64,000 bases of DNA from positions 256,001-320,000 of the forward strand of contig JBHYGA010000004.1 in the NCBI GenBank assembly GCA_051859245.1, given 5' to 3'. The stretch comes from Gemmatimonadaceae bacterium. Lineage in GTDB: Bacteria > Gemmatimonadota > Gemmatimonadetes > Gemmatimonadales > Gemmatimonadaceae. Within the stretch, counting starts at the first letter, position 1, and each line of letters begins with the position of its first letter. Shown here piece after piece: positions 1 through 64,000 of this stretch. The notes below the pieces were generated by a model, which was not told the DNA's origin, made no database searches, and was given only the letters and a program-made list of their open reading frames with translations. The position numbers and the translations under genes are program-made.

Positions 1-424
1 CTACAACGGCCTCCTGAATCGTGCGTGCCAGTGAAGGGCCACTAGCGCTGCCCTGCGTGGGCTCTCCCGCATAGTTCGACTGCACGGACGTGCCGGTTTG
101 CAACGCCAGTCGCCCGCGATAGCTCGGCGCGTCCAGCTTCACTTCAACAAACGCGAGGTTGATGTTGAACTCATTGTGACGGGCAGGTTGCGTGGTGAAC
201 GGCGTGCCGCCCGCAAAGGAGCGATCAACACTGGGCGGACGGCCTGCGTCCCACGCGAAGTACGTGTCAACGAAAGCACCAACGCTGATGCGTGGCGTGG
301 AATCGGTGGGTGCGGTCTGTGCGGTCTGTGCGCCGAGTGGCGACGTGGCGGCAACCAGTAGAAGCACGCTGACTGCAGCGCGTGACACGATCGCTGTCAT
401 CGGCTTCGTAGCGTCTAGATGCAT
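1..424 (-). CDS. Putative outer-membrane beta-barrel porin downstream of kdpC (partial, runs off the window start)
   Basis: Absent from the ORF track. Manual translation: MHLDATKPMTAIVSRAAVSVLLLVAATSPLGAQ...ISVGAFVDTYFAWD...RHNEFNINLAFVEVKLDAPSYRGRLALQTG..., open to base 1. Signal peptide and alternating beta-strand pattern; starts 12 bp after the kdpC stop; alternative ATG at 400. Confidence 0.75.
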   Translation of the reverse strand, partial: MHLDATKPMTAIVSRAAVSVLLLVAATSPLGAQTAQTAPTDSTPRISVGAFVDTYFAWDAGRPPSVDRSFAGGTPFTTQPARHNEFNINLAFVEVKLDAPSYRGRLALQTGTSVQSNYAGEPTQGSASGPSLARTIQEAVV

Positions 425-436
425 CGAAATTCTCAG

Positions 437-1045
437 TTAGAAGTTGGAGTTCCGCGCGCCGCTCAATCGCGGCATGGGGAACGCCGAGTCAATGGCAATG
501 TTGAGTAACAGGACATTCACGCGCGGCTCGCCGAACACACCGAACTGCCGTCCCTCGGTTCGCGTGTCAACGAGTTCTCGCACACGTGAGGAGTCAGCAC
601 CGCGAGCACTGGCCACACGCTTCACCTGAAGCTGCGCGTTCGCCGGGGAGATGTGTGGATCAAGCCCAGAGCCGCTGGCGGTCACAAGGTCGGACGGGAT
701 CGATCCCTTAACGGCGCCTAGTGTTGCCACCGCGCTGTCCACTCGCTCGACCAACACGGTGTCTGCCAGCTTGCGATCGGTTGGCCCCTTGTTGGTACCG
801 CCGGATGTGCCCGCGTCATAGCTGATCGCCGACGGACGCGAGTGAAAGTATTCGGCCCGCGTAAACGTTTGTCCGATCAGTTCGCTGCCAACAACCTGGC
901 CATTCACGGTAACGAGTGAGCCGTTGGCCTGCCTTGGGAAGAGCAGTTGCGCAGCACCCGTCACAATACCTGGATAGACCACGCCGGTGAGTACACACAT
1001 CACCGCCGTGAGCGTCAACGCCGAACGAATCGTATTCTTGAACAT
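437..1045 (-). CDS. kdpC: K+-transporting ATPase subunit C
   Basis: N-terminal TM, QANGSL, GSELIGQ, YFHSRPSA, DLVTASGSGLDPHISP, GEPRVNVLLLN; start set to ATG 1045. Confidence 0.97.
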   Translation of the reverse strand: MFKNTIRSALTLTAVMCVLTGVVYPGIVTGAAQLLFPRQANGSLVTVNGQVVGSELIGQTFTRAEYFHSRPSAISYDAGTSGGTNKGPTDRKLADTVLVERVDSAVATLGAVKGSIPSDLVTASGSGLDPHISPANAQLQVKRVASARGADSSRVRELVDTRTEGRQFGVFGEPRVNVLLLNIAIDSAFPMPRLSGARNSNF

Positions 1046-1067
1046 GTTAAGTCTCGTGAAGATGCGC

Positions 1068-3167
1068 TCAAACGAGCCGCAGGGTGACCAGCAACAGATC
1101 GATGAGTTTGATGCCGGCGAATGGCACAATGAGACCGCCAACACCGTACACCAGCAGATTATTTCGCAGCACGGAGGCAGCCGAAGACGGGCGATACGAC
1201 ACGCCGCGCAGGGCCAACGGAATCAGCGCGACGATAATTAGCGCGTTGAAAATGACCGAGGAGAGAATCGCGCTCGATGGCGAGTACAATCGCATGATGT
1301 TGAGCGGTTGCAGCACGCCGGACACGCCGTAGATGCTCACAAAAATGGCCGGGATGATCGCGAAGTACTTTGCCACATCGTTAGCGATCGAGAACGTGGT
1401 GAGCGAACCCCGCGTCATCAGCAGTTGCTTTCCGATCTCAACGATCTCAATCAGTTTGGTTGGATTGGAATCGAGGTCAATCATGTTGCCTGCTTCCTTC
1501 GCGGCTTGCGTGCCCGTGTTCATCGCGACACCAACGTCAGCCTGGGCGAGTGCAGGCGCGTCATTGGTGCCGTCTCCAGTCATGGCCACCAGCCGACCAC
1601 CGGCTTGCTCACGTTTGATGAGCGACATCTTGTCTTCGGGTGTCGCCTCTGCGAGGAAGTCGTCCACACCAGCTTCCTGCGCAATGGCCGCTGCAGTGAG
1701 TGGATTGTCACCGGTAATCATGACCGTGCGAATGCCCATGGCACGTAACCGGTCAAAGCGTTCGCGCATACCGCTCTTCACGATGTCCTTGAGATACACG
1801 ACTCCCAGCGCATGCGTGATGTCACCGTTGCGCTCCGCCACCACGAGCGGAGTGCCGCCAGCGCGGGCTACACGTTCGATCAGTCGTTCGAGATCAGCGG
1901 GCGCCGTGCCGCCGTGCTCACGCACCCAGCGCAACACGGCGTCGCCGGCGCCTTTGCGGACCTGATATCGATCAACGCGATTAACACCACTCATGCGGGT
2001 TGCCGCAGTGAAGGGCACGAACTCGAGATCGTCGCGCGCTGTCGTTGTTGACGAACCCTGGTGCCTGGCCAGCGCCACAATGCTTCGTCCTTCGGGGGTT
2101 TCGTCGGCCAGCGACGACAGCATGGCACAATCGGCCAGCGTTTGTGCATCGATACCGTCAACCGGGAGAAACTCTGCCGCCTGTCGATCGCCGAGTGTGA
2201 TGGTGCCCGTTTTATCGAGCAGCAGTGTATTCACATCGCCCGCGGCTTCAACCGCCCGTCCACTCATGGCAATCACATTCTGCTGAATGAGTCGGTCCAT
2301 GCCGGCAATACCAATCGCCGAAAGCAATCCGCCAATCGTTGTGGGGATCAGGCACACCAGGAGCGCAATCAGCACTGGCGTTGACACCGGCGACTCGGCA
2401 TAGATCGCGAACGGCTGAAGCGTTGCGACGGCGAGAATGAACACGACTGTCAATCCGACCAGCAGATTAGTCAACGCGATTTCGTTCGGCGTTTTCTGTC
2501 GCGCAGCGCCTTCCACCAGCGCGATCATGCGATCAATGAACGTCTCGCCAGGATTGGCGGTGATTCGAATGACCAGATAGTCGGACAGCACGCGCGTGCC
2601 ACCGGTCACCGCCGAACGATCGCCACCACTTTCGCGAATCACCGGTGCGCTCTCGCCCGTAATCGCACTCTCGTCGACGGACGCAACACCCTCGATGACC
2701 TCGCCGTCGCCCGGAATCACATCGCCAGGCAAACAGAGCACTTCATCATCGCGACGCAGCGCCGAGGCCGGTGTCTGAATAACCGGCGCGCGCTCGGTAT
2801 TCCCATTCAACGGGCCGCTAATCGCCAGCTTGCGCGCGTTTGTTTGCGTGCGGCTCTTGCGAAGCGTATCAGCCTGCGCCTTTCCACGCCCCTCCGCCAT
2901 CGCTTCAGCGAAGTTCGCGAAAAGCACCGTGAACCACAGCCAGATCGTGAGCTGCACAAGGAAGCTGATGTCGGGTGCACCGGTGGCGAGCGCATGGATC
3001 AGCGCGCCGGTGGTATATACGGAACCAAGCAACACCACGAACATGACCGGATTCTTGATCATCACACGCGGATCAAGTTTGCGGACTGCGTCGATCAAGG
3101 CGCGCCGAACGAGTGCGCCGGCAAACAGCGGACGTGGGGCCGCGTCCTTACTCGTTTGTGTATTCAT
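1068..3167 (-). CDS. kdpB: K+-transporting P-type ATPase subunit B
   Basis: [38 protein letters not shown]. Confidence 0.98.
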
Positions 3168-4888
3168 GACAGCACCCCCGCTCCCATCAAAAAGAACTCG
3201 GCAATCGGTGCGAGCGCGAGCACCGGGAAGAACGTCAGCGCACCCACCACGAGCACCACGCCCAGCAGCAGCGAACTGAAGAGCACCCCCGAGACAGGAA
3301 ACGTGCCGAGTGACGCGGGAACGACACGCTTCTCCGCAAGAAATCCGGCGAGCGCGATCACGGGCACAATGAGTGCAAACCGGCCGATCAACGTAGCCAT
3401 GCCCAGCTGCGTGTTGTACCAGTACGAGCCACCCGTCAGTCCGGCGAACGCGGAGCCGTTGTTTGCCGTCGCTGACGAGAACGCGTAGAGGATCTCAGAG
3501 AGGCCATGCGGACCGGCATTGTTGAGTCCGGCCAAGCCCTGCGGCGCAATGCTGCTGATTGCCGAAAAGATCAGAGTCGATGCCGCCGCAGCGAGCACGT
3601 ACAGCATGGTCATTTGCACTTCGCGCGCCTGAATTTTTTTGCCCAGATATTCCGGCGTACGGCCAACCATGAGACCGGCGATAAACACGGTGAGCACCAC
3701 CATGATCAGCATGCCGTAGAGGCCGGCGCCCACTCCACCAAAGACCACTTCACCAAGTTGCATGTTCACAATCGGCACCAGTCCGCCGATCGGCGTGAAC
3801 GAATCGTGCATGGCATTCACTGCGCCGCACGATGCCGCCGTGGTCACCACGCTGTAGAGCGAGGAGTTGGTGATGCCAAAACGCACTTCCTTGCCTTCCA
3901 TGTTGCCGCCCGGACTGACGGCGGTTGTCACCACATCAACACCGCGTGCCGCATGAATCGGATTGCCGCGTGATTCCGCCCAATACGTGGTCGCAACACC
4001 GGCAATAAACAGCGCAAACATGGTTGCCCAGACACTCCACGCGTGGCGCAAATGTCCGGTGGTGTAACCGAGGAAGTACACCAGCGCCGACGGAATCATG
4101 AAGATCGTGATGAGCGACCAGAGATTCGACCACGGCGTCGGATTCTCAAACGGATGCGCCGCATTGGCATTGAAGAAGCCGCCACCGTTTGTACCAAGCT
4201 GTTTGATGGCTTCCTGACTGCCCACGGGCCCCATGGCGATGATCTGTTTCGCGCCCTCAAGCGTGGTGACCTCGAGGTACGACGAAAAGTTCTGGATCAC
4301 ACCCTGCTGCACCAGAATGAGCGACACCACAAGCGACATCGGCAGCAGTACGTACAGCACACCGCGTGTGAGATCCACCCAGAAGTTGCCGAGTCGTCCA
4401 CGAGCGACCTCGCCGCGTCGTGCAAAGCCGCGCACCAGGGCAACGGCCACCGCGAGCCCCGCTGCCGCAGACACGAAGTTGTGAAACGCGAGCTGCGTCA
4501 TCTGCGAGAAGTACGACATCGTCGTCTCGCCGCCGTAGCTCTGCCAGTTCGTATTGGTAGTGAATGACGCGGCCGTCTCGAACGCTTGTCGATCCGGCAA
4601 TGGGGCGAGTCCCTGCGGATTCAGCGGTAGCAGGTGCTGCAAGCGAAGCACCGCGTAGGTCATCAGCATCGACGCGCCACTGAACAGCAGCAGGCTGGCC
4701 AGATAGCGCGTCCAGTGCTGGTCATCGTCTCGCTTCACACCACTGATCGCGTAGATCGGACGCTCAAGAAATCCAAGCCACGACGCCGAACCGTCGAACA
4801 CGCGAACGAGATACAACCCAAGCGGTTTGGCAACCGCCAGAGTACTCAGACTAAAGATTGCGATTTGCACCCAGCCGTTGGCGGTCAT
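3164..4888 (-). CDS. kdpA: K+-transporting ATPase subunit A
   Basis: Four filter motifs [29 protein letters not shown], plus MEGKEVRFG and [10 protein letters not shown]; start set to ATG 4888; ATGA overlap with kdpB. Confidence 0.97.
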
Positions 4889-5013
4889 TGCGCCGAATCC
4901 TCGGCGGCGACGTCGCCGGGTTGGCGTTCGCCAAGCGCTTCGCAGAGGCGTACGTACCCCAGCATCAGCGCAAAAAACAGCAGGGTGCCCACGATGTAGG
5001 CGAAATCGAGCAC
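4885..5013 (-). CDS. 42-aa single-TM peptide at the kdpF position
   Basis: GTG start after [47 protein letters not shown]; stop overlaps the kdpA start (ATGA). Confidence 0.75.
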   Translation of the reverse strand: MLDFAYIVGTLLFFALMLGYVRLCEALGERQPGDVAAEDSAQ

Positions 5014-5073
5014 GACAGATTCCTCGGTAGAGAATGCGAAAACGGCGTTGCACGAGGATCATGTCGATCCAGT

Positions 5074-5122
5074 CGTGAACGCCGCGCAAAAACCACCAGA
5101 GTCCGCGTAAAGACAACACAAA
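5074..5122 (-). promoter_or_regulatory. Two putative KdpE binding sites upstream of the kdpABC operon
   Basis: Minus strand TTTGTG-N5-TTTACG (5122-5106) and TTTGCG-N5-TTCACG (5090-5074); 11-bp-period direct repeats resembling the E. coli KdpE site TTTATA-N5-TTTACA. Confidence 0.6.
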
Positions 5123-5133
5123 AATTTCCTGCG

Positions 5134-6747
5134 CTACTCCAGCTGCGGCATGGACACCGCAGGCAGCGTCAGGGTGAATAGTGAACCACCCGCAGCGCGC
5201 GCACGATACGTCACTCGGCCGCCCTGCGATTCCGCCAGACCACGCGCAATGGACAACCCGAGGCCTGTCCCGCGCACATCGGCGGCGGCTTGTGCCGGTC
5301 GGTAGAACGGCTCAAAAATTCGTTCGACCTCCGAGGCCGCGACACCGGGTCCTTCGTCGGCCACCGTGATGCACAACAGATCGTTTTCACGGGCGGCCGA
5401 TATCTCGATCGTGCTGCCGACGGGCGAATACTTGCCGGCATTCTCCAGCAAGTTCACGAGAATGCGCAGCGTCTGTGAAAAGTCGAATCGTCCGGCCAGC
5501 ACATCATCGGTCACGGAAACAACAACCGTGTGCCCTGCCAGTGTAATGCGCGTTTGCTGCATGGCCGCGCCAATCAGCTCATCCGCGGTATTGACTTGCA
5601 CAACCGGGCGCACCGCGCCTGCCTGAATACGCGACAAGTCGAGCAGATCAGCCACCATGTGATCAAGCCGGTCGGCCTCCTGCTCAATACTCAGGCCGCG
5701 CGACGTACTGAGTTCGCCCTCCGCGATTTCGTGCGCCAGCCCTTTGATGGTGGTGAGAGGTGTCCGCAAATCGTGTGACACCGCCGTCAACAGCGCACTG
5801 CGCAGTACTTCGGCCTGGCGTTCTGCCTCGGCCCGCTCCACGGTGGCCACCAAGCGCACTCGTTCCACGCCAAGCGCGGCGTAGTATGAGAGCGCGTCGA
5901 GTAGTCGCGCTCGATCCGAGGTCAACCAGAGACCGTGTACTGCCGACACGCGAAGCACCCCCACTGACTGCGTGCGGACCCGTAGCGTGCGGTACAGGAC
6001 ACGCACCTGCACCGGCTCACGCAGTTCCGGGTCGAGCCGCGTCGTGCCGTCCATCAACTCCACCGCTGTTTCTGCACGTCCCGCCAGCCACGGCAGAAAC
6101 GTGAGCTGTGACGTTGCGTCCGCCACGTCGTGCGTTGGCGGTGCGTCGTCGTGAGGTTCGCTGTTTTGTGCTTCAATGTGCTCGGCGTCTCGCGCGACGT
6201 TTCCCTCGCTGTTGCGCCGCAGCTTTGCAGACACAGCTGCCGCCGGCTGCAACGCGCCACCGGCATCCAGTTTGAACAACGCGCAGCTGTCGGCGCCGAG
6301 TGCATCGCGAATGACCAGTGCCATGGCGTGCAGAGCCGCGCTCGCGTCGGGTGCGCTCAGCGCCTCGGCACCAAGCGTTGCCAGCCGATCAACTTCGTCA
6401 GCTCGACGATTGGCGAGTTCTGTGGTGCGATTCGCGCGGTGGAGTAACTGAGCCGCGACCGCACTCGTGACGAGAAACGCCACAAGCACTAACCAGTCAA
6501 GCGGGTCCGAGATGATCAGTGTGAAATGCGGTGGCAGAAAGAGAAAGTTGAATCCGAGGAATGCCAGCGCCGCGATGCTGAGCCCGAGTATGCGTCCGCC
6601 CGCCGCGCTCGCGCCAAGCACAACGAGCAGATAGGCGAGTGTGATGTGGGTTTTGTCGAGCTGATCGCGTCCAACCCACAGCAGCGCCGTAACGGCCAGC
6701 AGTGCAGCGCCGGCCAGTATTGCTGCGCGCACGTTCGCGCGTGTCAT
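5134..6747 (-). CDS. kdpD: KdpD-type sensor histidine kinase (4-TM, GAF-like, HisKA, HATPase) without the N-terminal KdpD/Usp domains
   Basis: Begins directly with 4 TMs (FNFLFLPPHFTL); H-box AVSHDLRTPLT, N-box NLLENAGKYS, DEGPG, GTGLGLSI; lies between kdpE and kdpA. Confidence 0.88.
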   Translation of the reverse strand: MTRANVRAAILAGAALLAVTALLWVGRDQLDKTHITLAYLLVVLGASAAGGRILGLSIAALAFLGFNFLFLPPHFTLIISDPLDWLVLVAFLVTSAVAAQLLHRANRTTELANRRADEVDRLATLGAEALSAPDASAALHAMALVIRDALGADSCALFKLDAGGALQPAAAVSAKLRRNSEGNVARDAEHIEAQNSEPHDDAPPTHDVADATSQLTFLPWLAGRAETAVELMDGTTRLDPELREPVQVRVLYRTLRVRTQSVGVLRVSAVHGLWLTSDRARLLDALSYYAALGVERVRLVATVERAEAERQAEVLRSALLTAVSHDLRTPLTTIKGLAHEIAEGELSTSRGLSIEQEADRLDHMVADLLDLSRIQAGAVRPVVQVNTADELIGAAMQQTRITLAGHTVVVSVTDDVLAGRFDFSQTLRILVNLLENAGKYSPVGSTIEISAARENDLLCITVADEGPGVAASEVERIFEPFYRPAQAAADVRGTGLGLSIARGLAESQGGRVTYRARAAGGSLFTLTLPAVSMPQLE

Positions 6748-7505
6748 GTGGGCAACACGCCGTCGGGTTCGAACCGGTATCCCACACCTGCTTCCGTCTG
6801 CAGGAATCTCGGCCGCACCGGATCCGCTTCAATCTTGCGTCGCAGATGGCCCACGTACACGCGCAGATACTGCTGCGCATCGCCCTCGGCGTTGCCCCAT
6901 ACTTTGGTGAAGAGTTGTCGGTGCGTCAGCGTTTGACGTGGATGCGAGACGAGCGTACGTAGCAGCGCGAACTCCGTGGGCGTCAGATGCAAGAGCGTGT
7001 GAGCCCGTTCGACGCGACGCAACTGCAAATCGACAACAATGTCACCGAACGCAACGCGCGCTGACGCGTCATCGATTTGTGCCGGCGCCATGCGGGCGCG
7101 CCGAAGCTGGGCGCGTACACGCGCGAGTAGCTCCACGGTGGCAAATGGCTTGGTCATGTAGTCGTCGGCGCCAGCATCGAGCAGCGCAACCTTTTCGAGA
7201 TCCTGGTGCCTCGCGGAAAGGACGAGAATCGGAACCGTGCTCCATTTGCGGATCTCAACGCACACGTCCAACCCGTTGCCGTCTGGCAACCCCAGGTCGA
7301 GCACAATCAGCGAAGGCATTGCTGACGCGGCAATATCGATGCCCTCACGCGCCGTGGCCGCTTCGACGACTCGCACCGTTGCGCTCTCGTTGCCAAACAG
7401 CGCCGACGACGTCAGGGCATGACTGATGAGCCGGCGAATTTGCGGTTCGTCGTCTACGACCAGCACCGTCAGGGTACCATTGCCGGAGGCGTGTTCCACG
7501 GGCAC
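6744..7505 (-). CDS. kdpE: OmpR-family response regulator KdpE
   Basis: VVDDEPQIRR, LDLGLPD, GADDYMTKPF, LTPTEF, QYLRVYVGHLRRKIE, TEAGVGYRF. Confidence 0.93.
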   Translation of the reverse strand: MPVEHASGNGTLTVLVVDDEPQIRRLISHALTSSALFGNESATVRVVEAATAREGIDIAASAMPSLIVLDLGLPDGNGLDVCVEIRKWSTVPILVLSARHQDLEKVALLDAGADDYMTKPFATVELLARVRAQLRRARMAPAQIDDASARVAFGDIVVDLQLRRVERAHTLLHLTPTEFALLRTLVSHPRQTLTHRQLFTKVWGNAEGDAQQYLRVYVGHLRRKIEADPVRPRFLQTEAGVGYRFEPDGVLPT

Positions 7506-7545
7506 ACTGAAGGCTACGGCGTTTACGCTAGCGGCGCCAAGTCAC

Positions 7546-7562
7546 TTTGTGAGATCTTTATG
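7546..7562 (+). promoter_or_regulatory. Putative third KdpE-type box in the kdpE / peptidase divergent gap
   Basis: TTTGTG-AGATC-TTTATG, same pattern as the kdpA boxes, followed by TTGACG at 7565-7570. Confidence 0.4.
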
Positions 7563-7609
7563 CGTTGACGCAGACCGCCCCGAACGTTCCTCTCGCCGTA
7601 CCCCCGCCC

Positions 7610-8911
7610 ATGCGCTTCCAGACTTCGCTGCTCGTTGCGACGCTCGCCCTCGCCGTTGCCGCAGGCTCCCCGCTCGCCGCACAGACGTACCCCACCAGCT
7701 GGGACCCGGCCATCATGCAGCGCGCCGATGTGAAGGCCGCGCTCTCCATGATCGAGCAGCGATTTCCGCAGCAGCGCGATGAGTGGATCCGGCTCACCGA
7801 GATTCCAGGCAAGTCGAAACTCGAACAGGCGCGCGGCGCCTACGTGAAGCGCGTATTTGAAGAAGAAGGACTACGCGTTTCCGTGGACTCCATCGGCAAC
7901 GTCACTGGCGTGCGCAAGGGCACGGGCGGCGGACCGACCATCGCCATTGCCGCGCACATGGATGTGGTGTTTCCGCCCGAAACCAACACGAAAGTGCGAG
8001 TGGTGGGCGACACGCTCTACGCACCGGGCATTGGTGACAACACCGCGTCAGTCGCCAACATGCTCGCCACGCTCCGCGTGATGAACGCCACCAAGTTCAC
8101 GAGCAAAGGCGACATCATTTTCATTGGCACCGTGCAGGAAGAGCTCGGCCTCAAAGGCATGGAGTACTGGCTCGAACACAATCCCGCACCGGATCTGCTC
8201 ATTGTGCCGGATGGTCAGTACGGTGTGGTGAGCTACGGTGCACTTGGCATTTACTGGACCAAGTACGTCTTCACGAGCCCGGGCGCGCACACCCTCGCTT
8301 CGCGCGGACGCCCCACACCGGTGCGCGCGCTCGCCGCTGCGATTGAGCGGCTTTATGCGCTGCAGTTCGCGCCCTTGCCTGATGGCGCCGTCATGAACAT
8401 TGGACAGGTGCGTGGTGGCGAAATTTTTAACGCGGTACCGCAGGAAGTGTATTTCACCGTCGACCTGCGCAGCCCGGATCCGAAGTTGCTCGACTCACTC
8501 GATGCACACATCACAAAAATCGTGCAGTCTGTGGCAGACTCACAGAAAGTCGGGCTGCGCGTAGAGATCGATCAGAAGAGCCGCGCCGGCGGTACCGAGA
8601 AACAACTCGAAGGCGCACGCGCACACCCGATTGTGCAAACGGCCATCGACATCAATCGTGCGCTCGACATCAGCGTTGGCATGCCTGGCGCGCGTGAAGC
8701 CGTGCCAACGGGCGCCACCGATGCCAACTCGGGCGTGGTGCGAAAAATTCCGAGTATTGCCATCGGTGGGTCCAAAGCATCAGGTGCGCATCAGCTCACG
8801 GAATACGCGATTGCGTCGAGTGCACTGCCGAGCACCAAGTTGTTGTATCTGCTCACCGCAACGTTCGCGGATGGCGTCAAGACGGTTACACCTGCCCGCA
8901 TCGTACCATAA
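7610..8911 (+). CDS. Exported M20/M25/M40 family metallopeptidase or amidohydrolase
   Basis: Signal peptide from ATG 7610; AAHMDVV, GIGDN, QEELG, GATDAN, GAH metal-ligand motifs. Confidence 0.88.
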   Translation: MRFQTSLLVATLALAVAAGSPLAAQTYPTSWDPAIMQRADVKAALSMIEQRFPQQRDEWIRLTEIPGKSKLEQARGAYVKRVFEEEGLRVSVDSIGNVTGVRKGTGGGPTIAIAAHMDVVFPPETNTKVRVVGDTLYAPGIGDNTASVANMLATLRVMNATKFTSKGDIIFIGTVQEELGLKGMEYWLEHNPAPDLLIVPDGQYGVVSYGALGIYWTKYVFTSPGAHTLASRGRPTPVRALAAAIERLYALQFAPLPDGAVMNIGQVRGGEIFNAVPQEVYFTVDLRSPDPKLLDSLDAHITKIVQSVADSQKVGLRVEIDQKSRAGGTEKQLEGARAHPIVQTAIDINRALDISVGMPGAREAVPTGATDANSGVVRKIPSIAIGGSKASGAHQLTEYAIASSALPSTKLLYLLTATFADGVKTVTPARIVP

Positions 8912-8916
8912 GCTGA

Positions 8917-11493
8917 TCACTGATTGCGACGCGCCTCGTCGCGCGTCGCCCGCGCTTCCCACTTTGCCGCTTCAGTGGGTTTCCCCCACGCGGTATAGAG
9001 CTCACGCAAACGGCGCCACACATCCTGCACCGGCTCCACACTGTGAGGCAACTCGGCGGCAAGTTGTTGTTCTGCCGGGATCAGCAACGCCTCCGCCTCG
9101 GCGTATTTGCCAGCAGCCGTCAGCACTTCGGCGAGTGAACTGTTCGTCGACGCCAGCAACCAATGCCCCTTGGGCAAAATTGCCGAGCGCAATCGATGCG
9201 CTTCACGCACCCAGCGCTCACCCACCGTTGCGGAGTCAAGTCGCGCCAGCGCCATACCCAAATGCATCATGCTCGATGCAAGTGCGATGTTCGAATCATC
9301 AAGCGTTTTTCCGCGCAGCGCGACCACGCGACGTGTCCACTGCGTGGATTCCGCGTAGCGACCTCGACGCCGCAAGTGGTCGCCAAGGTTGAGCATCGTC
9401 ATTGCCAGATTCGGGTGCTCCGGTCCGAGTACGCGTTCGCGAATACTGATCACTTCGCGAAACGCTGCTTCTGCGGAATCCATTTGCCCAAGACGCTCCA
9501 GCACGCCTGCGCGTACGGTCAGAATCATGGCCAACGCCGCCTCGTCATCTGGGGCAACGCGCCGCTGCAACTTGAGCGCCGACGCGAGCAGCGTATCGCC
9601 CGCAGTGTGGTCCCCCATGTCGCTGGCGACAACTGCGGCTGAGACAAACGTGGGCACAGCGGCCACCGCGTCGTCTGGAAAGTGCTCGCGGTGCAGCGCC
9701 AGTGATTCGTACAATAGCGGCAGTGCGTCGGCGTTATTGCCGAGACGGTTGAGTGTCTGCGCTCGCGTATCGAGTAGCGTCGAACGCGCCAGCGGGGTCA
9801 CATCGCGCAGTACGCGCTGCATGGAATCCGCAATGCGAAGCACGGAATCAGCCGCGGGGTAGTTGCCCTGCTCCCAGCGCGCGATGCCAATGTCAACAAT
9901 CGTGCTGGCATGGCTCAGCGTTCCGCGAAGATTCGCGCGTTCATTCGCCGCCAGGCTGCGCACATACTGCGTGTCCGCTTCCGTGTATTCGCCCAGCGCA
10001 AGATACGTGTCGCCCATGATCGATCGCAGTTCGGCTTCAAGCGCCGGCGACAACCGCGCATCGTTGAGCCGAAATGCCGCCGAATCCAGCACGTCGCGTA
10101 CCCGCGCATCGGCGCCCAGCACGCCGGGCTTGGCCGCACCGAGCATTTCGGTCAGGAACGCCTGCACTTCGGTCGCGCGTGCCGCTTCGCTGCTCGCACG
10201 TGACGCTTGTCGCATGGCGGCCGCAGTGCCGGCGACCAACGACAGTACCGCGACTGACGCGGCGAGCAGTTCAACACGGCGGCGACGCACAAATTTTCCA
10301 ATGCGATAGCCCGCACTGTCAGGTCGCGCGATAACCGGACGACCCGCCAAGTGACGCGTGATGTCGTCCATGAGCGCGTCCACCGAACCGTACCGTCGAT
10401 CCGGTTCCTTGCGTAGCGCCATGCCGACAATCGCGTCCAGATCACCGGCGAGCGTGCGCTTGGCGCGATCAAGTGATCGTTCACCGAGCAATACACTGTG
10501 CGACACCGCCAACTCGGCGCTCGGCCGCGGCGTTGGTGTTTCCGTGACCACACGTTCCATCGCACTCGCCGAAAGACCAGCGAGTGAGAAAGGCCGGCGC
10601 CCGGTTAACAGTTCGTACAGCAAAACGCCGAGTGCGTACACGTCGGCCGTTGTGGTGACCGGCTCACCGCGCATTTGCTCGGGAGCCGCGTACTCTGGTG
10701 TGAACGCGCGCGCGCCAAGCGCGGTGTGCTGCGATTCACTGCCATCATCGTCCAGCAACTTGGCAATGCCAAAGTCTACGAGTTTCACCGCCCCGTCTTC
10801 GCGCACCAGAATGTTGCTGGGCTTGAGATCACGGTGCACAATCAGGCGGCGATGTGCAGCGCGCACTGCATCACAGACGTCAAGGAACAGACGCAGTCGT
10901 GCGTCGACATCCAGCTTGCGCTCGTCGCACCATGCAGTGATTGGCGAGCCGTCAATGTACTCCATGACGAAGTACGGCTGACCGTCTGGCGTGACGCCAC
11001 CGTCGAGCAACGCCGCAATGCGCGGATGTTGCAGTGAGGCAAGAATCTGTCGCTCGCTGCGGAACCGTCGCGCCGCGTCGTCGCTATCGGTGATGCGACG
11101 GAGAAACTTGACGGCGACACGTTGCTGATACTGATCGTCGGCGCGTACCGCTTCGTGCACCGTGCCCATGCCACCGGCACCAATGCGGCGTCCAATGGCC
11201 CACGGGCCCAAATGCAAACCTTCGCGCTCTGCATCTTTGGAAGCGAACGCGTCTGCATGATCACGTGGTGTAATCGCCTCAAGCGCCAGCGCGCCGAGCG
11301 AGCGGTCACTGTCATGTGCAGCGAGCAACGCGCGCAACTCATGCGCCAGCGCGGGATCGCGCAATGCAGCATCAGAAAGAATGGATTCACGCTTATGCGA
11401 GGGCGCGTGTACCGCCGCATCAAACATTTGTTCGAGTTCCGCAAAACGCGCCGCGGTGCCCGAATCGTCGGGTGGCAACGCGCCGGTGCTCAC
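8917..11493 (-). CDS. Membrane Hanks-type Ser/Thr kinase with C-terminal TPR-like repeats
   Basis: GAGGMG, VAVK, HRDLKPSN, DFGIAK, TPEYAAPE, DVYALG; one TM; LGPEHP-type helical repeats; GTG start overlaps the ECF stop (GTGA). Confidence 0.93.
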   Translation of the reverse strand: MSTGALPPDDSGTAARFAELEQMFDAAVHAPSHKRESILSDAALRDPALAHELRALLAAHDSDRSLGALALEAITPRDHADAFASKDAEREGLHLGPWAIGRRIGAGGMGTVHEAVRADDQYQQRVAVKFLRRITDSDDAARRFRSERQILASLQHPRIAALLDGGVTPDGQPYFVMEYIDGSPITAWCDERKLDVDARLRLFLDVCDAVRAAHRRLIVHRDLKPSNILVREDGAVKLVDFGIAKLLDDDGSESQHTALGARAFTPEYAAPEQMRGEPVTTTADVYALGVLLYELLTGRRPFSLAGLSASAMERVVTETPTPRPSAELAVSHSVLLGERSLDRAKRTLAGDLDAIVGMALRKEPDRRYGSVDALMDDITRHLAGRPVIARPDSAGYRIGKFVRRRRVELLAASVAVLSLVAGTAAAMRQASRASSEAARATEVQAFLTEMLGAAKPGVLGADARVRDVLDSAAFRLNDARLSPALEAELRSIMGDTYLALGEYTEADTQYVRSLAANERANLRGTLSHASTIVDIGIARWEQGNYPAADSVLRIADSMQRVLRDVTPLARSTLLDTRAQTLNRLGNNADALPLLYESLALHREHFPDDAVAAVPTFVSAAVVASDMGDHTAGDTLLASALKLQRRVAPDDEAALAMILTVRAGVLERLGQMDSAEAAFREVISIRERVLGPEHPNLAMTMLNLGDHLRRRGRYAESTQWTRRVVALRGKTLDDSNIALASSMMHLGMALARLDSATVGERWVREAHRLRSAILPKGHWLLASTNSSLAEVLTAAGKYAEAEALLIPAEQQLAAELPHSVEPVQDVWRRLRELYTAWGKPTEAAKWEARATRDEARRNQ

Positions 11494-12080
11494 GCGCCAG
11501 CCGTTGCCATGGACGATGAATCGCCATCCAGTGCACGCAGGAGAAATGCGCGCGCGAACGTCCAATCGCGTTTCACCGTGGCCGGCGACGAAACCATGGC
11601 TTCCGCCGTTTCTTCAATGGAGAGTCCGCCGAAGAACCGCAGTTCGACAACGCGTGCTTGCCGCGGTGCGAGGCGTTCCAGATCGGACAAGGCGTCATCC
11701 AACGCAATCAGATCAATCGACGTTCCTTCTGAGCCCACCAGTGCTTCGTCGAGGGTGACACGCACTCCGTAGTCGCGTTTGACCCGACGTCGCTTGCGCG
11801 CGTGATCCACGAGCAGACGCCGAATGGTTTGCGACGCAATCGCAAAGAAATGTGCGCGATTCTGCCACGACATGCGGTTGACGCCGATGAGCTGCATGAA
11901 CGCTTCGTCCACCAGCTCGGTGGGCTGGAGTGTATGCCCCGCCGTTTCGCGACGCATCGCGAGTTCCGCGATGCGATGCAGTTCGTCGAGCACAAGCTGT
12001 GCCACGCGGTCCGCCGCGCCAGGGGTTCCGCGCTGCAGCTCCGCAAGCGCCGAGGTGATGTCTCCGGTAGGGCCGGTCAT
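11490..12080 (-). CDS. ECF sigma factor of the kinase-associated (TIGR02999-like) type
   Basis: HTLQPTELVDEA, WQNRAHFFAIAS, LVDHAR, VVELRFFGGLS, TVKRDWTFARAFL; start set to ATG 12080. Confidence 0.92.
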   Translation of the reverse strand: MTGPTGDITSALAELQRGTPGAADRVAQLVLDELHRIAELAMRRETAGHTLQPTELVDEAFMQLIGVNRMSWQNRAHFFAIASQTIRRLLVDHARKRRRVKRDYGVRVTLDEALVGSEGTSIDLIALDDALSDLERLAPRQARVVELRFFGGLSIEETAEAMVSSPATVKRDWTFARAFLLRALDGDSSSMATAGA

Positions 12081-12148
12081 AGCCGCTACGCTAGCGCTCG
12101 ACACACACTGCCCGCAAGCAGCATGTGCCGAGCTCTGGCGTAACAGCA

Positions 12149-15100
12149 TTACCGCCGGATCATCGCCCCAACCCGTGGTGCGGCCGGCGGCTGGCCACCG
12201 AACTCGAACGCTCCGATATCACACGCGGCGATGCGCGTGAATCCGCGCTGATCACTCACCGGGCAGCTGGCCGCCACACCAGCGTTGATCGCGGCGCTCC
12301 CTTCAAGCAGCGCGTGCGTGAACGACGGCCCGCCGTTGTTTGCCAGTGTCGTGTTGATCCCGGGCGGCGTGTTGGGTTTGTCAGACGCGACCGTAAAGCG
12401 TGTGCACGTGGCGTCGCTCGACAGATTGCCGCCGCCTGATGTGATCAGACTTGTGCCGCCGCTTCCGCAATCTCCGGGATTGCTGCCAACGAGATTGCCA
12501 GCCAACAAGACGTTGGTGACTGTGAGCGCTCCAGCGTTGTTGGTGCCAATACCGGCTCCGTAGTCAAACGCTTTGTTCGCGACGAACGTGGAGTTCACGA
12601 TAGTGCCGGGACCAGTGGCGGCGATTCCACCACCGGTGAGCGCCTCGTTGGCCGAGAAAGTGCTGTTGCGAACCGTGAGATTTCCGGTGGTGGCGGTGAA
12701 CAGCCCCCCGCCAATCGCGCCGGTCGTATTTCGCGCGAAGGTGCTCTCTTCCACGAGCGTAGGCACACCTGCGGTCATGCCGCCACCGCTCGCTGCGATC
12801 GCCTTGTTTCCGCTCACCGTGACACGTCGCAAGGTAGCGGCGGCGCCCGGCCCAACGAGTTGCACGCCACCGCCCTGCGTGCCGGCTTCGTTGTCGAGTA
12901 CCTGCGTACCCGCCATGCTGAATACCGACTGTCCGGCCTTCCAAACGCCGCCGCCAACCGTGTTGGAGCGATTGCGCCGAATCTGGCCGCCTTCAAGTGT
13001 GACCGTCATCGTTCCGTTGAATCCGTACGCGCCACCGGAGTTCGACACGTTGTCGTCGGCGATCACGTTGCGCAGCGTGTACGTGCCGCCGGTAAGTGCG
13101 AGAATCGCACCTCCGCCCTGCGTGGCGCGGTTCTCCACAAACGTCGAGCTATCAGCGACCAGCGTCACGTTCTCCATATAGGCGCCACCGCCGCCGCCCG
13201 TCGAGGCGAGATTCTCCGCAATGCGCACGCCCTTGAGCTGAACGCTCGGGCCGTTGAGAAAGAGCGCGCCTCCACCCAGAGCCTGATTCCGCTCGATCAC
13301 AACATTGGTCAGTGCGAGCGTTTGCGCGCCGCTCTGGAAAATCGCGCCGCCAAAAGCCGCGGAACGGTTTCCACCGATTGACCCGCCGGTGACGGAAAGT
13401 TCGGCCGTATTGCCGCCCCAGATCGCTCCGCCGGAGCCAGAGGTACCGTTCGCACGATTGTTGTCCACGTTCACGTTGGTGAGCGTTGCCTTGGCCGTCT
13501 GCTGCAAATACAAACCGCCACCACCCGTCAGGTTCGCAATGTTCTCGCGAATGCTCCCGCCCTGCTGCGAATACTCGCCCGTGCCATAGACGAGCGCTCC
13601 ACCGGCACGGTTGGCGGCCGTGTTCGCAATCAGATCCGAATTCACCAACATCGCGCGCGAGCTAGCGATTTCGAGCCCCGCTGCAGACGACGCGCTGTTA
13701 GCGCGGATGGTCGTGCCCGTGATGGTCGCGAGGGCGCCACCGCGAACACTGACAGCACCGGCCGAAACGATCGCGCTGTTACCCTGAATCGTCGCGTTCA
13801 CCAGTGAAAGCGTGGCGGTGGCGCCATCTACGAACATCGCGCCACCAATACCAAGCTGCGGACTCGTTGCGCGATTGTCAGTGACCGAGGTGCTGTCGAG
13901 CACAAGTGAAGCGTTGAAAACGCGAACGCCGCCGCCTACGGAGCCACTCGCGACATTCTCGGCAATACGTCCGCCGAGCAGCGTCACCAACGTACCCTCT
14001 TCCAGCGACAATCCCGCGCCCGCTCCGGACGCGCCATTGGTACGATTGTTGGTGATCTCAACGTTCACAAATGTGCCACGCGCCGCGCGCGCCACGAGTA
14101 CCCCGCCGCCCGGGACGTTATCCGATTGATTGTCTGTCACGCGCACATCACGAAGCGTGACATTGGCTTTGTTGTCAATCATCAATCCGCCGCCACCGAG
14201 CCGTCGTCCACCGCGCATTGTTACGCCGCGCACGGACGCCGAGAACTCACCGTCAATCACGAGCACGCCGCGGCGCGCTGCTTCCGTGCCAGCCGCGTTG
14301 ATGATGAGCGCATCGACGCCCGGTCCGACGAGATCGAGCGCGGCAGTCACGGACGGCAGCGCAGCACCGAGCGTGATTGTGGCTGGCGCTGCACCGCCAA
14401 CAATCACGATGGAGTCGCGATCTGGCGCCGTATTCGACGCAGCGAGCGCCTCTCGCAGCGTGCAATGTTGCAAGGTGCAGCTCCCATCATCGGTATCGTC
14501 GAGGGTTGCAACGCGCCAGACGTTGCGCACCGTAAGGGCACGTTCGCCTTGTTTGGCCGGATCACGTACGCTCGTCGCGCGAACCGTGCAGGTTCCTGGC
14601 GTACTTGGCGCGAGAAACTGTACCGTGGCGCCCGTACCGGTGATCGTGCCACAACTTGTGCTCCACGTGACCGAGAGATTGCTGGTCCCCGCGACCGCGG
14701 CAGTCAACGCGGTCTGTTCACCGCGGAACAGCGCGCTGCTCACCGCCGTCACGGCCACCGTGACCGGTGTGACGGTCACCGTCGCGGCGGCAGTGCGTGT
14801 TGGATCCAGCACACTGGTGGCCGTCACGGTATAACTGCCACCAGCCACCGGAGCAGCCCATCGCACACTGCTGCCGGTGCCAACAATTGTGCCCGCACTC
14901 GCCGTCCACGTCACCGCGTCATTCGTGGCGTTTGTCACCGCCGCCGCGAGCGACACGGTGTCACCCGCGCCTACGGTGCTCGTGGCCGGTGTCACCGCAA
15001 TGCTCACTGGCGTGACCGTCACCGTGGCGAACGCTGTGCGCGCCGCGTCGACCACACTCGTTGCCGTAATCGTGTAGCTGCCACCCGCACCGGGTGCGGT

Positions 15101-15415
15101 CCATGAGGCGCTTGTGCCGTTCGGCGTGATGGTGCCCGCACTCGAGCTCCACGTCACGCCAGTATTGGTCGCGTTCGTAACCGACGCCGTGAACTGCGCC
15201 GTCGCGCCCGCGTTCACGGTCGCGGTGGCAGGCGTGACGGTGACGCTGACCGGAGGCGGCGGTGGCTCCGTCGTGCCCGAGTCGCCGCCACAGGCGAAGA
15301 CACTCGACAGTGTGAGAAACGACAGCAGAACGACTGCACAGGACCGGCGAGACGGGCGCGTTGCGCGCCGTAGTCGCTGACCGGTCCTCAAGTCTGATGG
15401 TGAGAGGCGGGGCAT
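12149..15415 (-). CDS. Large surface lipoprotein: 3 Ig-like repeats, CSLREA-type motif, parallel beta-helix repeats, C-terminal choice-of-anchor-Q-like tail
   Basis: Lipobox VFAC; DDGSCTLQHCTLREAL; many N-x-A...GGG repeats; LANNGGPSFTHALLEGSAAINAG...DQRG...CDIGAFE. Start uncertain (15415 or 15505). Confidence 0.85.
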   Translation of the reverse strand: MPRLSPSDLRTGQRLRRATRPSRRSCAVVLLSFLTLSSVFACGGDSGTTEPPPPPVSVTVTPATATVNAGATAQFTASVTNATNTGVTWSSSAGTITPNGTSASWTAPGAGGSYTITATSVVDAARTAFATVTVTPVSIAVTPATSTVGAGDTVSLAAAVTNATNDAVTWTASAGTIVGTGSSVRWAAPVAGGSYTVTATSVLDPTRTAAATVTVTPVTVAVTAVSSALFRGEQTALTAAVAGTSNLSVTWSTSCGTITGTGATVQFLAPSTPGTCTVRATSVRDPAKQGERALTVRNVWRVATLDDTDDGSCTLQHCTLREALAASNTAPDRDSIVIVGGAAPATITLGAALPSVTAALDLVGPGVDALIINAAGTEAARRGVLVIDGEFSASVRGVTMRGGRRLGGGGLMIDNKANVTLRDVRVTDNQSDNVPGGGVLVARAARGTFVNVEITNNRTNGASGAGAGLSLEEGTLVTLLGGRIAENVASGSVGGGVRVFNASLVLDSTSVTDNRATSPQLGIGGAMFVDGATATLSLVNATIQGNSAIVSAGAVSVRGGALATITGTTIRANSASSAAGLEIASSRAMLVNSDLIANTAANRAGGALVYGTGEYSQQGGSIRENIANLTGGGGLYLQQTAKATLTNVNVDNNRANGTSGSGGAIWGGNTAELSVTGGSIGGNRSAAFGGAIFQSGAQTLALTNVVIERNQALGGGALFLNGPSVQLKGVRIAENLASTGGGGGAYMENVTLVADSSTFVENRATQGGGAILALTGGTYTLRNVIADDNVSNSGGAYGFNGTMTVTLEGGQIRRNRSNTVGGGVWKAGQSVFSMAGTQVLDNEAGTQGGGVQLVGPGAAATLRRVTVSGNKAIAASGGGMTAGVPTLVEESTFARNTTGAIGGGLFTATTGNLTVRNSTFSANEALTGGGIAATGPGTIVNSTFVANKAFDYGAGIGTNNAGALTVTNVLLAGNLVGSNPGDCGSGGTSLITSGGGNLSSDATCTRFTVASDKPNTPPGINTTLANNGGPSFTHALLEGSAAINAGVAASCPVSDQRGFTRIAACDIGAFEFGGQPPAAPRVGAMIRR
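14522..15250 (-). repeat. Three tandem ~81-aa Ig-like coding repeats
   Basis: Unit V-x-V-T-P...VTW...GTI...AP...YTVTATSV-x-D...ATVTV occurs three times, the third more diverged; boundaries approximate. Confidence 0.85.
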
Positions 15416-15501
15416 GGCGAGGAGCTCCATCGCGGAGTGGAAGGACACCCACTGAACGCGGGTGGTGGTCTCACTTACGCGCCGTCCCCGACCAAACTGG
15501 C

Positions 15502-16455
15502 TCACTGCACCGGTGCCAGACCCTCATTGTTGAAGAATCGCACCAGCGTACGGGCCGCCTCTCTCGGACGTTCCCAATGCGGCGAGTGACCCGTTGAGTC
15601 GAACTGCACCAATGGTGCGCGGTACAGCCGCACAAGCTCTGTCTGCTCGGAACGCGGCATGAACGCATCCTTCGCGCCCCACATGACCATGGTACGCACC
15701 GTGCTCCGCACGGGCGGACCTGAATCGGTCATCATGCCCCGCATCAACCCCTTCCACACGTGCAGTGGCAACTTGAGACTCGCCTGGACCGTGGAATCAA
15801 GAAATGCCTGAGGAACCGGTACATGCACGGAACTCTCTTGAAAGCCGCGAGCGAACGCGTCGGACACTGGTGCATTCTCGTCCGTGAACTCTGCCACTGC
15901 GCCCGCGAGTTCGCCCAAACCCGCAACGTATGCACCGCCTCGCAGAGCACCAATCAGCCCGAGCGATTGCACGCGATTAGCCCGCTGCGCGGCAAGATGC
16001 TGTGCGACCGCAGAACCCATCGAATGTCCAACTACGTGCACTCGCGTCAGTTGCAGGGAATCGAACACCGCCGCCACATCGCTGGCCAGCGTGCGCATGC
16101 TGTAGTCACCCACTGGTTTGCTCGACTCACCGTGTCCGCGCATATCGATGGTGATCAATCGAAAGTCGCCCGGGAGGAACTCGACGACACGGTTGAATGA
16201 TGACCACGAATCCGACAATCCGTGCAACATGACCACGGGCGTGCCATTCGGGTTGCCGCGTTCAACCACATGCAGCCCCACATCGGATGACACCTGTATG
16301 TGGCGTGCCCGAATGCCGGTTGCCACTCCGGTATCGGCGGTCGTGTTCGCGAGCGCGATGTTGTCGCCGTTGGGACGGCTTACGGCACCGGCGGTGATGG
16401 CTGCGACGGCGCCAATCGCGGCGACTGAAAGAAGAAGCGTTTTACGTGCCAGCAT
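15502..16455 (-). CDS. Exported alpha/beta hydrolase
   Basis: Signal peptide; LHGLSDS, DMRGHG, GHSMG nucleophile, WGAKD, GHSPHWE. Confidence 0.9.
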   Translation of the reverse strand: MLARKTLLLSVAAIGAVAAITAGAVSRPNGDNIALANTTADTGVATGIRARHIQVSSDVGLHVVERGNPNGTPVVMLHGLSDSWSSFNRVVEFLPGDFRLITIDMRGHGESSKPVGDYSMRTLASDVAAVFDSLQLTRVHVVGHSMGSAVAQHLAAQRANRVQSLGLIGALRGGAYVAGLGELAGAVAEFTDENAPVSDAFARGFQESSVHVPVPQAFLDSTVQASLKLPLHVWKGLMRGMMTDSGPPVRSTVRTMVMWGAKDAFMPRSEQTELVRLYRAPLVQFDSTGHSPHWERPREAARTLVRFFNNEGLAPVQ

Positions 16456-16578
16456 TGGGAGCGTGGGCAGAGGAGTGCAGGCAGCGATGGTGCTGCTTGA
16501 CTCTTCATGCGCGGACTGTCTGCTCAGCACGACATCCCGCGAGAGACACCGCGCCTCGCTCCCGCGCAGGGTACGTCG

Positions 16579-18837
16579 CTAGCGCGCCACTGGCTGAAAA
16601 CGCGCCTGACCCGTTTGCCAGAGCAGGAATGACATGGTCTTCGCCGCCCACTCCGGCGACAGATAGAATAACTCGGCGTGTCCGCCCGGCGTTCGCGCCC
16701 AGACAATCGGACAATCACCGGTGTTCGCCGCTTGCAGCCGCGCCACAAACTTTCCCACCAGCATTTCGTTACCAAAGTTGTAGTCGTCCGACGCACTGTG
16801 CAGCAGCACCGCTGGCAACGTGATCCGCTCCGGTATCTGATAGTACGGTGACGACTTGAGCAGGCTGCGAATACCGGCTTCCGTTTCAAGATCACCGATT
16901 TCCGCAATGTTTCGCGCGGCGGTAGGATCGATCATGGAGCCACGAATCTCATCGGGCTGACCTACTTCGTAGAGCACCGCTCCGAGCAACTCCGGGCGCT
17001 GCGCGATCACCAGGCCGGGTATGTTGGCGCCGAAGGAAGTGCCTGTGATCACCACGCGTTTTGCCGACGTGTAGCGTTTGGCAATCAGCGCTTCAATCGC
17101 GCCGATCATGTCATCAATCGTGCGTTGTTTGTTCTCCCGCGTCGCGGCCTTGTGCCACGCATCCCCGCGTTCACCCCCGCCGCGTACGTGGGCGTAGGCA
17201 TAGACACCACCCTGCGACAGCCACGCCGTCACCTTCGGGTCAAATCGCGGGTCGGTGATTGTACCAAATCCGCCGTATGCTTCAATCAAGAGCGGCGCTG
17301 AACCGTCAAGCGTTGCCGTTGAACTGTCGTACACGATAGAAACAGGAACGAGCTCGCCGTCACGCGAAGGCGCTTCCAGCTGACTCGACACAACCTGTGC
17401 GCTCGATGTGGCCGAATAGCCGTCATCAATGCCGAGCGCGTTCACCTCGCCGTTTGACACGCGCAGCCAACGTGGTGTGGTGGCCCACGATTGCACGTTC
17501 AGCACGGCACCGGCCATCGTGGCGTTGCGTCGGAGCAGTGTAACGGTGCCCGATTCCGGCAGCGGCACCACGCGTGGGGACGTTTTTTCTGCCAACGCTC
17601 CCGGTGAAACCGCGGCGCCCACGTTTGTCGCCACGTGCAGCAGCGCAATCGCGCCTGCGTCGCGCTCCATGAAGTACAATCCGTCCGACTGCACGGAGAA
17701 TCCAGTGATCACACCGCGACGTTCGGCAATCACAGTTTCCCAGACAGTCGTGTCGGCTCCAGCGTCTCGTAACACGCGCCGCACAATCGAGCCGCGGTCT
17801 GCGTTTCGCCGCGAAATGGCGTACACCGTATCGCCGACCAACTGCGGAACACGAATCAAATCATCGAATGACGCAATGCGCGTCCACGTTAGCCCATTCG
17901 GCGCTGTATTGCGTGTCGCGTAATACTCCGTCCCGTTCTCGCGCGACCGAAAAATCGAGCCTACCATCCACTCCGTATTACTTCCGGTCAACACGCGTGT
18001 CGGCAGGTCAATCGGATCGAACGCGACCGATGAACTCACCCCGTATCCGAAAATCGGCACGTCGGCCGATTGCGGTGTGCCAATGCGATGCAGAAACTGA
18101 CGACCGCGCGCCAGTCGCTCGGCAGGCGGACCGTTCGCACTGCCCGGCCACTGCCTCGGATAAATGAAGCCGCTGTTATCGGGCAGCCACGTCACTTCAT
18201 AACGCGTGCCGCTGGTCGTCGTCAGCAGGTCGGGAATGTTGTCAGCCATCAGTGCGCCCGAGGCCGCATCGACCACGCTCAACGCTGCATTGGCATCACC
18301 ACGTTCCGTTGTGCCGAGCACGACAAAGCGCCCGTCCCACGACGGCGTAGACGCCCGCAGCGACGCACCGTTCCTCGCACTCGCCAGCGCCGAATCGGTA
18401 AGCAACGGGCGTTCAGTCGTTGTGCCGTTGTCGAGCGCAAACAGCGAAGGGTTCTCGCCGAACCATCGTTCGACAATCAGACGCGATGGCGTTTCGTGAA
18501 CATCACCGAGTGTTGGCAAGTCACTCATGCCCTGTTTGACGCGCGCTTCGAGGGAGTCTCTCCCCACGAGCCGCGCCATCACGGAATCAGTGTAGTGCTT
18601 CTGCGCCGTCAGCCATGCGCGCACGTCGGCATTGGTGGTGTCTTCCATCCAGCGCAGCGGATCGACTACCGGCACGCCGTGCATCGTATCCACGACAGGC
18701 ACAAATGGCACCGTCGCGGGCGGCGTGATCCCCGCGGGAACGACCGACATCTCAGCATCTGCAGGCGCACTCTCGTTGCACGCATTCATCAGCACTGCGC
18801 AGAGGCCGATCACACTCACATGAGTTGCGAGACGCAT
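16579..18837 (-). CDS. S9A prolyl-oligopeptidase-family lipoprotein
   Basis: Lipobox-like MNAC; DPLRWMED, AYGGF, VRGGGERG, GTSFGA (Ser), ASDD (Asp), GGH (His). Confidence 0.88.
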   Translation of the reverse strand: MRLATHVSVIGLCAVLMNACNESAPADAEMSVVPAGITPPATVPFVPVVDTMHGVPVVDPLRWMEDTTNADVRAWLTAQKHYTDSVMARLVGRDSLEARVKQGMSDLPTLGDVHETPSRLIVERWFGENPSLFALDNGTTTERPLLTDSALASARNGASLRASTPSWDGRFVVLGTTERGDANAALSVVDAASGALMADNIPDLLTTTSGTRYEVTWLPDNSGFIYPRQWPGSANGPPAERLARGRQFLHRIGTPQSADVPIFGYGVSSSVAFDPIDLPTRVLTGSNTEWMVGSIFRSRENGTEYYATRNTAPNGLTWTRIASFDDLIRVPQLVGDTVYAISRRNADRGSIVRRVLRDAGADTTVWETVIAERRGVITGFSVQSDGLYFMERDAGAIALLHVATNVGAAVSPGALAEKTSPRVVPLPESGTVTLLRRNATMAGAVLNVQSWATTPRWLRVSNGEVNALGIDDGYSATSSAQVVSSQLEAPSRDGELVPVSIVYDSSTATLDGSAPLLIEAYGGFGTITDPRFDPKVTAWLSQGGVYAYAHVRGGGERGDAWHKAATRENKQRTIDDMIGAIEALIAKRYTSAKRVVITGTSFGANIPGLVIAQRPELLGAVLYEVGQPDEIRGSMIDPTAARNIAEIGDLETEAGIRSLLKSSPYYQIPERITLPAVLLHSASDDYNFGNEMLVGKFVARLQAANTGDCPIVWARTPGGHAELFYLSPEWAAKTMSFLLWQTGQARFQPVAR

Positions 18838-19077
18838 TGATCACACTCTCATCAGGGTTAACACTGCAGCGGCACTGGAGCGAGCGGGAAACGGCGAAGG
18901 TCAAGCGTTACGTTTCGTACGCACAAGGAAGGTGACGTGCATCACACGACAATGCGCTTTCGCCGTTGCGCCCGCCATAGGGCAAGTCGCAGTTTGGGAT
19001 GGCGCGGCCAAGATGCCGCCGCTTACGAATGCGCGTGAACGCCGCGCGTTCGGCTCCCCCAGACAGGACGTACTTCC

Positions 19078-19482
19078 ATGGGACTGTTCAGCAAGATTCT
19101 CTCGAAGCTTGGCATCGGCGACGACAAAACGACCGCGCCCGCCGCCGCAGCGCCCGCCGCCGCAGCGCCTGCCGCTGCCCCCGTGCCAGGACGCACGACA
19201 CCAGATCCGTCCGTCGCGATTCGGGTCGTCAATGTTGAAGAGAAGCTCGAAGCAATGGCCAAGGCCAATCCACAGGAGCTCAACTGGCGCACATCCATCG
19301 TGGACCTGCTCAAGCTGCTCGATCTCGATAGCAGCTTTGCGGCACGCAAGGAGTTGGCGGTTGAACTCGATTGCCCGGATGAACTCATGAAAGATTCCGC
19401 GAGCATGAATATCTGGTTGCACAAGCAGGTGCTGTCGAAAATCGCGGCCAATGGTGGCTACATCCCGCACGATCTGTACTGA
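19078..19482 (+). CDS. DUF3597-like protein
   Basis: MGLFSKIL, (APAAA)n linker, LNWRTSIVDLLKLLDLDSS..ARKELA, DSASMNIWLHKQV..K.AANGG. Confidence 0.88.
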   Translation: MGLFSKILSKLGIGDDKTTAPAAAAPAAAAPAAAPVPGRTTPDPSVAIRVVNVEEKLEAMAKANPQELNWRTSIVDLLKLLDLDSSFAARKELAVELDCPDELMKDSASMNIWLHKQVLSKIAANGGYIPHDLY

Positions 19483-19491
19483 ACGATTGCA

Positions 19492-19535
19492 AAGCGCTCG
19501 CCGGTGGCCGCGTACACGGTCATCAGCGAGCGCTT
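19492..19535. terminator. Hairpin between convergent genes
   Basis: AAGCGCTCGCCGGTGGCCG-CGTACA-CGGTCATCAGCGAGCGCTT, with G-U wobbles and one mismatch. Confidence 0.65.
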
Positions 19536-20991
19536 ACGCAAACGCCTTCTTGATGCGGTTGATCGTCATCGGTTGCTCAAAGTAGTTGCAGTGCCACACA
19601 CCGCTTTTGTCACCAAAGCGGTATGTGCGCCCATCAGCAATCGCACCACGCACAGGTCCAAGATCGGTCATGCTCGCGGTGTCCACGACCAGATCATTCG
19701 CTTCGGGAAAAATGCGATCTGCTGCCGTGTCGGCCGCAGTTGATTTGCGAAAGTATTTCCAGAACGCGAGACCGGGATCATCTGTCTCGTAGTTGGTGAG
19801 CACCGCATTGTACTCGGCACGCACCACGCCCGCGTGATCACGCAGTCGCGACAGCTCAGCGTTATTCGACACCATGGACTGTCCCTGCAATCCCGGAATC
19901 AGCGCAACAGCTGCATCGATTGATCCGCGTTTGCCAAGATTGTCAATCGGCGGAATCGAAAACTTCTCTTTAGCGCGCCCACCCAGGAACTCGAGCATCG
20001 CAAATCCGGCTGTTGCGAACGGATGCGCTTTGGCCGCTACACCCAGGGTCTTCGACAACAAGCCACCAATGTTCGTGAGCAGACTCACCAGCGGCTGAAT
20101 CTTGTCTGGCGCCGCGAGACTGGTGCCGGCCAGCGGTGTGCCCGCCAGAAACACGCGCACCGTTGCACCCGACTCGGCGAGCGCGTGACCCAGCACTTCC
20201 AGCCACCAGCTCACCACCACTCCGCCGCGACTGTGCGCAATCACATCGAGTTGTCCGCTCGTGGCGCCCATTGTGCGCGCCAGGTCGAGCGCATTCACCC
20301 ACGGGCTGACCGACAACGTGTGGTGTTCAAAACACACGACCTGGTCATAGTCGCCGTTAATGGCCGCCGACAACCACTGTTTGCCGGTTGACGCGGTACC
20401 CAAACCGGAAATAATGCTGGTGGCGTGCGAGAACGTGCCGTGGACAATCAGCAGCGTTTTGCCTGTGAACGGACCGCGCACGGCGGGTCCCGCTGCAAAC
20501 GTTCCATCCGCGTGTTGCACCACCCTGCGCAATCCCATCTTGCTATCGGGGTTCAAACGCTCGTCGACCTGCGCCAACCGTTCCATGTATTGGTTGGGCT
20601 CAAGCCGAGGCATGCGCACACGCGCGAGTTCTTCATTCCACGGACGTGGTGTGATCGTGATACGATTGCGACGACTTGCCCGTGCACGTCGCGTTACGGC
20701 GCTCGGTGAACGCACAGCTGCCACGTCATCGGCCGAACGCCAGAGCAACACACCGTCGGCATTTTCAACCAACACATACTCGGCGTGGTACGCATCGCGC
20801 TGAGCGGACAACGAGGCACGACGTCGCCGCACCAGCTGCGGGGATGGCTCGCCGTCAAACGGATCATCGGCGGCGCGCAGGTTCGATGTGGCCACATCGT
20901 GCTGGTCCGCTTCGGCAAGCACGGTGTGCAGCGTATCGAGCACACCCGCGTGCCGCACCGAGGCCGGACGATCATCGTGCGTGGTGGCCAT
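19534..20991 (-). CDS. Lipase/esterase-like alpha/beta hydrolase with uncharacterised N-terminal domain (paralog 2)
   Basis: LLIVHGTFS, AHSRGG (Ser codon 20230-20232), GTPLAGT, NDLVVD, VWHCNYF; no signal peptide. Confidence 0.8.
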   Translation of the reverse strand: MATTHDDRPASVRHAGVLDTLHTVLAEADQHDVATSNLRAADDPFDGEPSPQLVRRRRASLSAQRDAYHAEYVLVENADGVLLWRSADDVAAVRSPSAVTRRARASRRNRITITPRPWNEELARVRMPRLEPNQYMERLAQVDERLNPDSKMGLRRVVQHADGTFAAGPAVRGPFTGKTLLIVHGTFSHATSIISGLGTASTGKQWLSAAINGDYDQVVCFEHHTLSVSPWVNALDLARTMGATSGQLDVIAHSRGGVVVSWWLEVLGHALAESGATVRVFLAGTPLAGTSLAAPDKIQPLVSLLTNIGGLLSKTLGVAAKAHPFATAGFAMLEFLGGRAKEKFSIPPIDNLGKRGSIDAAVALIPGLQGQSMVSNNAELSRLRDHAGVVRAEYNAVLTNYETDDPGLAFWKYFRKSTAADTAADRIFPEANDLVVDTASMTDLGPVRGAIADGRTYRFGDKSGVWHCNYFEQPMTINRIKKAFA

Positions 20992-20993
20992 GG

Positions 20994-23567
20994 TCAGCGC
21001 TCACCCGCAATAATCGGCAGCGGGGTGACAGGCGGCGACGACCGGCGCGCCACGCGAATGTCGAGCAGCGAATCGAATGCGTTGCGGTCGGCCAGATTGT
21101 CGAGCCCTTCCTGTTGCGCCTGCGCAAAGGGATAACCAAAACACAGTCCGGTTGACTCGAGCAGGCACAGCGCGTCGGCGCGAACATACCCCTGCAACTC
21201 ATCGTAGCCCTGCGGCCCCACGCGCCATCCGTACGGATCCACCAGTTCAATGCGACCAGAACGAAACGCCGACTCACCAAGTGATCGTACGCGACCTTCA
21301 GGTGGACGGGCCACTGTCATGAACTCCTCCTGGTACGCGTCAGCGCGCCAGTAGCCGACAAAACAGTGTCCGGTGATCAGTACGAGACACGCGTGGATCT
21401 CTACATATTCAAGACACGCGGCAAGCAGCAGCGACAAGTCAATACAAGTGCCGCTCGACGTGTGCAACAACTCACTTGGCGTGCGCAACCGCTGTCCACC
21501 GCGCGAATACGCCGGTGGTGGATTGATGTACAGCAGCTTGCGATCGTTCACCAGCGCGGTCCAGATCGCCTGCACCTGCAAATCAGTCCGATCGGTCGCG
21601 TGCGCACCGCCGTCGGGATCGTCGACCTGCTGATAGCCGTCAAAACCGGCGTTCGTATCATCAGTCAGCGCCACCAGATATTTGCGTGCTTCGCCAATAA
21701 TGCGTGCGATCGCCGGATCGCGCGGCAGCACGAATGACGGCAACCACGGATTGTTCTTGGAATCGTCGTACCATTCGTCTACCGGTAGCAGCGCTACGCG
21801 ATGCGTGTCTTCATGAGCCACTCGGCCTTCCCACGTCACGCGGGTGTACACCGTGGTGTGCGTGCGCTCATGCAATGAACGCAGCAGCGGTGCGGTCAGC
21901 GGAAGCGTGACCGCATCGGCGAGCGCCACGTGCGGTTCACTCAGGCTCAGTGTTCTGCGGAACTGCTGTACCACGCCACCGGCCTCAAGCTCCACTTCCA
22001 CGCGCACATCATCGAGATCGTGATCAACTAGTTTGCTCAGCGTAAACGTCTTGAGCGCACTGCGCCGGTTGTGCAGCAGTGAATAGTTGATCTCGGACGG
22101 CACATCGACATCAACCGCGAGTACCTCTGACACGCGCTGCTCGCGCGAACGTTGGAGCTCGGCCTTCAATGCGGCCTGATCCGCATCATCGTCAGTGCTG
22201 AATGTGACCGCAGGATCGTCCGCGCGTGCAGCGATGGCCTTGTTGATTTCTTCAACCGGCTCGCACGTGCACATCCACAGCACAATGCCGGTGCCGTGCA
22301 GGTCGTGCCCTTGCTCATCCAACTGTACCCACGCGCGTCCAAACGCTTCCGCGAGCGCGGTGAGCGTGGTCGCATCCTGGCACTCGCGATAGAACACGGT
22401 GAAGAAGTACTCAGCGACTTCGTCGGGAATCGTATCGAGAAAGCCAATGCTGACCTGCGCACCACGACGCAACATTTCCGGTGCCGTGTGTGCGCCGGAG
22501 TAGTGCAGGTTCAGCGTCACCAGCGCGGGTGGCGTTTTGCCAGTGGGAATCAATGCCTCGGCCAGGTCGACCGCGCTCACTACTTGTTCACGTGCGGTCT
22601 GCTGGAATACGCCGTCGGCGGTCATCCCTGGTTCAGCGCGTCGCACTTCTCGCGCCATGAGCATGCCACCGGGCTGTACGCGCGCCGGATCGGCATAGAG
22701 ATCGGGAATCAACGCGGCCGCCTGAATCGGATCCACACCGCTCACATGCACGAAGTGCGAATCGTTGGCCGGCAACGCGTTCATGTACGCGGCCAGCGCC
22801 GAGTGGGTCGAACGCGGTGGTGCGGTGTGGTGCGTTCGGTCAGAAGGCGGAAACACCATGTTGCTGGTGTCATTTGCGCCTACGGCGTGGCCGAGCCGCA
22901 GAATTTCGGAATCAAAGCTGTACACATCGCCAATGCGCCCGGGAGCAGACGTGACAATGGTCAATGTGCCCGCGCCCACTTCATCAGGGTGCGGTGGACG
23001 TCCGTCTGCGAGACACCGGGTAATCAGAACGCCCTGCGTGCGCCCGAGACAGCGTGTCGCCGCGCTCAATACGTATTCCCACGGAAACGCAAACGCGGCT
23101 TCGACCACATCGCGGGCGTGGTCCGCATCATGAAACGCATGACCTGCAATGCTGGAGTCGGCTAGCACCACTTGCAGTCGCTCCGAGGTGGCGAGTTGCC
23201 GCATAACGTCGGCGTCGAAACCGAGCAGCGACAGGGCTTCAACCGCGTACTCGCTGATCACCGCGCGCAGATCGGGATCGTGCGCCCAACGACTGCGCAT
23301 GCGCAGTGTGTAGCTCCAGTCCGCGCTCAAGCGAAGGATCTGGTGCGAGGCTTCGGGTGAACAATCGAATGACGCATGCGCGCCACGCAGTTGAACGAGC
23401 GGCGGCGGCTCGTGAAACTGAGCGGTTGTCGCACGTGCGTCTGTTCGCGACGTTCTCGAACCCGCCGCGCGCGACGTTGATTTGCGCGCGGCTTTTTTCG
23501 ACGCGGATTTTTTTGCGACTTGTTTTGAAGGCGCGCGCTTGCTCGGGGCTTTTTTGCTCGGGCTCAT
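20994..23567 (-). CDS. Multidomain protein: Lys/Ala-rich tail, degenerate CHAT/caspase-like domain, beta-rich linker, transglutaminase-like domain
   Basis: CHAT-like: FPWEY, HFVHVSG, LVTLNLHYSG, GAQVSIGFLDTIPDEVAEYFFTVFYRE. C-terminal: QVQAIWTAL, YINPPPAY, GQRLRTPSELL, GTCIDLSLLLAACLE, GHCFVGYW, LLEST. Confidence 0.7.
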   Translation of the reverse strand: MSPSKKAPSKRAPSKQVAKKSASKKAARKSTSRAAGSRTSRTDARATTAQFHEPPPLVQLRGAHASFDCSPEASHQILRLSADWSYTLRMRSRWAHDPDLRAVISEYAVEALSLLGFDADVMRQLATSERLQVVLADSSIAGHAFHDADHARDVVEAAFAFPWEYVLSAATRCLGRTQGVLITRCLADGRPPHPDEVGAGTLTIVTSAPGRIGDVYSFDSEILRLGHAVGANDTSNMVFPPSDRTHHTAPPRSTHSALAAYMNALPANDSHFVHVSGVDPIQAAALIPDLYADPARVQPGGMLMAREVRRAEPGMTADGVFQQTAREQVVSAVDLAEALIPTGKTPPALVTLNLHYSGAHTAPEMLRRGAQVSIGFLDTIPDEVAEYFFTVFYRECQDATTLTALAEAFGRAWVQLDEQGHDLHGTGIVLWMCTCEPVEEINKAIAARADDPAVTFSTDDDADQAALKAELQRSREQRVSEVLAVDVDVPSEINYSLLHNRRSALKTFTLSKLVDHDLDDVRVEVELEAGGVVQQFRRTLSLSEPHVALADAVTLPLTAPLLRSLHERTHTTVYTRVTWEGRVAHEDTHRVALLPVDEWYDDSKNNPWLPSFVLPRDPAIARIIGEARKYLVALTDDTNAGFDGYQQVDDPDGGAHATDRTDLQVQAIWTALVNDRKLLYINPPPAYSRGGQRLRTPSELLHTSSGTCIDLSLLLAACLEYVEIHACLVLITGHCFVGYWRADAYQEEFMTVARPPEGRVRSLGESAFRSGRIELVDPYGWRVGPQGYDELQGYVRADALCLLESTGLCFGYPFAQAQQEGLDNLADRNAFDSLLDIRVARRSSPPVTPLPIIAGER

Positions 23568-23613
23568 AGTGCGTCGGTGCGAGGACGTGTCACAGGAGTT
23601 GGCGGGCGATTCA

Positions 23614-25419
23614 TCAGGCGGGAATGTTCAGCAACGCGCCGCCACTGCGGTCTGCCGATTGTCGGCGGCGGCTGAGAATGGCTCGACGCCCCCGTCTTAC
23701 CGACGCAAGCGCTGACAGCGCTGGTGCGACCTCCGACTCGCCGTCAATCAGCCAGTGGCGCAGCTGCGCAATGATGTCAGGGTCGCGAAAGCACGTGGTG
23801 TGCATCGTGCGTCCGTTCTGTGGCAGCGCGAGCGTACGCTGCACATCAATCGGCAGGCCTGCCACCGTCGCCATCGAGCTCGTGTTCACCACTAAATCGT
23901 TCGCCTGACGCATCTGTGCGTCCATGGCCAGATCCCACAGCTTGAGCTTGAGCGCCGACGGCATCGCTTCGCTCGCGTCTTCTGCGCCGGCGCCATTGGG
24001 TTCATAGTCGTTGCTGACGGCGTGATATGTTTGCACGCGCGTTGCTGGCGGTGGTGACGTGTTTAGATCCTTCACGACCTGCTGCTGCGGATCCATCGCG
24101 GCGAGTCCAGGCACCGCTTCGCTGTCGAGCAGTGCGGTGGCAAGAAACCGAACAAGCGCGGCCACTCCGCGCGCAACCGTTTCAACCCACACGGCCGCAA
24201 CCGCCGCTGGTGGCAATGCCGTCGCAACGCCACGACACGCCGCCACCGCGAGATTTGTCATCACCGTGACCAGTGTATTCCACTGCGCGCGTTGTGCGAG
24301 CAGTGTGCCTGCGAGTGTAGACGCCACAAAAACCACACGTGCGAATGCGTCGGACCAACGTGTGCCCGGCACGAGCTGCTCGAGCAGCGTTCGTGTCACG
24401 AGGCCACCGCGACTGAACGCGATCACATCGATCACCGGACGGGTTGTGCCCGGCGGAAATGCGCGATCAAGCGCGTCCAGAATGGCTTGCGCGTTCTGCG
24501 CTGGTGTTTCGCTGAGTGTGCGGTGATTCCAGCCGAGAATGTGGTCGTACTGTTCGTGCATGGCGTGCAGCAGGGCCACGCCGGGCACGGTGAACCCGAG
24601 TCCGCCAAAGGAACCCACGGTTGAACTGAAGGTGCCGTGCACCAGCAGTAGCACACGCGGCGCGGCGCCGGGGAGCGTGGTTACTGGTGGCAGCGTAAAG
24701 CGCTCACCGAGAGTGGTCCATTCGGAGGGCACGGTAGACGCCACGCGCACAAGTCCGGCAGACACGCCTTTTTCGAGATGCTTGATCAACAGCCCGGTCA
24801 CCTTGCGGCGAATGAACTTGAAGAGCCATCCCCCAACGGCGCGCAGCACACTCGAGACGCGCCGGCGACGTGTGGTGTGCGTACTGCGCGTGGCAGGTGT
24901 CTGTGCCGCCGTGATGTTGAAGTGCGCGATGCGAGTAGCGGTGCGCGCGGCTGTTGACGCGCGTGGGCCATTCTCGCGTTGGCGTGTCGCGCGCTTGCGA
25001 GCCGCGCGACGTTGGTCCGTTGGTGCGTTACTCACGCGCGTGCCATCGGCGAACACCCAGTCGAGTTCACCGAACTCGTCGACGGTGAGGACAACTGCGT
25101 CTTCATCATCGGCGAGTTCAACGTCGACGGTGGTGGCTTGCATCGCGCCTGGCAGCACCGACGCACGTCGCGCACTCATGCCCGGACGACGCGGCCGAGG
25201 TGCGACCGTAAAGTTGGTCACGAGCTCAAAGCCCTGTCCTTCAAGTTCACGCAACAGGCGCGTGAGATCTTCTTCGGGCGGCGCGGCGCGGATCGTGCCG
25301 CGCGCCCGACGTTTGCGCGCGTCACCGCGCGGCGTGTTGCGCAACTGCGTGCCTGGCAACACGGCCACAGTCGCAGCGTGGTGCACGGTGACTCCGTTGC
25401 CCATCGAATGGCTCGGCAT
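23614..25419 (-). CDS. Lipase/esterase-like alpha/beta hydrolase with Arg-rich N-terminal region (paralog 1)
   Basis: LLLVHGTFSST, AFSRGG (Ser codon 24412-24414), ASTLAGT, VPGLAAM, NDLVVN, MHTTCF. Confidence 0.8.
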   Translation of the reverse strand: MPSHSMGNGVTVHHAATVAVLPGTQLRNTPRGDARKRRARGTIRAAPPEEDLTRLLRELEGQGFELVTNFTVAPRPRRPGMSARRASVLPGAMQATTVDVELADDEDAVVLTVDEFGELDWVFADGTRVSNAPTDQRRAARKRATRQRENGPRASTAARTATRIAHFNITAAQTPATRSTHTTRRRRVSSVLRAVGGWLFKFIRRKVTGLLIKHLEKGVSAGLVRVASTVPSEWTTLGERFTLPPVTTLPGAAPRVLLLVHGTFSSTVGSFGGLGFTVPGVALLHAMHEQYDHILGWNHRTLSETPAQNAQAILDALDRAFPPGTTRPVIDVIAFSRGGLVTRTLLEQLVPGTRWSDAFARVVFVASTLAGTLLAQRAQWNTLVTVMTNLAVAACRGVATALPPAAVAAVWVETVARGVAALVRFLATALLDSEAVPGLAAMDPQQQVVKDLNTSPPPATRVQTYHAVSNDYEPNGAGAEDASEAMPSALKLKLWDLAMDAQMRQANDLVVNTSSMATVAGLPIDVQRTLALPQNGRTMHTTCFRDPDIIAQLRHWLIDGESEVAPALSALASVRRGRRAILSRRRQSADRSGGALLNIPA

Positions 25420-25558
25420 GTGTGCCCGACGTCTGAGAATTGAGCGACGCGCGGTCGTACTGCGCAGCGTGATCCATATTTCAGACTACGATGAAGCGTG
25501 AGAGCGGGCCGTGCAAGCGAGCTGGGCTTTACCTGCTGGCGTTGTCGCGAACGCTCGG

Positions 25559-26116
25559 CTAGTGCCAGGTCAGCGAAATACCCACCTGATTGAAGTTCGC
25601 ACCGTTGCCATCAAACGACCCACCAACGCCGTTGATGAACGGTGTAATGCTAAAGTTGCGCGCCACACGCCAGTCGTAGCCAAGACCAAGGATCGCCGAG
25701 GTGCCCTCTTCGCTCACGCTGATGTTGCCACTACTGGCTTCAAGACTGCCAATTCCGAGTCCGCCTTGCACGAAGAATCCACCAGTGGCGGACGGGTAGA
25801 ACTTCGCCAGCGCCATCACGCCGCTCTGGGTGAAGGTCACGCCGTCCACGTCTTTCGACCACGCATTGATTGACGCACCCAGCTGCAAACGCTGCGACAG
25901 GCTGCCGCCGAGCGCGAGTTGCGCGGTGCCGCCGCCCTCTCGAGAATCACAGTCGTCGCAGCCGAAACTTCCGCCGCCAATGCCAACGGTAATCCAGAAG
26001 CCTTCACGGACCTGTGGTTTGCTTTGGGCAGCGAGCACGGTGCTCGTGAAGAGCACAGCGCTGCTGGCGAGTACGGTGGTGGTGAGCAGTCGACGCGCGC
26101 GGTTCGTGAAGGACAT
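25559..26116 (-). CDS. Small outer-membrane beta-barrel protein
   Basis: Signal peptide from ATG 26116; amphipathic strands; C-terminal VGISLTWH. Confidence 0.8.
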   Translation of the reverse strand: MSFTNRARRLLTTTVLASSAVLFTSTVLAAQSKPQVREGFWITVGIGGGSFGCDDCDSREGGGTAQLALGGSLSQRLQLGASINAWSKDVDGVTFTQSGVMALAKFYPSATGGFFVQGGLGIGSLEASSGNISVSEEGTSAILGLGYDWRVARNFSITPFINGVGGSFDGNGANFNQVGISLTWH

Positions 26117-26173
26117 GGTTTCCATCCGGGTTGTGAAGTTTTGGCGTTCGAACACGCCTGGCCTGCACATGCG

Positions 26174-27514
26174 CTACGGAACAACGAATGCGGCTTGCGT
26201 GCTCGCGCGAACCGCGTCAAGTAAAACGCCCGGCATGAGTTCACGCAGGGTCAACTGACCCTGCATGAAGTCGAACACGGCCAGATCGGTGATCACCACA
26301 TCAACAACGCCGCGTGCCGTCATCGGCAGCGTGCACTCGGGCACGAGCTTCGACCTGCCGTCCCGATCGGTATGTGTCATCATAATGATCCGCTTTTTCG
26401 CGCCGGTCGCCAGATCCATGGCGCCACCTACGCCCAGCAGCGGTTTGCCGGGCACTGCCCAGTTGGCGAGGTTGGCGTGTTCGTCCACCTGCAGCCCGCC
26501 CATGATGGCAACGTCCACGTGCCCACCGCGAATCATGCCGAAGGATTCGGTGCTGTCGAAATAACTCGCACCAGGCAGCGCCGTCACCGGGATCTTGCCG
26601 GCGTTTACCGGATAGTCGAGCGCACCACCGTCCTTGGGTGACGGTCCCACACCGAGCATGCCGTTTTCGGTGTGCAAGGTGACGCCATGTTGTGGTGTGA
26701 TGTAGTCGGCCACGAGTGTGGGAATACCGATGCCAAGATTCACGACGTCACCACGATGCAGTTCGCGCAGTGCACGTTGAACCATGGCGTGGCGCTTTGC
26801 GTCGAGCGGGTGACCGCCTGTTGCCACGGTGGCCGAGCTCCCAAGTTCGTGCGGCTGCAGCGTCGCTTGCACCAGATAATCCACGTAGCATCCGGGTGTG
26901 TGAATTGAGTCCGGTGCGAGTGTACCAACCGGCACGATCTCTTCAACTTCGGCAATCACGAGATCGGCGGCCGTTGCCATGGCGCGATTGAAGTTCTGCT
27001 CCGTCATGCGATACACAAGATTGCCGCTCGTATCCGCGCGCCATGCGCGAATGAACGCCACGTTTGCACGCAATGCGGGTACGAACACGTGTGGTACGCC
27101 GTGAAAGTCGCGTGTGTCAGCGTGTGCCGTAACGTCGGTGTGGGCGCCGGTTGGTGTGTAGAATCCGGCAATGCCCGCGCCGCCCGCGCGGATGGCTTCG
27201 GCGAGTGAGCCTTGTGGCAGTAGTTGCACGGAGAGCGCGCCACTTTGCGCGGCGGCAACCGCTTCGGGATTGCTGGTAAAGAACGACCCGATGGCCTTGG
27301 TGAGTTGCCCGTTGCGCAGCAGGCGACCGCCACCGAGTCCGGCTTCGCCCACGTTGTTGCCGATGAAGGTGAGATTGCGCGTGCCCGTTTCGGCGAGCGC
27401 GTGCAGCAGATGCACGGGATTGCCGGTCATGCCAAACCCGCCGGCCATAAGTACATCGCCGTTCTTTACTAGATGCGCCGCTTGCGCAGGAGTGATTTGC
27501 GGGACGTGGCGCAT
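26174..27514 (-). CDS. 3-oxoacid CoA-transferase, fused A and B subunits
   Basis: [37 protein letters not shown] (catalytic Glu), [12 protein letters not shown]; start set to ATG 27514. Confidence 0.92.
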
Positions 27515-27575
27515 TAGCAGTTCGACGCGATCGCTGTGACGGTTTCCATTGCCGTGATCATACCGTTTACGCTGC

Positions 27576-28214
27576 TCACGGCGCGATAATCGTGCGAAAG
27601 ATGTCCTGCACGTCGCGAATTTCGGTGTCCGACACCGTGTGCGGACGCGACGGTAGCACACGTTCGTGCACCATCGCGCCCATGCGTCGCATTACATCCG
27701 CGGTTTCGCGCGCGCGAGAGAGCGGAATCCATTCGTCGGTATCACCCGTGCCGGAGTACACGGGCGTGCCGTCAAACGAACCGCTGTTATTCCACGTGGT
27801 GCCTTCGGGTCCGATCACGCCACCGGTAAACAGCACCACACCCGCGTAGCGCGTGGCGTTACGAACTGCGTATTCCGCGGTCAGACACGCGCCCTGCGAG
27901 AAGCCGAGCAGAATGATGCGTTCGCGTGGAATGCCGTGTGAGATCGCGTGCTGCACCCAGCTGTCGTACGCCTCAAGCGCGTGGTCGAGCCACGGCTGAT
28001 TGCGTTCCGTAGGCACCATAAAGCGCTCGGGATACCACGCTTTGTTGTGCGCCGCCGGTGCGATGCACGCAACACTCGGCCAGTTAAGACGCGCGACGGT
28101 GGCTTCAAGGCTCTCCGGTGAGCCGTTGCGCCCGTGCACGGCAATCACCGCGTGAGAGGCGGTGGCGAGCGGTGCGCCAGAGTGGCGGACAGGGGTTTGC
28201 AGGTGGGGGTTCAT
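27576..28214 (-). CDS. Phospholipase/carboxylesterase
   Basis: [30 protein letters not shown]. Confidence 0.9.
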
Positions 28215-28382
28215 GGCGAGCCTGAGTGCGAGTGGCGTCCGATAGACTGCTGACAATATCTACTGAAAATGTCTTGCTGCGGCATGCGCCCACCATCGCT
28301 ATCGGCGTCAGGGCGTGGAGTATTGGATTGCCGATCTGGAAGGCGTCTCGTTGAACGCTGGCTGCCCGACGCAGATCGTCCT

Positions 28383-29693
28383 CTACATCACGAACAAGTC
28401 CGATCGATGCGCCGTCGCAATACGCACCGAATCCGCCTCGTCAACACCGGCCTCCGCCGCATACCCGCTCCACGCCGCGACCGCCGCCGACACCTCGGCC
28501 AACACGCGCATCGCTTTCGTCTTTTTTATTCCGGCCGCAGCAGCGAACGAGACGAGGTCCTCAGCTGTGAATCCATCCCGCTTCCCGCCCAGCGTCATCT
28601 GATGCACGCTCGTCCACGCACCCGACGGATTCCACGAGTACGACACATCAAACGCCGGCGACAATCGCCACACACCGGTACGATCCATGAGAAACGCAAT
28701 GTTCTTGACATGATCGTCCTGGTTACGCGCGAGAATATTGAAGTACGTGCGACGCACCTGTTGCTCGAAATCGGGCATTGGTAGTAGCAGTTTGCGCATT
28801 GTCTGCAACACCTGCTCGTACGCATACGCTCCAGCCAGACCAAAGTCATAGTGCGCAAGCGCACCAAACGACTGCATGTGCAGCGTGCCACCGTTCGGCG
28901 TGCGATCAAATCGGCGCGTCATGAAGTGCGAACGTCCGCCTTCTTCATGCAATCGACACGGCTCCATGTGAATGCCGGCCGCGAGCGCCATGCGATGATA
29001 CGCGTACTCAATCCGACCAAAACCCTGCGGGTCCGCAAGTTCTTTGTCACGGTTGCCAGACACGCCGTCGAACTTGAGCAACCAGTGACTGAATCCTTCC
29101 CCCGCAGGCGCCTGGCCCGAGCGAAACTCACCGGTCGTTTCATTCCACGCCAACACGGCCTTCGCTCGCGCGCCACCCGCCGACGTGCCAACTCTCAGTA
29201 TGTCTTCAATCGCGTGTTGATCGTTGTCGCCGGAAAGTTTTCCGTGCAACGCGATGCGATCATCAAGCGCTCGGTCGGCCATCGCAACAAGCTCCGCGAT
29301 ATCAACGCGACGTGAAGCGGTTGGCGATTCTCGAACACGCGGTTTGAATTCCAGCGCGCCCATGCCGCGCGAACCCGTGTAGCACAATCGCTCCACCGGC
29401 GTGAAGCTCGCCGGATCGCGCCCGCGTTGCGCCAACCACGCGTTGATAAGTGTATTGCCGAACGTATCTGGCAAACTGTCGGCCAGCAGTCCTGGCAAAC
29501 CCTTGAACGTCGCGCGCGAAAGCGACGGAAACGAATACGGCACGTCAGTGAGCGGCATCATGAGCGGCGCCACTTGAATCGACGAACGCGCAAACTCGGG
29601 GGTGTATTGAAACACGGCGACTTCGCGATCTGGCAGCCACGTGACCGCGCCAATGTCGCGCCCCCAGAGGATCACACGCGCCGAGTCCGTCAC
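28383..29693 (-). CDS. hipA: HipA-family kinase toxin
   Basis: DSLPD.FG in the N-domain, GTSAGGARAKA, WLLKFDG, RFDR, NQDDHVKN, LSPAFDV; GTGA overlap with the upstream HTH gene. Confidence 0.93.
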   Translation of the reverse strand: MTDSARVILWGRDIGAVTWLPDREVAVFQYTPEFARSSIQVAPLMMPLTDVPYSFPSLSRATFKGLPGLLADSLPDTFGNTLINAWLAQRGRDPASFTPVERLCYTGSRGMGALEFKPRVRESPTASRRVDIAELVAMADRALDDRIALHGKLSGDNDQHAIEDILRVGTSAGGARAKAVLAWNETTGEFRSGQAPAGEGFSHWLLKFDGVSGNRDKELADPQGFGRIEYAYHRMALAAGIHMEPCRLHEEGGRSHFMTRRFDRTPNGGTLHMQSFGALAHYDFGLAGAYAYEQVLQTMRKLLLPMPDFEQQVRRTYFNILARNQDDHVKNIAFLMDRTGVWRLSPAFDVSYSWNPSGAWTSVHQMTLGGKRDGFTAEDLVSFAAAAGIKKTKAMRVLAEVSAAVAAWSGYAAEAGVDEADSVRIATAHRSDLFVM

Positions 29694-30049
29694 TCGGTGC
29701 CCTCGTCACCCCACGTCCACGCCGTGCGCGCCGACGAACGCTGGCCGCTGGCGCGCTGACGTTCAACGCCGTCATACCGCACGCGCTCCACAGGACGGAC
29801 AGACGGGTCCGGCAGCAGTGCGGCGAGGTGATCGGAGAGACCGAGCGCTTGCACGACACGCACGAACGAATCAAGTGAGATCGGCCGGCCATCGGCCAGT
29901 CGCGTGAGCGTGCTGCGCGAGACGCCGGCCCGCTCAGCCAGCTGCTCCTGACTGAGATTTTGGCTCAGCCGGATCTCGTTGAGCTGCCGGCCGAGCATAT
30001 CAATGATCGTTTGCGCCGACGCTAAACTAAAGTCCGGCTTGTGAGTCAT
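29690..30049 (-). CDS. XRE-family HTH protein, probable HipB-type antitoxin
   Basis: IRLSQNLSQEQLAERAGVSRSTLTRL; C-terminal RQRAS...WTWGDE; coupled to hipA. Confidence 0.88.
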   Translation of the reverse strand: MTHKPDFSLASAQTIIDMLGRQLNEIRLSQNLSQEQLAERAGVSRSTLTRLADGRPISLDSFVRVVQALGLSDHLAALLPDPSVRPVERVRYDGVERQRASGQRSSARTAWTWGDEGTE

Positions 30050-30177
30050 AAGTGACTCTTAGGTTGGCTTAAACGCTAACAAAGCATCAAAACTGACGCA
30101 TTACTGACAGAATGTCAATCGCAACATAAAGTGTCTTTTTTGACGCATTATCATGAAAATGCGACTTTTCTGCGTCA
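30043..30177. promoter_or_regulatory. AT-rich hipBA promoter region with repeated TGAC operator-like sites
   Basis: GAGTCA-TAAG-TGACTC (30043-30058, over the start codon), TGACGCATTA at 30094 and 30141, TGACA-GAA-TGTCA (30105-30117), inverted TGCGTCA (30171-30177). Confidence 0.6.
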
Positions 30178-30658
30178 TAAACGATGCACTGTTTTGATTT
30201 GGCGAACAGGCACCTAGTTGGGCCGCGTCCCCGCCGCCGCCAAGCCGCTCCGCCCGCCGTGCCACCGCCAGCGTGCCTGCCGCAGTCCCGGCGCCCAGCA
30301 CCAGCGACACCGGCACAAATGCGTCGAACACCACCCCGCCGATCACCCACGAGTGCAGCGCTCCCGCCACCACCGCACCGGCCAGCGCAACCAGCGGCAT
30401 CGATAGTTCACCAACTCCGCGAGCCCGTCTCCCGAGCAGCGCCACGGCCATCGCGAAGCCCGCGCCGAGCACCGCACCGTAGCCCAGTCCGTATTGCAAC
30501 GCGGGCAGCATGTGCTCCGCCAGCAATCGCGAGAACGTGATCGGCTCACCGAACAGCAGCACGCGACCAACACGCAGCACTACACCAACCGCGCCCCACG
30601 CCACCGCCCACGTTGCCGCCGTTCCCAAGACACCGCGCGAAAACTTCAGCCACTTCAT
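30101..30658 (-). CDS. Hypothetical membrane protein, about 4 TM
   Basis: GGAG RBS before ATG; Gly/Ala-rich hydrophobic segments; atypical C-terminal ~35 aa encoded by the AT-rich hip promoter. Confidence 0.7.
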   Translation of the reverse strand: MKWLKFSRGVLGTAATWAVAWGAVGVVLRVGRVLLFGEPITFSRLLAEHMLPALQYGLGYGAVLGAGFAMAVALLGRRARGVGELSMPLVALAGAVVAGALHSWVIGGVVFDAFVPVSLVLGAGTAAGTLAVARRAERLGGGGDAAQLGACSPNQNSASFMTQKSRIFMIMRQKRHFMLRLTFCQ

Positions 30659-30679
30659 GCCCGCTCCCCGGTTGTCGAT

Positions 30680-31261
30680 TTAGCGCCACAGTGAGGCCAA
30701 CACGGTTTCACCGCGCGGCGACAAACGATAGCCCACATCAAGACTCTCGGTGAGTCCAAGCCGCTTCAACTTGCGCACGTTGATCTTGAACGGCTCTTTC
30801 TCCATCCCAAGCATCTCGCACAAATCACCCGCGCGCACTGCAGGATTCATTTCAATCACCTCGAGCGTCTGCAACGTCCATGCGCCCTCGCTAGCGCTGC
30901 TGTCCAGTTTGCGCAGTCGTGCGCGCAGACTCTCAAGTTCAGCGTCGGATTCTACCGGCTTCTTGCGCAAGGCAATGCGCGGATCGGCAACCAGCGCGCC
31001 CAATTCAACACGGTAGACATCACCATCCGCCCGCTGTTGCAACTCGTTCAACAGCGCGTCGCGCGTTGCAAACCCAGCAAGTTCCGCATCGCGTGCGCTG
31101 ATATCACGCAGCGCGACAATATCTACGCGCACAATCGACAGTTGTCCCACCGCCGTGAGCAGCGTGCCGCCCGACTTCACGGTTGGACGTTTCCACCGTC
31201 TGAACGCCAGCGTGATGTCGCCGGCGCGAATGCCTTCGAGTGTGTCTTTCCGAAAGAGCAT
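30680..31261 (-). CDS. ASCH-like domain protein with C-terminal winged helix
   Basis: GIRAGDITLAFRRWKRPTVKSGG, ISARDAELAGF, FKINVRKLKRLGLTESLDVGYRLSPRG; GGAGG RBS before ATG 31261. Confidence 0.75.
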   Translation of the reverse strand: MLFRKDTLEGIRAGDITLAFRRWKRPTVKSGGTLLTAVGQLSIVRVDIVALRDISARDAELAGFATRDALLNELQQRADGDVYRVELGALVADPRIALRKKPVESDAELESLRARLRKLDSSASEGAWTLQTLEVIEMNPAVRAGDLCEMLGMEKEPFKINVRKLKRLGLTESLDVGYRLSPRGETVLASLWR

Positions 31262-31366
31262 GCGACCTCCCGAAAGAAGAGGTAACCTTCTGTCGACGAA
31301 AGAAACCGTTCGCACCGCAGCCCGTACAGTCCAGACAGACGATCCGCCAACACCCGAGCCCCGCCC

Positions 31367-32794
31367 ATGTCGAATCGAACCACCACGCGCACCCACACGC
31401 AGTTTCGCAACGCGCTATTCGCGTTCGCCGCTCTGCTGGCCGCCGCGTCACCGGTCGAGCTCGCCGCGCAAACCCCCGCGCCCGCGTTCGCCTCGCGCCT
31501 GGACTCGCTCATCAGCGCCGAGATGGCGCGCACCAAAACCCCCGGTGTACAGGTGGCCGTCGTCGTAGATGGAAAACTCGCGTACGCGAAAGGCTACGGT
31601 GTGGCCGACATTGAAACCGGCCGCCCCGTCACCACAAACACGCTCTTCCGCGTTGGCTCGGTCACCAAAATGGTCACCGCCGCCACGCTCACGCAGCTCG
31701 AGGCCGATGGCAAAGTGAACCTGCAGGCCCCGATCAGCACCTATGTGCCTGAGCTCGCCGGCAAGCAGGTCGCGAACGTGACCACGCATCAGTTGCTTAC
31801 GCACAGCGCCGGCTGGCTCGACAACGCGGTCGCCTACGGCCGCATGGGCGAATCCGCACTCGGCGAAGTCTTCCGTGAAGTTTCTGACACGCTGTTCTTC
31901 ACGGCCCCTGGTCGCGTGATCTCGTATTCAAATCCCGGTTACTCCATGGCCGGTTACGTGGCCGAACGCGCAGGCGGCGCACGCTTTGCCACGCTCACCG
32001 AACAACTCGTGCTGCGCAAAGCCGGCATGACGCAGTCGACGTTCAAACCGCTGCAGGCGATGACCGTTGACTTCTCGCAGGGCCATGTTGGCGCGCCTGC
32101 AAACGCCGCTACAGTTGTGCGCCCGTTCACCGAGAACACGGCGCAGTGGGCCGCAGGATTTTTGTTCTCGAACACCACGGAGTTTGCGCGCTTCACCATG
32201 ATGCTCATGAACGGCGGGTTGCTCGACGGCACACGCGTACTGTCGGCCGACGCGGTGCAGAAGATGACCACCGGTCACCAGACCATGCCGGGCAACGCCA
32301 CATCCAGGTACGCCTACGGACTCACGGTGGGCACACGCGGCACCGATCGCGTGTGGACGCACGGCGGCTCCATCAACGGATTTGACGCGAGCGTGGTCAT
32401 GTTCCCCGATCGCAAACTGTCGGTCATTCTGTTTGACAATCGCGGCGGGAGTCCGATCAACGGCGTGATTGATCTGGTCGCAAAGGAAGTGGCCGGTATC
32501 ACGCCGCCTGCAGCGCCCGATGTTCCCGCCGAGCGTGTACCTACCGCGGCCGAGCGTGCGCTGGTGGTGGGCACGTTCAAGCAGGGCAACGTTTTCATCA
32601 CGCTCTTCGAAGAGAACGGAGCGCTCAAGTTCCGACAGGGTGCCGGCGTACTGCCCGTTGCGCTCGCCGGTGAAGAGCGCATTGTCATGATGCCACCCGT
32701 TGGCGAAAAAATCTCGCTGATCGTGGTGCGCGGCGCTGACGGACGCGTGGAGTATGTGCACCAGAGCCTGCGTTCGCTGGCGCGTCAACCGTAA
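31367..32794 (+). CDS. Exported serine hydrolase, beta-lactamase/AmpC-like family
   Basis: Signal peptide; FRVGSVTK (SxxK), LLTHSAG, YSN, HGG. Confidence 0.92.
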   Translation: MSNRTTTRTHTQFRNALFAFAALLAAASPVELAAQTPAPAFASRLDSLISAEMARTKTPGVQVAVVVDGKLAYAKGYGVADIETGRPVTTNTLFRVGSVTKMVTAATLTQLEADGKVNLQAPISTYVPELAGKQVANVTTHQLLTHSAGWLDNAVAYGRMGESALGEVFREVSDTLFFTAPGRVISYSNPGYSMAGYVAERAGGARFATLTEQLVLRKAGMTQSTFKPLQAMTVDFSQGHVGAPANAATVVRPFTENTAQWAAGFLFSNTTEFARFTMMLMNGGLLDGTRVLSADAVQKMTTGHQTMPGNATSRYAYGLTVGTRGTDRVWTHGGSINGFDASVVMFPDRKLSVILFDNRGGSPINGVIDLVAKEVAGITPPAAPDVPAERVPTAAERALVVGTFKQGNVFITLFEENGALKFRQGAGVLPVALAGEERIVMMPPVGEKISLIVVRGADGRVEYVHQSLRSLARQP

Positions 32795-32801
32795 GCACAC
32801 C

Positions 32802-33539
32802 ATGCACGTCTTCTACGATACGCTCGCCCCGTGGTGGCCACTCATTTCGCCGGTCACCGAGTACGAAGGCGAAATGCACGCGTTCATCCAGCTCATCAAT
32901 GTGTATGCGCCCAACGCACGCACGATGCTCGAACTCGGCAGCGGTGGTGGACACAACGCGCATTTTCTCAAGCAGCGCTACCAGATGACGCTCACCGATC
33001 TGAACGAGTCCATGCTGGCGCAGTCGCAGCAGCTCAACCCGGAGTGCGAACACGTCGTGGGCGACATGCGTACGCTCGCGCTGCATCGCGAGTTCGACGT
33101 GGTGTTTGTGCATGACGCGATCGACTACATGATCAGCGAGTCCGATCTCGCGCGCACATTTCGCACCGCCTACCAGCATCTGCGCAACGGCGGTGTGCTG
33201 GTGTGCGTGCCCGATCATGTGCGCGAGCGGTTCGAACCCGGTACTGATTGGGGCGGCAGTGACAGCCCGGACGGTCGCTCCATTCGCTTTCTCGAATGGA
33301 CGCCGGCGATCGATCGCCACGCCACCGTTGGCGTCACGCTCTACAGCTTTCTCGCCATTGACCACGAAGGCAAAGTGTTCAACTTCGCCGAAGACCACCG
33401 GTTTGGCGTATTTCCCGAAGCCACCTGGGTATCGCTGCTCACGTCCGAGGGATTCCGCGTTGACGTAGTCGACGAACCCGGTGTGGAAGACGATCGCACG
33501 CCACGACGCGTGTTTGTGGCAACCAAGGGTGGCGCGTAG
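32802..33539 (+). CDS. Class I SAM-dependent methyltransferase
   Basis: LELGSGGG, DLNESML, GDMR, FDVV; ATG 7 bp after the upstream stop. Confidence 0.9.
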   Translation: MHVFYDTLAPWWPLISPVTEYEGEMHAFIQLINVYAPNARTMLELGSGGGHNAHFLKQRYQMTLTDLNESMLAQSQQLNPECEHVVGDMRTLALHREFDVVFVHDAIDYMISESDLARTFRTAYQHLRNGGVLVCVPDHVRERFEPGTDWGGSDSPDGRSIRFLEWTPAIDRHATVGVTLYSFLAIDHEGKVFNFAEDHRFGVFPEATWVSLLTSEGFRVDVVDEPGVEDDRTPRRVFVATKGGA

Positions 33540-33585
33540 CAAGGGCTTGAGCGCGCCGCAGCGCCTGCCTGGGACCGAGTTGACG

Positions 33586-34332
33586 TCAAGCCCGTGCCGA
33601 GGATTCCACGACCGCGCGTAACGCGCGCGCTTCGGACCACACGTCGTGCAGCGCACCAACAGGCAGCACGGCGCCTCCGGAGATCTGCGGCGCTGCGTTG
33701 CCGAGCAGCGCCCCGCGACCCCGCTCCACATCATCCGGATCACCCAGCCCCGCCGAACGATGCGTGCGCAAAATCTCGAGAATCAGCGCGCGTATTTCGA
33801 GCGGATTCGAAAGGCCGCGCAATCGAGCACGATGTGCGGCGCCCGCCGTTTCGGCCGATCCACCACCTGCCGTTTCCACTTCCACATTCGAAAATCCAAA
33901 CCAGCGTTCCAGCGGACCCTGACTCACCCGCACATTCTGCGCGTTTGCAAACGTGATCGTGATCTCCTGCACATTCCACACGCCTTCGCGAATGAGCAAA
34001 CTGCGATCGGTAATTACGTACCAGCGCATTTCGTAATCGAGACGCATGGTCACGTACAGCACCGCCGCTTTACCAATCGCAATTAGGACCAGCGGAATCA
34101 CCAGCCACAACAAGCGTGCATCGATCGACAGCATCGTACCGCTCGCGATCACGACGCCCAAGCCCCACGCCGCCGCGTACAGGCGCCATTCGAACATGCG
34201 CAGATGCAGAAATCCCGGCGCCGCGCGTTCAATGCGCAGGCGTTCGTAGGGTTCATGCCCGGCGGGCGGGTGTGGCTCGCTGTCTTCGACACGAAGCCAC
34301 GGCAGGATCAGTTTCTTGAGCCACTCATACAT
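33586..34332 (-). CDS. Bacterial PH-domain membrane protein
   Basis: 2 TMs then YVITDRSLLIREG..., QNVRVSQGPLERWFG...VETAGG. Confidence 0.85.
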   Translation of the reverse strand: MYEWLKKLILPWLRVEDSEPHPPAGHEPYERLRIERAAPGFLHLRMFEWRLYAAAWGLGVVIASGTMLSIDARLLWLVIPLVLIAIGKAAVLYVTMRLDYEMRWYVITDRSLLIREGVWNVQEITITFANAQNVRVSQGPLERWFGFSNVEVETAGGGSAETAGAAHRARLRGLSNPLEIRALILEILRTHRSAGLGDPDDVERGRGALLGNAAPQISGGAVLPVGALHDVWSEARALRAVVESSARA

Positions 34333-34987
34333 CGCGTACGACCGGCGTTGGTGGGTGAACACCACGCGCGCCCGCGTCATGCGCAGTCGCGTCACGCGCA
34401 CTCGCACCATTGCCGCCATTCGCGCCCGCACGTTGCGACTCCAGCAACTCACGCACCGCGCGGAGTTCGTCGCGAATGCCCGTGAGTGCTGCGACCGCCT
34501 GCGCGTCCGTTCCCTCCGCGAGCATCGTCGTCACGTCACCGCCAGACACCGCCGCACTCGGCTTCGCACCGCGATGTCCACGCATGCGCGCGTACAAATA
34601 ATTGCGCACATCCTGATATTGCGTGAGACCGAGAATCGACTCCGTGGCCGCTGCACTGCCCGACGCCGTTTGAATCTTCACGGTGCCAATGCCGAGCCAC
34701 CGTTCGAAGATGTTGCGCGTGACGTGAATGTCCTGAATGCGCGCGTACGTGAGGTAGGTTTCGCGGCGCCAGATCAGTCCGTAGCTCACACTCACACCAT
34801 CGTCGTCAAACCGATAGCGCAGCGTTTTGTACCTGAAGTACATCGGCAGGATCACAAACGGCAGCGCCACATTCGACAGCACGCTGTAGATGATGAACAG
34901 CGTCCATAGCTGCGGATCAGGCGTCGTGATGGCCTGCACACGCGCTGCGTCGACAGGGGCGAGGTGAGCGTCGGTGTGTTCGTTCAT
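34325..34987 (-). CDS. Bacterial PH-domain membrane protein
   Basis: TM then YRFDDDGV..YGLIWRRE...YARIQD...ERWLGIGTVKIQTASG. Confidence 0.85.
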   Translation of the reverse strand: MNEHTDAHLAPVDAARVQAITTPDPQLWTLFIIYSVLSNVALPFVILPMYFRYKTLRYRFDDDGVSVSYGLIWRRETYLTYARIQDIHVTRNIFERWLGIGTVKIQTASGSAAATESILGLTQYQDVRNYLYARMRGHRGAKPSAAVSGGDVTTMLAEGTDAQAVAALTGIRDELRAVRELLESQRAGANGGNGASARDATAHDAGARGVHPPTPVVRDV

Positions 34988-34994
34988 GCTCGTA

Positions 34995-35279
34995 CTACTC
35001 GCCCTGCGCAAACACCCGCAGCCACTCCGGCCAGTTGCCGCTCAGTTCGAAGAAGTCGTCGAAGTACACCAGCCCCGCGTCCTCGAGCGCGTCGATCAGC
35101 GCGCTCACACTGTCCTCACCCACCAGCGGGCCCACCGCAATGAGCGGCCCCTCCACACGGAATTCTTCGTCGGTCAGGTTGAGCACGTCGTCAAACTGCT
35201 GACGCGTGAGTTCGGCGCGCTCAAACGCACTCTTGCGAATGAGCAGCGTGGGCGCGGTACCATCGAGGCGTAGGGGCAT
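34995..35279 (-). CDS. Small acidic hypothetical protein
   Basis: MPLRLDGTAPTLLIRK...GLVYFDDFFELSGNWPEWL; GC3-rich codons; co-oriented with the PH genes. Confidence 0.7.
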   Translation of the reverse strand: MPLRLDGTAPTLLIRKSAFERAELTRQQFDDVLNLTDEEFRVEGPLIAVGPLVGEDSVSALIDALEDAGLVYFDDFFELSGNWPEWLRVFAQGE

Positions 35280-35500
35280 GGGCGAAAGATACGCGCGTGG
35301 GCTGCGGGAGATGCAGACGCGGGCGGGCGCCCACACGAGGTCGTCGTGATGCAGTGCCGGCGTTTCCTGCCCGGGCCGCCAGCATTCAATCACTCGCGCA
35401 TTCGGACGTCCCTCATCAGCATCCCGCACCGTCGCTTCAGTTGTCCGCCAGCGTCGGCTTTGCACCGCGGCAAGCGAGCCAACCGCGCTAGTTTTCAGAT

Positions 35501-37420
35501 ATGCCACATTCGCCCCACCCCGAAGCCACTTTCGACGTGCTCGTTGTCGGCGCAGGCCACGCCGGTACCGAAGCCGCCGTGGCCGCCGCCCGCGCGGGTG
35601 CCTCCGTCGGGCTGGTCACGAGCGCACTCGAAACCATCGGTCAGATGTCCTGCAACCCGGCCATTGGCGGCGTGGCCAAAGGCACCGTGGTCCGCGAGGT
35701 CGACGCGCTCGGTGGCCTGATGGGCCGCGCGACTGATCTGGCCATGCTGCAGTTCCGCATGCTCAACCAGGGCAAGGGTCCGGCCGTGTGGGCCCCGCGC
35801 GCGCAGTGCGACCGCGGGCTGTATCGACGGGCCGTGCGCACGCTGCTCGAAGAACATGCGGGCATCCATACCATCCAAGGCACAGTCGCTCGGCTCATGC
35901 TAGACGGGGACCGCGTCACGGGGCTTGAGACGCTTGAGGGTCGGCGTTTTGCCGCGCGCGCGGTGGTGCTGACCACGGGCACCTTCGGTCGCGGCAAACT
36001 GCACATCGGCACGAGCACCCAGATCGCCGGCGGACGGGCGGGCGAGGGCGCCAACGCCCAACTCGGCGAGCAGCTCGACGCGGCGGGGCTGGAAACGCTG
36101 CGATTCAAAACGGGTACGCCGCCACGCATTGACGGACGTTCGGTGGACTATACCGATCTCGTGGTGCAGCCCAGTGAGGTGGAAGAACACGATTGGTCGT
36201 GGTCGCACTTCTGGAGCACGCCGCGCCGCAGCGGTGAGCGCACACGACATCCCGAGCAGATGCCGTGCTGGATCACGTATCTCGAGGCGCCCGGCAAATC
36301 GATCATTGAAGCGCACATCAATGAGTCGGCCATGTACGGCGGCGCAATTGCATCGCAGGGCCCGCGATACTGCCCGAGTGTTGAAGACAAAGTGGTGAAG
36401 TTTCCGCACGCGGAACGTCATCAACTTTTTCTTGAACCGGAAGGCCACGATACGCGCGAACTGTACGTGAACGGCTTGTCGACCTCGCTGCCGTCAACCG
36501 TACAACTCGAAGTGTTGCGTTCAATTGATGGGCTGCATGACGTGCGCGTGACACGCGCCGGTTACGCCATTGAGTACGACTATTATCCGCCTACGCAGCT
36601 CGACAGCACACTGCAGTCACGCGCGATTGCCGGGCTCTGGTTTGCAGGGCAAGTGAATGGCACCACCGGCTATGAAGAAGCGGCGGGACAGGGTGTCGTC
36701 GCTGGCATCAACGCGGCGCGTTGGGTGCATGAACGTGAACCGTTTGTTCTCGGTCGCGAGACGAGTTACATCGGTGTCCTCGTTGACGATCTCGTCACAC
36801 GTGGTGTGGACGAACCGTATCGCTTGTTCACGTCACGCAGCGAGTTTCGTTTGACGGTGCGACAGGACAACGCGCTCTCGCGACTGTCGGCACTTGGTGA
36901 AGCGGCGCATTTGTACAACGACGCGGAACGCGCATTGATCGACGCGCGCCTGGGCGCCGAGCAGGAGGCGATTCGCATCGCCGAGAATACGAGCATCACG
37001 CCGGCGCAAGCAGATCATTTGTTGGTGGGCACGGGCACGGCGCCGCTCACGCACGCGATTCGCATTGCGGAAGTCGCGAAACGACAAGGTGTGTCTTTGG
37101 CGGCGCTCTTTGCCGCGGCTGGCGTTGCCACAACACTGCCTGGTGATGCCGTTGTGACGGCCGAACTGGAACTCAAATACGCGGGGTATTTCCTGCGTGA
37201 GCGTCGCGCGGCGCATCGGCTGGCGTCGATGGGTGAGACGGTGTTGCCCGAGTCGCTGGAGTACGCGTCGCTGCTCACCCTGAGCACGGAGGCTCGGCAG
37301 AAGCTGGCGAGCCGTCGGCCGGGGACGCTGGCGCAGGCGGCGAGCATTCCCGGGATCAGTCCGGCGGATTTGCAGAGCCTGGTGTTTGAGCTGTCGCGCC
37401 TGAGACGGGTGCCGGAGTAG
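35501..37420 (+). CDS. mnmG: tRNA U34 carboxymethylaminomethyl modification enzyme MnmG (GidA)
   Basis: GAGHAG.EAA, MSCNPAIGG, KGPAV, KTGTPPR, GPRYCPS.EDK, GQVNGTTGYEEAA, EPYRLFTSR. Confidence 0.98.
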   Translation: MPHSPHPEATFDVLVVGAGHAGTEAAVAAARAGASVGLVTSALETIGQMSCNPAIGGVAKGTVVREVDALGGLMGRATDLAMLQFRMLNQGKGPAVWAPRAQCDRGLYRRAVRTLLEEHAGIHTIQGTVARLMLDGDRVTGLETLEGRRFAARAVVLTTGTFGRGKLHIGTSTQIAGGRAGEGANAQLGEQLDAAGLETLRFKTGTPPRIDGRSVDYTDLVVQPSEVEEHDWSWSHFWSTPRRSGERTRHPEQMPCWITYLEAPGKSIIEAHINESAMYGGAIASQGPRYCPSVEDKVVKFPHAERHQLFLEPEGHDTRELYVNGLSTSLPSTVQLEVLRSIDGLHDVRVTRAGYAIEYDYYPPTQLDSTLQSRAIAGLWFAGQVNGTTGYEEAAGQGVVAGINAARWVHEREPFVLGRETSYIGVLVDDLVTRGVDEPYRLFTSRSEFRLTVRQDNALSRLSALGEAAHLYNDAERALIDARLGAEQEAIRIAENTSITPAQADHLLVGTGTAPLTHAIRIAEVAKRQGVSLAALFAAAGVATTLPGDAVVTAELELKYAGYFLRERRAAHRLASMGETVLPESLEYASLLTLSTEARQKLASRRPGTLAQAASIPGISPADLQSLVFELSRLRRVPE

Positions 37421-37525
37421 CGCCTGCTGGTTGGCGCAACGGTGGCCGTGCTGTCGCAGGAATAGCGCGTGGCGTTTGGCGCGACGGTTGTCGTGAGTGC
37501 CGACGCGATCCCTGATGCTTGGGGC

Positions 37526-37739
37526 GGAGGTTGTCTCGGATGCAGGTGGAGGGGACGGGAAGGCGCGAAAAGCGCGAACAACGCGAAGAAACTCGAAAGA
37601 ATGTGTGCGAACAAAAGCCGAATATTCAGGTCATAAATACCGCATCATAATAACATCATTGCGCCAATTATTTGCTTTTGCTCTTCTTCGCGCTTTTCGC
37701 GCCGTCCCGTGCCCTCCACCCGCACCAAAGACAACCTCC
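37526..37739. repeat. Long imperfect inverted repeat with AT-rich spacer (palindromic element 1)
   Basis: Arms 37526-37578 and 37687-37739 match at 47/53 positions and contain GCGCGAAAAGCGCGAA. Confidence 0.9.
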
Positions 37740-37841
37740 TCCCAAAGCACGCACCAACCACGTCCTCGATGTGCAACGGCGCCGCATCGCAACGTCTCCA
37801 CAAGTGTAGATCTTCTCGACACCCAACCCCGGACCAAACTC

Positions 37842-38570
37842 ATGAAGACTAAATCGTTCGCCCGCGCCTCCGCCCTGCTGGCCGCCGTAACCCTCGCCTC
37901 GACGGTCGCCGCGCAGGACTCCAACCAGCGTCCGCTGCCGCAGGTCGTGATCACCGCCAACGGCGAAGTCCAGGTCACGCCAGACCGCGCCCGCATCTCA
38001 CTAGGAGTGGACAGTGAAGCCAAGACCGCCCAGGAGGCGTCGCAGCTCAATGCCGCGGCGCAGACCAAAGTGATCGAGGCCATCCGCAAGGCCGGGATTC
38101 CCGCGGCCAGCATTCGCACCAGCGGCTACAACGTCTCGCCCGTTCAGGAGTACATCCCCGAGACACGCAAATGGCGCGTTGACGGCTATCGCGTGACCAA
38201 CATGGTCGTGGTGGTCGTAGAGCCCGTGGCCAATGCTGGCAAAGTGATCGACGCCGCCCTCGCCGCCGGCGCCAACCGCGTGGCCGGACTCAGCTTCGAG
38301 ATCAAAGACGCCACGTCAGCCCGTGAGCAGGCCATGACCGAGGCCGTGAAGCGTGCGCGCCGCGAAGCCGAACTCGTGGCCCGGGCCGCCGGCGGTGAGA
38401 TCGTCGGCCTGATCGAAGTCATGGTCAACTCCTACGAACAGCCCCAGCCTCGCCCGATGTACGAGATGCAGGCCATGCGCGCGGACGCCGCCAGCACCCC
38501 CGTGAGTGAGGGCACGCAGCCCGTGACTGTGAATGTGACCACGCGCTGGGAGTATAAGACGCGCCGTTAG
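37842..38570 (+). CDS. Periplasmic SIMPL (DUF541) protein
   Basis: Signal peptide from ATG 37842; VTPDRARISLGV, IRTSGYNVSP, GYRVTN, AGANRVAGLSF. Confidence 0.9.
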   Translation: MKTKSFARASALLAAVTLASTVAAQDSNQRPLPQVVITANGEVQVTPDRARISLGVDSEAKTAQEASQLNAAAQTKVIEAIRKAGIPAASIRTSGYNVSPVQEYIPETRKWRVDGYRVTNMVVVVVEPVANAGKVIDAALAAGANRVAGLSFEIKDATSAREQAMTEAVKRARREAELVARAAGGEIVGLIEVMVNSYEQPQPRPMYEMQAMRADAASTPVSEGTQPVTVNVTTRWEYKTRR

Positions 38571-38596
38571 CACCAGCTCGCGCTCCCTGCCCAAAA

Positions 38597-38634
38597 GAAA
38601 CGGGGCCGACCACCACCATGGTCGGCCCCGTTTC
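38597..38634 (+). terminator. Perfect 16-bp hairpin after the SIMPL gene
   Basis: GAAACGGGGCCGACCA-CCACCA-TGGTCGGCCCCGTTTC. Confidence 0.75.
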
Positions 38635-38644
38635 ACGTGAAACC
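38629..38644. promoter_or_regulatory. parS: parS site 1
   Basis: CGTTTCACGTGAAACC; 14-bp perfect palindromic core matching the parS consensus; close to parAB. Confidence 0.88.
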
Positions 38645-38653
38645 ACGCCAAAA

Positions 38654-38810
38654 AACAGCATCTACCACGGAGGCGCGGAGGCACAGAGACGGCATGACGA
38701 AGTCACGCAGCGCCTCTCACAAAAGTAGAGAGTGCACTTACGGAATCCGCCTCGTTCTCGCCCAAGCATGCTGTCCTCCGTGCCTCCGCGCCTCCGTGGT
38801 AAACGCTGTT
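38654..38810. repeat. Long imperfect inverted repeat (palindromic element 2)
   Basis: AACAGCATCTACCACGGAGGCGCGGAGGCACAGAGACGGCATG (38654-38696) pairs with CATGCTGTCCTCCGTGCCTCCGCGCCTCCGTGGTAAACGCTGTT (38767-38810). Confidence 0.9.
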
Positions 38811-38855
38811 GCAGTTCCCCCAAGGTCGCCGGCCTCCTCGCGTTTGCGGTTGCTC

Positions 38856-38997
38856 TTCTTTGTGTCCTTCGTGCTTTCGTGTCCTTCCCGCCGCAGTTCC
38901 CCCAGCACTAGGCGCACCTCGCCGATAGAACTCAGATGGTCTCGCCGGCGGGAGAACTACGGCGGGAAGGACACGAAAGCACGAAGGACACAAAGAA
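38856..38997. repeat. Near-perfect 44-bp inverted repeat (palindromic element 3)
   Basis: 38856-38899 versus 38954-38997 match at 43/44; internal tandem GACACGAAAGCACGAAGGACACAAAG. Confidence 0.92.
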
Positions 38998-39082
38998 CTG
39001 CAAAAAGACTTGCGGGAGCGAAGGCTCGAAGGCCCGATCGAACCCACGAGACACAAAGATCACATCTGAGCGCCGTCCACAC

Positions 39083-39098
39083 TGTTCCACGTGGAACA
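39083..39098. promoter_or_regulatory. parS: parS site 2
   Basis: TGTTCCACGTGGAACA, perfect 16-bp palindrome about 100 bp upstream of parA. Confidence 0.95.
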
Positions 39099-39202
39099 TT
39101 CCGGCGCGAAAACGCCCCGGCCGGCAATGAAAAGCACCCCAACCCGCCCCCGGCACGTTATACTAGAAACGCACACTCTCCTCCCCGCACCCAGACCCAT
39201 CC

Positions 39203-39994
39203 GTGGCCCGTATCCTCGCAATCGCCAACCAGAAAGGCGGCGTCGGCAAGACCACTACCGCCGTCAATCTCGCGGCCTCCCTCGCCGTGGCTGAACAGCG
39301 CACCCTGCTGCTCGATGGCGACCCCCAAGGCAACGCCACCTCCGGCATGGGGCTCAATCGCGACGACATGGCCGGCGCCACAACCTACGAGCTGCTCCTG
39401 GGAGAGAAGACCGTGCACGAAGTGATCCGGCGCGGCGTCCAGTTCAAACACCTCGACGTCATCCCCGCCACGCCTGACCTGGCCGGTGCGGAAGTGGAGC
39501 TGGTCGACGCTGATGACCGCGCCATGCGCATGGCCCAGGCCCTCGAAGCCATCACGAACGACTACGACTATATCCTGCTCGACTGCCCGCCATCGCTCGG
39601 CTTGATCACCCTCAACATGCTCGCCGCCGCCGACGCGCTGATCATTCCGCTCCAGTGCGAGTATTACGCCCTCGAAGGACTGTCGCAGCTGCTCGGCACC
39701 GTGCAACGGGTCCAGGAACACCTGAACCCCAAGCTCGAAATCGGCGGTGTGCTGCTCACCATGTTCGACGCACGACTCAACCTCTCGCGCCAGGTCGTGG
39801 CCGACGCGCGCGAGCACTTTGGCGACCGGGTGTTCGATACCATCGTGCCCCGCAATATCCGCCTCGCCGAAGCCCCATCGTTCGGCAAACCGATCGTGGT
39901 GTACGACCTCTCCTCGATCGGAGCACAATCCTATATGAGCGTCGCTCGCGAGTTGCTCGAACGCGATCGGAAAGCCAGCGCACCAACGACCTGA
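39203..39994 (+). CDS. parA: Chromosome partitioning ATPase ParA/Soj
   Basis: NQKGGVGKTTT, DPQGNAT, DCPPSLG, QCEYYALEG, RNIRLAEAPSFG. Confidence 0.97.
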   Translation: MARILAIANQKGGVGKTTTAVNLAASLAVAEQRTLLLDGDPQGNATSGMGLNRDDMAGATTYELLLGEKTVHEVIRRGVQFKHLDVIPATPDLAGAEVELVDADDRAMRMAQALEAITNDYDYILLDCPPSLGLITLNMLAAADALIIPLQCEYYALEGLSQLLGTVQRVQEHLNPKLEIGGVLLTMFDARLNLSRQVVADAREHFGDRVFDTIVPRNIRLAEAPSFGKPIVVYDLSSIGAQSYMSVARELLERDRKASAPTT

Positions 39995-40007
39995 TAGCGA
40001 CCCGACC

Positions 40008-40964
40008 ATGGCCACTCCCCCTCCCGAATCCGGACGACGCCTGGGCCGAGGCCTCGACGCCCTGATCGGCGCCCGAAAGCCTGCTCCAGCTGCGCAATCG
40101 ATCGCCACCGAACATTCACCGAAAACAGACGCGTCCGAACAAGGGGCACTGCGCGCCATTCCGATCGGCCAGATCCGCGCCAACCCCTTTCAGCCGCGCC
40201 AAGAGTTCAGGCCCGAACAGTTGGCAGATCTTGAAGCCAGCCTGAAGGTCAATGGCCTGCTCCAACCGATCACCGTGCGCCCCTCTCCCACGGGCTCCGG
40301 CTTCGAACTTATCGCCGGCGAACGACGCTACCGCGCCGCCACTCGGCTCGGCTGGACCGAAATACCAGCCCTGATCAAATCGGTTGACGACCGCGAAGCA
40401 CTCTCGCTCGCCCTCGTTGAAAACCTGCAGCGCGCCGACCTCGATCCTATAGAAGAGGCCGAGGGCTACCAGCGCCTGCAGCAGGAATTCAGCGCGACCC
40501 AGCAGCAGGTCGCTGACGCCGTGGGCAAAGACCGCTCCACGGTCGCTAACGCCTTGCGACTCCTCCAGCTCCCGGCCAGCGTGCGTCGCCTGTTGCAGGA
40601 AGGGCAGCTCACCACCGGCCACGCGCGTGCACTGCTCGGGCTCACGACCGAACGCGCCATGGCCGACCTCGCTCGCGACAGCGTGGCGCAGGGTATGTCC
40701 GTGCGCGAAGTCGAGCGACGCGTAAAAGCCGTTCGCCCCGCGCCCACCGGTGGTACGGCACCCAAAGCCAAACCAGCCGCGCCCCCCACCACCAGCGCCG
40801 CCGCCGCAGAAACGCGACGCCTGGAAGAGCTGCTCCGGCGTCGGTTGCAAACGCAGGTGCAAATTGCCGCCACCGGTCGGGATCAGGGCGAGCTCCGGAT
40901 TGCGTTCACTTCAAACGAAGATCTCGAGCGTCTGCTGGAGCTGATTGGCGTCTCCTTCGAGTAG
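40008..40964 (+). CDS. parB: Chromosome partitioning protein ParB/Spo0J
   Basis: LGRGLDAL, NPFQPR, IAGERRYRA, ENLQR.DL, GKDRSTVAN.LRLL. Confidence 0.97.
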   Translation: MATPPPESGRRLGRGLDALIGARKPAPAAQSIATEHSPKTDASEQGALRAIPIGQIRANPFQPRQEFRPEQLADLEASLKVNGLLQPITVRPSPTGSGFELIAGERRYRAATRLGWTEIPALIKSVDDREALSLALVENLQRADLDPIEEAEGYQRLQQEFSATQQQVADAVGKDRSTVANALRLLQLPASVRRLLQEGQLTTGHARALLGLTTERAMADLARDSVAQGMSVREVERRVKAVRPAPTGGTAPKAKPAAPPTTSAAAAETRRLEELLRRRLQTQVQIAATGRDQGELRIAFTSNEDLERLLELIGVSFE

Positions 40965-40993
40965 CCGATTTTAACGACATAACACAACCATAA

Positions 40994-42082
40994 ATGCGTC
41001 ATCATAAGGCGATGGCTGCCTTCTCAATGCTCTTTTCCAGCAATCCGGTCAACCGCCGAGTCCTCACGCGCGCGCTCGCGTCAGTCGCGGCACTCGCCGC
41101 GCTCGCGGCCTGCGGCGGCGATAAGCCGGAAGCCGCGCCCGCCATGAGCGAGTTTCGCGTCGCGCTCCTCACCCCGGGGCCCATCTCTGATCAGGCGTGG
41201 AACGGCGGCGCCTATGACGGCCTGATGGCCCTGCGCGACTCGCTTGGCGCCAAGGTCAGTCATATCCAGACCAAAACGCCGGCCGAGTTCGAGGAGAACT
41301 TCCGGCAGTATGGGGCGCAGGGCTACGACATGGTGGTTGGCCACGGCTTCGAGTTTCAGGACGCCGCGCTGCGCGTCGCACCCGCGTACCCGAACACCGT
41401 CTTCATTTGTACCTCCGGCAACGCCACGGCACCGAACCTGTCGGGGATGAACTTCGCCTTTGAAGAAGTCTCATTCCAGCTCGGCATGATTGCCGGTGCG
41501 CTGACCAAGACCGGCATCATCGGCGCGATCGGCGGCGGGGATCTTCCACCCGTGAGCGCCAGTTTCAAAGCCTACGAGCGCGGCGCGAAGTTCTCGAACC
41601 CCAACGTGACGGTGCTCATTTCATACTTGGGCACGTGGGACGACGTAAACGCCGGCAAGGAACAGACGCTAGCTCAGATCGCGCGCGGCGCCGACATTGT
41701 TTTTCAAAACGCAGACGCCGCAGGACTCGGCATTATTGCCGCCGCGCGTGAAAAGAATATCCTCGCGTTTGGCGCGAACTCGAATCAGAACAACATCGCG
41801 CCTGATCACATTCTGGGTTCGATCGTGATCAACTGGCCGCGCGCGATGCTCACGGTCGCGCGTGAAATCCAGGCCGCACCATACAAGAGCACGGTCTATC
41901 AGTTCGGTTTGCGCGCCGACGTCGTGAACCTGGTGCTCAATCCCAAGCTCGAATCACGCCTGCCTGATACGCTGCGCGCACGCGTGGACTCCGTTGGCAA
42001 CGCCATTCGCGAAGGCCGCTTTCACGAAATGGACGACGTCCTGCGTCCGGCCGACAAACGCACGGACACCGCACGCCCGTGA
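40994..42082 (+). CDS. BMP-family ABC substrate-binding lipoprotein (nucleoside type)
   Basis: Lipobox LAAC; DQAWN, GHGFEF, TKTG.IG.IGG, GADIVF; start uncertain. Confidence 0.88.
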   Translation: MRHHKAMAAFSMLFSSNPVNRRVLTRALASVAALAALAACGGDKPEAAPAMSEFRVALLTPGPISDQAWNGGAYDGLMALRDSLGAKVSHIQTKTPAEFEENFRQYGAQGYDMVVGHGFEFQDAALRVAPAYPNTVFICTSGNATAPNLSGMNFAFEEVSFQLGMIAGALTKTGIIGAIGGGDLPPVSASFKAYERGAKFSNPNVTVLISYLGTWDDVNAGKEQTLAQIARGADIVFQNADAAGLGIIAAAREKNILAFGANSNQNNIAPDHILGSIVINWPRAMLTVAREIQAAPYKSTVYQFGLRADVVNLVLNPKLESRLPDTLRARVDSVGNAIREGRFHEMDDVLRPADKRTDTARP

Positions 42083-42855
42083 GCACACCACTCGCCGAGA
42101 TCGTGACCGCCCTTGATCACGAGCTGCGCACGCGTGACATCACCGACTACGGTGGTGCGCACAACGGCTTGCAGGTCGCGAATCGCAGCGGCATCACACG
42201 AGTCGCGACCGCAGTGGACGCGTCGCGTGATACGATTAAAGATGCCGCGGCGAGTGGCGCCAACCTGCTCATCGTGCATCACGGACTGTTCTGGGTTGGT
42301 GTGCAACCAATCACTGGTGTCACGTACGAACGCTTGCGGTTGCTGCTTGACCACGACATCGCGCTCTACAGCTCGCATCTACCGCTCGACGCCCATCCGT
42401 CACTCGGCAACAATGTGCAGCTGGCACAGGCGCTCGGCCTCACACCATCAGGTGAGTTTGCGCAGCACAAGGGGTTTGCCATTGGAGTACGAGGCGCTGC
42501 AGACATGGCCACATCCTCACTGGTAGAACGCGCGCGCGTGTACGCCGAGTCGTACGGTGGCAGTGTGCGCACCTCACTGCCGGCTGGCGATCGCCACACC
42601 AAACACTGGGCGATTTGCACGGGCGGCGGCGCGAACAGCGACACGCTGCGCGAAGCGTACGCGCTTGGCGTTGACACATTGATTGTTGGCGAAGGTCCAC
42701 ATCACACCGCTGTCGACGCCATCGAGCACGATCTCTGCGTGATCTACGCCGGCCATTACGCGACCGAAACGCTCGGCGTGCAAGCGCTCGGCTCGTGGCT
42801 GCACGCGCAATTCGCCCTGCCACACGGATTCATTCTCCGCCCCACGGGGCTGTGA
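42079..42855 (+). CDS. Nif3/YbgI-like dinuclear metal-centre protein
   Basis: NGLQV, VHHGLFW, HLPLDAH..GNN, GHYATE. Confidence 0.93.
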   Translation: MSTPLAEIVTALDHELRTRDITDYGGAHNGLQVANRSGITRVATAVDASRDTIKDAAASGANLLIVHHGLFWVGVQPITGVTYERLRLLLDHDIALYSSHLPLDAHPSLGNNVQLAQALGLTPSGEFAQHKGFAIGVRGAADMATSSLVERARVYAESYGGSVRTSLPAGDRHTKHWAICTGGGANSDTLREAYALGVDTLIVGEGPHHTAVDAIEHDLCVIYAGHYATETLGVQALGSWLHAQFALPHGFILRPTGL

Positions 42856-42862
42856 GTCAGGC

Positions 42863-44392
42863 GTGATCTCTGGTCACGACCGTAAGGCACAGCCAAAACT
42901 CGGCGCTCCGGAAACACCCGCGCTCGCGTTGCGCAATGTGAGTAAATCGTTTGGCGACGTACGCGCCCTGCACAACGTCGACCTGATCATTCGCCGCGGC
43001 ACGGTGCACGCGTTGCTCGGTGAAAATGGCGCGGGCAAGAGCACACTCATGCGCGTGGCCTTTGGACTCGCCACCGCAGACGCAGGCACGATACAAATCG
43101 GCGACGCTATGCACAGTGGTGCCGAAGCACGCACACACACCCCCGCGAATGCCATGTCGCTTGGGCTGGGCATGGTGCACCAACACTTCTCGCTCGTGTC
43201 CGCCATGACCGTCGCCGAAAATATCGCACTCGGCAATCGCGGACGATTCACGCCGGCGCAGGTGGCCGACTCGGTGCGCGAGATCGGAACGCGCACCGGA
43301 CTGTCGCTCGATCCCCATGCGCTGGTGAGCGAGCTGTCGGTCAGTGCGCAACAACGCTGCGAGATCATCAAGGCCCTTGCGCGCAACGCCCGCGTGCTGA
43401 TTCTCGATGAACCCACTGCTGTGCTCGCGCCCGAGGAAGCCCGTGCCCTGCTGCGGTGGGTGCGTGCGTTTGCGAACGAACACCCGGACCACGCGGTGGT
43501 GCTCATTACGCACAAGCTGCGCGACGCACTCGCGGTTGCCGATGACGTCACGGTACTGCGTCGCGGTGAACTCGTGGCTACTGGAACGGCGCAGAGTTTC
43601 ACTGAAGCGTCACTGGCCGATGCCATGCTCGGCCCGCACGAACGCAGCGCGCAACTCACCGAAGAAGTCGTGCCGATTGTCACACGGCACACCGATAGCG
43701 TGGGTGCGCATCATGTCGTGGTGCAGGCCGACGCACTCACGATTCACGATGCGCGTGGTGTACCGCGCGTGCGGCACGCATCGTTCACTGTGCGCGCCGG
43801 CGAAGTGGTTGGACTCGCCGCCATCGAAGGCGCCGGACAGGCGGAGTTGCTGCGCGCGGTGGCTGGACTGTTGCCGGTGCACAGTGGACGGTTACATCGT
43901 CCCGAGGAGGTGGGCTTCGTGCCAGAAGATCGGCATCGCGACGCCTTGTTGCTCGACGCGTCGCTCACGGAAAACTTTGCGCTGCGTGATGCCGGCTCGC
44001 GTCGAGGCCGAGTACCGTGGTCCGAGCTCGCGGCGCGCACCACAGCGGTGATGCGCGATCGTGATGTGCGGGCGGCGAGCGCCACGGTTGCCGCACGGAC
44101 GCTTTCGGGCGGTAATCAACAGAAGTTTGTGCTGGCGCGTGCGCTCGATGATGCACCGCCTGCGTTGGTCATCGAAAACCCAACCCGTGGGCTCGACTTT
44201 CGGGCCACGGCGGCCGTGCACGCCGCATTGCATGATGCGCGCGACGCCGGCATTGCGGTGCTCTTTTACAGTAGTGATCTCGACGAAGTGCTCACGGTGG
44301 CCGACCGCGTGCTGGTGCTGCACAACGGGTCGTTGCGCGAGGTCACACGCGAACGCGAAGCGGTAGGTCGCGCAATGCTGGGCGTGTCGTGA
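42863..44392 (+). CDS. ABC ATPase, duplicated domain, sugar/nucleoside type
   Basis: GENGAGKST, GMVHQHF, LDEPT, PEDR, LSGGNQQK. Confidence 0.93.
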   Translation: MISGHDRKAQPKLGAPETPALALRNVSKSFGDVRALHNVDLIIRRGTVHALLGENGAGKSTLMRVAFGLATADAGTIQIGDAMHSGAEARTHTPANAMSLGLGMVHQHFSLVSAMTVAENIALGNRGRFTPAQVADSVREIGTRTGLSLDPHALVSELSVSAQQRCEIIKALARNARVLILDEPTAVLAPEEARALLRWVRAFANEHPDHAVVLITHKLRDALAVADDVTVLRRGELVATGTAQSFTEASLADAMLGPHERSAQLTEEVVPIVTRHTDSVGAHHVVVQADALTIHDARGVPRVRHASFTVRAGEVVGLAAIEGAGQAELLRAVAGLLPVHSGRLHRPEEVGFVPEDRHRDALLLDASLTENFALRDAGSRRGRVPWSELAARTTAVMRDRDVRAASATVAARTLSGGNQQKFVLARALDDAPPALVIENPTRGLDFRATAAVHAALHDARDAGIAVLFYSSDLDEVLTVADRVLVLHNGSLREVTREREAVGRAMLGVS

Positions 44393-45492
44393 ATACGTCC
44401 CTGTCACCCGTGCTGGCGGCGATCGCGCGCGTGGCGGTCTTGCTGACCGTCACACTCGGTCTGCTCGTCGTGCTCTTGATCACGAGTGGTTACGACGCCG
44501 CTGATGCCATGCAAGCCATGGTGCGCGGCGCGGCAGGCTCATGGTACGCGATCACGTCGGCCACGCTCGTCCGGGCAGTTCCCCTCGCCCTCGCGGGCCT
44601 CGCGGTGGCCGTCGCGTTCCGCGCCGGTCTGCTCAACATTGGCGCCGAGGGTCAGCTATTGGCAGGCGCGGCGGGTGCGGCGGCCGTAGCGACGCTGTTG
44701 GGTAGAACGCCCGGCGCCTACATGCTACCAATCGTACTGCTCACCGGTATCGTGGCGGGTGGCGCGTGGGCAGGCATCGCGTCGTGGTTGCGTCAGCGTT
44801 TTGGCGTACTCGAAGTGATCAGCACGATCATGCTCAACTTTGTGGCGCTCAATGCCGTGGGTTGGCTTGTACGCGGCCCGCTGCAGGAACCCACGCGCAT
44901 TTATCCGCAAACAGAGGCGCTGGTGCCGGCCCTGCAACTCCCCGTGTTGCTGAGTGGCACGCGACTGCACCTTGGCATTGTGCTGGCGGTGATGCTGGCC
45001 GTCATCGCGTGGTGGTGGATGCGTACAACCGCCGGTGGATTTCGTCTGCGCGCTGTTGGTATGAATGCAAACGCAGCGGCAGTCTCCGGCCGCATCAATG
45101 TGGCGCGCGTCAGTTTGTTCGCCTTTCTCGCCAGCGGTGCCTTGGCTGGACTCGCCGGTGCGGTTGAACTCACGGGCGTCACGTACGCTCTCTACGAATC
45201 ACTGAGCCCTGGCTACGGATACACGGCCATCGCCGTGGCACTGCTGGCGCGATTGCATCCGCTCGGTGTGCTAGGCACGGCGGTCTTGTTTGGTGCATTG
45301 CAGGCGGGCGGCAATGCCATGCAGCGCGACGCGGGCGTGCCCATTGCCCTCGTGAACGTGGTGGAGGCGGTGCTGATCTTGCTGGTCATTGCCGCTGATC
45401 GCCTGCAGGAGTACCGCTCGCGTAGTGCAAGCGCCGGGGCACGCGGGGCGACGCCATCGGTGCCGTCAAACGCGGTCAGCGTGCCATCATGA
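44389..45492 (+). CDS. ABC permease, nucleoside type
   Basis: LNIGAEGQ, EVISTIMLN, GYGYTAIAVALL; multi-TM. Confidence 0.92.
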   Translation: MNTSLSPVLAAIARVAVLLTVTLGLLVVLLITSGYDAADAMQAMVRGAAGSWYAITSATLVRAVPLALAGLAVAVAFRAGLLNIGAEGQLLAGAAGAAAVATLLGRTPGAYMLPIVLLTGIVAGGAWAGIASWLRQRFGVLEVISTIMLNFVALNAVGWLVRGPLQEPTRIYPQTEALVPALQLPVLLSGTRLHLGIVLAVMLAVIAWWWMRTTAGGFRLRAVGMNANAAAVSGRINVARVSLFAFLASGALAGLAGAVELTGVTYALYESLSPGYGYTAIAVALLARLHPLGVLGTAVLFGALQAGGNAMQRDAGVPIALVNVVEAVLILLVIAADRLQEYRSRSASAGARGATPSVPSNAVSVPS

Positions 45493-46412
45493 TCGTGCCA
45501 CTCGAAGACTTTCTCGCGGCCGCTGTGCGCACCGCGACACCCCTCGCGTTTGCCGCACTCGGTGAGTGTGTCACTGAACGCAGCGGGGTGATCAACATCG
45601 GGCTCGAAGGTTCGATCATTTGCGGCGCGCTCGCGGCCACGATTGTGGCGGGCAGTGTGGGAGTGGCCGGCGGCTTTGCGGCCGGCGCCGCAGCGGGACT
45701 GATTGTGACGCTGATCTTTGCGCTGTTCGCCGTTTATCTGCGCGCTGACCAGATCATTACCGGTACCGCCATCACGCTGCTGTCGCTCGGATTCACCGGA
45801 CTGGTGTATAAAGCGTTTTACGGCGCGACGGGTGTTGGTCTCACCATTCCCACGATTGGTGCGGTCGACATTCCGCTGCTCTCGCAAGTTCCGCTGCTTG
45901 GTCGTGCATTGTTTTCGCAGCCGGTGGTCACGTACGCGCTCTACGCCATTGTTCCGGTCATGACATGGTGGTTCTGGCGCACACATGCAGGACTCGCGCT
46001 GCGTGCGGTGGGCGAGAGTCCCGACGCCGCGCTTGCGGCGGGCGTTCGTCCGCGATTGGTGCAGCTGCTCGCCGTCTTGTTCGGTGGCGCGTTTGCCGGC
46101 ATTGCGGGTGCAACGCTGGTACTCGCGCAATCGGGCACGTTCGTTGAAAACATGAGCGCTGGCAAAGGCTTCATAGCGATTGCGATTGTTGTGCTGGGTC
46201 GCTGGACTCCGCTCGGCGTAACAGGCGCAGCGTTGCTGTTTGGTGGCGCCAGCGCGTTGCAGTATCTGTTTCAGTCGCTGGGCTGGAGCAATGTGCCGTA
46301 TCAGTTGTTTCTCGCGTTTCCGTATGTGCTCACGCTGGTAGTGCTCGCCCGCGCCAGCGGTCGATCGGCCGCACCAGCGGCACTCGCGCGACGCAAACTC
46401 TCGCTTGGATAG
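45489..46412 (+). CDS. ABC permease, nucleoside type
   Basis: ERSGVINIGLEG, RAVGESP, GKGFIAIA...GRW, PYVLT. Confidence 0.92.
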   Translation: MIVPLEDFLAAAVRTATPLAFAALGECVTERSGVINIGLEGSIICGALAATIVAGSVGVAGGFAAGAAAGLIVTLIFALFAVYLRADQIITGTAITLLSLGFTGLVYKAFYGATGVGLTIPTIGAVDIPLLSQVPLLGRALFSQPVVTYALYAIVPVMTWWFWRTHAGLALRAVGESPDAALAAGVRPRLVQLLAVLFGGAFAGIAGATLVLAQSGTFVENMSAGKGFIAIAIVVLGRWTPLGVTGAALLFGGASALQYLFQSLGWSNVPYQLFLAFPYVLTLVVLARASGRSAAPAALARRKLSLG

Positions 46413-46430
46413 ATCATTGTTCGTTCTCGC

Positions 46431-48038
46431 ATGCCACCGATGACTGCTCTCACGTTCGACAATCGCTTCGTCGCCGAGTTGCCGGGCGATCCTGATACGT
46501 CGAATCGGCGGCGGCAGGTGCTCGGCGCGTGCTGGAGTGCCGTAGAGCCAACGCCCGTGGCGGCGCCCACCGTGCTCGCACACGCGCGCGAAGTCGCCGA
46601 GCTGGTTGGCCTCACGTCTGATGATGTTGCATCGCCTGCATTCGCACGCGTGTTCGGTGGCAACGCGCTCTACGCGGGCATGCAACCGTACGCCGCGTGT
46701 TACGGCGGTCATCAGTTTGGCAACTGGGCTGGTCAGTTGGGAGACGGGCGCGCCATCACACTCGGCGAAGTGGTGAACACGCGCGGCGAACGCTGGGAAC
46801 TGCAACTCAAAGGAGCGGGCCCGACGCCGTACTCGCGCACGGCGGATGGCCGCGCTGTTCTGCGCTCGAGCGTGCGCGAGTTTCTGTGCAGCGAAGCCAT
46901 GTATCATTTGGGTGTGCGCACCACGCGCGCACTGAGTCTGGTAGACACCGGTGAACCTGTGGTGCGCGACATGTTTTACGACGGCAACGCACAAGCCGAA
47001 CGGGGCGCGATTGTCTGTCGCGTCGCGCCAAGTTTCATTCGCTTTGGCAACTTTGAGATTCTGGCCGCGCGCGATGAACGGGCGCTGCTCAATCAGTTGG
47101 TCGACTTCACCATTGCGCGTGACTTCGCGCACCTTGAAGGTGACGCGGCGACAAAACGCTCCGCCTGGTTTCGCGAAGTGTGCGAGCGCTCGGCGCGCAT
47201 GGTCGTGGATTGGATGCGCGTAGGCTTTGTGCACGGTGTCATGAACACCGATAACATGTCCATTCTTGGGCTCACGATTGATTACGGCCCGTACGGCTGG
47301 CTCGAAGACTTTGATCCCAACTGGACGCCCAACACGACCGACGCGGTGGGTCGCCGGTATCGGTACGGTCAACAGCCCGCCATTGTGCAGTGGAACCTCG
47401 TGCGTCTTGCAGAGGCGCTGCGACCGGTGTTCGATACGCCCGAACCGCTTGAAGCCGGGCTGGATGCGTTTCTTGCAGTGTATGATGGCGCGTACGAACG
47501 CATGATGAGTGCGAAGTTCGGGTTTGCTGAGCGTGGCGCGAGCGGAGACAACGTCGCGCTTGATGACACCGAACAACAACTCATCCGCGAAGCTTTCGGC
47601 CTCATGCACGCGGCACAGGCCGACTACACGCTCTTCTTCCGCGCACTCGGCAACGTGCCCGATGTGATCCCGCACGACGCGACCATCGTGAGTGTGCTCG
47701 GCGATGTGTTCTACCACGACGACGTGCTGGTCACGCACAACGAACCGTTCATGCAGTGGTTGCGGCGCTGGCACGCCCACGTGCTGTCGACCGGCGCATC
47801 GTCCACGGCACGCCGCGCCCGAATGCACGCCGTGAATCCCAAGTACGTGCTGCGTAACTGGATTGCCCAGGAAGCCATCGACCTCGCCGATCAGGGCGAC
47901 AGTTCACGCATTCACGAACTGCTCGACCTGCTGCGCACCCCCTATCACGAGCAGCCGGACAAGGAGCGTTTCGCCGCCAAACGACCCGAATGGGCGCGGC
48001 ACAAGGCGGGGTGTTCGATGCTGTCTTGTAGTTCGTAG
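46431..48038 (+). CDS. selO: Protein adenylyltransferase SelO/YdiU
   Basis: YGGHQFG...[47 protein letters not shown]-terminal CSMLSCSS. Confidence 0.96.
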
Positions 48039-48094
48039 CCAGAAAACCCGGTCCGTTCCATTGCGGCGATGCGCGCCATAGGCCATCGTCCCGC

Positions 48095-49399
48095 GTGCCC
48101 GATCCCACCGCTCCCGAACCACTCAAGCGCGAGCTCACTCGCGTTGCCCTCGCCGCTCTGGCGCTGAACAGCATGATCGGCGCCGGCATTTTCGGATTGC
48201 CAGCCGGCGCGGCCAAGCTCACCGGGCTCTTCAGTCCGGTCTTGTTTCTGATCTGTGGCCTGCTCATGGCCACACTCATGCTCAGCTTCGCGCAGGCCGC
48301 GAGCTACTTCCAGGGCACCGGTGGACCGCTGCTCTATGCCAACACCGCGTTTGGTCCGTTCGTGGGATTTCAGACCGGTTGGTTGCTCTACGTTGGACGC
48401 GCCACCGCACTGGCCGCGAATGCGAATCTGCTGGCCACCTACCTCGGTAACTACATCACCGCGGTCAACGATGGCGTGGGACGCATGCTGGTGATTGTCG
48501 GCATCGGTGTGCTGTTCGCGTGGCTCAATGTGACGGGCGTCAAACAGGGCATGGGCGCGATTCTCGCGATCAGCGTGCTCAAGTTTGTACCGCTGGTTGT
48601 CTTTGTACTCATGGGACTCACCTACGTGCGTCCTGAAATGTTTGCAGGCGCAACAATCCCGAGCTTTGGCACGCTCGGTGAAGCGGCACTGCTCGTGTTC
48701 TACGCGTTTGTTGGTTTTGAAGGCGCGCTCGTTCCCGCAGGCGAATCCAAAGATCCAAGACGTGATTTGCCCGTTGCACTACTCGCCACCGCGGTTGGTG
48801 GCACGCTGCTGTACGTAGGCATTCAGGTGGTGAGTGTGGCGCTCACACCGGATCTTGCAAGCTCCACACGTCCACTCGCCGACGCCGCCGCGATCTTCAT
48901 GGGCTCATTTGGCGTGGCCATGATTTCGTTTGCAGCGATCGCCTCAAGCCTTGGCAACTTTGCGTCGTCAGTGCTCGCGGCACCTCGCATGACGTACGCG
49001 CTCGCTCGCGAAGGTTCACTGCCAGCCATTCTCGGCACCGTGCATCCGCGCTACAAAACACCGCACATCTCCATTCTGCTGTTTCTTACGCTTGGCGTGT
49101 CACTCGGTATTGCGGGTACCTTCACGCAGCTCGCCGTGATGAGTTCGCTGGCGCGATTGGTAGGCTACACCACGAGTCTCGCCGCACTGCCAAAACTGCG
49201 TCGCATGTTCGGACATGAACCGCAGGCCATGCAGTTGCCTGGCGGTTATCTCATTCCGGGCGCGGGCCTCGCGATCTGTGTCTGGCTCATGCTCCAGGTG
49301 CAATTTGAAGCCGTCTGGAAAACGGCCGCGCTGATCGCGTTTGGTACTGTGCTGTATCTGATTGCCCGGGCCACCGCGTCGCGCACTGCGGCGCAGTAA
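48095..49399 (+). CDS. APC-family amino acid permease
   Basis: IGAGIFGLP, YAFVGFE, GE.K.P.R; about 12 TMs. Confidence 0.92.
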   Translation: MPDPTAPEPLKRELTRVALAALALNSMIGAGIFGLPAGAAKLTGLFSPVLFLICGLLMATLMLSFAQAASYFQGTGGPLLYANTAFGPFVGFQTGWLLYVGRATALAANANLLATYLGNYITAVNDGVGRMLVIVGIGVLFAWLNVTGVKQGMGAILAISVLKFVPLVVFVLMGLTYVRPEMFAGATIPSFGTLGEAALLVFYAFVGFEGALVPAGESKDPRRDLPVALLATAVGGTLLYVGIQVVSVALTPDLASSTRPLADAAAIFMGSFGVAMISFAAIASSLGNFASSVLAAPRMTYALAREGSLPAILGTVHPRYKTPHISILLFLTLGVSLGIAGTFTQLAVMSSLARLVGYTTSLAALPKLRRMFGHEPQAMQLPGGYLIPGAGLAICVWLMLQVQFEAVWKTAALIAFGTVLYLIARATASRTAAQ

Positions 49400-49495
49400 A
49401 GCACGCAGTGAGCTGGAGCGCAGAGGTCACTCCGGATCGTACGCTGAGCTCGCGCTGAGATCGTACAGTTCAATCGCACTGTCAGCGGTGCAGAT

Positions 49496-49876
49496 TCATC
49501 GCAGCAACGTCTGCGCAAACGCGTGGTCGCTCGGCGCGAGCGGATACGTCAGCAGCTCATGCGCCGCAATCCACGCCAGCTGCTCATGCTCCATCGCGTG
49601 CGGCTCACCATCGATCTCCGCGTCAACAAACGTGATCTCGAACACACTTGCACCATCGCGTTGAACGAATCGTTCGGCGCCGAGTGCAACGAGCGTCACC
49701 CCAAGCTCTTCGCGCAGCTCACGTGCCAGCGCATCGTAGTCAGACTCGCCCGCTTCCACTTTGCCACCCGGAAACTCCCACTGTCCCGCGTGTCGTTTTC
49801 CTGCGGGACGAAGCCCGAGCAGGTATTGTTCATGACGCACAATGACTGCGGCAAGCACGCGCACCGTTGCTGACAT
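49496..49876 (-). CDS. MutT-like NUDIX hydrolase
   Basis: WEFPGGKVEAGES...ALARELREELG. Confidence 0.9.
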   Translation of the reverse strand: MSATVRVLAAVIVRHEQYLLGLRPAGKRHAGQWEFPGGKVEAGESDYDALARELREELGVTLVALGAERFVQRDGASVFEITFVDAEIDGEPHAMEHEQLAWIAAHELLTYPLAPSDHAFAQTLLR

Positions 49877-49913
49877 CCGGACATCCTGACCGTTAGGGAG
49901 CGAATAAACTACC

Positions 49914-50747
49914 ATGACTCAGCATGAACTTGCGGCGCAGTTCCGCGCCATGCACGCGGCCTCACCGATCCTGATTTTACCCAACGCCTGGGATCCCATG
50001 AGCGCGCGTCTTGTGGAAGAAGCCGGCGCGCGTGCGATTGCAACAACCAGCGCTGGTGTATCGTGGGCGCTTGGTTACCCAGACGGTCAGGGACTCTCAC
50101 GTGACGCGATGGCCAACGCGGTGCAGCGCATTGTGCAGAGTGTCCGCATTCCCGTCACCGCCGATATGGAGCGCGGTTACGGCAATGGCACGCCGGAAGA
50201 TATTGCGCTCACGGTGCGCGCCGTAGCGGACGCAGGCGCCGTTGGTGTGAACTTCGAAGACTCACCCGGTGCCGACGGGGCGCTGCTAAGTGATGCGAGT
50301 CTGCAAGCCGAACGCTTTGCGGCGGCCCGTGAAGCCGCCGCGGCGTCTGGTGTGGATGTGTTTATCAATGCTCGAATTGATACGTACGTAAAAAAGTTCG
50401 GCAACGACACCGAACGTTTTGATGAAACCGTGCGACGCGCACAACGCTACGTGGCCGCCGGCGCAGACGGTGTCTTCGTTCCGCTCGCAACAGAGCCAGA
50501 TGTGATTCGCCGACTTGCCGAAGCGGTTGGCGCACCGCTCAATGTGATTGGCGGTCCGGGCACGCCCACGATTCCCGAGTTGCAGGCGTTAGGCGTGGCG
50601 CGTGTAAGCGTGGGACCCGGTCTGGCGCGCAGCATCATGGCGCATATTCGCAGCGCAACACAGGAACTGCTCGGCGCAGGCACGTACAACGGTATTTACG
50701 AACAGATTCCGTCACCCGAAGCGAACGCGTTGTTCAAGGCGCGGTAA
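49914..50747 (+). CDS. Isocitrate lyase / PEP mutase family protein
   Basis: PNAWD, ATTSAG, PVTADMERGYG, GVNFED, INARID. Confidence 0.92.
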   Translation: MTQHELAAQFRAMHAASPILILPNAWDPMSARLVEEAGARAIATTSAGVSWALGYPDGQGLSRDAMANAVQRIVQSVRIPVTADMERGYGNGTPEDIALTVRAVADAGAVGVNFEDSPGADGALLSDASLQAERFAAAREAAAASGVDVFINARIDTYVKKFGNDTERFDETVRRAQRYVAAGADGVFVPLATEPDVIRRLAEAVGAPLNVIGGPGTPTIPELQALGVARVSVGPGLARSIMAHIRSATQELLGAGTYNGIYEQIPSPEANALFKAR

Positions 50748-50791
50748 ACACCGCGCTCATTGCGAGCGCGGCGCGGCTGTGGCCCCGCGGT

Positions 50792-51382
50792 TCAGCGCGC
50801 CACGCACGCCATACCGGCCCACAAATCCGTAATCTTCGCGCTCGCGGACCCGGACTCCAGAATGCCCTGGAGTCCGCCCGCCATGAACTCCATGCCGAGC
50901 GTGCTCTGCTCGATTGTGGCCGCGTACACGCCTTCAAGCTCGGCCCGGGTTGCACCCAGTCCCACGTTGCTCATGGTGCGCAGCGTATCCGCACCCGCGC
51001 GCACTGTCCAGCCGAGAAACTGTTCCTTCTGCAGCACGATCTGCAGCCCGTTGGCGAACGACACAAACTCCACCGGGCCGGCGCCACACTCTTCGTTCGT
51101 GCCGCGCTCGACGACAGCGCCCGCGACCGCCGTGAGCATGTCGATCGCCGATGCCGCAGCTGTGCCGAAGCCGATGGCGCGCGTCGAACCCGTTTCACTG
51201 TTCACGAGCGTCAGGCCGTCGCCGGAGAGCGCCAACAGTGCGCGCGCTACGGGTGGCGACGAGTCGCCGACGGATTCCGCCACCGCCGGAACGCTGTCCA
51301 CAGCACCGCCATCGGCGGAGGGTTGTTCCGTCTGACAGGCAACGAGCAATAGCGTTAGCGCACAACACACGAAGAGTCTCAT
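50792..51382 (-). CDS. Hypothetical lipoprotein
   Basis: MRLFVCCALTLLLVAC lipobox; ECGAGP and C-terminal AGMAC cysteines. Confidence 0.75.
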   Translation of the reverse strand: MRLFVCCALTLLLVACQTEQPSADGGAVDSVPAVAESVGDSSPPVARALLALSGDGLTLVNSETGSTRAIGFGTAAASAIDMLTAVAGAVVERGTNEECGAGPVEFVSFANGLQIVLQKEQFLGWTVRAGADTLRTMSNVGLGATRAELEGVYAATIEQSTLGMEFMAGGLQGILESGSASAKITDLWAGMACVAR

Positions 51383-51467
51383 AGCCTGAGATGTACCCTC
51401 CAGCACGCGCGTTGGCCACTCGTCTCAACACTCTCACCCGGACGCGCGCTTCGGAGTACAATGGGAG

Positions 51468-53081
51468 ATGCATACTCCCACTGCTCCCCGGTCTCGTGCA
51501 TCGCTCGTTCGGGCGGCGCTGCTGCTCATTGCGTTGCCCATCGCGTTGCCAAGCGCGTCGCTGCTCGCACAACCGGCCTCCGCGCGTCCACTGCACTCCA
51601 TAATTCCGGTACCGGTTGACGTTGACCTCGACGACACGCGCCGATTCACCATCACTGATTCCACCGCGGTGATCATTGCCAGTGATGCCGACCAAGACGT
51701 GGAACGTGTGGGCCGTCAACTCGCGACCATGCTTGGCCCTGGCGCACCGCGCACCGCGCGTCGACTGCCGCCGCGTCTCGATGCACCGCCCGGCGCGATT
51801 CGGTTACATCTGGATCCGGATGACGACGATAGAGGCGCAGAAGGTTACAAACTTGAAATCCGCGCTGAAGGCATCCGTATTGTGGCGCGTGAAGTTGCCG
51901 GCTTGTTCTATGGCGTGCAAACGCTGCGTCAGCTGATGCCACCGGCGATTGAACATCGCGCGGCGCTGACACGAGGTCTCAGTGTGCCACTCGGCACCAT
52001 CACCGATGAGCCGCGCTATCGCTGGCGCGGTGCCATGCTCGATGTCGCGCGTCACTTCCTGCCACTGGACGACGTCAAAAAATACATCGACGTGATGGCG
52101 CTCTACAAACTCAACGTGCTGCACTTGCACCTGGCCGACGATCAAGGCTGGCGCATTGAGATCATGTCACGGCCAAACCTCACCCGACACGGCGGCAGTT
52201 CACAGGTGGGCGGTGGACCAGGCGGCTTCTACACACAGGCGCAGTATTCAGAGCTTGTAGAGTATGCGCAGGCGCGACAGGTCATGATCGTGCCGGAAAT
52301 TGATATGCCTGGTCACACCAATGCGGCGCTGGCCAGTTATCCGGAACTGAATTGCGACGGAGTTGCACCACCGCTGTACACCGGCATTCGCGTGGGCTTC
52401 AGCGCGCTCTGTCCTGGCAAGGAATCCACGTACACGTTTGTCACCGACGTGGTGCGTGAACTCGCCGCGCTCACACCTGGCCCGTATTTGCATCTCGGCG
52501 GCGACGAAGTGGAGAAGCTCACGCACGATGAGTATCTACGCTTCATCGAACGCGTGGAAGGCATTGTGCGCGCAGAGGGCAAGAACATGATCGGGTGGGG
52601 CGAGATTTCGCCGGCCAATCTTGATGCGAGTACGGTGGTGCAGCATTGGCGGAACGACGCGCGTGGCAGTCGCGACTCTTCCTTTCTTCACGCAGCGCGC
52701 GGCGGATCGATCATTCTCTCCCCCGGCAATCGTGTATATCTCGATATGAAATACGACGCGAGCACGGTGCTTGGCCTCAAGTGGGCCGGACTCATTTCCG
52801 TGCGGCACGCGTACTCGTGGGAGCCCGACACGTTTCTCACGGGCGTGCGCGGCGAAGCGGTGCTGGGTGTGGAAGCGCCGCTCTGGGCCGAGACGCTAGA
52901 GAAGCGCAGCGATTATGAGTTTCTCGCCTTTCCGCGTCTCATGGCCGTGGCGGAACTCGGATGGAGTCGCGAGAACAAGCGCAGCTGGGACGGTTTTCGT
53001 GTGCGGCTCGCGGAGCATGGTCCGCGGCTGCAGGCGATTGGTGTGAACTTCTATCGGTCGCCGGAAATTCCGTGGCGATAA
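51468..53081 (+). CDS. Exported GH20 beta-N-acetylhexosaminidase
   Basis: RGAMLDVARHF, HLADDQGWR, PEIDMPGH, HLGGDE, EAPLWAE, FPR. Confidence 0.95.
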   Translation: MHTPTAPRSRASLVRAALLLIALPIALPSASLLAQPASARPLHSIIPVPVDVDLDDTRRFTITDSTAVIIASDADQDVERVGRQLATMLGPGAPRTARRLPPRLDAPPGAIRLHLDPDDDDRGAEGYKLEIRAEGIRIVAREVAGLFYGVQTLRQLMPPAIEHRAALTRGLSVPLGTITDEPRYRWRGAMLDVARHFLPLDDVKKYIDVMALYKLNVLHLHLADDQGWRIEIMSRPNLTRHGGSSQVGGGPGGFYTQAQYSELVEYAQARQVMIVPEIDMPGHTNAALASYPELNCDGVAPPLYTGIRVGFSALCPGKESTYTFVTDVVRELAALTPGPYLHLGGDEVEKLTHDEYLRFIERVEGIVRAEGKNMIGWGEISPANLDASTVVQHWRNDARGSRDSSFLHAARGGSIILSPGNRVYLDMKYDASTVLGLKWAGLISVRHAYSWEPDTFLTGVRGEAVLGVEAPLWAETLEKRSDYEFLAFPRLMAVAELGWSRENKRSWDGFRVRLAEHGPRLQAIGVNFYRSPEIPWR

Positions 53082-53098
53082 ACGCGACTCGCGGGTGA

Positions 53099-53122
53099 GC
53101 GGCACGCCTTGATGCGTGCCGC
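53099..53122. terminator. Hairpin between convergent genes
   Basis: GCGGCACGC-CTTGAT-GCGTGCCGC. Confidence 0.6.
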
Positions 53123-53142
53123 CACGCCGAGTGAATCAGTTG

Positions 53143-55020
53143 TTATTTCGGAATCCTGTACACGAACGGCTGCTGCACCAACTGCTTGACCATCTTGCCC
53201 CCTACTTCGGCCGGAAGGAAGCGAATCTCAGCGAGTGCGGTGCGCGCAGATTCGGTGAAGAGCTCATGATCGGAGCGAAGCACGCGGAACGTGCTGAGAT
53301 CTGCCACACCCGACTCGTCGACAACAAAACTCACGAGCACTTCGCCCTCCACCTCCGCTGCCCGAAGCAATGGCGGATAGACAACTTTCGACTGGCCGGG
53401 GCGCATTGCCGCTGGCTTCTCCACCTGGAACTCAAAGAACGCATCGGCCGGCTTGTTGGCGGCTGACACCTCATCAATCGGGCTTCCAGACGGCAGCCTC
53501 GGAACGGAAATCGCGTACGGCACGAAGCGACGTGGTAGTGTGCGCTTCGCACTATCGGTGCTCACATCAGATGCATCGAGCGGCTGCACGCTTCTCGGCT
53601 GTGATGCCTTGCTGGAACTCGCACCTTGTTGATTCGCCAGGTTGAACACAAACGGCTGCTGCACCAACTGCTTCACACGCTTACCACCAACTTCAGCCGG
53701 CGTGTAGGTGAAGTTTGGCAGCGCCTCGCGCACGGCGTTTGTGAACAGCTCGTGATCTGACTTGAGCACTTTGAACGTGCTCTGATCCACCACACCCTGT
53801 TCGTCTACCACAAAACTTGCCAAGACCGCACCTTCAACCTGCGCGCTGCGCAACATGGGCGGATACTGCATCTTCCCGCCGGTGATCATGGAGACCGGCT
53901 TCTCCACCTGAAACTCGAAGTACGGTTTGGGTTCCGATGACGCCGGAAGCACGACAGCCGTACTTGCACTATCCACACGCGTCTGCACCGCCGATGTTTG
54001 ATTCTGCGGCTCAGGCGCCAGTGCGTTGCCCGGAATTCGCGTCCCACACGCCGCCGCGATCGCGAGCACCGCGCCGCCGCCCAGCGCAAACCGCACCGTA
54101 CGCGATGATTTTTTTACTCCCTGTTGCATGGCCACAATCCTCCGACTCAGATGGGAACGGGATGCGGCCAGCGAACTCGCCAACCGAAGGTGCGACGCGG
54201 GCGCCGCGTGTTGCTGCGTCATGAAAAGCAGCAGTTTTGCGTAGACCAGTGGATCACCGCCGTGTTGCAGCGTGCGCACATCGCAATCAAGTTCGAGCGC
54301 CAGACGCAGTCGCCGCGACAACCACCACACACCGGGATTCCACGGCATCAGCGCCGTAGCAAGCGCCGCGCTCCACACGAACCGTGGGTCACCGGATTCG
54401 CAGTGTTCGCGCTCGTGACGCAACACCAACGTTCGCAGCGGAGCGTCAAGCGCGAGCACCCACTGCGGCAGCACAATGCGTGGAGCGCGCACACCAACAG
54501 ACGCGGGTCCAAACCCCTCGGCGAGCAGCACGTCGTGCTCATCAACTGATGTGCGCGTTGCAGTGCGCGTGAGATCATGAATGCGGCGCGCGGCGAGCAG
54601 CAGTCGCACCAGCAGTACCACGCTCAACAACGCCCACAGCGTCAGCGTTACGGGCACGATCCACGGCACACGCTCGACAAGCGCCAACGACGCACGTTCT
54701 GTTACCAACGGCAGCGTACTCAACGCGTGCGAAGCGCGTTCAATCCAGCTCACGGCTGGTGCGTCGAACGACGCACCAATCGCGGGAGCAAGTGCACCGC
54801 CACGAATTGGCGACGCCACAGGGCTCGCCACCTCTGGCCACAACAAGGGCCGCATGACGGGAACCACAAGCGGCCACGTGACCGCGATGGCGAGCGCCGC
54901 AGCCCACACGCCGCGTGTTGAACGCCGCTGTGCGTATCGCAACCGGTCCACGGCGTAGGCGGCCGCACCAACGCAGAGCGTGAATACGCACGCCATGATC
55001 ATCCAGGAGAGCAGCATCAC
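53143..55020 (-). CDS. BlaR1/MecR1-type M56 peptidase fused to two TonB C-terminal domains
   Basis: TMs, HEREH, PWNP.VW, ELDCD, LSRRI; two YPP.LR.A.VEG.VL.SFVVDE.G...PAEVGGK.VKQLVQQPF domains. Confidence 0.92.
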   Translation of the reverse strand: MMLLSWMIMACVFTLCVGAAAYAVDRLRYAQRRSTRGVWAAALAIAVTWPLVVPVMRPLLWPEVASPVASPIRGGALAPAIGASFDAPAVSWIERASHALSTLPLVTERASLALVERVPWIVPVTLTLWALLSVVLLVRLLLAARRIHDLTRTATRTSVDEHDVLLAEGFGPASVGVRAPRIVLPQWVLALDAPLRTLVLRHEREHCESGDPRFVWSAALATALMPWNPGVWWLSRRLRLALELDCDVRTLQHGGDPLVYAKLLLFMTQQHAAPASHLRLASSLAASRSHLSRRIVAMQQGVKKSSRTVRFALGGGAVLAIAAACGTRIPGNALAPEPQNQTSAVQTRVDSASTAVVLPASSEPKPYFEFQVEKPVSMITGGKMQYPPMLRSAQVEGAVLASFVVDEQGVVDQSTFKVLKSDHELFTNAVREALPNFTYTPAEVGGKRVKQLVQQPFVFNLANQQGASSSKASQPRSVQPLDASDVSTDSAKRTLPRRFVPYAISVPRLPSGSPIDEVSAANKPADAFFEFQVEKPAAMRPGQSKVVYPPLLRAAEVEGEVLVSFVVDESGVADLSTFRVLRSDHELFTESARTALAEIRFLPAEVGGKMVKQLVQQPFVYRIPK

Positions 55021-55427
55021 TCACCCTCCGCTTTGTAGGGCGACTGCTTCTCCGGTGACGACGAGGCGCGGTTCAACTTGCGCGCCAGTCGCGCCAGTTC
55101 CTCGGGCGAGACATCGTGCTGTTCAACCAGCCGCGAGATCAGCGCTTCCGGTGACCCGCCAAACAACTGACTCACCAGTCGCGAGAGCGCGTTCTGCTGC
55201 GCCGCCTGCTGCGCCACGCGCGGATAGTAGCGATGCGCGCGTCCTTCTTCTTCCCGCGTGACGTACTGCTTGGCCTCCAGGTTGCGCAGCACCGTGAGCA
55301 CGGTGGTGTAAGCGAGCGGCACGCCAAGGTGTTCAAGCACCTCGGTCACCGTACCGGAGCCGAGCTCCCAGAGTACGGCCATGACATCGAGTTCCCGCTC
55401 ACCGAGCGGTGTGAGATCAACCACCAT
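55017..55427 (-). CDS. BlaI/MecI/CopY-family repressor
   Basis: GERELDVMAVLW, LAYTTVLTVLRNLEAK, EGRAHRY, LFGGS; GGAGG RBS before ATG 55427. Confidence 0.94.
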   Translation of the reverse strand: MVVDLTPLGERELDVMAVLWELGSGTVTEVLEHLGVPLAYTTVLTVLRNLEAKQYVTREEEGRAHRYYPRVAQQAAQQNALSRLVSQLFGGSPEALISRLVEQHDVSPEELARLARKLNRASSSPEKQSPYKAEGE

Positions 55428-55458
55428 GGGGACAGCCTCCTGTGCTGGACGGCCAATT

Positions 55459-55517
55459 ACTACCTGCATAGTAGTGTGTCACCTTCGGCCGGGTTTGTCA
55501 ACTATTGTCCTAGTAGA
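55459..55517 (-). promoter_or_regulatory. blaI promoter with two operator-like palindromes
   Basis: Minus TTGACA (55501-55496)-17 bp-CACACT (55478-55473); ACTAC-N7-GTAGT (55459-55475) and ACTAT-N7-GTAGA (55501-55517). Confidence 0.7.
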
Positions 55518-55572
55518 CAGCGTCGCCAGACGCGCGGCTAGCGCTTTGCCCCGCCGAGGGGTATTCGTGGGC

Positions 55573-56577
55573 ATGCTCTCCCACACTTCGCGTTCCCGCG
55601 TCTCGGCACGCGCCTTCCGGGCGTGGCTAATCAGCGCCGCAACACTCGGCGCAATTTCGGCAGCCTCTCCGCGCGCCCAATCGCAGGCCGGGACTGCGCC
55701 ACGGACGACGGCACCATCGGCGACAGCCCGGCCGACATCTGCACAGCCGCCACGCGCCGATACGGTCGACATGCGCGGCCGCGTGGCGCTCGTCACCGGT
55801 TCGACAGATGGTCTTGGACGAGAAGTCGCACGCGCGCTCGCCGCGCGAGGCGCCCATGTGATTGTTCACGGTCGCAACGTGGAACGCGGACGTGAGCTGG
55901 TGCAAGAACTCACCGCTGCGCGCGCTGGCAGTGCCCGATTCTTCGCCGCCGATTTTGCGTCACTCGACGCCGTGCGCGCCCTCGCCGATAGCGTGCGTAC
56001 GAATTATCCACGCGTACATCTGCTGGTGAACAACGCCGGTATTCGCCTCGCCGATCGGTCGCCCAAACAAACGAGCGTTGAAGGTCACGAGCTGCACTTC
56101 GCCGTGAACTATCTCGCGGGCTATCTGCTCACCGAGCTGCTGCTCACGCGTCTGCGCGAGAGTGCACCATCGCGCATCGTGTTCGTCGCCTCCCGCACAC
56201 AGCAACCGATCGACTTTGCGAACGTGATGCTCAACGGCAACTACTCCAGCGGACGCGGTTACGCGCAGAGCAAACTGGCGCAGATTATCTACGCGCAGGA
56301 TCTCGCCGAACGTGTAAAGCGCGACAACATCGTGGTGTACGCCGTACACCCGGCCGGCGTCATGAACACCAACATGATGCTCTCAATCGGCGCCACACCG
56401 CGCAGCACCGTGGAACAGGGGCTGGCGTCCACCATGCAGGCGATCACGACAAAGAGCGCACCAAGCGGCACCTACTTTTTCGAATCCACGATCGCCACAC
56501 CAAACGCTCAGGCAGCCGACACCGCCGCAAGACGCCGCCTGCGCGAACTCAGTCAATCACTGACCGGCATTCCGTAA
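55573..56577 (+). CDS. SDR oxidoreductase with signal-like N-terminal extension
   Basis: TGSTDGLG, HGRN, NNAG, FAVNYL, YAQSK, VHP. Confidence 0.88.
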   Translation: MLSHTSRSRVSARAFRAWLISAATLGAISAASPRAQSQAGTAPRTTAPSATARPTSAQPPRADTVDMRGRVALVTGSTDGLGREVARALAARGAHVIVHGRNVERGRELVQELTAARAGSARFFAADFASLDAVRALADSVRTNYPRVHLLVNNAGIRLADRSPKQTSVEGHELHFAVNYLAGYLLTELLLTRLRESAPSRIVFVASRTQQPIDFANVMLNGNYSSGRGYAQSKLAQIIYAQDLAERVKRDNIVVYAVHPAGVMNTNMMLSIGATPRSTVEQGLASTMQAITTKSAPSGTYFFESTIATPNAQAADTAARRRLRELSQSLTGIP

Positions 56578-56602
56578 ACCGGTCCCCTTCCATCTGTTGC
56601 AC

Positions 56603-56625
56603 TTCTTCGCGTCCTTCGCGAAGAA
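56603..56625. terminator. Hairpin between convergent genes, with a motif like the palindromic elements
   Basis: TTCTTCGCG-TCCTT-CGCGAAGAA followed by CAGCAAAAG. Confidence 0.6.
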
Positions 56626-56636
56626 CAGCAAAAGAA

Positions 56637-57131
56637 TTACTGCTCGTCTGCCGACGGTCCATACAATCCCGGCACCGGGATATCGAGTAAGCGCAGATAC
56701 ACCACCAGCTGCGCACGATGATGAATGATGTGGTTGAACACCATGCTGCGCAGACACTGCACACGCGGCATCGACAACAGCACGTGACCACCCTGTCGTA
56801 ACTCCCACGTCACGCTCATCAACTCGTCATTCGTGGCCGCCAGCGCCGCCTTGCCGGCGGTCACGTACTTGTCGAGACGCGCCACCAGCTCCTCAGGCGT
56901 CGAAAATCCTGCCGGCCGGTATTCGCCCTTGGCAAAATCGAGTTCCGTCTTGTTCAGCACCTCGGAAATCCACTGGTGCATCTCGGCCACGTGCACCGCA
57001 AGCGGGCCCAGCGCGAACGACTTCGGATGTGGCTTGAAATCCGCTTTGTCAGCGGGCACCAGGGCCAACACCTTCCGCGTGTTTGATGCTTCGTGCTCGA
57101 GTTCGCCAAGGAACGCGTGATTTTGCCCCAA
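56637..57131 (-). CDS. DinB-family protein
   Basis: FKPHPKS..LG.LA.H, NHIIHHRAQL.VYLR..DIPVPGLYGPSAD; TTG start with GGAG RBS. Confidence 0.9.
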   Translation of the reverse strand: MGQNHAFLGELEHEASNTRKVLALVPADKADFKPHPKSFALGPLAVHVAEMHQWISEVLNKTELDFAKGEYRPAGFSTPEELVARLDKYVTAGKAALAATNDELMSVTWELRQGGHVLLSMPRVQCLRSMVFNHIIHHRAQLVVYLRLLDIPVPGLYGPSADEQ

Positions 57132-57163
57132 GAGAATGCTCCAGTCGTAGTGAGATGGTGTAA

Positions 57164-58171
57164 TCAGTTCGGCAACGGCTTGAGACCGGCTTCAATCGCC
57201 GCACGACGCGGCTCAAGAAACGGCGGCAGTGCGAGTCGATCGCCGAGCGTGCGTGGATCTTCGTCGGCGGAGAAGCCCGGGCCATCGGTCGCCAGCTCGA
57301 ACAATGTACCGCCCGGCTCGCGGAAATAGAGCGACTCAAAGTAGTAGCGCTCAACGAGTCCGGAATTCGGCACACCCAGTGACGTGAGATGTGACAACCA
57401 CGCCTGCTGCGCCGAGTGATCGGTTACGCGGAACGCGACGTGATGTACTCCGCCAAAACCCTGTACCGCACGCGGCAGGTCGGAGCGTGGCAGCACATGC
57501 ACCTCGGCCGACGCGCCACCGGGTCCCATGGAATATACCGATATTTCGCGGGCCGCAGAATCCGGATCGGCATAACGCCCGGCCTCTGTCATGCCCATGA
57601 CCGCGGTCAGAAACCGCGCGGTTGGCTCCAGCGAGCGCACGTGCAACACAACGGGACCTAGTCCGAGAATGGCGTGTTCACGCGGCACCGGCGCCGTCTT
57701 CCACCATTCGCGCTCCGCCTGCTCCAGCTCGGCGGTGGCCGCATCGGCTGGCGCCGTCGCGTTGGCGTCAACAATCAGCGCAAAGGGTTGCCCCTCCGCA
57801 TCAGAAAAGCGCAACGCCGGTCGACCGGCGCGCGTGGTACGCCCACGAACGATCATGCGGCCGTCGGCACGCAAACGGGCTTCCCACCAGTCGAGCGTCG
57901 CCTCGGAGGGAATCCGCAGCCCGGTCTCTGCCACTTCGCCGGTACCCGGCTGGCGCTTGGGTACATGGCTCCACTCAAAGAATGTGAGCTCGGTGCCGGG
58001 ACGACCGATGGCGTCACCATAAAACAGGTGGTACGCGGACACGTCGTCCTGATTGACGGTGCGCTTGACGAGCCGCATACCCAGCACATCGCGCGCCATG
58101 CTCAGGTTGGCGCCCGCGCGGGCCGTGACTGCGGTGAGATGATGCAAACCGCCGAGGGCGGGAGCGTTCAT
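57164..58171 (-). CDS. VOC-family ring-cleaving dioxygenase (MhqO-like)
   Basis: GLHHLTA, VKRTVNQDD..YHLFY, GVHHVAFR, RYYFESLYFREPGG.LFELATDGPGF. Confidence 0.93.
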   Translation of the reverse strand: MNAPALGGLHHLTAVTARAGANLSMARDVLGMRLVKRTVNQDDVSAYHLFYGDAIGRPGTELTFFEWSHVPKRQPGTGEVAETGLRIPSEATLDWWEARLRADGRMIVRGRTTRAGRPALRFSDAEGQPFALIVDANATAPADAATAELEQAEREWWKTAPVPREHAILGLGPVVLHVRSLEPTARFLTAVMGMTEAGRYADPDSAAREISVYSMGPGGASAEVHVLPRSDLPRAVQGFGGVHHVAFRVTDHSAQQAWLSHLTSLGVPNSGLVERYYFESLYFREPGGTLFELATDGPGFSADEDPRTLGDRLALPPFLEPRRAAIEAGLKPLPN

Positions 58172-58192
58172 AAGTTTACTCCGAAAAGGGAT

Positions 58193-58212
58193 ATATCACA
58201 GTACTGAGATAT
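58193..58212. promoter_or_regulatory. Palindromic operator upstream of the dioxygenase gene
   Basis: ATATCACAGT-ACTGAGATAT, 9/10 palindrome in an AT-rich gap about 20 bp before the ATG. Confidence 0.65.
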
Positions 58213-58247
58213 TATCTCCAGAGCAAGGGTCATGATACCCTCGGCGC

Positions 58248-59288
58248 TCAGCAACCAGTCAGTGCACTTTCCCAGCGCACACGCCACGACGCACCCACCC
58301 GTTCCAGCAGAGCCAACGACGTGCCCGAACCATCGTCTCGGCCAACCACCAGCGTGATCCGCCGGCTACCACCCACCAGTCGAAATGCCGCCAGCGGTTC
58401 GCTGGCAATCACTTCTTCCTCCCGACCGCTGGCTCGCTCAAACCACACCGCGGTCCAGCTCTTCGGATTCGGGTTCACGGTGGATACTAGAATGAGCACG
58501 CGCTCCTCGAGCGGACGGTCCTCCTGCGGAATACGCCGCACCAGCACACCAACGGCAAAACCGTCGTTCGCAGCCGCGCTATCGCTCGCACTGGCCGAGC
58601 GATACGCACGCAGGACGGTAAACGGCAAGCCACGAAACGCGCTGCCGCTGTCTTCCTCAAGCGCCGAAGCCGCACGGGTGAGCGCCGCTGCCAGCACCGA
58701 CGAATCGCGTGATGGGAGCGCTTCAATCGAGTCAAGCGGAATGGCCGACACGCGTCCCGCTGGTAGAGCCACCAACCATCGAGCGCCAATCGGTACGCCG
58801 GGCGCCAACGCTACGCGCGCCATGGGCCACGTAGCGCATCCGTTTGCGGTGCTGGCCGTGGCCAAGGCCGCGTCTACCCGAACTATGCCGTCGCCCAACA
58901 GACCAGCGCGTGAGAACAGTTGTACCGCACCCGGACCCACGCGCTCGCGCAAACCTGTTGTGTCGCTTGGGATCGCGTCCGGCGCAATTAATGGACTCAG
59001 CAACGTGGCCAACTCTCGATCACTGGCCTCACCAACAACGGGCAGCAGCAGGATGTCTCCCAGTGCCGGATCATACGTGGACTCAAGTGTGGTGAGCTCA
59101 ACGCTGTCCATCGCCGTGTCCAAAACCGCCACGGAATCTGCTGCCGGCGTTTCCTCACGTGTCGCGTCGGAACAAGCCGCGACCGACACGCCGAGCGCTG
59201 CGGCGAGCGTTGCGCGCAGCAGCAGCGCACGAGACGACGGGAAAAATACACAACCTAGGCTGGACTTCGCGTGAGTAAGCACGGACAC
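58248..59288 (-). CDS. Hypothetical lipoprotein
   Basis: Hydrophobic stretch and VAAC lipobox; no recognisable family; start uncertain. Confidence 0.7.
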   Translation of the reverse strand: MSVLTHAKSSLGCVFFPSSRALLLRATLAAALGVSVAACSDATREETPAADSVAVLDTAMDSVELTTLESTYDPALGDILLLPVVGEASDRELATLLSPLIAPDAIPSDTTGLRERVGPGAVQLFSRAGLLGDGIVRVDAALATASTANGCATWPMARVALAPGVPIGARWLVALPAGRVSAIPLDSIEALPSRDSSVLAAALTRAASALEEDSGSAFRGLPFTVLRAYRSASASDSAAANDGFAVGVLVRRIPQEDRPLEERVLILVSTVNPNPKSWTAVWFERASGREEEVIASEPLAAFRLVGGSRRITLVVGRDDGSGTSLALLERVGASWRVRWESALTGC

Positions 59289-59358
59289 TAATCTGCTCGC
59301 AACAGCCCCTATTTGTTAGCGGCTCTCCATTACTGCACGTTACTTCAGCCCCTTTCCA

Positions 59359-60726
59359 ATGTCCGCTACTCCTGCGCCTAAGCGACGACTGCTTGAGACA
59401 CTGGGTCTTCATCGACCGGAGTTGCGCGCGTGGGCCATGTATGACTGGGGCATCTCTGCGGCACAAACCACGATCATGACGGCAGTCTTTCCGATCTTTT
59501 TTGTGTCGTACGCGGGCGCGGGCATGGCGGATACGAAAGCCACGGAAACGTGGGGCATTGCGAATACCGTAGGCGCCGTGCTGATCGCCATTCTCGCGCC
59601 ACTGCTCGGAGCCGTCGCCGACTACAAAGCGGCCAAGAAACGATTTCTCACGCTGTTCATGATTCTGGGTGTTGGCGCCACGATGAGCATGTTCTTCATC
59701 GGACAGGGGCAGATCATACTGGCGTCGGTGTTGTTCATTATCACGCTGGCTGGTGCCACGGGCAGCATGACGTTTTACGAAGCGCTGTTGCCGCACATTG
59801 CGTCGAGCGACGAAATCGATCGTGTATCAACAGCGGGATACGCCTTCGGATATGTGGGCGGCGGACTGTTGCTCGCGCTCAATCTGTTGTGGATTCAACA
59901 ACCGGGAATGTTCGGCCTGCCGAGCGGTGAAGGGCTTACGCCAGAGCAGGCGTCGTTGCCCGCACGTCTCGCGTTTGTGAGTGTTGGTGTGTGGTGGCTT
60001 TTGTTCTCGCTGCCCATTCTGCGTCGCGTGCCAGAACCGCAGCGCACACTCGAAGCCGACGAACAGCCAGGAGCCAGCGCCTTTCGCATTGCGTTCTCCC
60101 GTCTTGGCGAAACGGTGCGCGAACTGCGCGGATACAAACAGGCGTTTCTGATGATGCTGGCGTTTACCATCTACAACGATGGCATTCAAACCATTATCAA
60201 GATGGCCACCGTGTACGGCGCAGAAATCGGTATTGGCCAGAGTGATCTGATCACGGCCATTCTGTTGGTGCAATTCATTGGCATTCCCTGCGCCTTCGCA
60301 TTTGGCGCCATCGCCGGAAAAATTGGTGCCAAGCGCTCCGTGTTTATTGGTCTCACGGTGTACACGGGCATTTGCATTTTTGCGTACTTCATGAAGTCCG
60401 CACGCGAGTTCTACATTCTGGCCATTCTGGTGGGACTCGTGCAGGGCGGCACCCAGGCACTCAGTCGGTCCATGTTTGCCACGCTGATTCCCAAGCATAA
60501 AAGCGGCGAGTTCTTCGGATTTTTTTCCGTGTTTGAAAAGTTCGGTGGCATTCTCGGCCCACTCGTGTTCGCCGTCGTCATCAATCAGTTCCAGTCAAGT
60601 CAGTTGGCGATTCTCAGCGTGATCGTGTTCTTCATCGCCGGTGGCCTGCTGCTGCTCGGCGTTGATATGGAAGAAGGGGAGCGCACTGCCCGAGCGGCTG
60701 AGGCCAGCGTGCGCGCCGTGAGCTGA
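59359..60726 (+). CDS. MFS transporter, UMF1/ATG22-like
   Basis: AWAMYDW, APLLGAVAD, GYAFGYVGG, YNDG, GGTQALSRS, EFFGF. Confidence 0.92.
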   Translation: MSATPAPKRRLLETLGLHRPELRAWAMYDWGISAAQTTIMTAVFPIFFVSYAGAGMADTKATETWGIANTVGAVLIAILAPLLGAVADYKAAKKRFLTLFMILGVGATMSMFFIGQGQIILASVLFIITLAGATGSMTFYEALLPHIASSDEIDRVSTAGYAFGYVGGGLLLALNLLWIQQPGMFGLPSGEGLTPEQASLPARLAFVSVGVWWLLFSLPILRRVPEPQRTLEADEQPGASAFRIAFSRLGETVRELRGYKQAFLMMLAFTIYNDGIQTIIKMATVYGAEIGIGQSDLITAILLVQFIGIPCAFAFGAIAGKIGAKRSVFIGLTVYTGICIFAYFMKSAREFYILAILVGLVQGGTQALSRSMFATLIPKHKSGEFFGFFSVFEKFGGILGPLVFAVVINQFQSSQLAILSVIVFFIAGGLLLLGVDMEEGERTARAAEASVRAVS

Positions 60727-60729
60727 GTC

Positions 60730-62190
60730 GTGCTGCTCTACACTGTCTTTCGCCCACTCGCACGTATCGCACTCGGCTGGTACTACCGATCGGTGGAAGT
60801 CGTGGGGCTGGAGCGCATTCCAGCAACGGGTCCGGTTTTTCTGGCAGGCAATCATCCAAATGCGCTCATGGACGCACTGGTGATCGGCGTGCTCGTGCCA
60901 CGCCCTGTGCGCCTGCTTGCCAAATCCACGCTGTTCAAGAATCCAGTGCTCGGCGCCATGTTGCGCGCAGCCGGCGTGATACCACTGCATCGTGCCAAAG
61001 ACCTGGCACACGCCAACGCCGGCAACATAGATCCCTCACGAAACGCCGCTTCGTTTCGTGCCGTGGCCGACGCGCTCGCCGAGGGCAGCGCCGTTGTGAT
61101 CTTTCCCGAAGGCATCAGTCACGACGCACCGCAGCTTGCACCACTGCGCACCGGTCTCGCACGCATGGCGCTTGAAGCGCGCGACGTACACGGTGTCCGT
61201 GCGATCACGATTGTACCGGTGGGACTTGTGTTCGAAGCCAAGGAAACACCGCGCTCGCGGGTGCTGCTGCAAGTCGGTGAACCGATTCAAATGGATTCAC
61301 TCACGGATCAGGCATCCGCCGTTGCCGCGCTGACCGCAGAAATCGAGCAGCGGCTACGTGCGGTCACGCTGAACTTTCGATCCACAGAAGACGCCACGCG
61401 CATGATGTCGCTGGCGCAGGCCCTGTTTGCCCTGTTCGCGCCAGTCAAACGTATTGGTGCCGAAGTCGACTCACTGGCTGATGTGGTGCAACTCGTGCAG
61501 CGCGTGAATCGCGCCGCGTCTCGCATTACCGGCGAGTTTACGGTCGTGCACGCAACGACTCCAGAAATCGAAGCCTCCGCGAGTACGCGCAGCACGGCAA
61601 CGTACCGTATTGGCTCGCGCGACGTCGCGCTCACAACACGCATGCAGGCGTTCGAAAAACGACTCTCCGCGCTCAACGCGCAGCTCGCGCGCGAGCAGCT
61701 GGCGATCGAAGACATTGCGATTGATCCGGGCAGCGCAGCCGGTACACGATTCGCGTGGCGAGAGGGTGCGCTCGCACTCATTCGCGGACCGATTGGACTA
61801 TGGGGCCGAGTGAATCACTGGGTGCCCATTGCCCTCACACGCGTGATGGCACTTCGTGGTGTGCAGAGTCTCGACCAGCCCGCCATGCGCAGTGTGGTGT
61901 TTGGTCTGGTCCTGGTGCTCGGATTCTACGCGGTACAAACCGCGCTGGTCGCGTGGCTCACCGGCGGATGGTGGGCGCTTGCATACGCGGCGTCGCTCGT
62001 GCCGTCGGCGAGCAGCGACTTCCGGTTTGGCGACCGCACGCGCCGAGCACGTGAGCGAATGCGCGCCTATTTCACGTTCAGACGCAATGCCAAGCTGCAG
62101 CGGACGCTACGCTCCGAAGCAGATTGGCTGCGCACGGAAGCGCTTGCGCTGGAGCACGCGTTACATGAGGGCGCACCGGTGGCGCCCTGA
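60730..62190 (+). CDS. PlsC-type acyltransferase with C-terminal membrane region
   Basis: NHPNALMD (HX4D), IFPEGISH, LRTGLAR, VPVGL. Confidence 0.9.
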   Translation: MLLYTVFRPLARIALGWYYRSVEVVGLERIPATGPVFLAGNHPNALMDALVIGVLVPRPVRLLAKSTLFKNPVLGAMLRAAGVIPLHRAKDLAHANAGNIDPSRNAASFRAVADALAEGSAVVIFPEGISHDAPQLAPLRTGLARMALEARDVHGVRAITIVPVGLVFEAKETPRSRVLLQVGEPIQMDSLTDQASAVAALTAEIEQRLRAVTLNFRSTEDATRMMSLAQALFALFAPVKRIGAEVDSLADVVQLVQRVNRAASRITGEFTVVHATTPEIEASASTRSTATYRIGSRDVALTTRMQAFEKRLSALNAQLAREQLAIEDIAIDPGSAAGTRFAWREGALALIRGPIGLWGRVNHWVPIALTRVMALRGVQSLDQPAMRSVVFGLVLVLGFYAVQTALVAWLTGGWWALAYAASLVPSASSDFRFGDRTRRARERMRAYFTFRRNAKLQRTLRSEADWLRTEALALEHALHEGAPVAP

Positions 62191-62193
62191 GGG

Positions 62194-62601
62194 TCAGCGA
62201 ATCGCGCGACGCGAAGGCGGCAAGTACGGGCCACCGAGATCCCAATGCCAGGCGGCCCGGCGAACTCCGGTGCGCGGATCCTTGAGCGGCTTGTCCTGCA
62301 ACCGATCTGCCGGTATGCCAACAAACGCACCGTACGACAGCAGCAGGTCGCGATCGGTCGACACGAGATGCGCCATGGGACGACCCATCCACACGTGAAA
62401 GTGCAGCCACATGCCGCCGTCCATGGCGTACACCATGCCGTCGGCGCGGCGCGCGAACTCCCGAAGATCAAACGTATCGCGCGCGACCACCGTTCGATCC
62501 ACAATGCCGGCGATTTCGCGGGCCTCCGGTCGAGGCGGCGGTGTGCGACCCGGTAGTGCCGGCGGCAACTCGTCATGATCGTGCGCTGATCCATTGCTCA
62601 T
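62194..62601 (-). CDS. DUF4031-like protein
   Basis: AHLVST...L..YG..VGI...RLQ...HWDL pattern; start set to ATG 62601. Confidence 0.6.
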   Translation of the reverse strand: MSNGSAHDHDELPPALPGRTPPPRPEAREIAGIVDRTVVARDTFDLREFARRADGMVYAMDGGMWLHFHVWMGRPMAHLVSTDRDLLLSYGAFVGIPADRLQDKPLKDPRTGVRRAAWHWDLGGPYLPPSRRAIR

Positions 62602-62620
62602 GGCATGCAGCCAAATAGAG

Positions 62621-62662
62621 AACGCGCCGATCCGCAAGCGATGCTTCCGGACCCGGCGCGTT
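62621..62662 (-). terminator. Probable terminator downstream of the pilin gene
   Basis: AACGCGCCG...CGGCGCGTT stem followed on the minus strand by CTCTATTT. Confidence 0.55.
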
Positions 62663-62705
62663 TACTGACCGATGTGTTGTGCCCGGAGCACGGGCGTTCA
62701 CTACA

Positions 62706-63101
62706 TCAGTTGCAGTGCACTACACCTTCTGTCACAGCGGGCGCCACCGGCGCGGCGCTTCCATAGTAAACCGCGCAGGTGAGCGGGTCCGCTGCGGGAT
62801 GGGTCGCCGTAGCTGACCACCCTCCGACGCTTGCCTCAGTGATCGTAAGAATCACGCCGGGAGATCCCGCAAAGGCGATATCCGCCAGCACCGTGGTATA
62901 GGTCTCGTGCGTGTAGAAGTAGTCTTCCTGCTGGCTGGACAGATTCCGCAGGTCGCTCTTCATGGACGAGGCGTAGCTTCGACCCTTGGTCTCGTTGAAC
63001 TTCGGGATCGCGATCGCGGCCAGAATGCCAATAACGACGACCACGATCAGCAACTCGATCAGCGTGAATCCGCGCCGACCTTTCAACGCGCTTGTGCCCA
63101 T
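62706..63101 (-). CDS. Type IV pilin
   Basis: RRG|FTLIELLIVVVVIGILAAIAIPKF prepilin site with Glu5; two C-terminal Cys; GAGG RBS. Confidence 0.93.
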   Translation of the reverse strand: MGTSALKGRRGFTLIELLIVVVVIGILAAIAIPKFNETKGRSYASSMKSDLRNLSSQQEDYFYTHETYTTVLADIAFAGSPGVILTITEASVGGWSATATHPAADPLTCAVYYGSAAPVAPAVTEGVVHCN

Positions 63102-63184
63102 CGCACCACCTCAGGGGAAAGAACCTGCCGAGTCGTGACGGTGCGATGTATGCCCCGCCCATGCCGGCTGCTGCCATGGACAAG

Positions 63185-63230
63185 AGCAAGGGCGGTGCCG
63201 CGGTGTGCGAGAACCCGTAAATCTATGATT
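63185..63230 (-). promoter_or_regulatory. Sigma-54 promoter with adjacent IHF-like site upstream of the pilin
   Basis: Minus CGGCAC-CGCCC-TTGCT (63200-63185) fits the -24/-12 spacing; AATCATAGATTTA (63230-63218) is one mismatch from WATCAR-N4-TTR. Confidence 0.72.
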
Positions 63231-63330
63231 TACAATGTTTTAAAGTTTTCCACGCGTTTCACGTCTGTGATCTGAGCATCGCGAAGCCCACACGGTTCTG
63301 GCAAAACGCAAGACTGCTGCACACCTCGGC

Positions 63331-64000
63331 TCAGGCCTTGGAGGCCAGCCAATTGTCGCCAACGCCGATATCCACCACCAACGGCACGGCCAGCTGTGCA
63401 GCGCCCTCCATCTGCTCCTTGACCAGTGAGGACAGGGCGTCCACCTCGCCCGTTGGCACCTCGAAGACCAGTTCGTCGTGTACCTGGAGAAGCATGCGGG
63501 CAGCCAGCGGACCGGTAGCGAGGGCCTCGTGGATTCGCAGCATCGCAATCTTTATGAGATCGGCCGCTGAGCCCTGTATCGGCGCGTTGGCGGCGACGCG
63601 CTCGCCAAAGGCCCGCGTATTGAAGTTCCGGTCCTTGAGCTCCGGAATGAATCGACGGCGCTTGAAGATGGTCTCCACGTAGCCGCGCGCTTTGGCGTCC
63701 ACCACGCACTGCTCGAGAAACGCCTTCACACCCGCAAAGCGTTCGAAATACGTCTCGATGAACGCTTTGGCTTCTGACTGCGAAATCTTGAGCTGACGCG
63801 CGAGCGCAAATGCACCCTGCCCGTAAATCGTGGCAAAGTTGATGGTCTTGGCCCGCGCGCGCATGTCGCTGGTGACATCCGCGAGCTCCACGCCAAAGAT
63901 CACGGCAGCGGTTTGCTTGTGAATGTCACCACCGGCCAGGAACGCTTCCACAAATGCCGGATCGCCCGAGAGATGCGCAAGCAATCGCAGTTCAATCTGT
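63331..64000 (-). CDS. polA: DNA polymerase I, C-terminal part (runs off the window end)
   Basis: QIELRLLAHLS, DIHKQTA, RAKTINFATIYG, NAPIQGSAAD, LQVHDEL. Confidence 0.97.
   Translation of the reverse strand, partial: QIELRLLAHLSGDPAFVEAFLAGGDIHKQTAAVIFGVELADVTSDMRARAKTINFATIYGQGAFALARQLKISQSEAKAFIETYFERFAGVKAFLEQCVVDAKARGYVETIFKRRRFIPELKDRNFNTRAFGERVAANAPIQGSAADLIKIAMLRIHEALATGPLAARMLLQVHDELVFEVPTGEVDALSSLVKEQMEGAAQLAVPLVVDIGVGDNWLASKA

Follow-up and report, generated by a model that had tools for sequence, protein, structure and literature searches.

A conserved gene pair encoding a pseudo-CHAT/transglutaminase-like protein and a lipase-like hydrolase is a candidate bacterial conflict cassette

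Three co-oriented genes of a Gemmatimonadaceae bacterium (GenBank assembly GCA_051859245.1) code for two lipase-like hydrolases and, between them, a large multidomain protein, which raises the question of whether they constitute a conflict or defence system and, if so, which of the three genes belong to it. We analysed them within a 64,000-nt stretch of contig JBHYGA010000004.1 (positions 256,001 to 320,000 of the forward strand), hereafter the window. As the original prediction had stated, the ORF coordinates place the trio on one strand, with gaps of 46 bp and then 2 bp. The features discussed below are the following, in window coordinates and in the order of transcription.

23614..25419, minus strand: P0001, upstream accessory DUF7379 alpha/beta hydrolase, 601 aa (ORF coordinates; Pfam)
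23568..23613, minus strand: spacer of 46 bp between P0001 and the middle gene (ORF coordinates)
20994-23567, minus strand: middle gene, 857 aa (ORF coordinates)
23424..23567, minus strand: basic Lys/Ser/Ala/Arg-rich tail, aa 1-48 of the middle protein (predicted to be disordered, pLDDT <50)
22218..23402, minus strand: predicted caspase-like CHAT fold lacking the catalytic dyad (pseudo-CHAT), aa ~56-450 (Foldseek; profile)
21768..22121, minus strand: predicted Ig-like beta-sandwich with an NYSLLHN motif, aa ~483-600 (all-beta in the model; Foldseek)
20997..21767, minus strand: predicted transglutaminase-like domain, aa ~601-857, with Cys708, His734 and Glu804 (Foldseek)
19534..20991, minus strand: P0003, canonical partner hydrolase, 485 aa (ORF coordinates; Pfam DUF7379; structure model)
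19488..19540, minus strand: strong RNA hairpin over the P0003 stop codon and the sequence just downstream (folding; visible inverted repeat)

The closing hairpin was recovered upon folding the minus-strand RNA of positions 19480-19540, which forms a long stem 3' of the last stop codon (-34 kcal/mol, z = -3.96, 0/200 shuffles equally stable). It has no clear U-tract and was not picked up by a terminator scan. Scans of the window for terminator and promoter consensus sequences gained nothing useful, no tRNA gene was found in the window, and no GC anomaly was found at the trio locus.

Both outer proteins match Pfam DUF7379 (PF24096) above its gathering cut-off of 33 (P0001, E = 3.1e-55, 187.5 bits; P0003, E = 3.5e-27, 96 bits). 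They align with 28% identity (E = 5e-22) and share HGTFS, AFSRGG/AHSRGG, LAGT.LA, PGL, NDLVV.T.SM and a late His, which bears out every motif on which their description as diverged paralogues had been based. The Ser-Asp-His triads that had looked intact are invariant, as H184, G185, S254, D433 and H467 (P0003 numbering) are conserved in 46/46 sequences of alignment A3, P0001 and P0003 included. In P0001 the hydrolase core starts at about aa 255, after an Arg-rich N-terminal region of ~250 aa, and the nucleophile is Ser336 (codon 24412-24414). In P0003 the alpha/beta core carries the triad Ser254 (codon 20230-20232), Asp433 and His467, and is preceded by a family-specific N-terminal domain with two Arg-rich loops (aa 1-172, 20476-20991). 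The structure model of P0003 (pLDDT 80) adopts a lipase-like fold whose best matches in a fold search are true bacterial lipases, e.g. 1ex9, 4hs9 and 2w22, and also include lipases requiring a partner foldase (2es4, 9g8u). Judging from these models, the outer proteins are lipase-like hydrolases that have kept the triad and the HG oxyanion motif, with putative lipolytic or esterase activity. Members of the family also show weak secondary Pfam matches to PGAP1-like, palmitoyl-thioesterase and DUF676 deacylase-type families, among others. A Kyte-Doolittle scan, which is not a dedicated signal-peptide predictor, detected no signal-like hydrophobic N-terminal segment in any of the three proteins, in agreement with the original prediction.

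A search of 1.84 billion proteins for the P0003-type N-terminal domain yielded 312 representatives (E <= 1e-3). In 87/89 matches of at least 300 aa, DUF7379 follows immediately, and the domain was not found on any other effector type in this set. By sequence, it appears to be private to the P0003-type family.

The middle protein begins with a basic tail, its first 50 aa containing 9 Lys, 6 Arg, 10 Ser, 11 Ala and 5 Thr, and similar tails are present in many of its homologues. Its expected division into a CHAT-like half and a Cys-His half is upheld by structure prediction, fold search and a profile match to the SAVED-CHAT structure 8tl0. The N-terminal half matches SAVED-CHAT 8tl0 (E = 4e-5), Csx29 (8eey), gingipains and MALT1 in Foldseek, the family profile matches 8tl0 at E = 1e-5, and the Atlas look-alikes of this half are CHAT clusters. 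The Pfam CHAT model (PF12770) reached 15.3 bits, below its cut-off of 24 (E = 0.014), and covered residues 360-408 only. At the column aligned to the His of the 8tl0 GHG motif, His occurs in 0/79 sequences and the position is occupied by Phe, Val, Ile or Leu; at the column aligned to the Cys of the NAC motif, Cys occurs in 3/79 and is otherwise replaced by Tyr, Trp or His. This half is thus modelled as a CHAT fold that is predicted to be catalytically dead.

The C-terminal half consists of an Ig-like sandwich, for which Foldseek returned Ig-like domains such as the Kir channel C-terminal domain and RhoGDI, and a domain that resembles transglutaminases (fish 1g0d, human TG2 9bc4, and human TG3 8rmy and 8rmx; E = 6e-4 to 3e-3), the low TM-scores of these matches being due to the multi-domain query. 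Pfam DUF553 gave a weak match to the middle protein (12.7 bits, cut-off 20.5). C708, H734, E804 and D710 are each conserved in 79/79 sequences of alignment A2, so that the third acidic residue is Glu804 where Asp is usual. The Cys708 codon lies at 21444-21446; the original prediction had placed it, like the two serine codons above, correctly.

Residues 494-748 of the middle protein align with positions 1-244 of the NCBIfam model antiphage_ProA (NF058533) with E = 3.8e-53. Against the full model the protein scores 180.4 bits, with a cut-off of 1500, and covers only these 244 of 1903 positions; overall, aa ~480-857 align to ProA residues 1 to about 330, the Ig-like sandwich coinciding with the ProA start. 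This N-terminal stretch of ~330 aa lies upstream of DUF4011 and has no Pfam model. All long matches to middle-protein residues 485-857 (69/69) have a ProA-type architecture, and the true ProA members P0044 and P0045 exceed the ProA cut-off (1981 and 1923 bits) and contain DUF4011, an SF1 helicase (AAA_11/AAA_12), a REase-like domain and DUF3320. In the 69 ProA-like N-termini, the same triad columns hold Cys in 69/69, His in 68/69, and Glu in 62/69 or Asp in 5/69, and many further columns are conserved in both families. Profile and alignment evidence together indicate homology between the Ig plus transglutaminase-like half and the previously unannotated ProA N-terminus, a relationship that is new here. 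ProA (Prometheus) is described in the relevant part of PMC13700489 as an experimentally validated single-protein anti-phage defence of the helicase-nuclease type, and is credited there to van den Berg et al. (2024, Cell Host Microbe 32:1427). The two families have in common the Ig plus transglutaminase-like module with a putative Cys-His-Glu/Asp triad. Unlike in ProA, the module of the middle protein is C-terminal, is fused to a pseudo-CHAT domain and is paired with a separate hydrolase gene, and Pfam found none of DUF4011, SF1 helicase, REase-like domain and DUF3320 in the middle protein.

We then asked which part of the locus is conserved. In one-genome-per-species collections covering 185,579 species, we confirmed 251 middle-gene relatives and fetched 80 of their loci, which span five phyla: 11 from Gemmatimonadota, 19 from Acidobacteriota, 14 from Alphaproteobacteria, 27 from Beta/Gammaproteobacteria, 7 from Planctomycetota and 2 from Verrucomicrobiota, as counted by hand from record titles. 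In 71/80 loci the gene immediately downstream of the middle gene, on the same strand, codes for a DUF7379 hydrolase, which is of the P0003 type in 70/80 and of the P0001 type in L060; stop and start overlap by 4 nt in 24/71. The trio on which the original prediction rested stands only in part, as a hydrolase does follow the middle gene almost throughout, but hydrolases on both sides of it were found in the window and in none of the 80 related loci. The closest relative of the window locus, L001, has the upstream-type hydrolase only; P0001-type genes were seen beside the middle gene or its relatives in three loci alone (the window, L001 and L060), and one is fused to such a relative in P0010, the single fused form. 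Eight of the 80 loci lack an adjacent hydrolase, 3 of them at a contig edge, leaving five assessable cases (L026, L033, L045, L053 and L070). Bradyrhizobium and two uncultured Alphaproteobacteria account for 10/80 loci in which separate ORFs encode the pseudo-CHAT part and the Ig/transglutaminase-like part of the middle protein; standalone forms of ~375 aa are also common (400 short matches). Pairwise distances of middle protein and hydrolase correlate over 35 loci (r = 0.89, reached in 0/2000 permutations), although shared ancestry alone inflates this value. Clustering of all flanking ORFs of the 80 loci revealed no third conserved gene; beyond the pair, the biggest clusters comprised antisense ORF artefacts and an HExxH protein present in 12 loci. 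Apparent N-terminal fusions in L027, L043 and L045 (ORFs of ~1190-1990 aa) contain no extra Pfam domain and are probably ORFs over-extended in GC-rich DNA. The conserved unit is therefore the pair of middle gene and one hydrolase, not the trio.

The surroundings of this pair are variable. In the window, the trio lies next to genes for an outer-membrane beta-barrel protein, a CoA transferase, an S9 peptidase and other hydrolases, and PADLOC matches in the flanks were limited to a generic kinase and an HTH protein. Among neighbours in 32 related loci, 17/128 had any PADLOC match, mostly partial or generic (e.g. ABC ATPase, HTH, radical SAM); these are raw counts without an enrichment statistic against genomic background. 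Proximity to a defence island, proposed originally as a check, was found neither in the window nor around the relatives scanned. A Pfam scan of 81 adjacent proteins (76 from 37/80 loci, 3 from beside hydrolase-less loci and the window's own 2) identified largely metabolic and transport functions that vary from locus to locus, as expected for an inserted cassette, and no Cas, cyclase or recognisable secretion-system family. No full-length relative of the middle gene was found on 72,556 plasmids or in 50,697 phage records, which gives no direct sign of carriage by mobile elements; matches confined to the C-terminal module come from 79 plasmid records and 1 phage record. Among the matches listed, the annotated plasmid ones lie in DUF3320/DUF4011 (ProA-like) proteins; the phage record carries no annotation. 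Identity to the window's middle protein is 42-53% for Bradyrhizobium and 41-45% for Acidobacteriota copies. The patchy distribution, the differing flanks, these similar identities, the swapping or addition of effectors and the gene splitting are more in keeping with transferable accessory genes than with a core pathway.

That no named system has this architecture, as originally proposed, agrees with the catalogues: none of the three proteins matched any PADLOC-DB 2.0.0 family at E <= 1, and no NCBIfam 20.0 model reached its cut-off, the partial ProA match being the only one. Targeted literature searches (DUF7379/PF24096; CHAT with transglutaminase, inactive CHAT, conflict systems) found no description of the pair. 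Several known systems nevertheless resemble parts of it. The caspase-like CHAT fold of the middle protein is that of SAVED-CHAT (8tl0) and of Csx29 in Craspase (8eey), but its catalytic His and Cys are replaced and it has no SAVED or TPR sensor. Phospholipase effectors of the CBASS CapV type degrade lipids and are inactive until a signal arrives, which is the logic proposed below for the pair; the hydrolases described here are DUF7379 alpha/beta rather than patatin-like proteins, without a nucleotide cyclase or a PADLOC match. The hydrolase core has its best fold matches among Family I bacterial lipases and their operon foldases (1ex9, 2es4, 9g8u), which likewise have a partner gene adjoining the lipase. 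Such lipases are secreted, and the foldase is a small, membrane-anchored helical protein, whereas the hydrolase here lacks a signal-like N-terminus and its partner is an unrelated 857-aa multidomain protein. Finally, the NTPase-centred conflict systems, as presented in part of Kaur et al. (2021, eLife, PMC8195603), have effectors that include an alpha/beta hydrolase acting on membrane lipids, a transglutaminase-like BTLCP peptidase and a caspase. These are the same classes of effector domain as in the pair, but the systems covered there are built on STAND or other NTPases and shared adaptor domains, and the genes of the pair code for no NTPase domain.

The best reading of these data, to which we give an even chance of being correct, is that the middle protein and a lipase-like effector under its control make up a portable cassette for conflict or defence. 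Its core would be a self-contained two-gene unit that moves between genomes; the window carries one extra, diverged hydrolase paralogue upstream. The first gene would code for a cytoplasmic regulator or sensor composed of the basic tail, the pseudo-CHAT domain, the Ig-like sandwich and the transglutaminase-like Cys-His-Glu domain, and the second, usually translationally coupled, for a lipase-like serine hydrolase that has an N-terminal domain of its own. The most likely role would be that of a conflict or anti-phage module of the abortive-infection type, whose hydrolase, acting on membrane lipids or another ester substrate, is the effector and is kept inactive by the middle protein until a trigger arrives. 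Control could be exerted through the Arg-rich N-terminal region of the hydrolase, either bound by the dead caspase-like domain or processed by the transglutaminase-like cysteine enzyme. The homology of the transglutaminase-like half with the ProA N-terminus favours a defence role, and the split middle genes, standalone forms, swapped or added effectors and the fused P0010 suggest the modularity typical of conflict systems. A prediction of the complex between middle-protein aa 49-857 and hydrolase aa 1-180 scored 0.00 in both runs with an uncertain partner fold, and is evidence neither for nor against binding. What the analysis shows is the order of the genes, the conservation of the pair, the predicted folds, the patterns of catalytic residues and the homology with the N-terminal module of ProA. 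We infer the conflict or defence role of the module and the membrane damage by its lipases, together with the pair's physical interaction, direction of control, substrate, toxicity and phage phenotype. A more specific version is possible but doubtful: the pair would be an undescribed, multi-phylum two-component anti-phage system in which the Ig plus transglutaminase-like module, sensing infection or triggered by it and acting via the dead-caspase scaffold, frees the lipase from its Arg-rich N-terminal prodomain, the infected cell being killed by membrane damage. The ProA N-terminus would then be a reusable trigger module, wired to either nuclease-helicase or lipase effectors.

The pair could instead be a non-defence enzyme pair, in which a cytoplasmic esterase, lipase or protein deacylase serves lipid or protein turnover and the middle protein is its dedicated regulator, scaffold or activator, much as in operons of a lipase and its specific foldase. 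The mostly housekeeping neighbours outside any defence island, the weak matches to PGAP1-like, palmitoyl-thioesterase and DUF676 families and the resemblance to the foldase-needing 2es4 and 9g8u speak for it. We consider it unlikely, as the spread is sparse and patchy (251 relatives in 185,579 species), each lineage has different flanks, the copies from Bradyrhizobium resemble the window's about as closely as those from Acidobacteriota do, and effectors are swapped or added and genes split; moreover, foldase-dependent lipases are secreted, and the cassette proteins lack signal-like N-termini.

Tight coupling with the 4-nt overlap in 24/71 loci, the lack of a third gene and the patchy distribution would also suit an addiction module resembling toxin-antitoxin systems, with the hydrolase as toxin and the middle protein as its neutraliser, kept through self-stabilisation and not through sensing of invaders. 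This seems quite improbable, as an antitoxin would not usually be as large as ~800 aa or retain an invariant enzyme triad that ProA shares, and as no full-length relative was found on the 72,556 plasmids. Antibacterial toxins commonly include lipase-like effectors with a GxSxG-type nucleophile, and the fold of the hydrolase would fit an interbacterial or exported lipase toxin whose adaptor, chaperone or immunity protein is the middle protein. With no signal-like N-terminus in any of the three proteins, no secretion-system family among the 81 adjacent proteins and no conserved neighbour, we regard this as very improbable.

Should the cassette not act in defence, it would still be a conserved, unannotated enzyme pair of soil Acidobacteriota, Gemmatimonadota, Bradyrhizobium and Burkholderiales. 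Its natural variants, namely the split middle gene of Bradyrhizobium, the swapped or doubled hydrolases of Gemmatimonadaceae and the one fused form, are tools for its dissection. The shared module also offers a handle on Prometheus, which the relevant part of PMC13700489 characterises by its domains only: this module with its invariant Cys-His-Glu and no Pfam model could be approached through a system of just two genes that is far smaller. A role in defence would make the pair a new architecture, combining a lipase effector with a transglutaminase-like enzyme and a pseudo-protease scaffold and operating without NTPase or nucleotide signalling.

The original prediction described three co-oriented genes with gaps of 46 bp and then 2 bp, closed by a hairpin. 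ORF coordinates and RNA folding bore out this head-to-tail arrangement, and the codons of both serines and of the cysteine had been placed correctly. The locus, with its protein-coding features called as long ORFs, comprises:

23614-25419, minus strand: P0001, the upstream DUF7379 hydrolase, 601 aa
20994-23567, minus strand: P0002, the middle protein, 857 aa
19534-20991, minus strand: P0003, the downstream DUF7379 hydrolase, 485 aa
19480-19540, minus strand: RNA hairpin across the P0003 stop codon (-34 kcal/mol, z = -3.96, 0 of 200 shuffles as stable)

The hairpin is without a clear U-tract and is absent from the terminator scan output. No base-composition anomaly was seen at the locus, and no tRNA gene was found in the 64-kb window.

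The conserved unit is a pair, consisting of the middle protein and a P0003-type hydrolase; upstream of this pair, the window has an additional, diverged hydrolase. A first protein search returned 41 proteins related to P0002, almost none of them named. When one genome of each species was scanned, 251 loci encoding such a relative were found, 80 of which were fetched for neighbourhood analysis. By hand count of titles, these belong to Gemmatimonadota (11), Acidobacteriota (19), Alphaproteobacteria (14, mostly Bradyrhizobium), Beta/Gammaproteobacteria (27), Planctomycetota (7) and Verrucomicrobiota (2). A hydrolase profile derived from these loci showed that the predicted co-occurrence of all three genes holds only in part: in 71 of the 80 loci, the next gene downstream, on the same strand, codes for a DUF7379 hydrolase, with a 4-nt stop/start overlap in 24 of these 71 pairs, whereas hydrolases flank the middle gene on both sides in the window only. 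Eight loci are devoid of a hydrolase; L019, L036 and L077 stop at a contig edge, and the absence is real in the five others (L026, L033, L045, L053 and L070). In L070, the middle gene is followed by a gene coding for a 511-aa protein (12525-14057, plus strand) that weakly matches M36 metallopeptidases (E = 0.002) and may be an alternative effector. The P0001-type hydrolase adjoins a middle-gene relative downstream in L060 and upstream in L001, the closest relative (71% identity), where it is the sole hydrolase; in P0010, a single metagenomic protein, it is fused in frame to a middle-protein relative. Pairwise distances between middle proteins and those between the accompanying hydrolases correlate across 35 loci (r = 0.89, a value inflated by shared ancestry; 0 of 2000 permutations as high), which shows that the two are co-inherited.

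Ten of the fetched loci, from Bradyrhizobium and two uncultured Alphaproteobacteria, carry the middle gene in two pieces. In these loci (L011, L013-L018 and L023-L025), a pseudo-CHAT ORF of about 390-495 aa and an Ig/transglutaminase-like ORF of about 370-420 aa often overlap at stop/start. Soil data are rich in standalone forms of about 375 aa (proteins P0272-P0346), some on chromosome-sized contigs.

As anticipated, the outer proteins P0001 and P0003 are diverged paralogs (28% identity, E = 5e-22) with intact-looking Ser-Asp-His triads. Both match the Pfam DUF7379 model (187.5 and 96 bits, respectively, for a cut-off of 33), and an alignment of 46 family members that takes in both proteins revealed an invariant HG oxyanion motif, Ser of A-[HF]-S-R-G-G, Asp of N-D-L-V-V and late His. 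The best structural matches of the AlphaFold model of P0003 (pLDDT 80.4, pTM 0.85) are true bacterial lipases, including Pseudomonas aeruginosa LipA (1ex9), Proteus lipase (4hs9) and the Geobacillus T1/L1 lipases. When PDB sequences were searched with a profile, 7x2p, a putative lipase, came up at E = 1.6e-5 and lipase B entries at E ~0.01. A protein atlas groups P0003 with DUF7379 clusters labelled 'esterase/lipase', which also bear DUF676 and PGAP1 as minor annotations. In P0003-type proteins, the hydrolase core is preceded by a domain of about 130-190 aa in which a hairpin, LV..DGVL.W, is conserved and two stretches are Arg-rich (P0003 about aa 53-60 and 101-110); these two stretches are low-confidence loops in the AlphaFold model. 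Since its profile retrieved only 312 representatives at E <= 1e-3 from 1.84 billion proteins, and since DUF7379 follows immediately in 87 of the 89 listed matches of 300 aa or more, this domain is, judging from sequence, confined to this hydrolase family; it does not serve other effector types as a shared adaptor.

The structure model of P0002, a confident one (pLDDT 86.1, pTM 0.86), resolves into four parts:

residues 1-48: basic disordered tail, Lys/Ser/Ala-rich (structure model, composition)
residues ~56-450: caspase-like CHAT fold (fold search, family profile)
residues ~483-600: Ig-like sandwich (structure model)
residues ~601-857: transglutaminase-like core (fold search)

The best fold matches of residues ~56-450 are the SAVED-CHAT filament 8tl0, Csx29, gingipains and MALT1, and the middle-protein family profile matches 8tl0 at E = 1e-5. 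The column facing the catalytic His of 8tl0 (GHG motif) is occupied by F/V/I/L, with His in none of 79 family sequences, and that facing the catalytic Cys by Y/W/H, with Cys in 3 of 79; the label 'pseudo-CHAT' is correct. The proposed Cys-His half corresponds to the transglutaminase-like core, which resembles in fold, among others, fish transglutaminase and the human enzymes TG2 and TG3. All 79 sequences of the family alignment have Cys708, His734, Glu804 and Asp710, and the third residue of the predicted Cys-His-Glu triad is Glu instead of the usual Asp.

Residues 494-748 of P0002 align to positions 1-244 of the NCBIfam model 'anti-phage protein ProA' (E = 3.8e-53), a 1903-position equivalog on which P0002 scores 180 bits, below the cut-off of 1500. 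P0002 has one module in common with ProA, nothing more, and is not itself a ProA. A search with residues 485-857 among long proteins gave 69 matches, each of 1.6-2.3 kaa. Every one has a DUF4011 and an SF1-helicase domain; REase-like and DUF3320 domains are found in nearly all. Two of them, P0044 and P0045, exceed the ProA cut-off; their homologous region, residues 1 to about 330, lies upstream of DUF4011 (375-545) and has no Pfam model. Across the 69 ProA-type N-termini, the Cys is found in 69, the His in 68 and Glu/Asp in 67, and several further columns are common. The N-terminal module of ProA, as seen in P0044 and P0045, carries a conserved transglutaminase-type Cys-His-Glu/Asp triad, of which the available excerpts of the Prometheus literature make no mention. 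PMC13700489, which cites van den Berg et al. 2024 for Prometheus, presents Pseudomonas aeruginosa ProA as an experimentally validated single-protein system.

In agreement with the original prediction, PADLOC and NCBIfam gave no named system for the trio genes, and full-text searches by hydrolase family and by the CHAT and transglutaminase combination found no published description of the pair. Because each of its domain classes is already known from conflict systems, according to PMC8195603, the pair is not categorically new.

No third conserved gene was found beside the pair in the 80 fetched loci. In 12 of them, from Bradyrhizobium, related Alphaproteobacteria and two Acidobacteriota MAGs, the hydrolase gene is in tail-to-tail arrangement with a gene coding for a ~210-aa protein (L007, 12331-13161, minus strand; L009, L011-L015, L017, L018, L020, L021 and L024; alignment A4). 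This protein has an invariant HELAHAL motif (HExxH, metallopeptidase-like) and no Pfam match. That subclade may use it as an accessory component; no gene for it is present in the window. In L054, a patatin-like phospholipase gene (7562-9643, plus strand) lies just upstream of the pair. In the window, a putative 189-aa ORF (18901-19470, minus strand) matches nothing in Pfam or PADLOC and includes a Gly/Arg-rich stretch. Its counterpart in L001, 69% identical, comes directly after the middle gene (12506-13027), so that window and L001 are syntenic bar P0003 and two further genes. A ~1100-aa protein with Ig-like and right-handed beta-helix domains is kept downstream of the cassette in both (window 12149-15505, minus strand; L001 13216-16476). 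Three further minus-strand groups were noted in the window:

28383-30049, minus strand: HipA-like kinase (HipA_C + Couple_hipA) with a small HTH protein ahead, a HipBA-type toxin-antitoxin pair ~3 kb away from the trio
8917-12149, minus strand: ECF sigma factor (PF07638), then an 882-aa Ser/Thr kinase with TPR repeats, whose kinase domain matches many PADLOC PD-T4-6 models, apparently a generic kinase match and not a defence call
1068-7505, minus strand: Kdp potassium-uptake cluster (KdpA, P-type ATPase, DUF4118 histidine kinase and its response regulator)

Immediate neighbours of the pair are diverse and mostly housekeeping (transporters, glycosidases, peptidases, regulators). A PADLOC match at E <= 1e-5 was seen for 17 of 128 neighbours from 32 loci, most of them partial matches to generic domains. 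Genes flanking the trio in the window encode a CoA transferase and an outer-membrane beta-barrel protein along with hydrolases, among them an S9 peptidase; PADLOC matched nothing there except one HTH protein and one Ser/Thr kinase domain. The proposed proximity to defence islands was therefore not observed. Amid such neighbours, the pair could be a physiological enzyme with its regulator, which we consider somewhat unlikely. No full-length P0002 relative was found on plasmids or phages, and an addiction module seems improbable. A hydropathy scan found no signal-like N-terminus in P0001 or P0003, as predicted, and an exported toxin appears very improbable.

We give about an even chance to a defence or conflict cassette. 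This reading is suggested by the intact enzyme module common to P0002 and a validated anti-phage protein, by the ability of a dead protease domain to serve as scaffold, by the private, Arg-rich, flexible N-terminal region of the hydrolase, and by the modular way in which the parts are swapped, doubled, split and fused. The lipase-like hydrolase would be the effector of such a cassette, under the control of the middle protein: the Arg-rich loops of the hydrolase may be a pseudo-substrate that the pseudo-CHAT domain binds, or they may be cleaved or modified by the transglutaminase-like cysteine enzyme. Variable flanks and the spread across phyla point to an accessory, transferable cassette.
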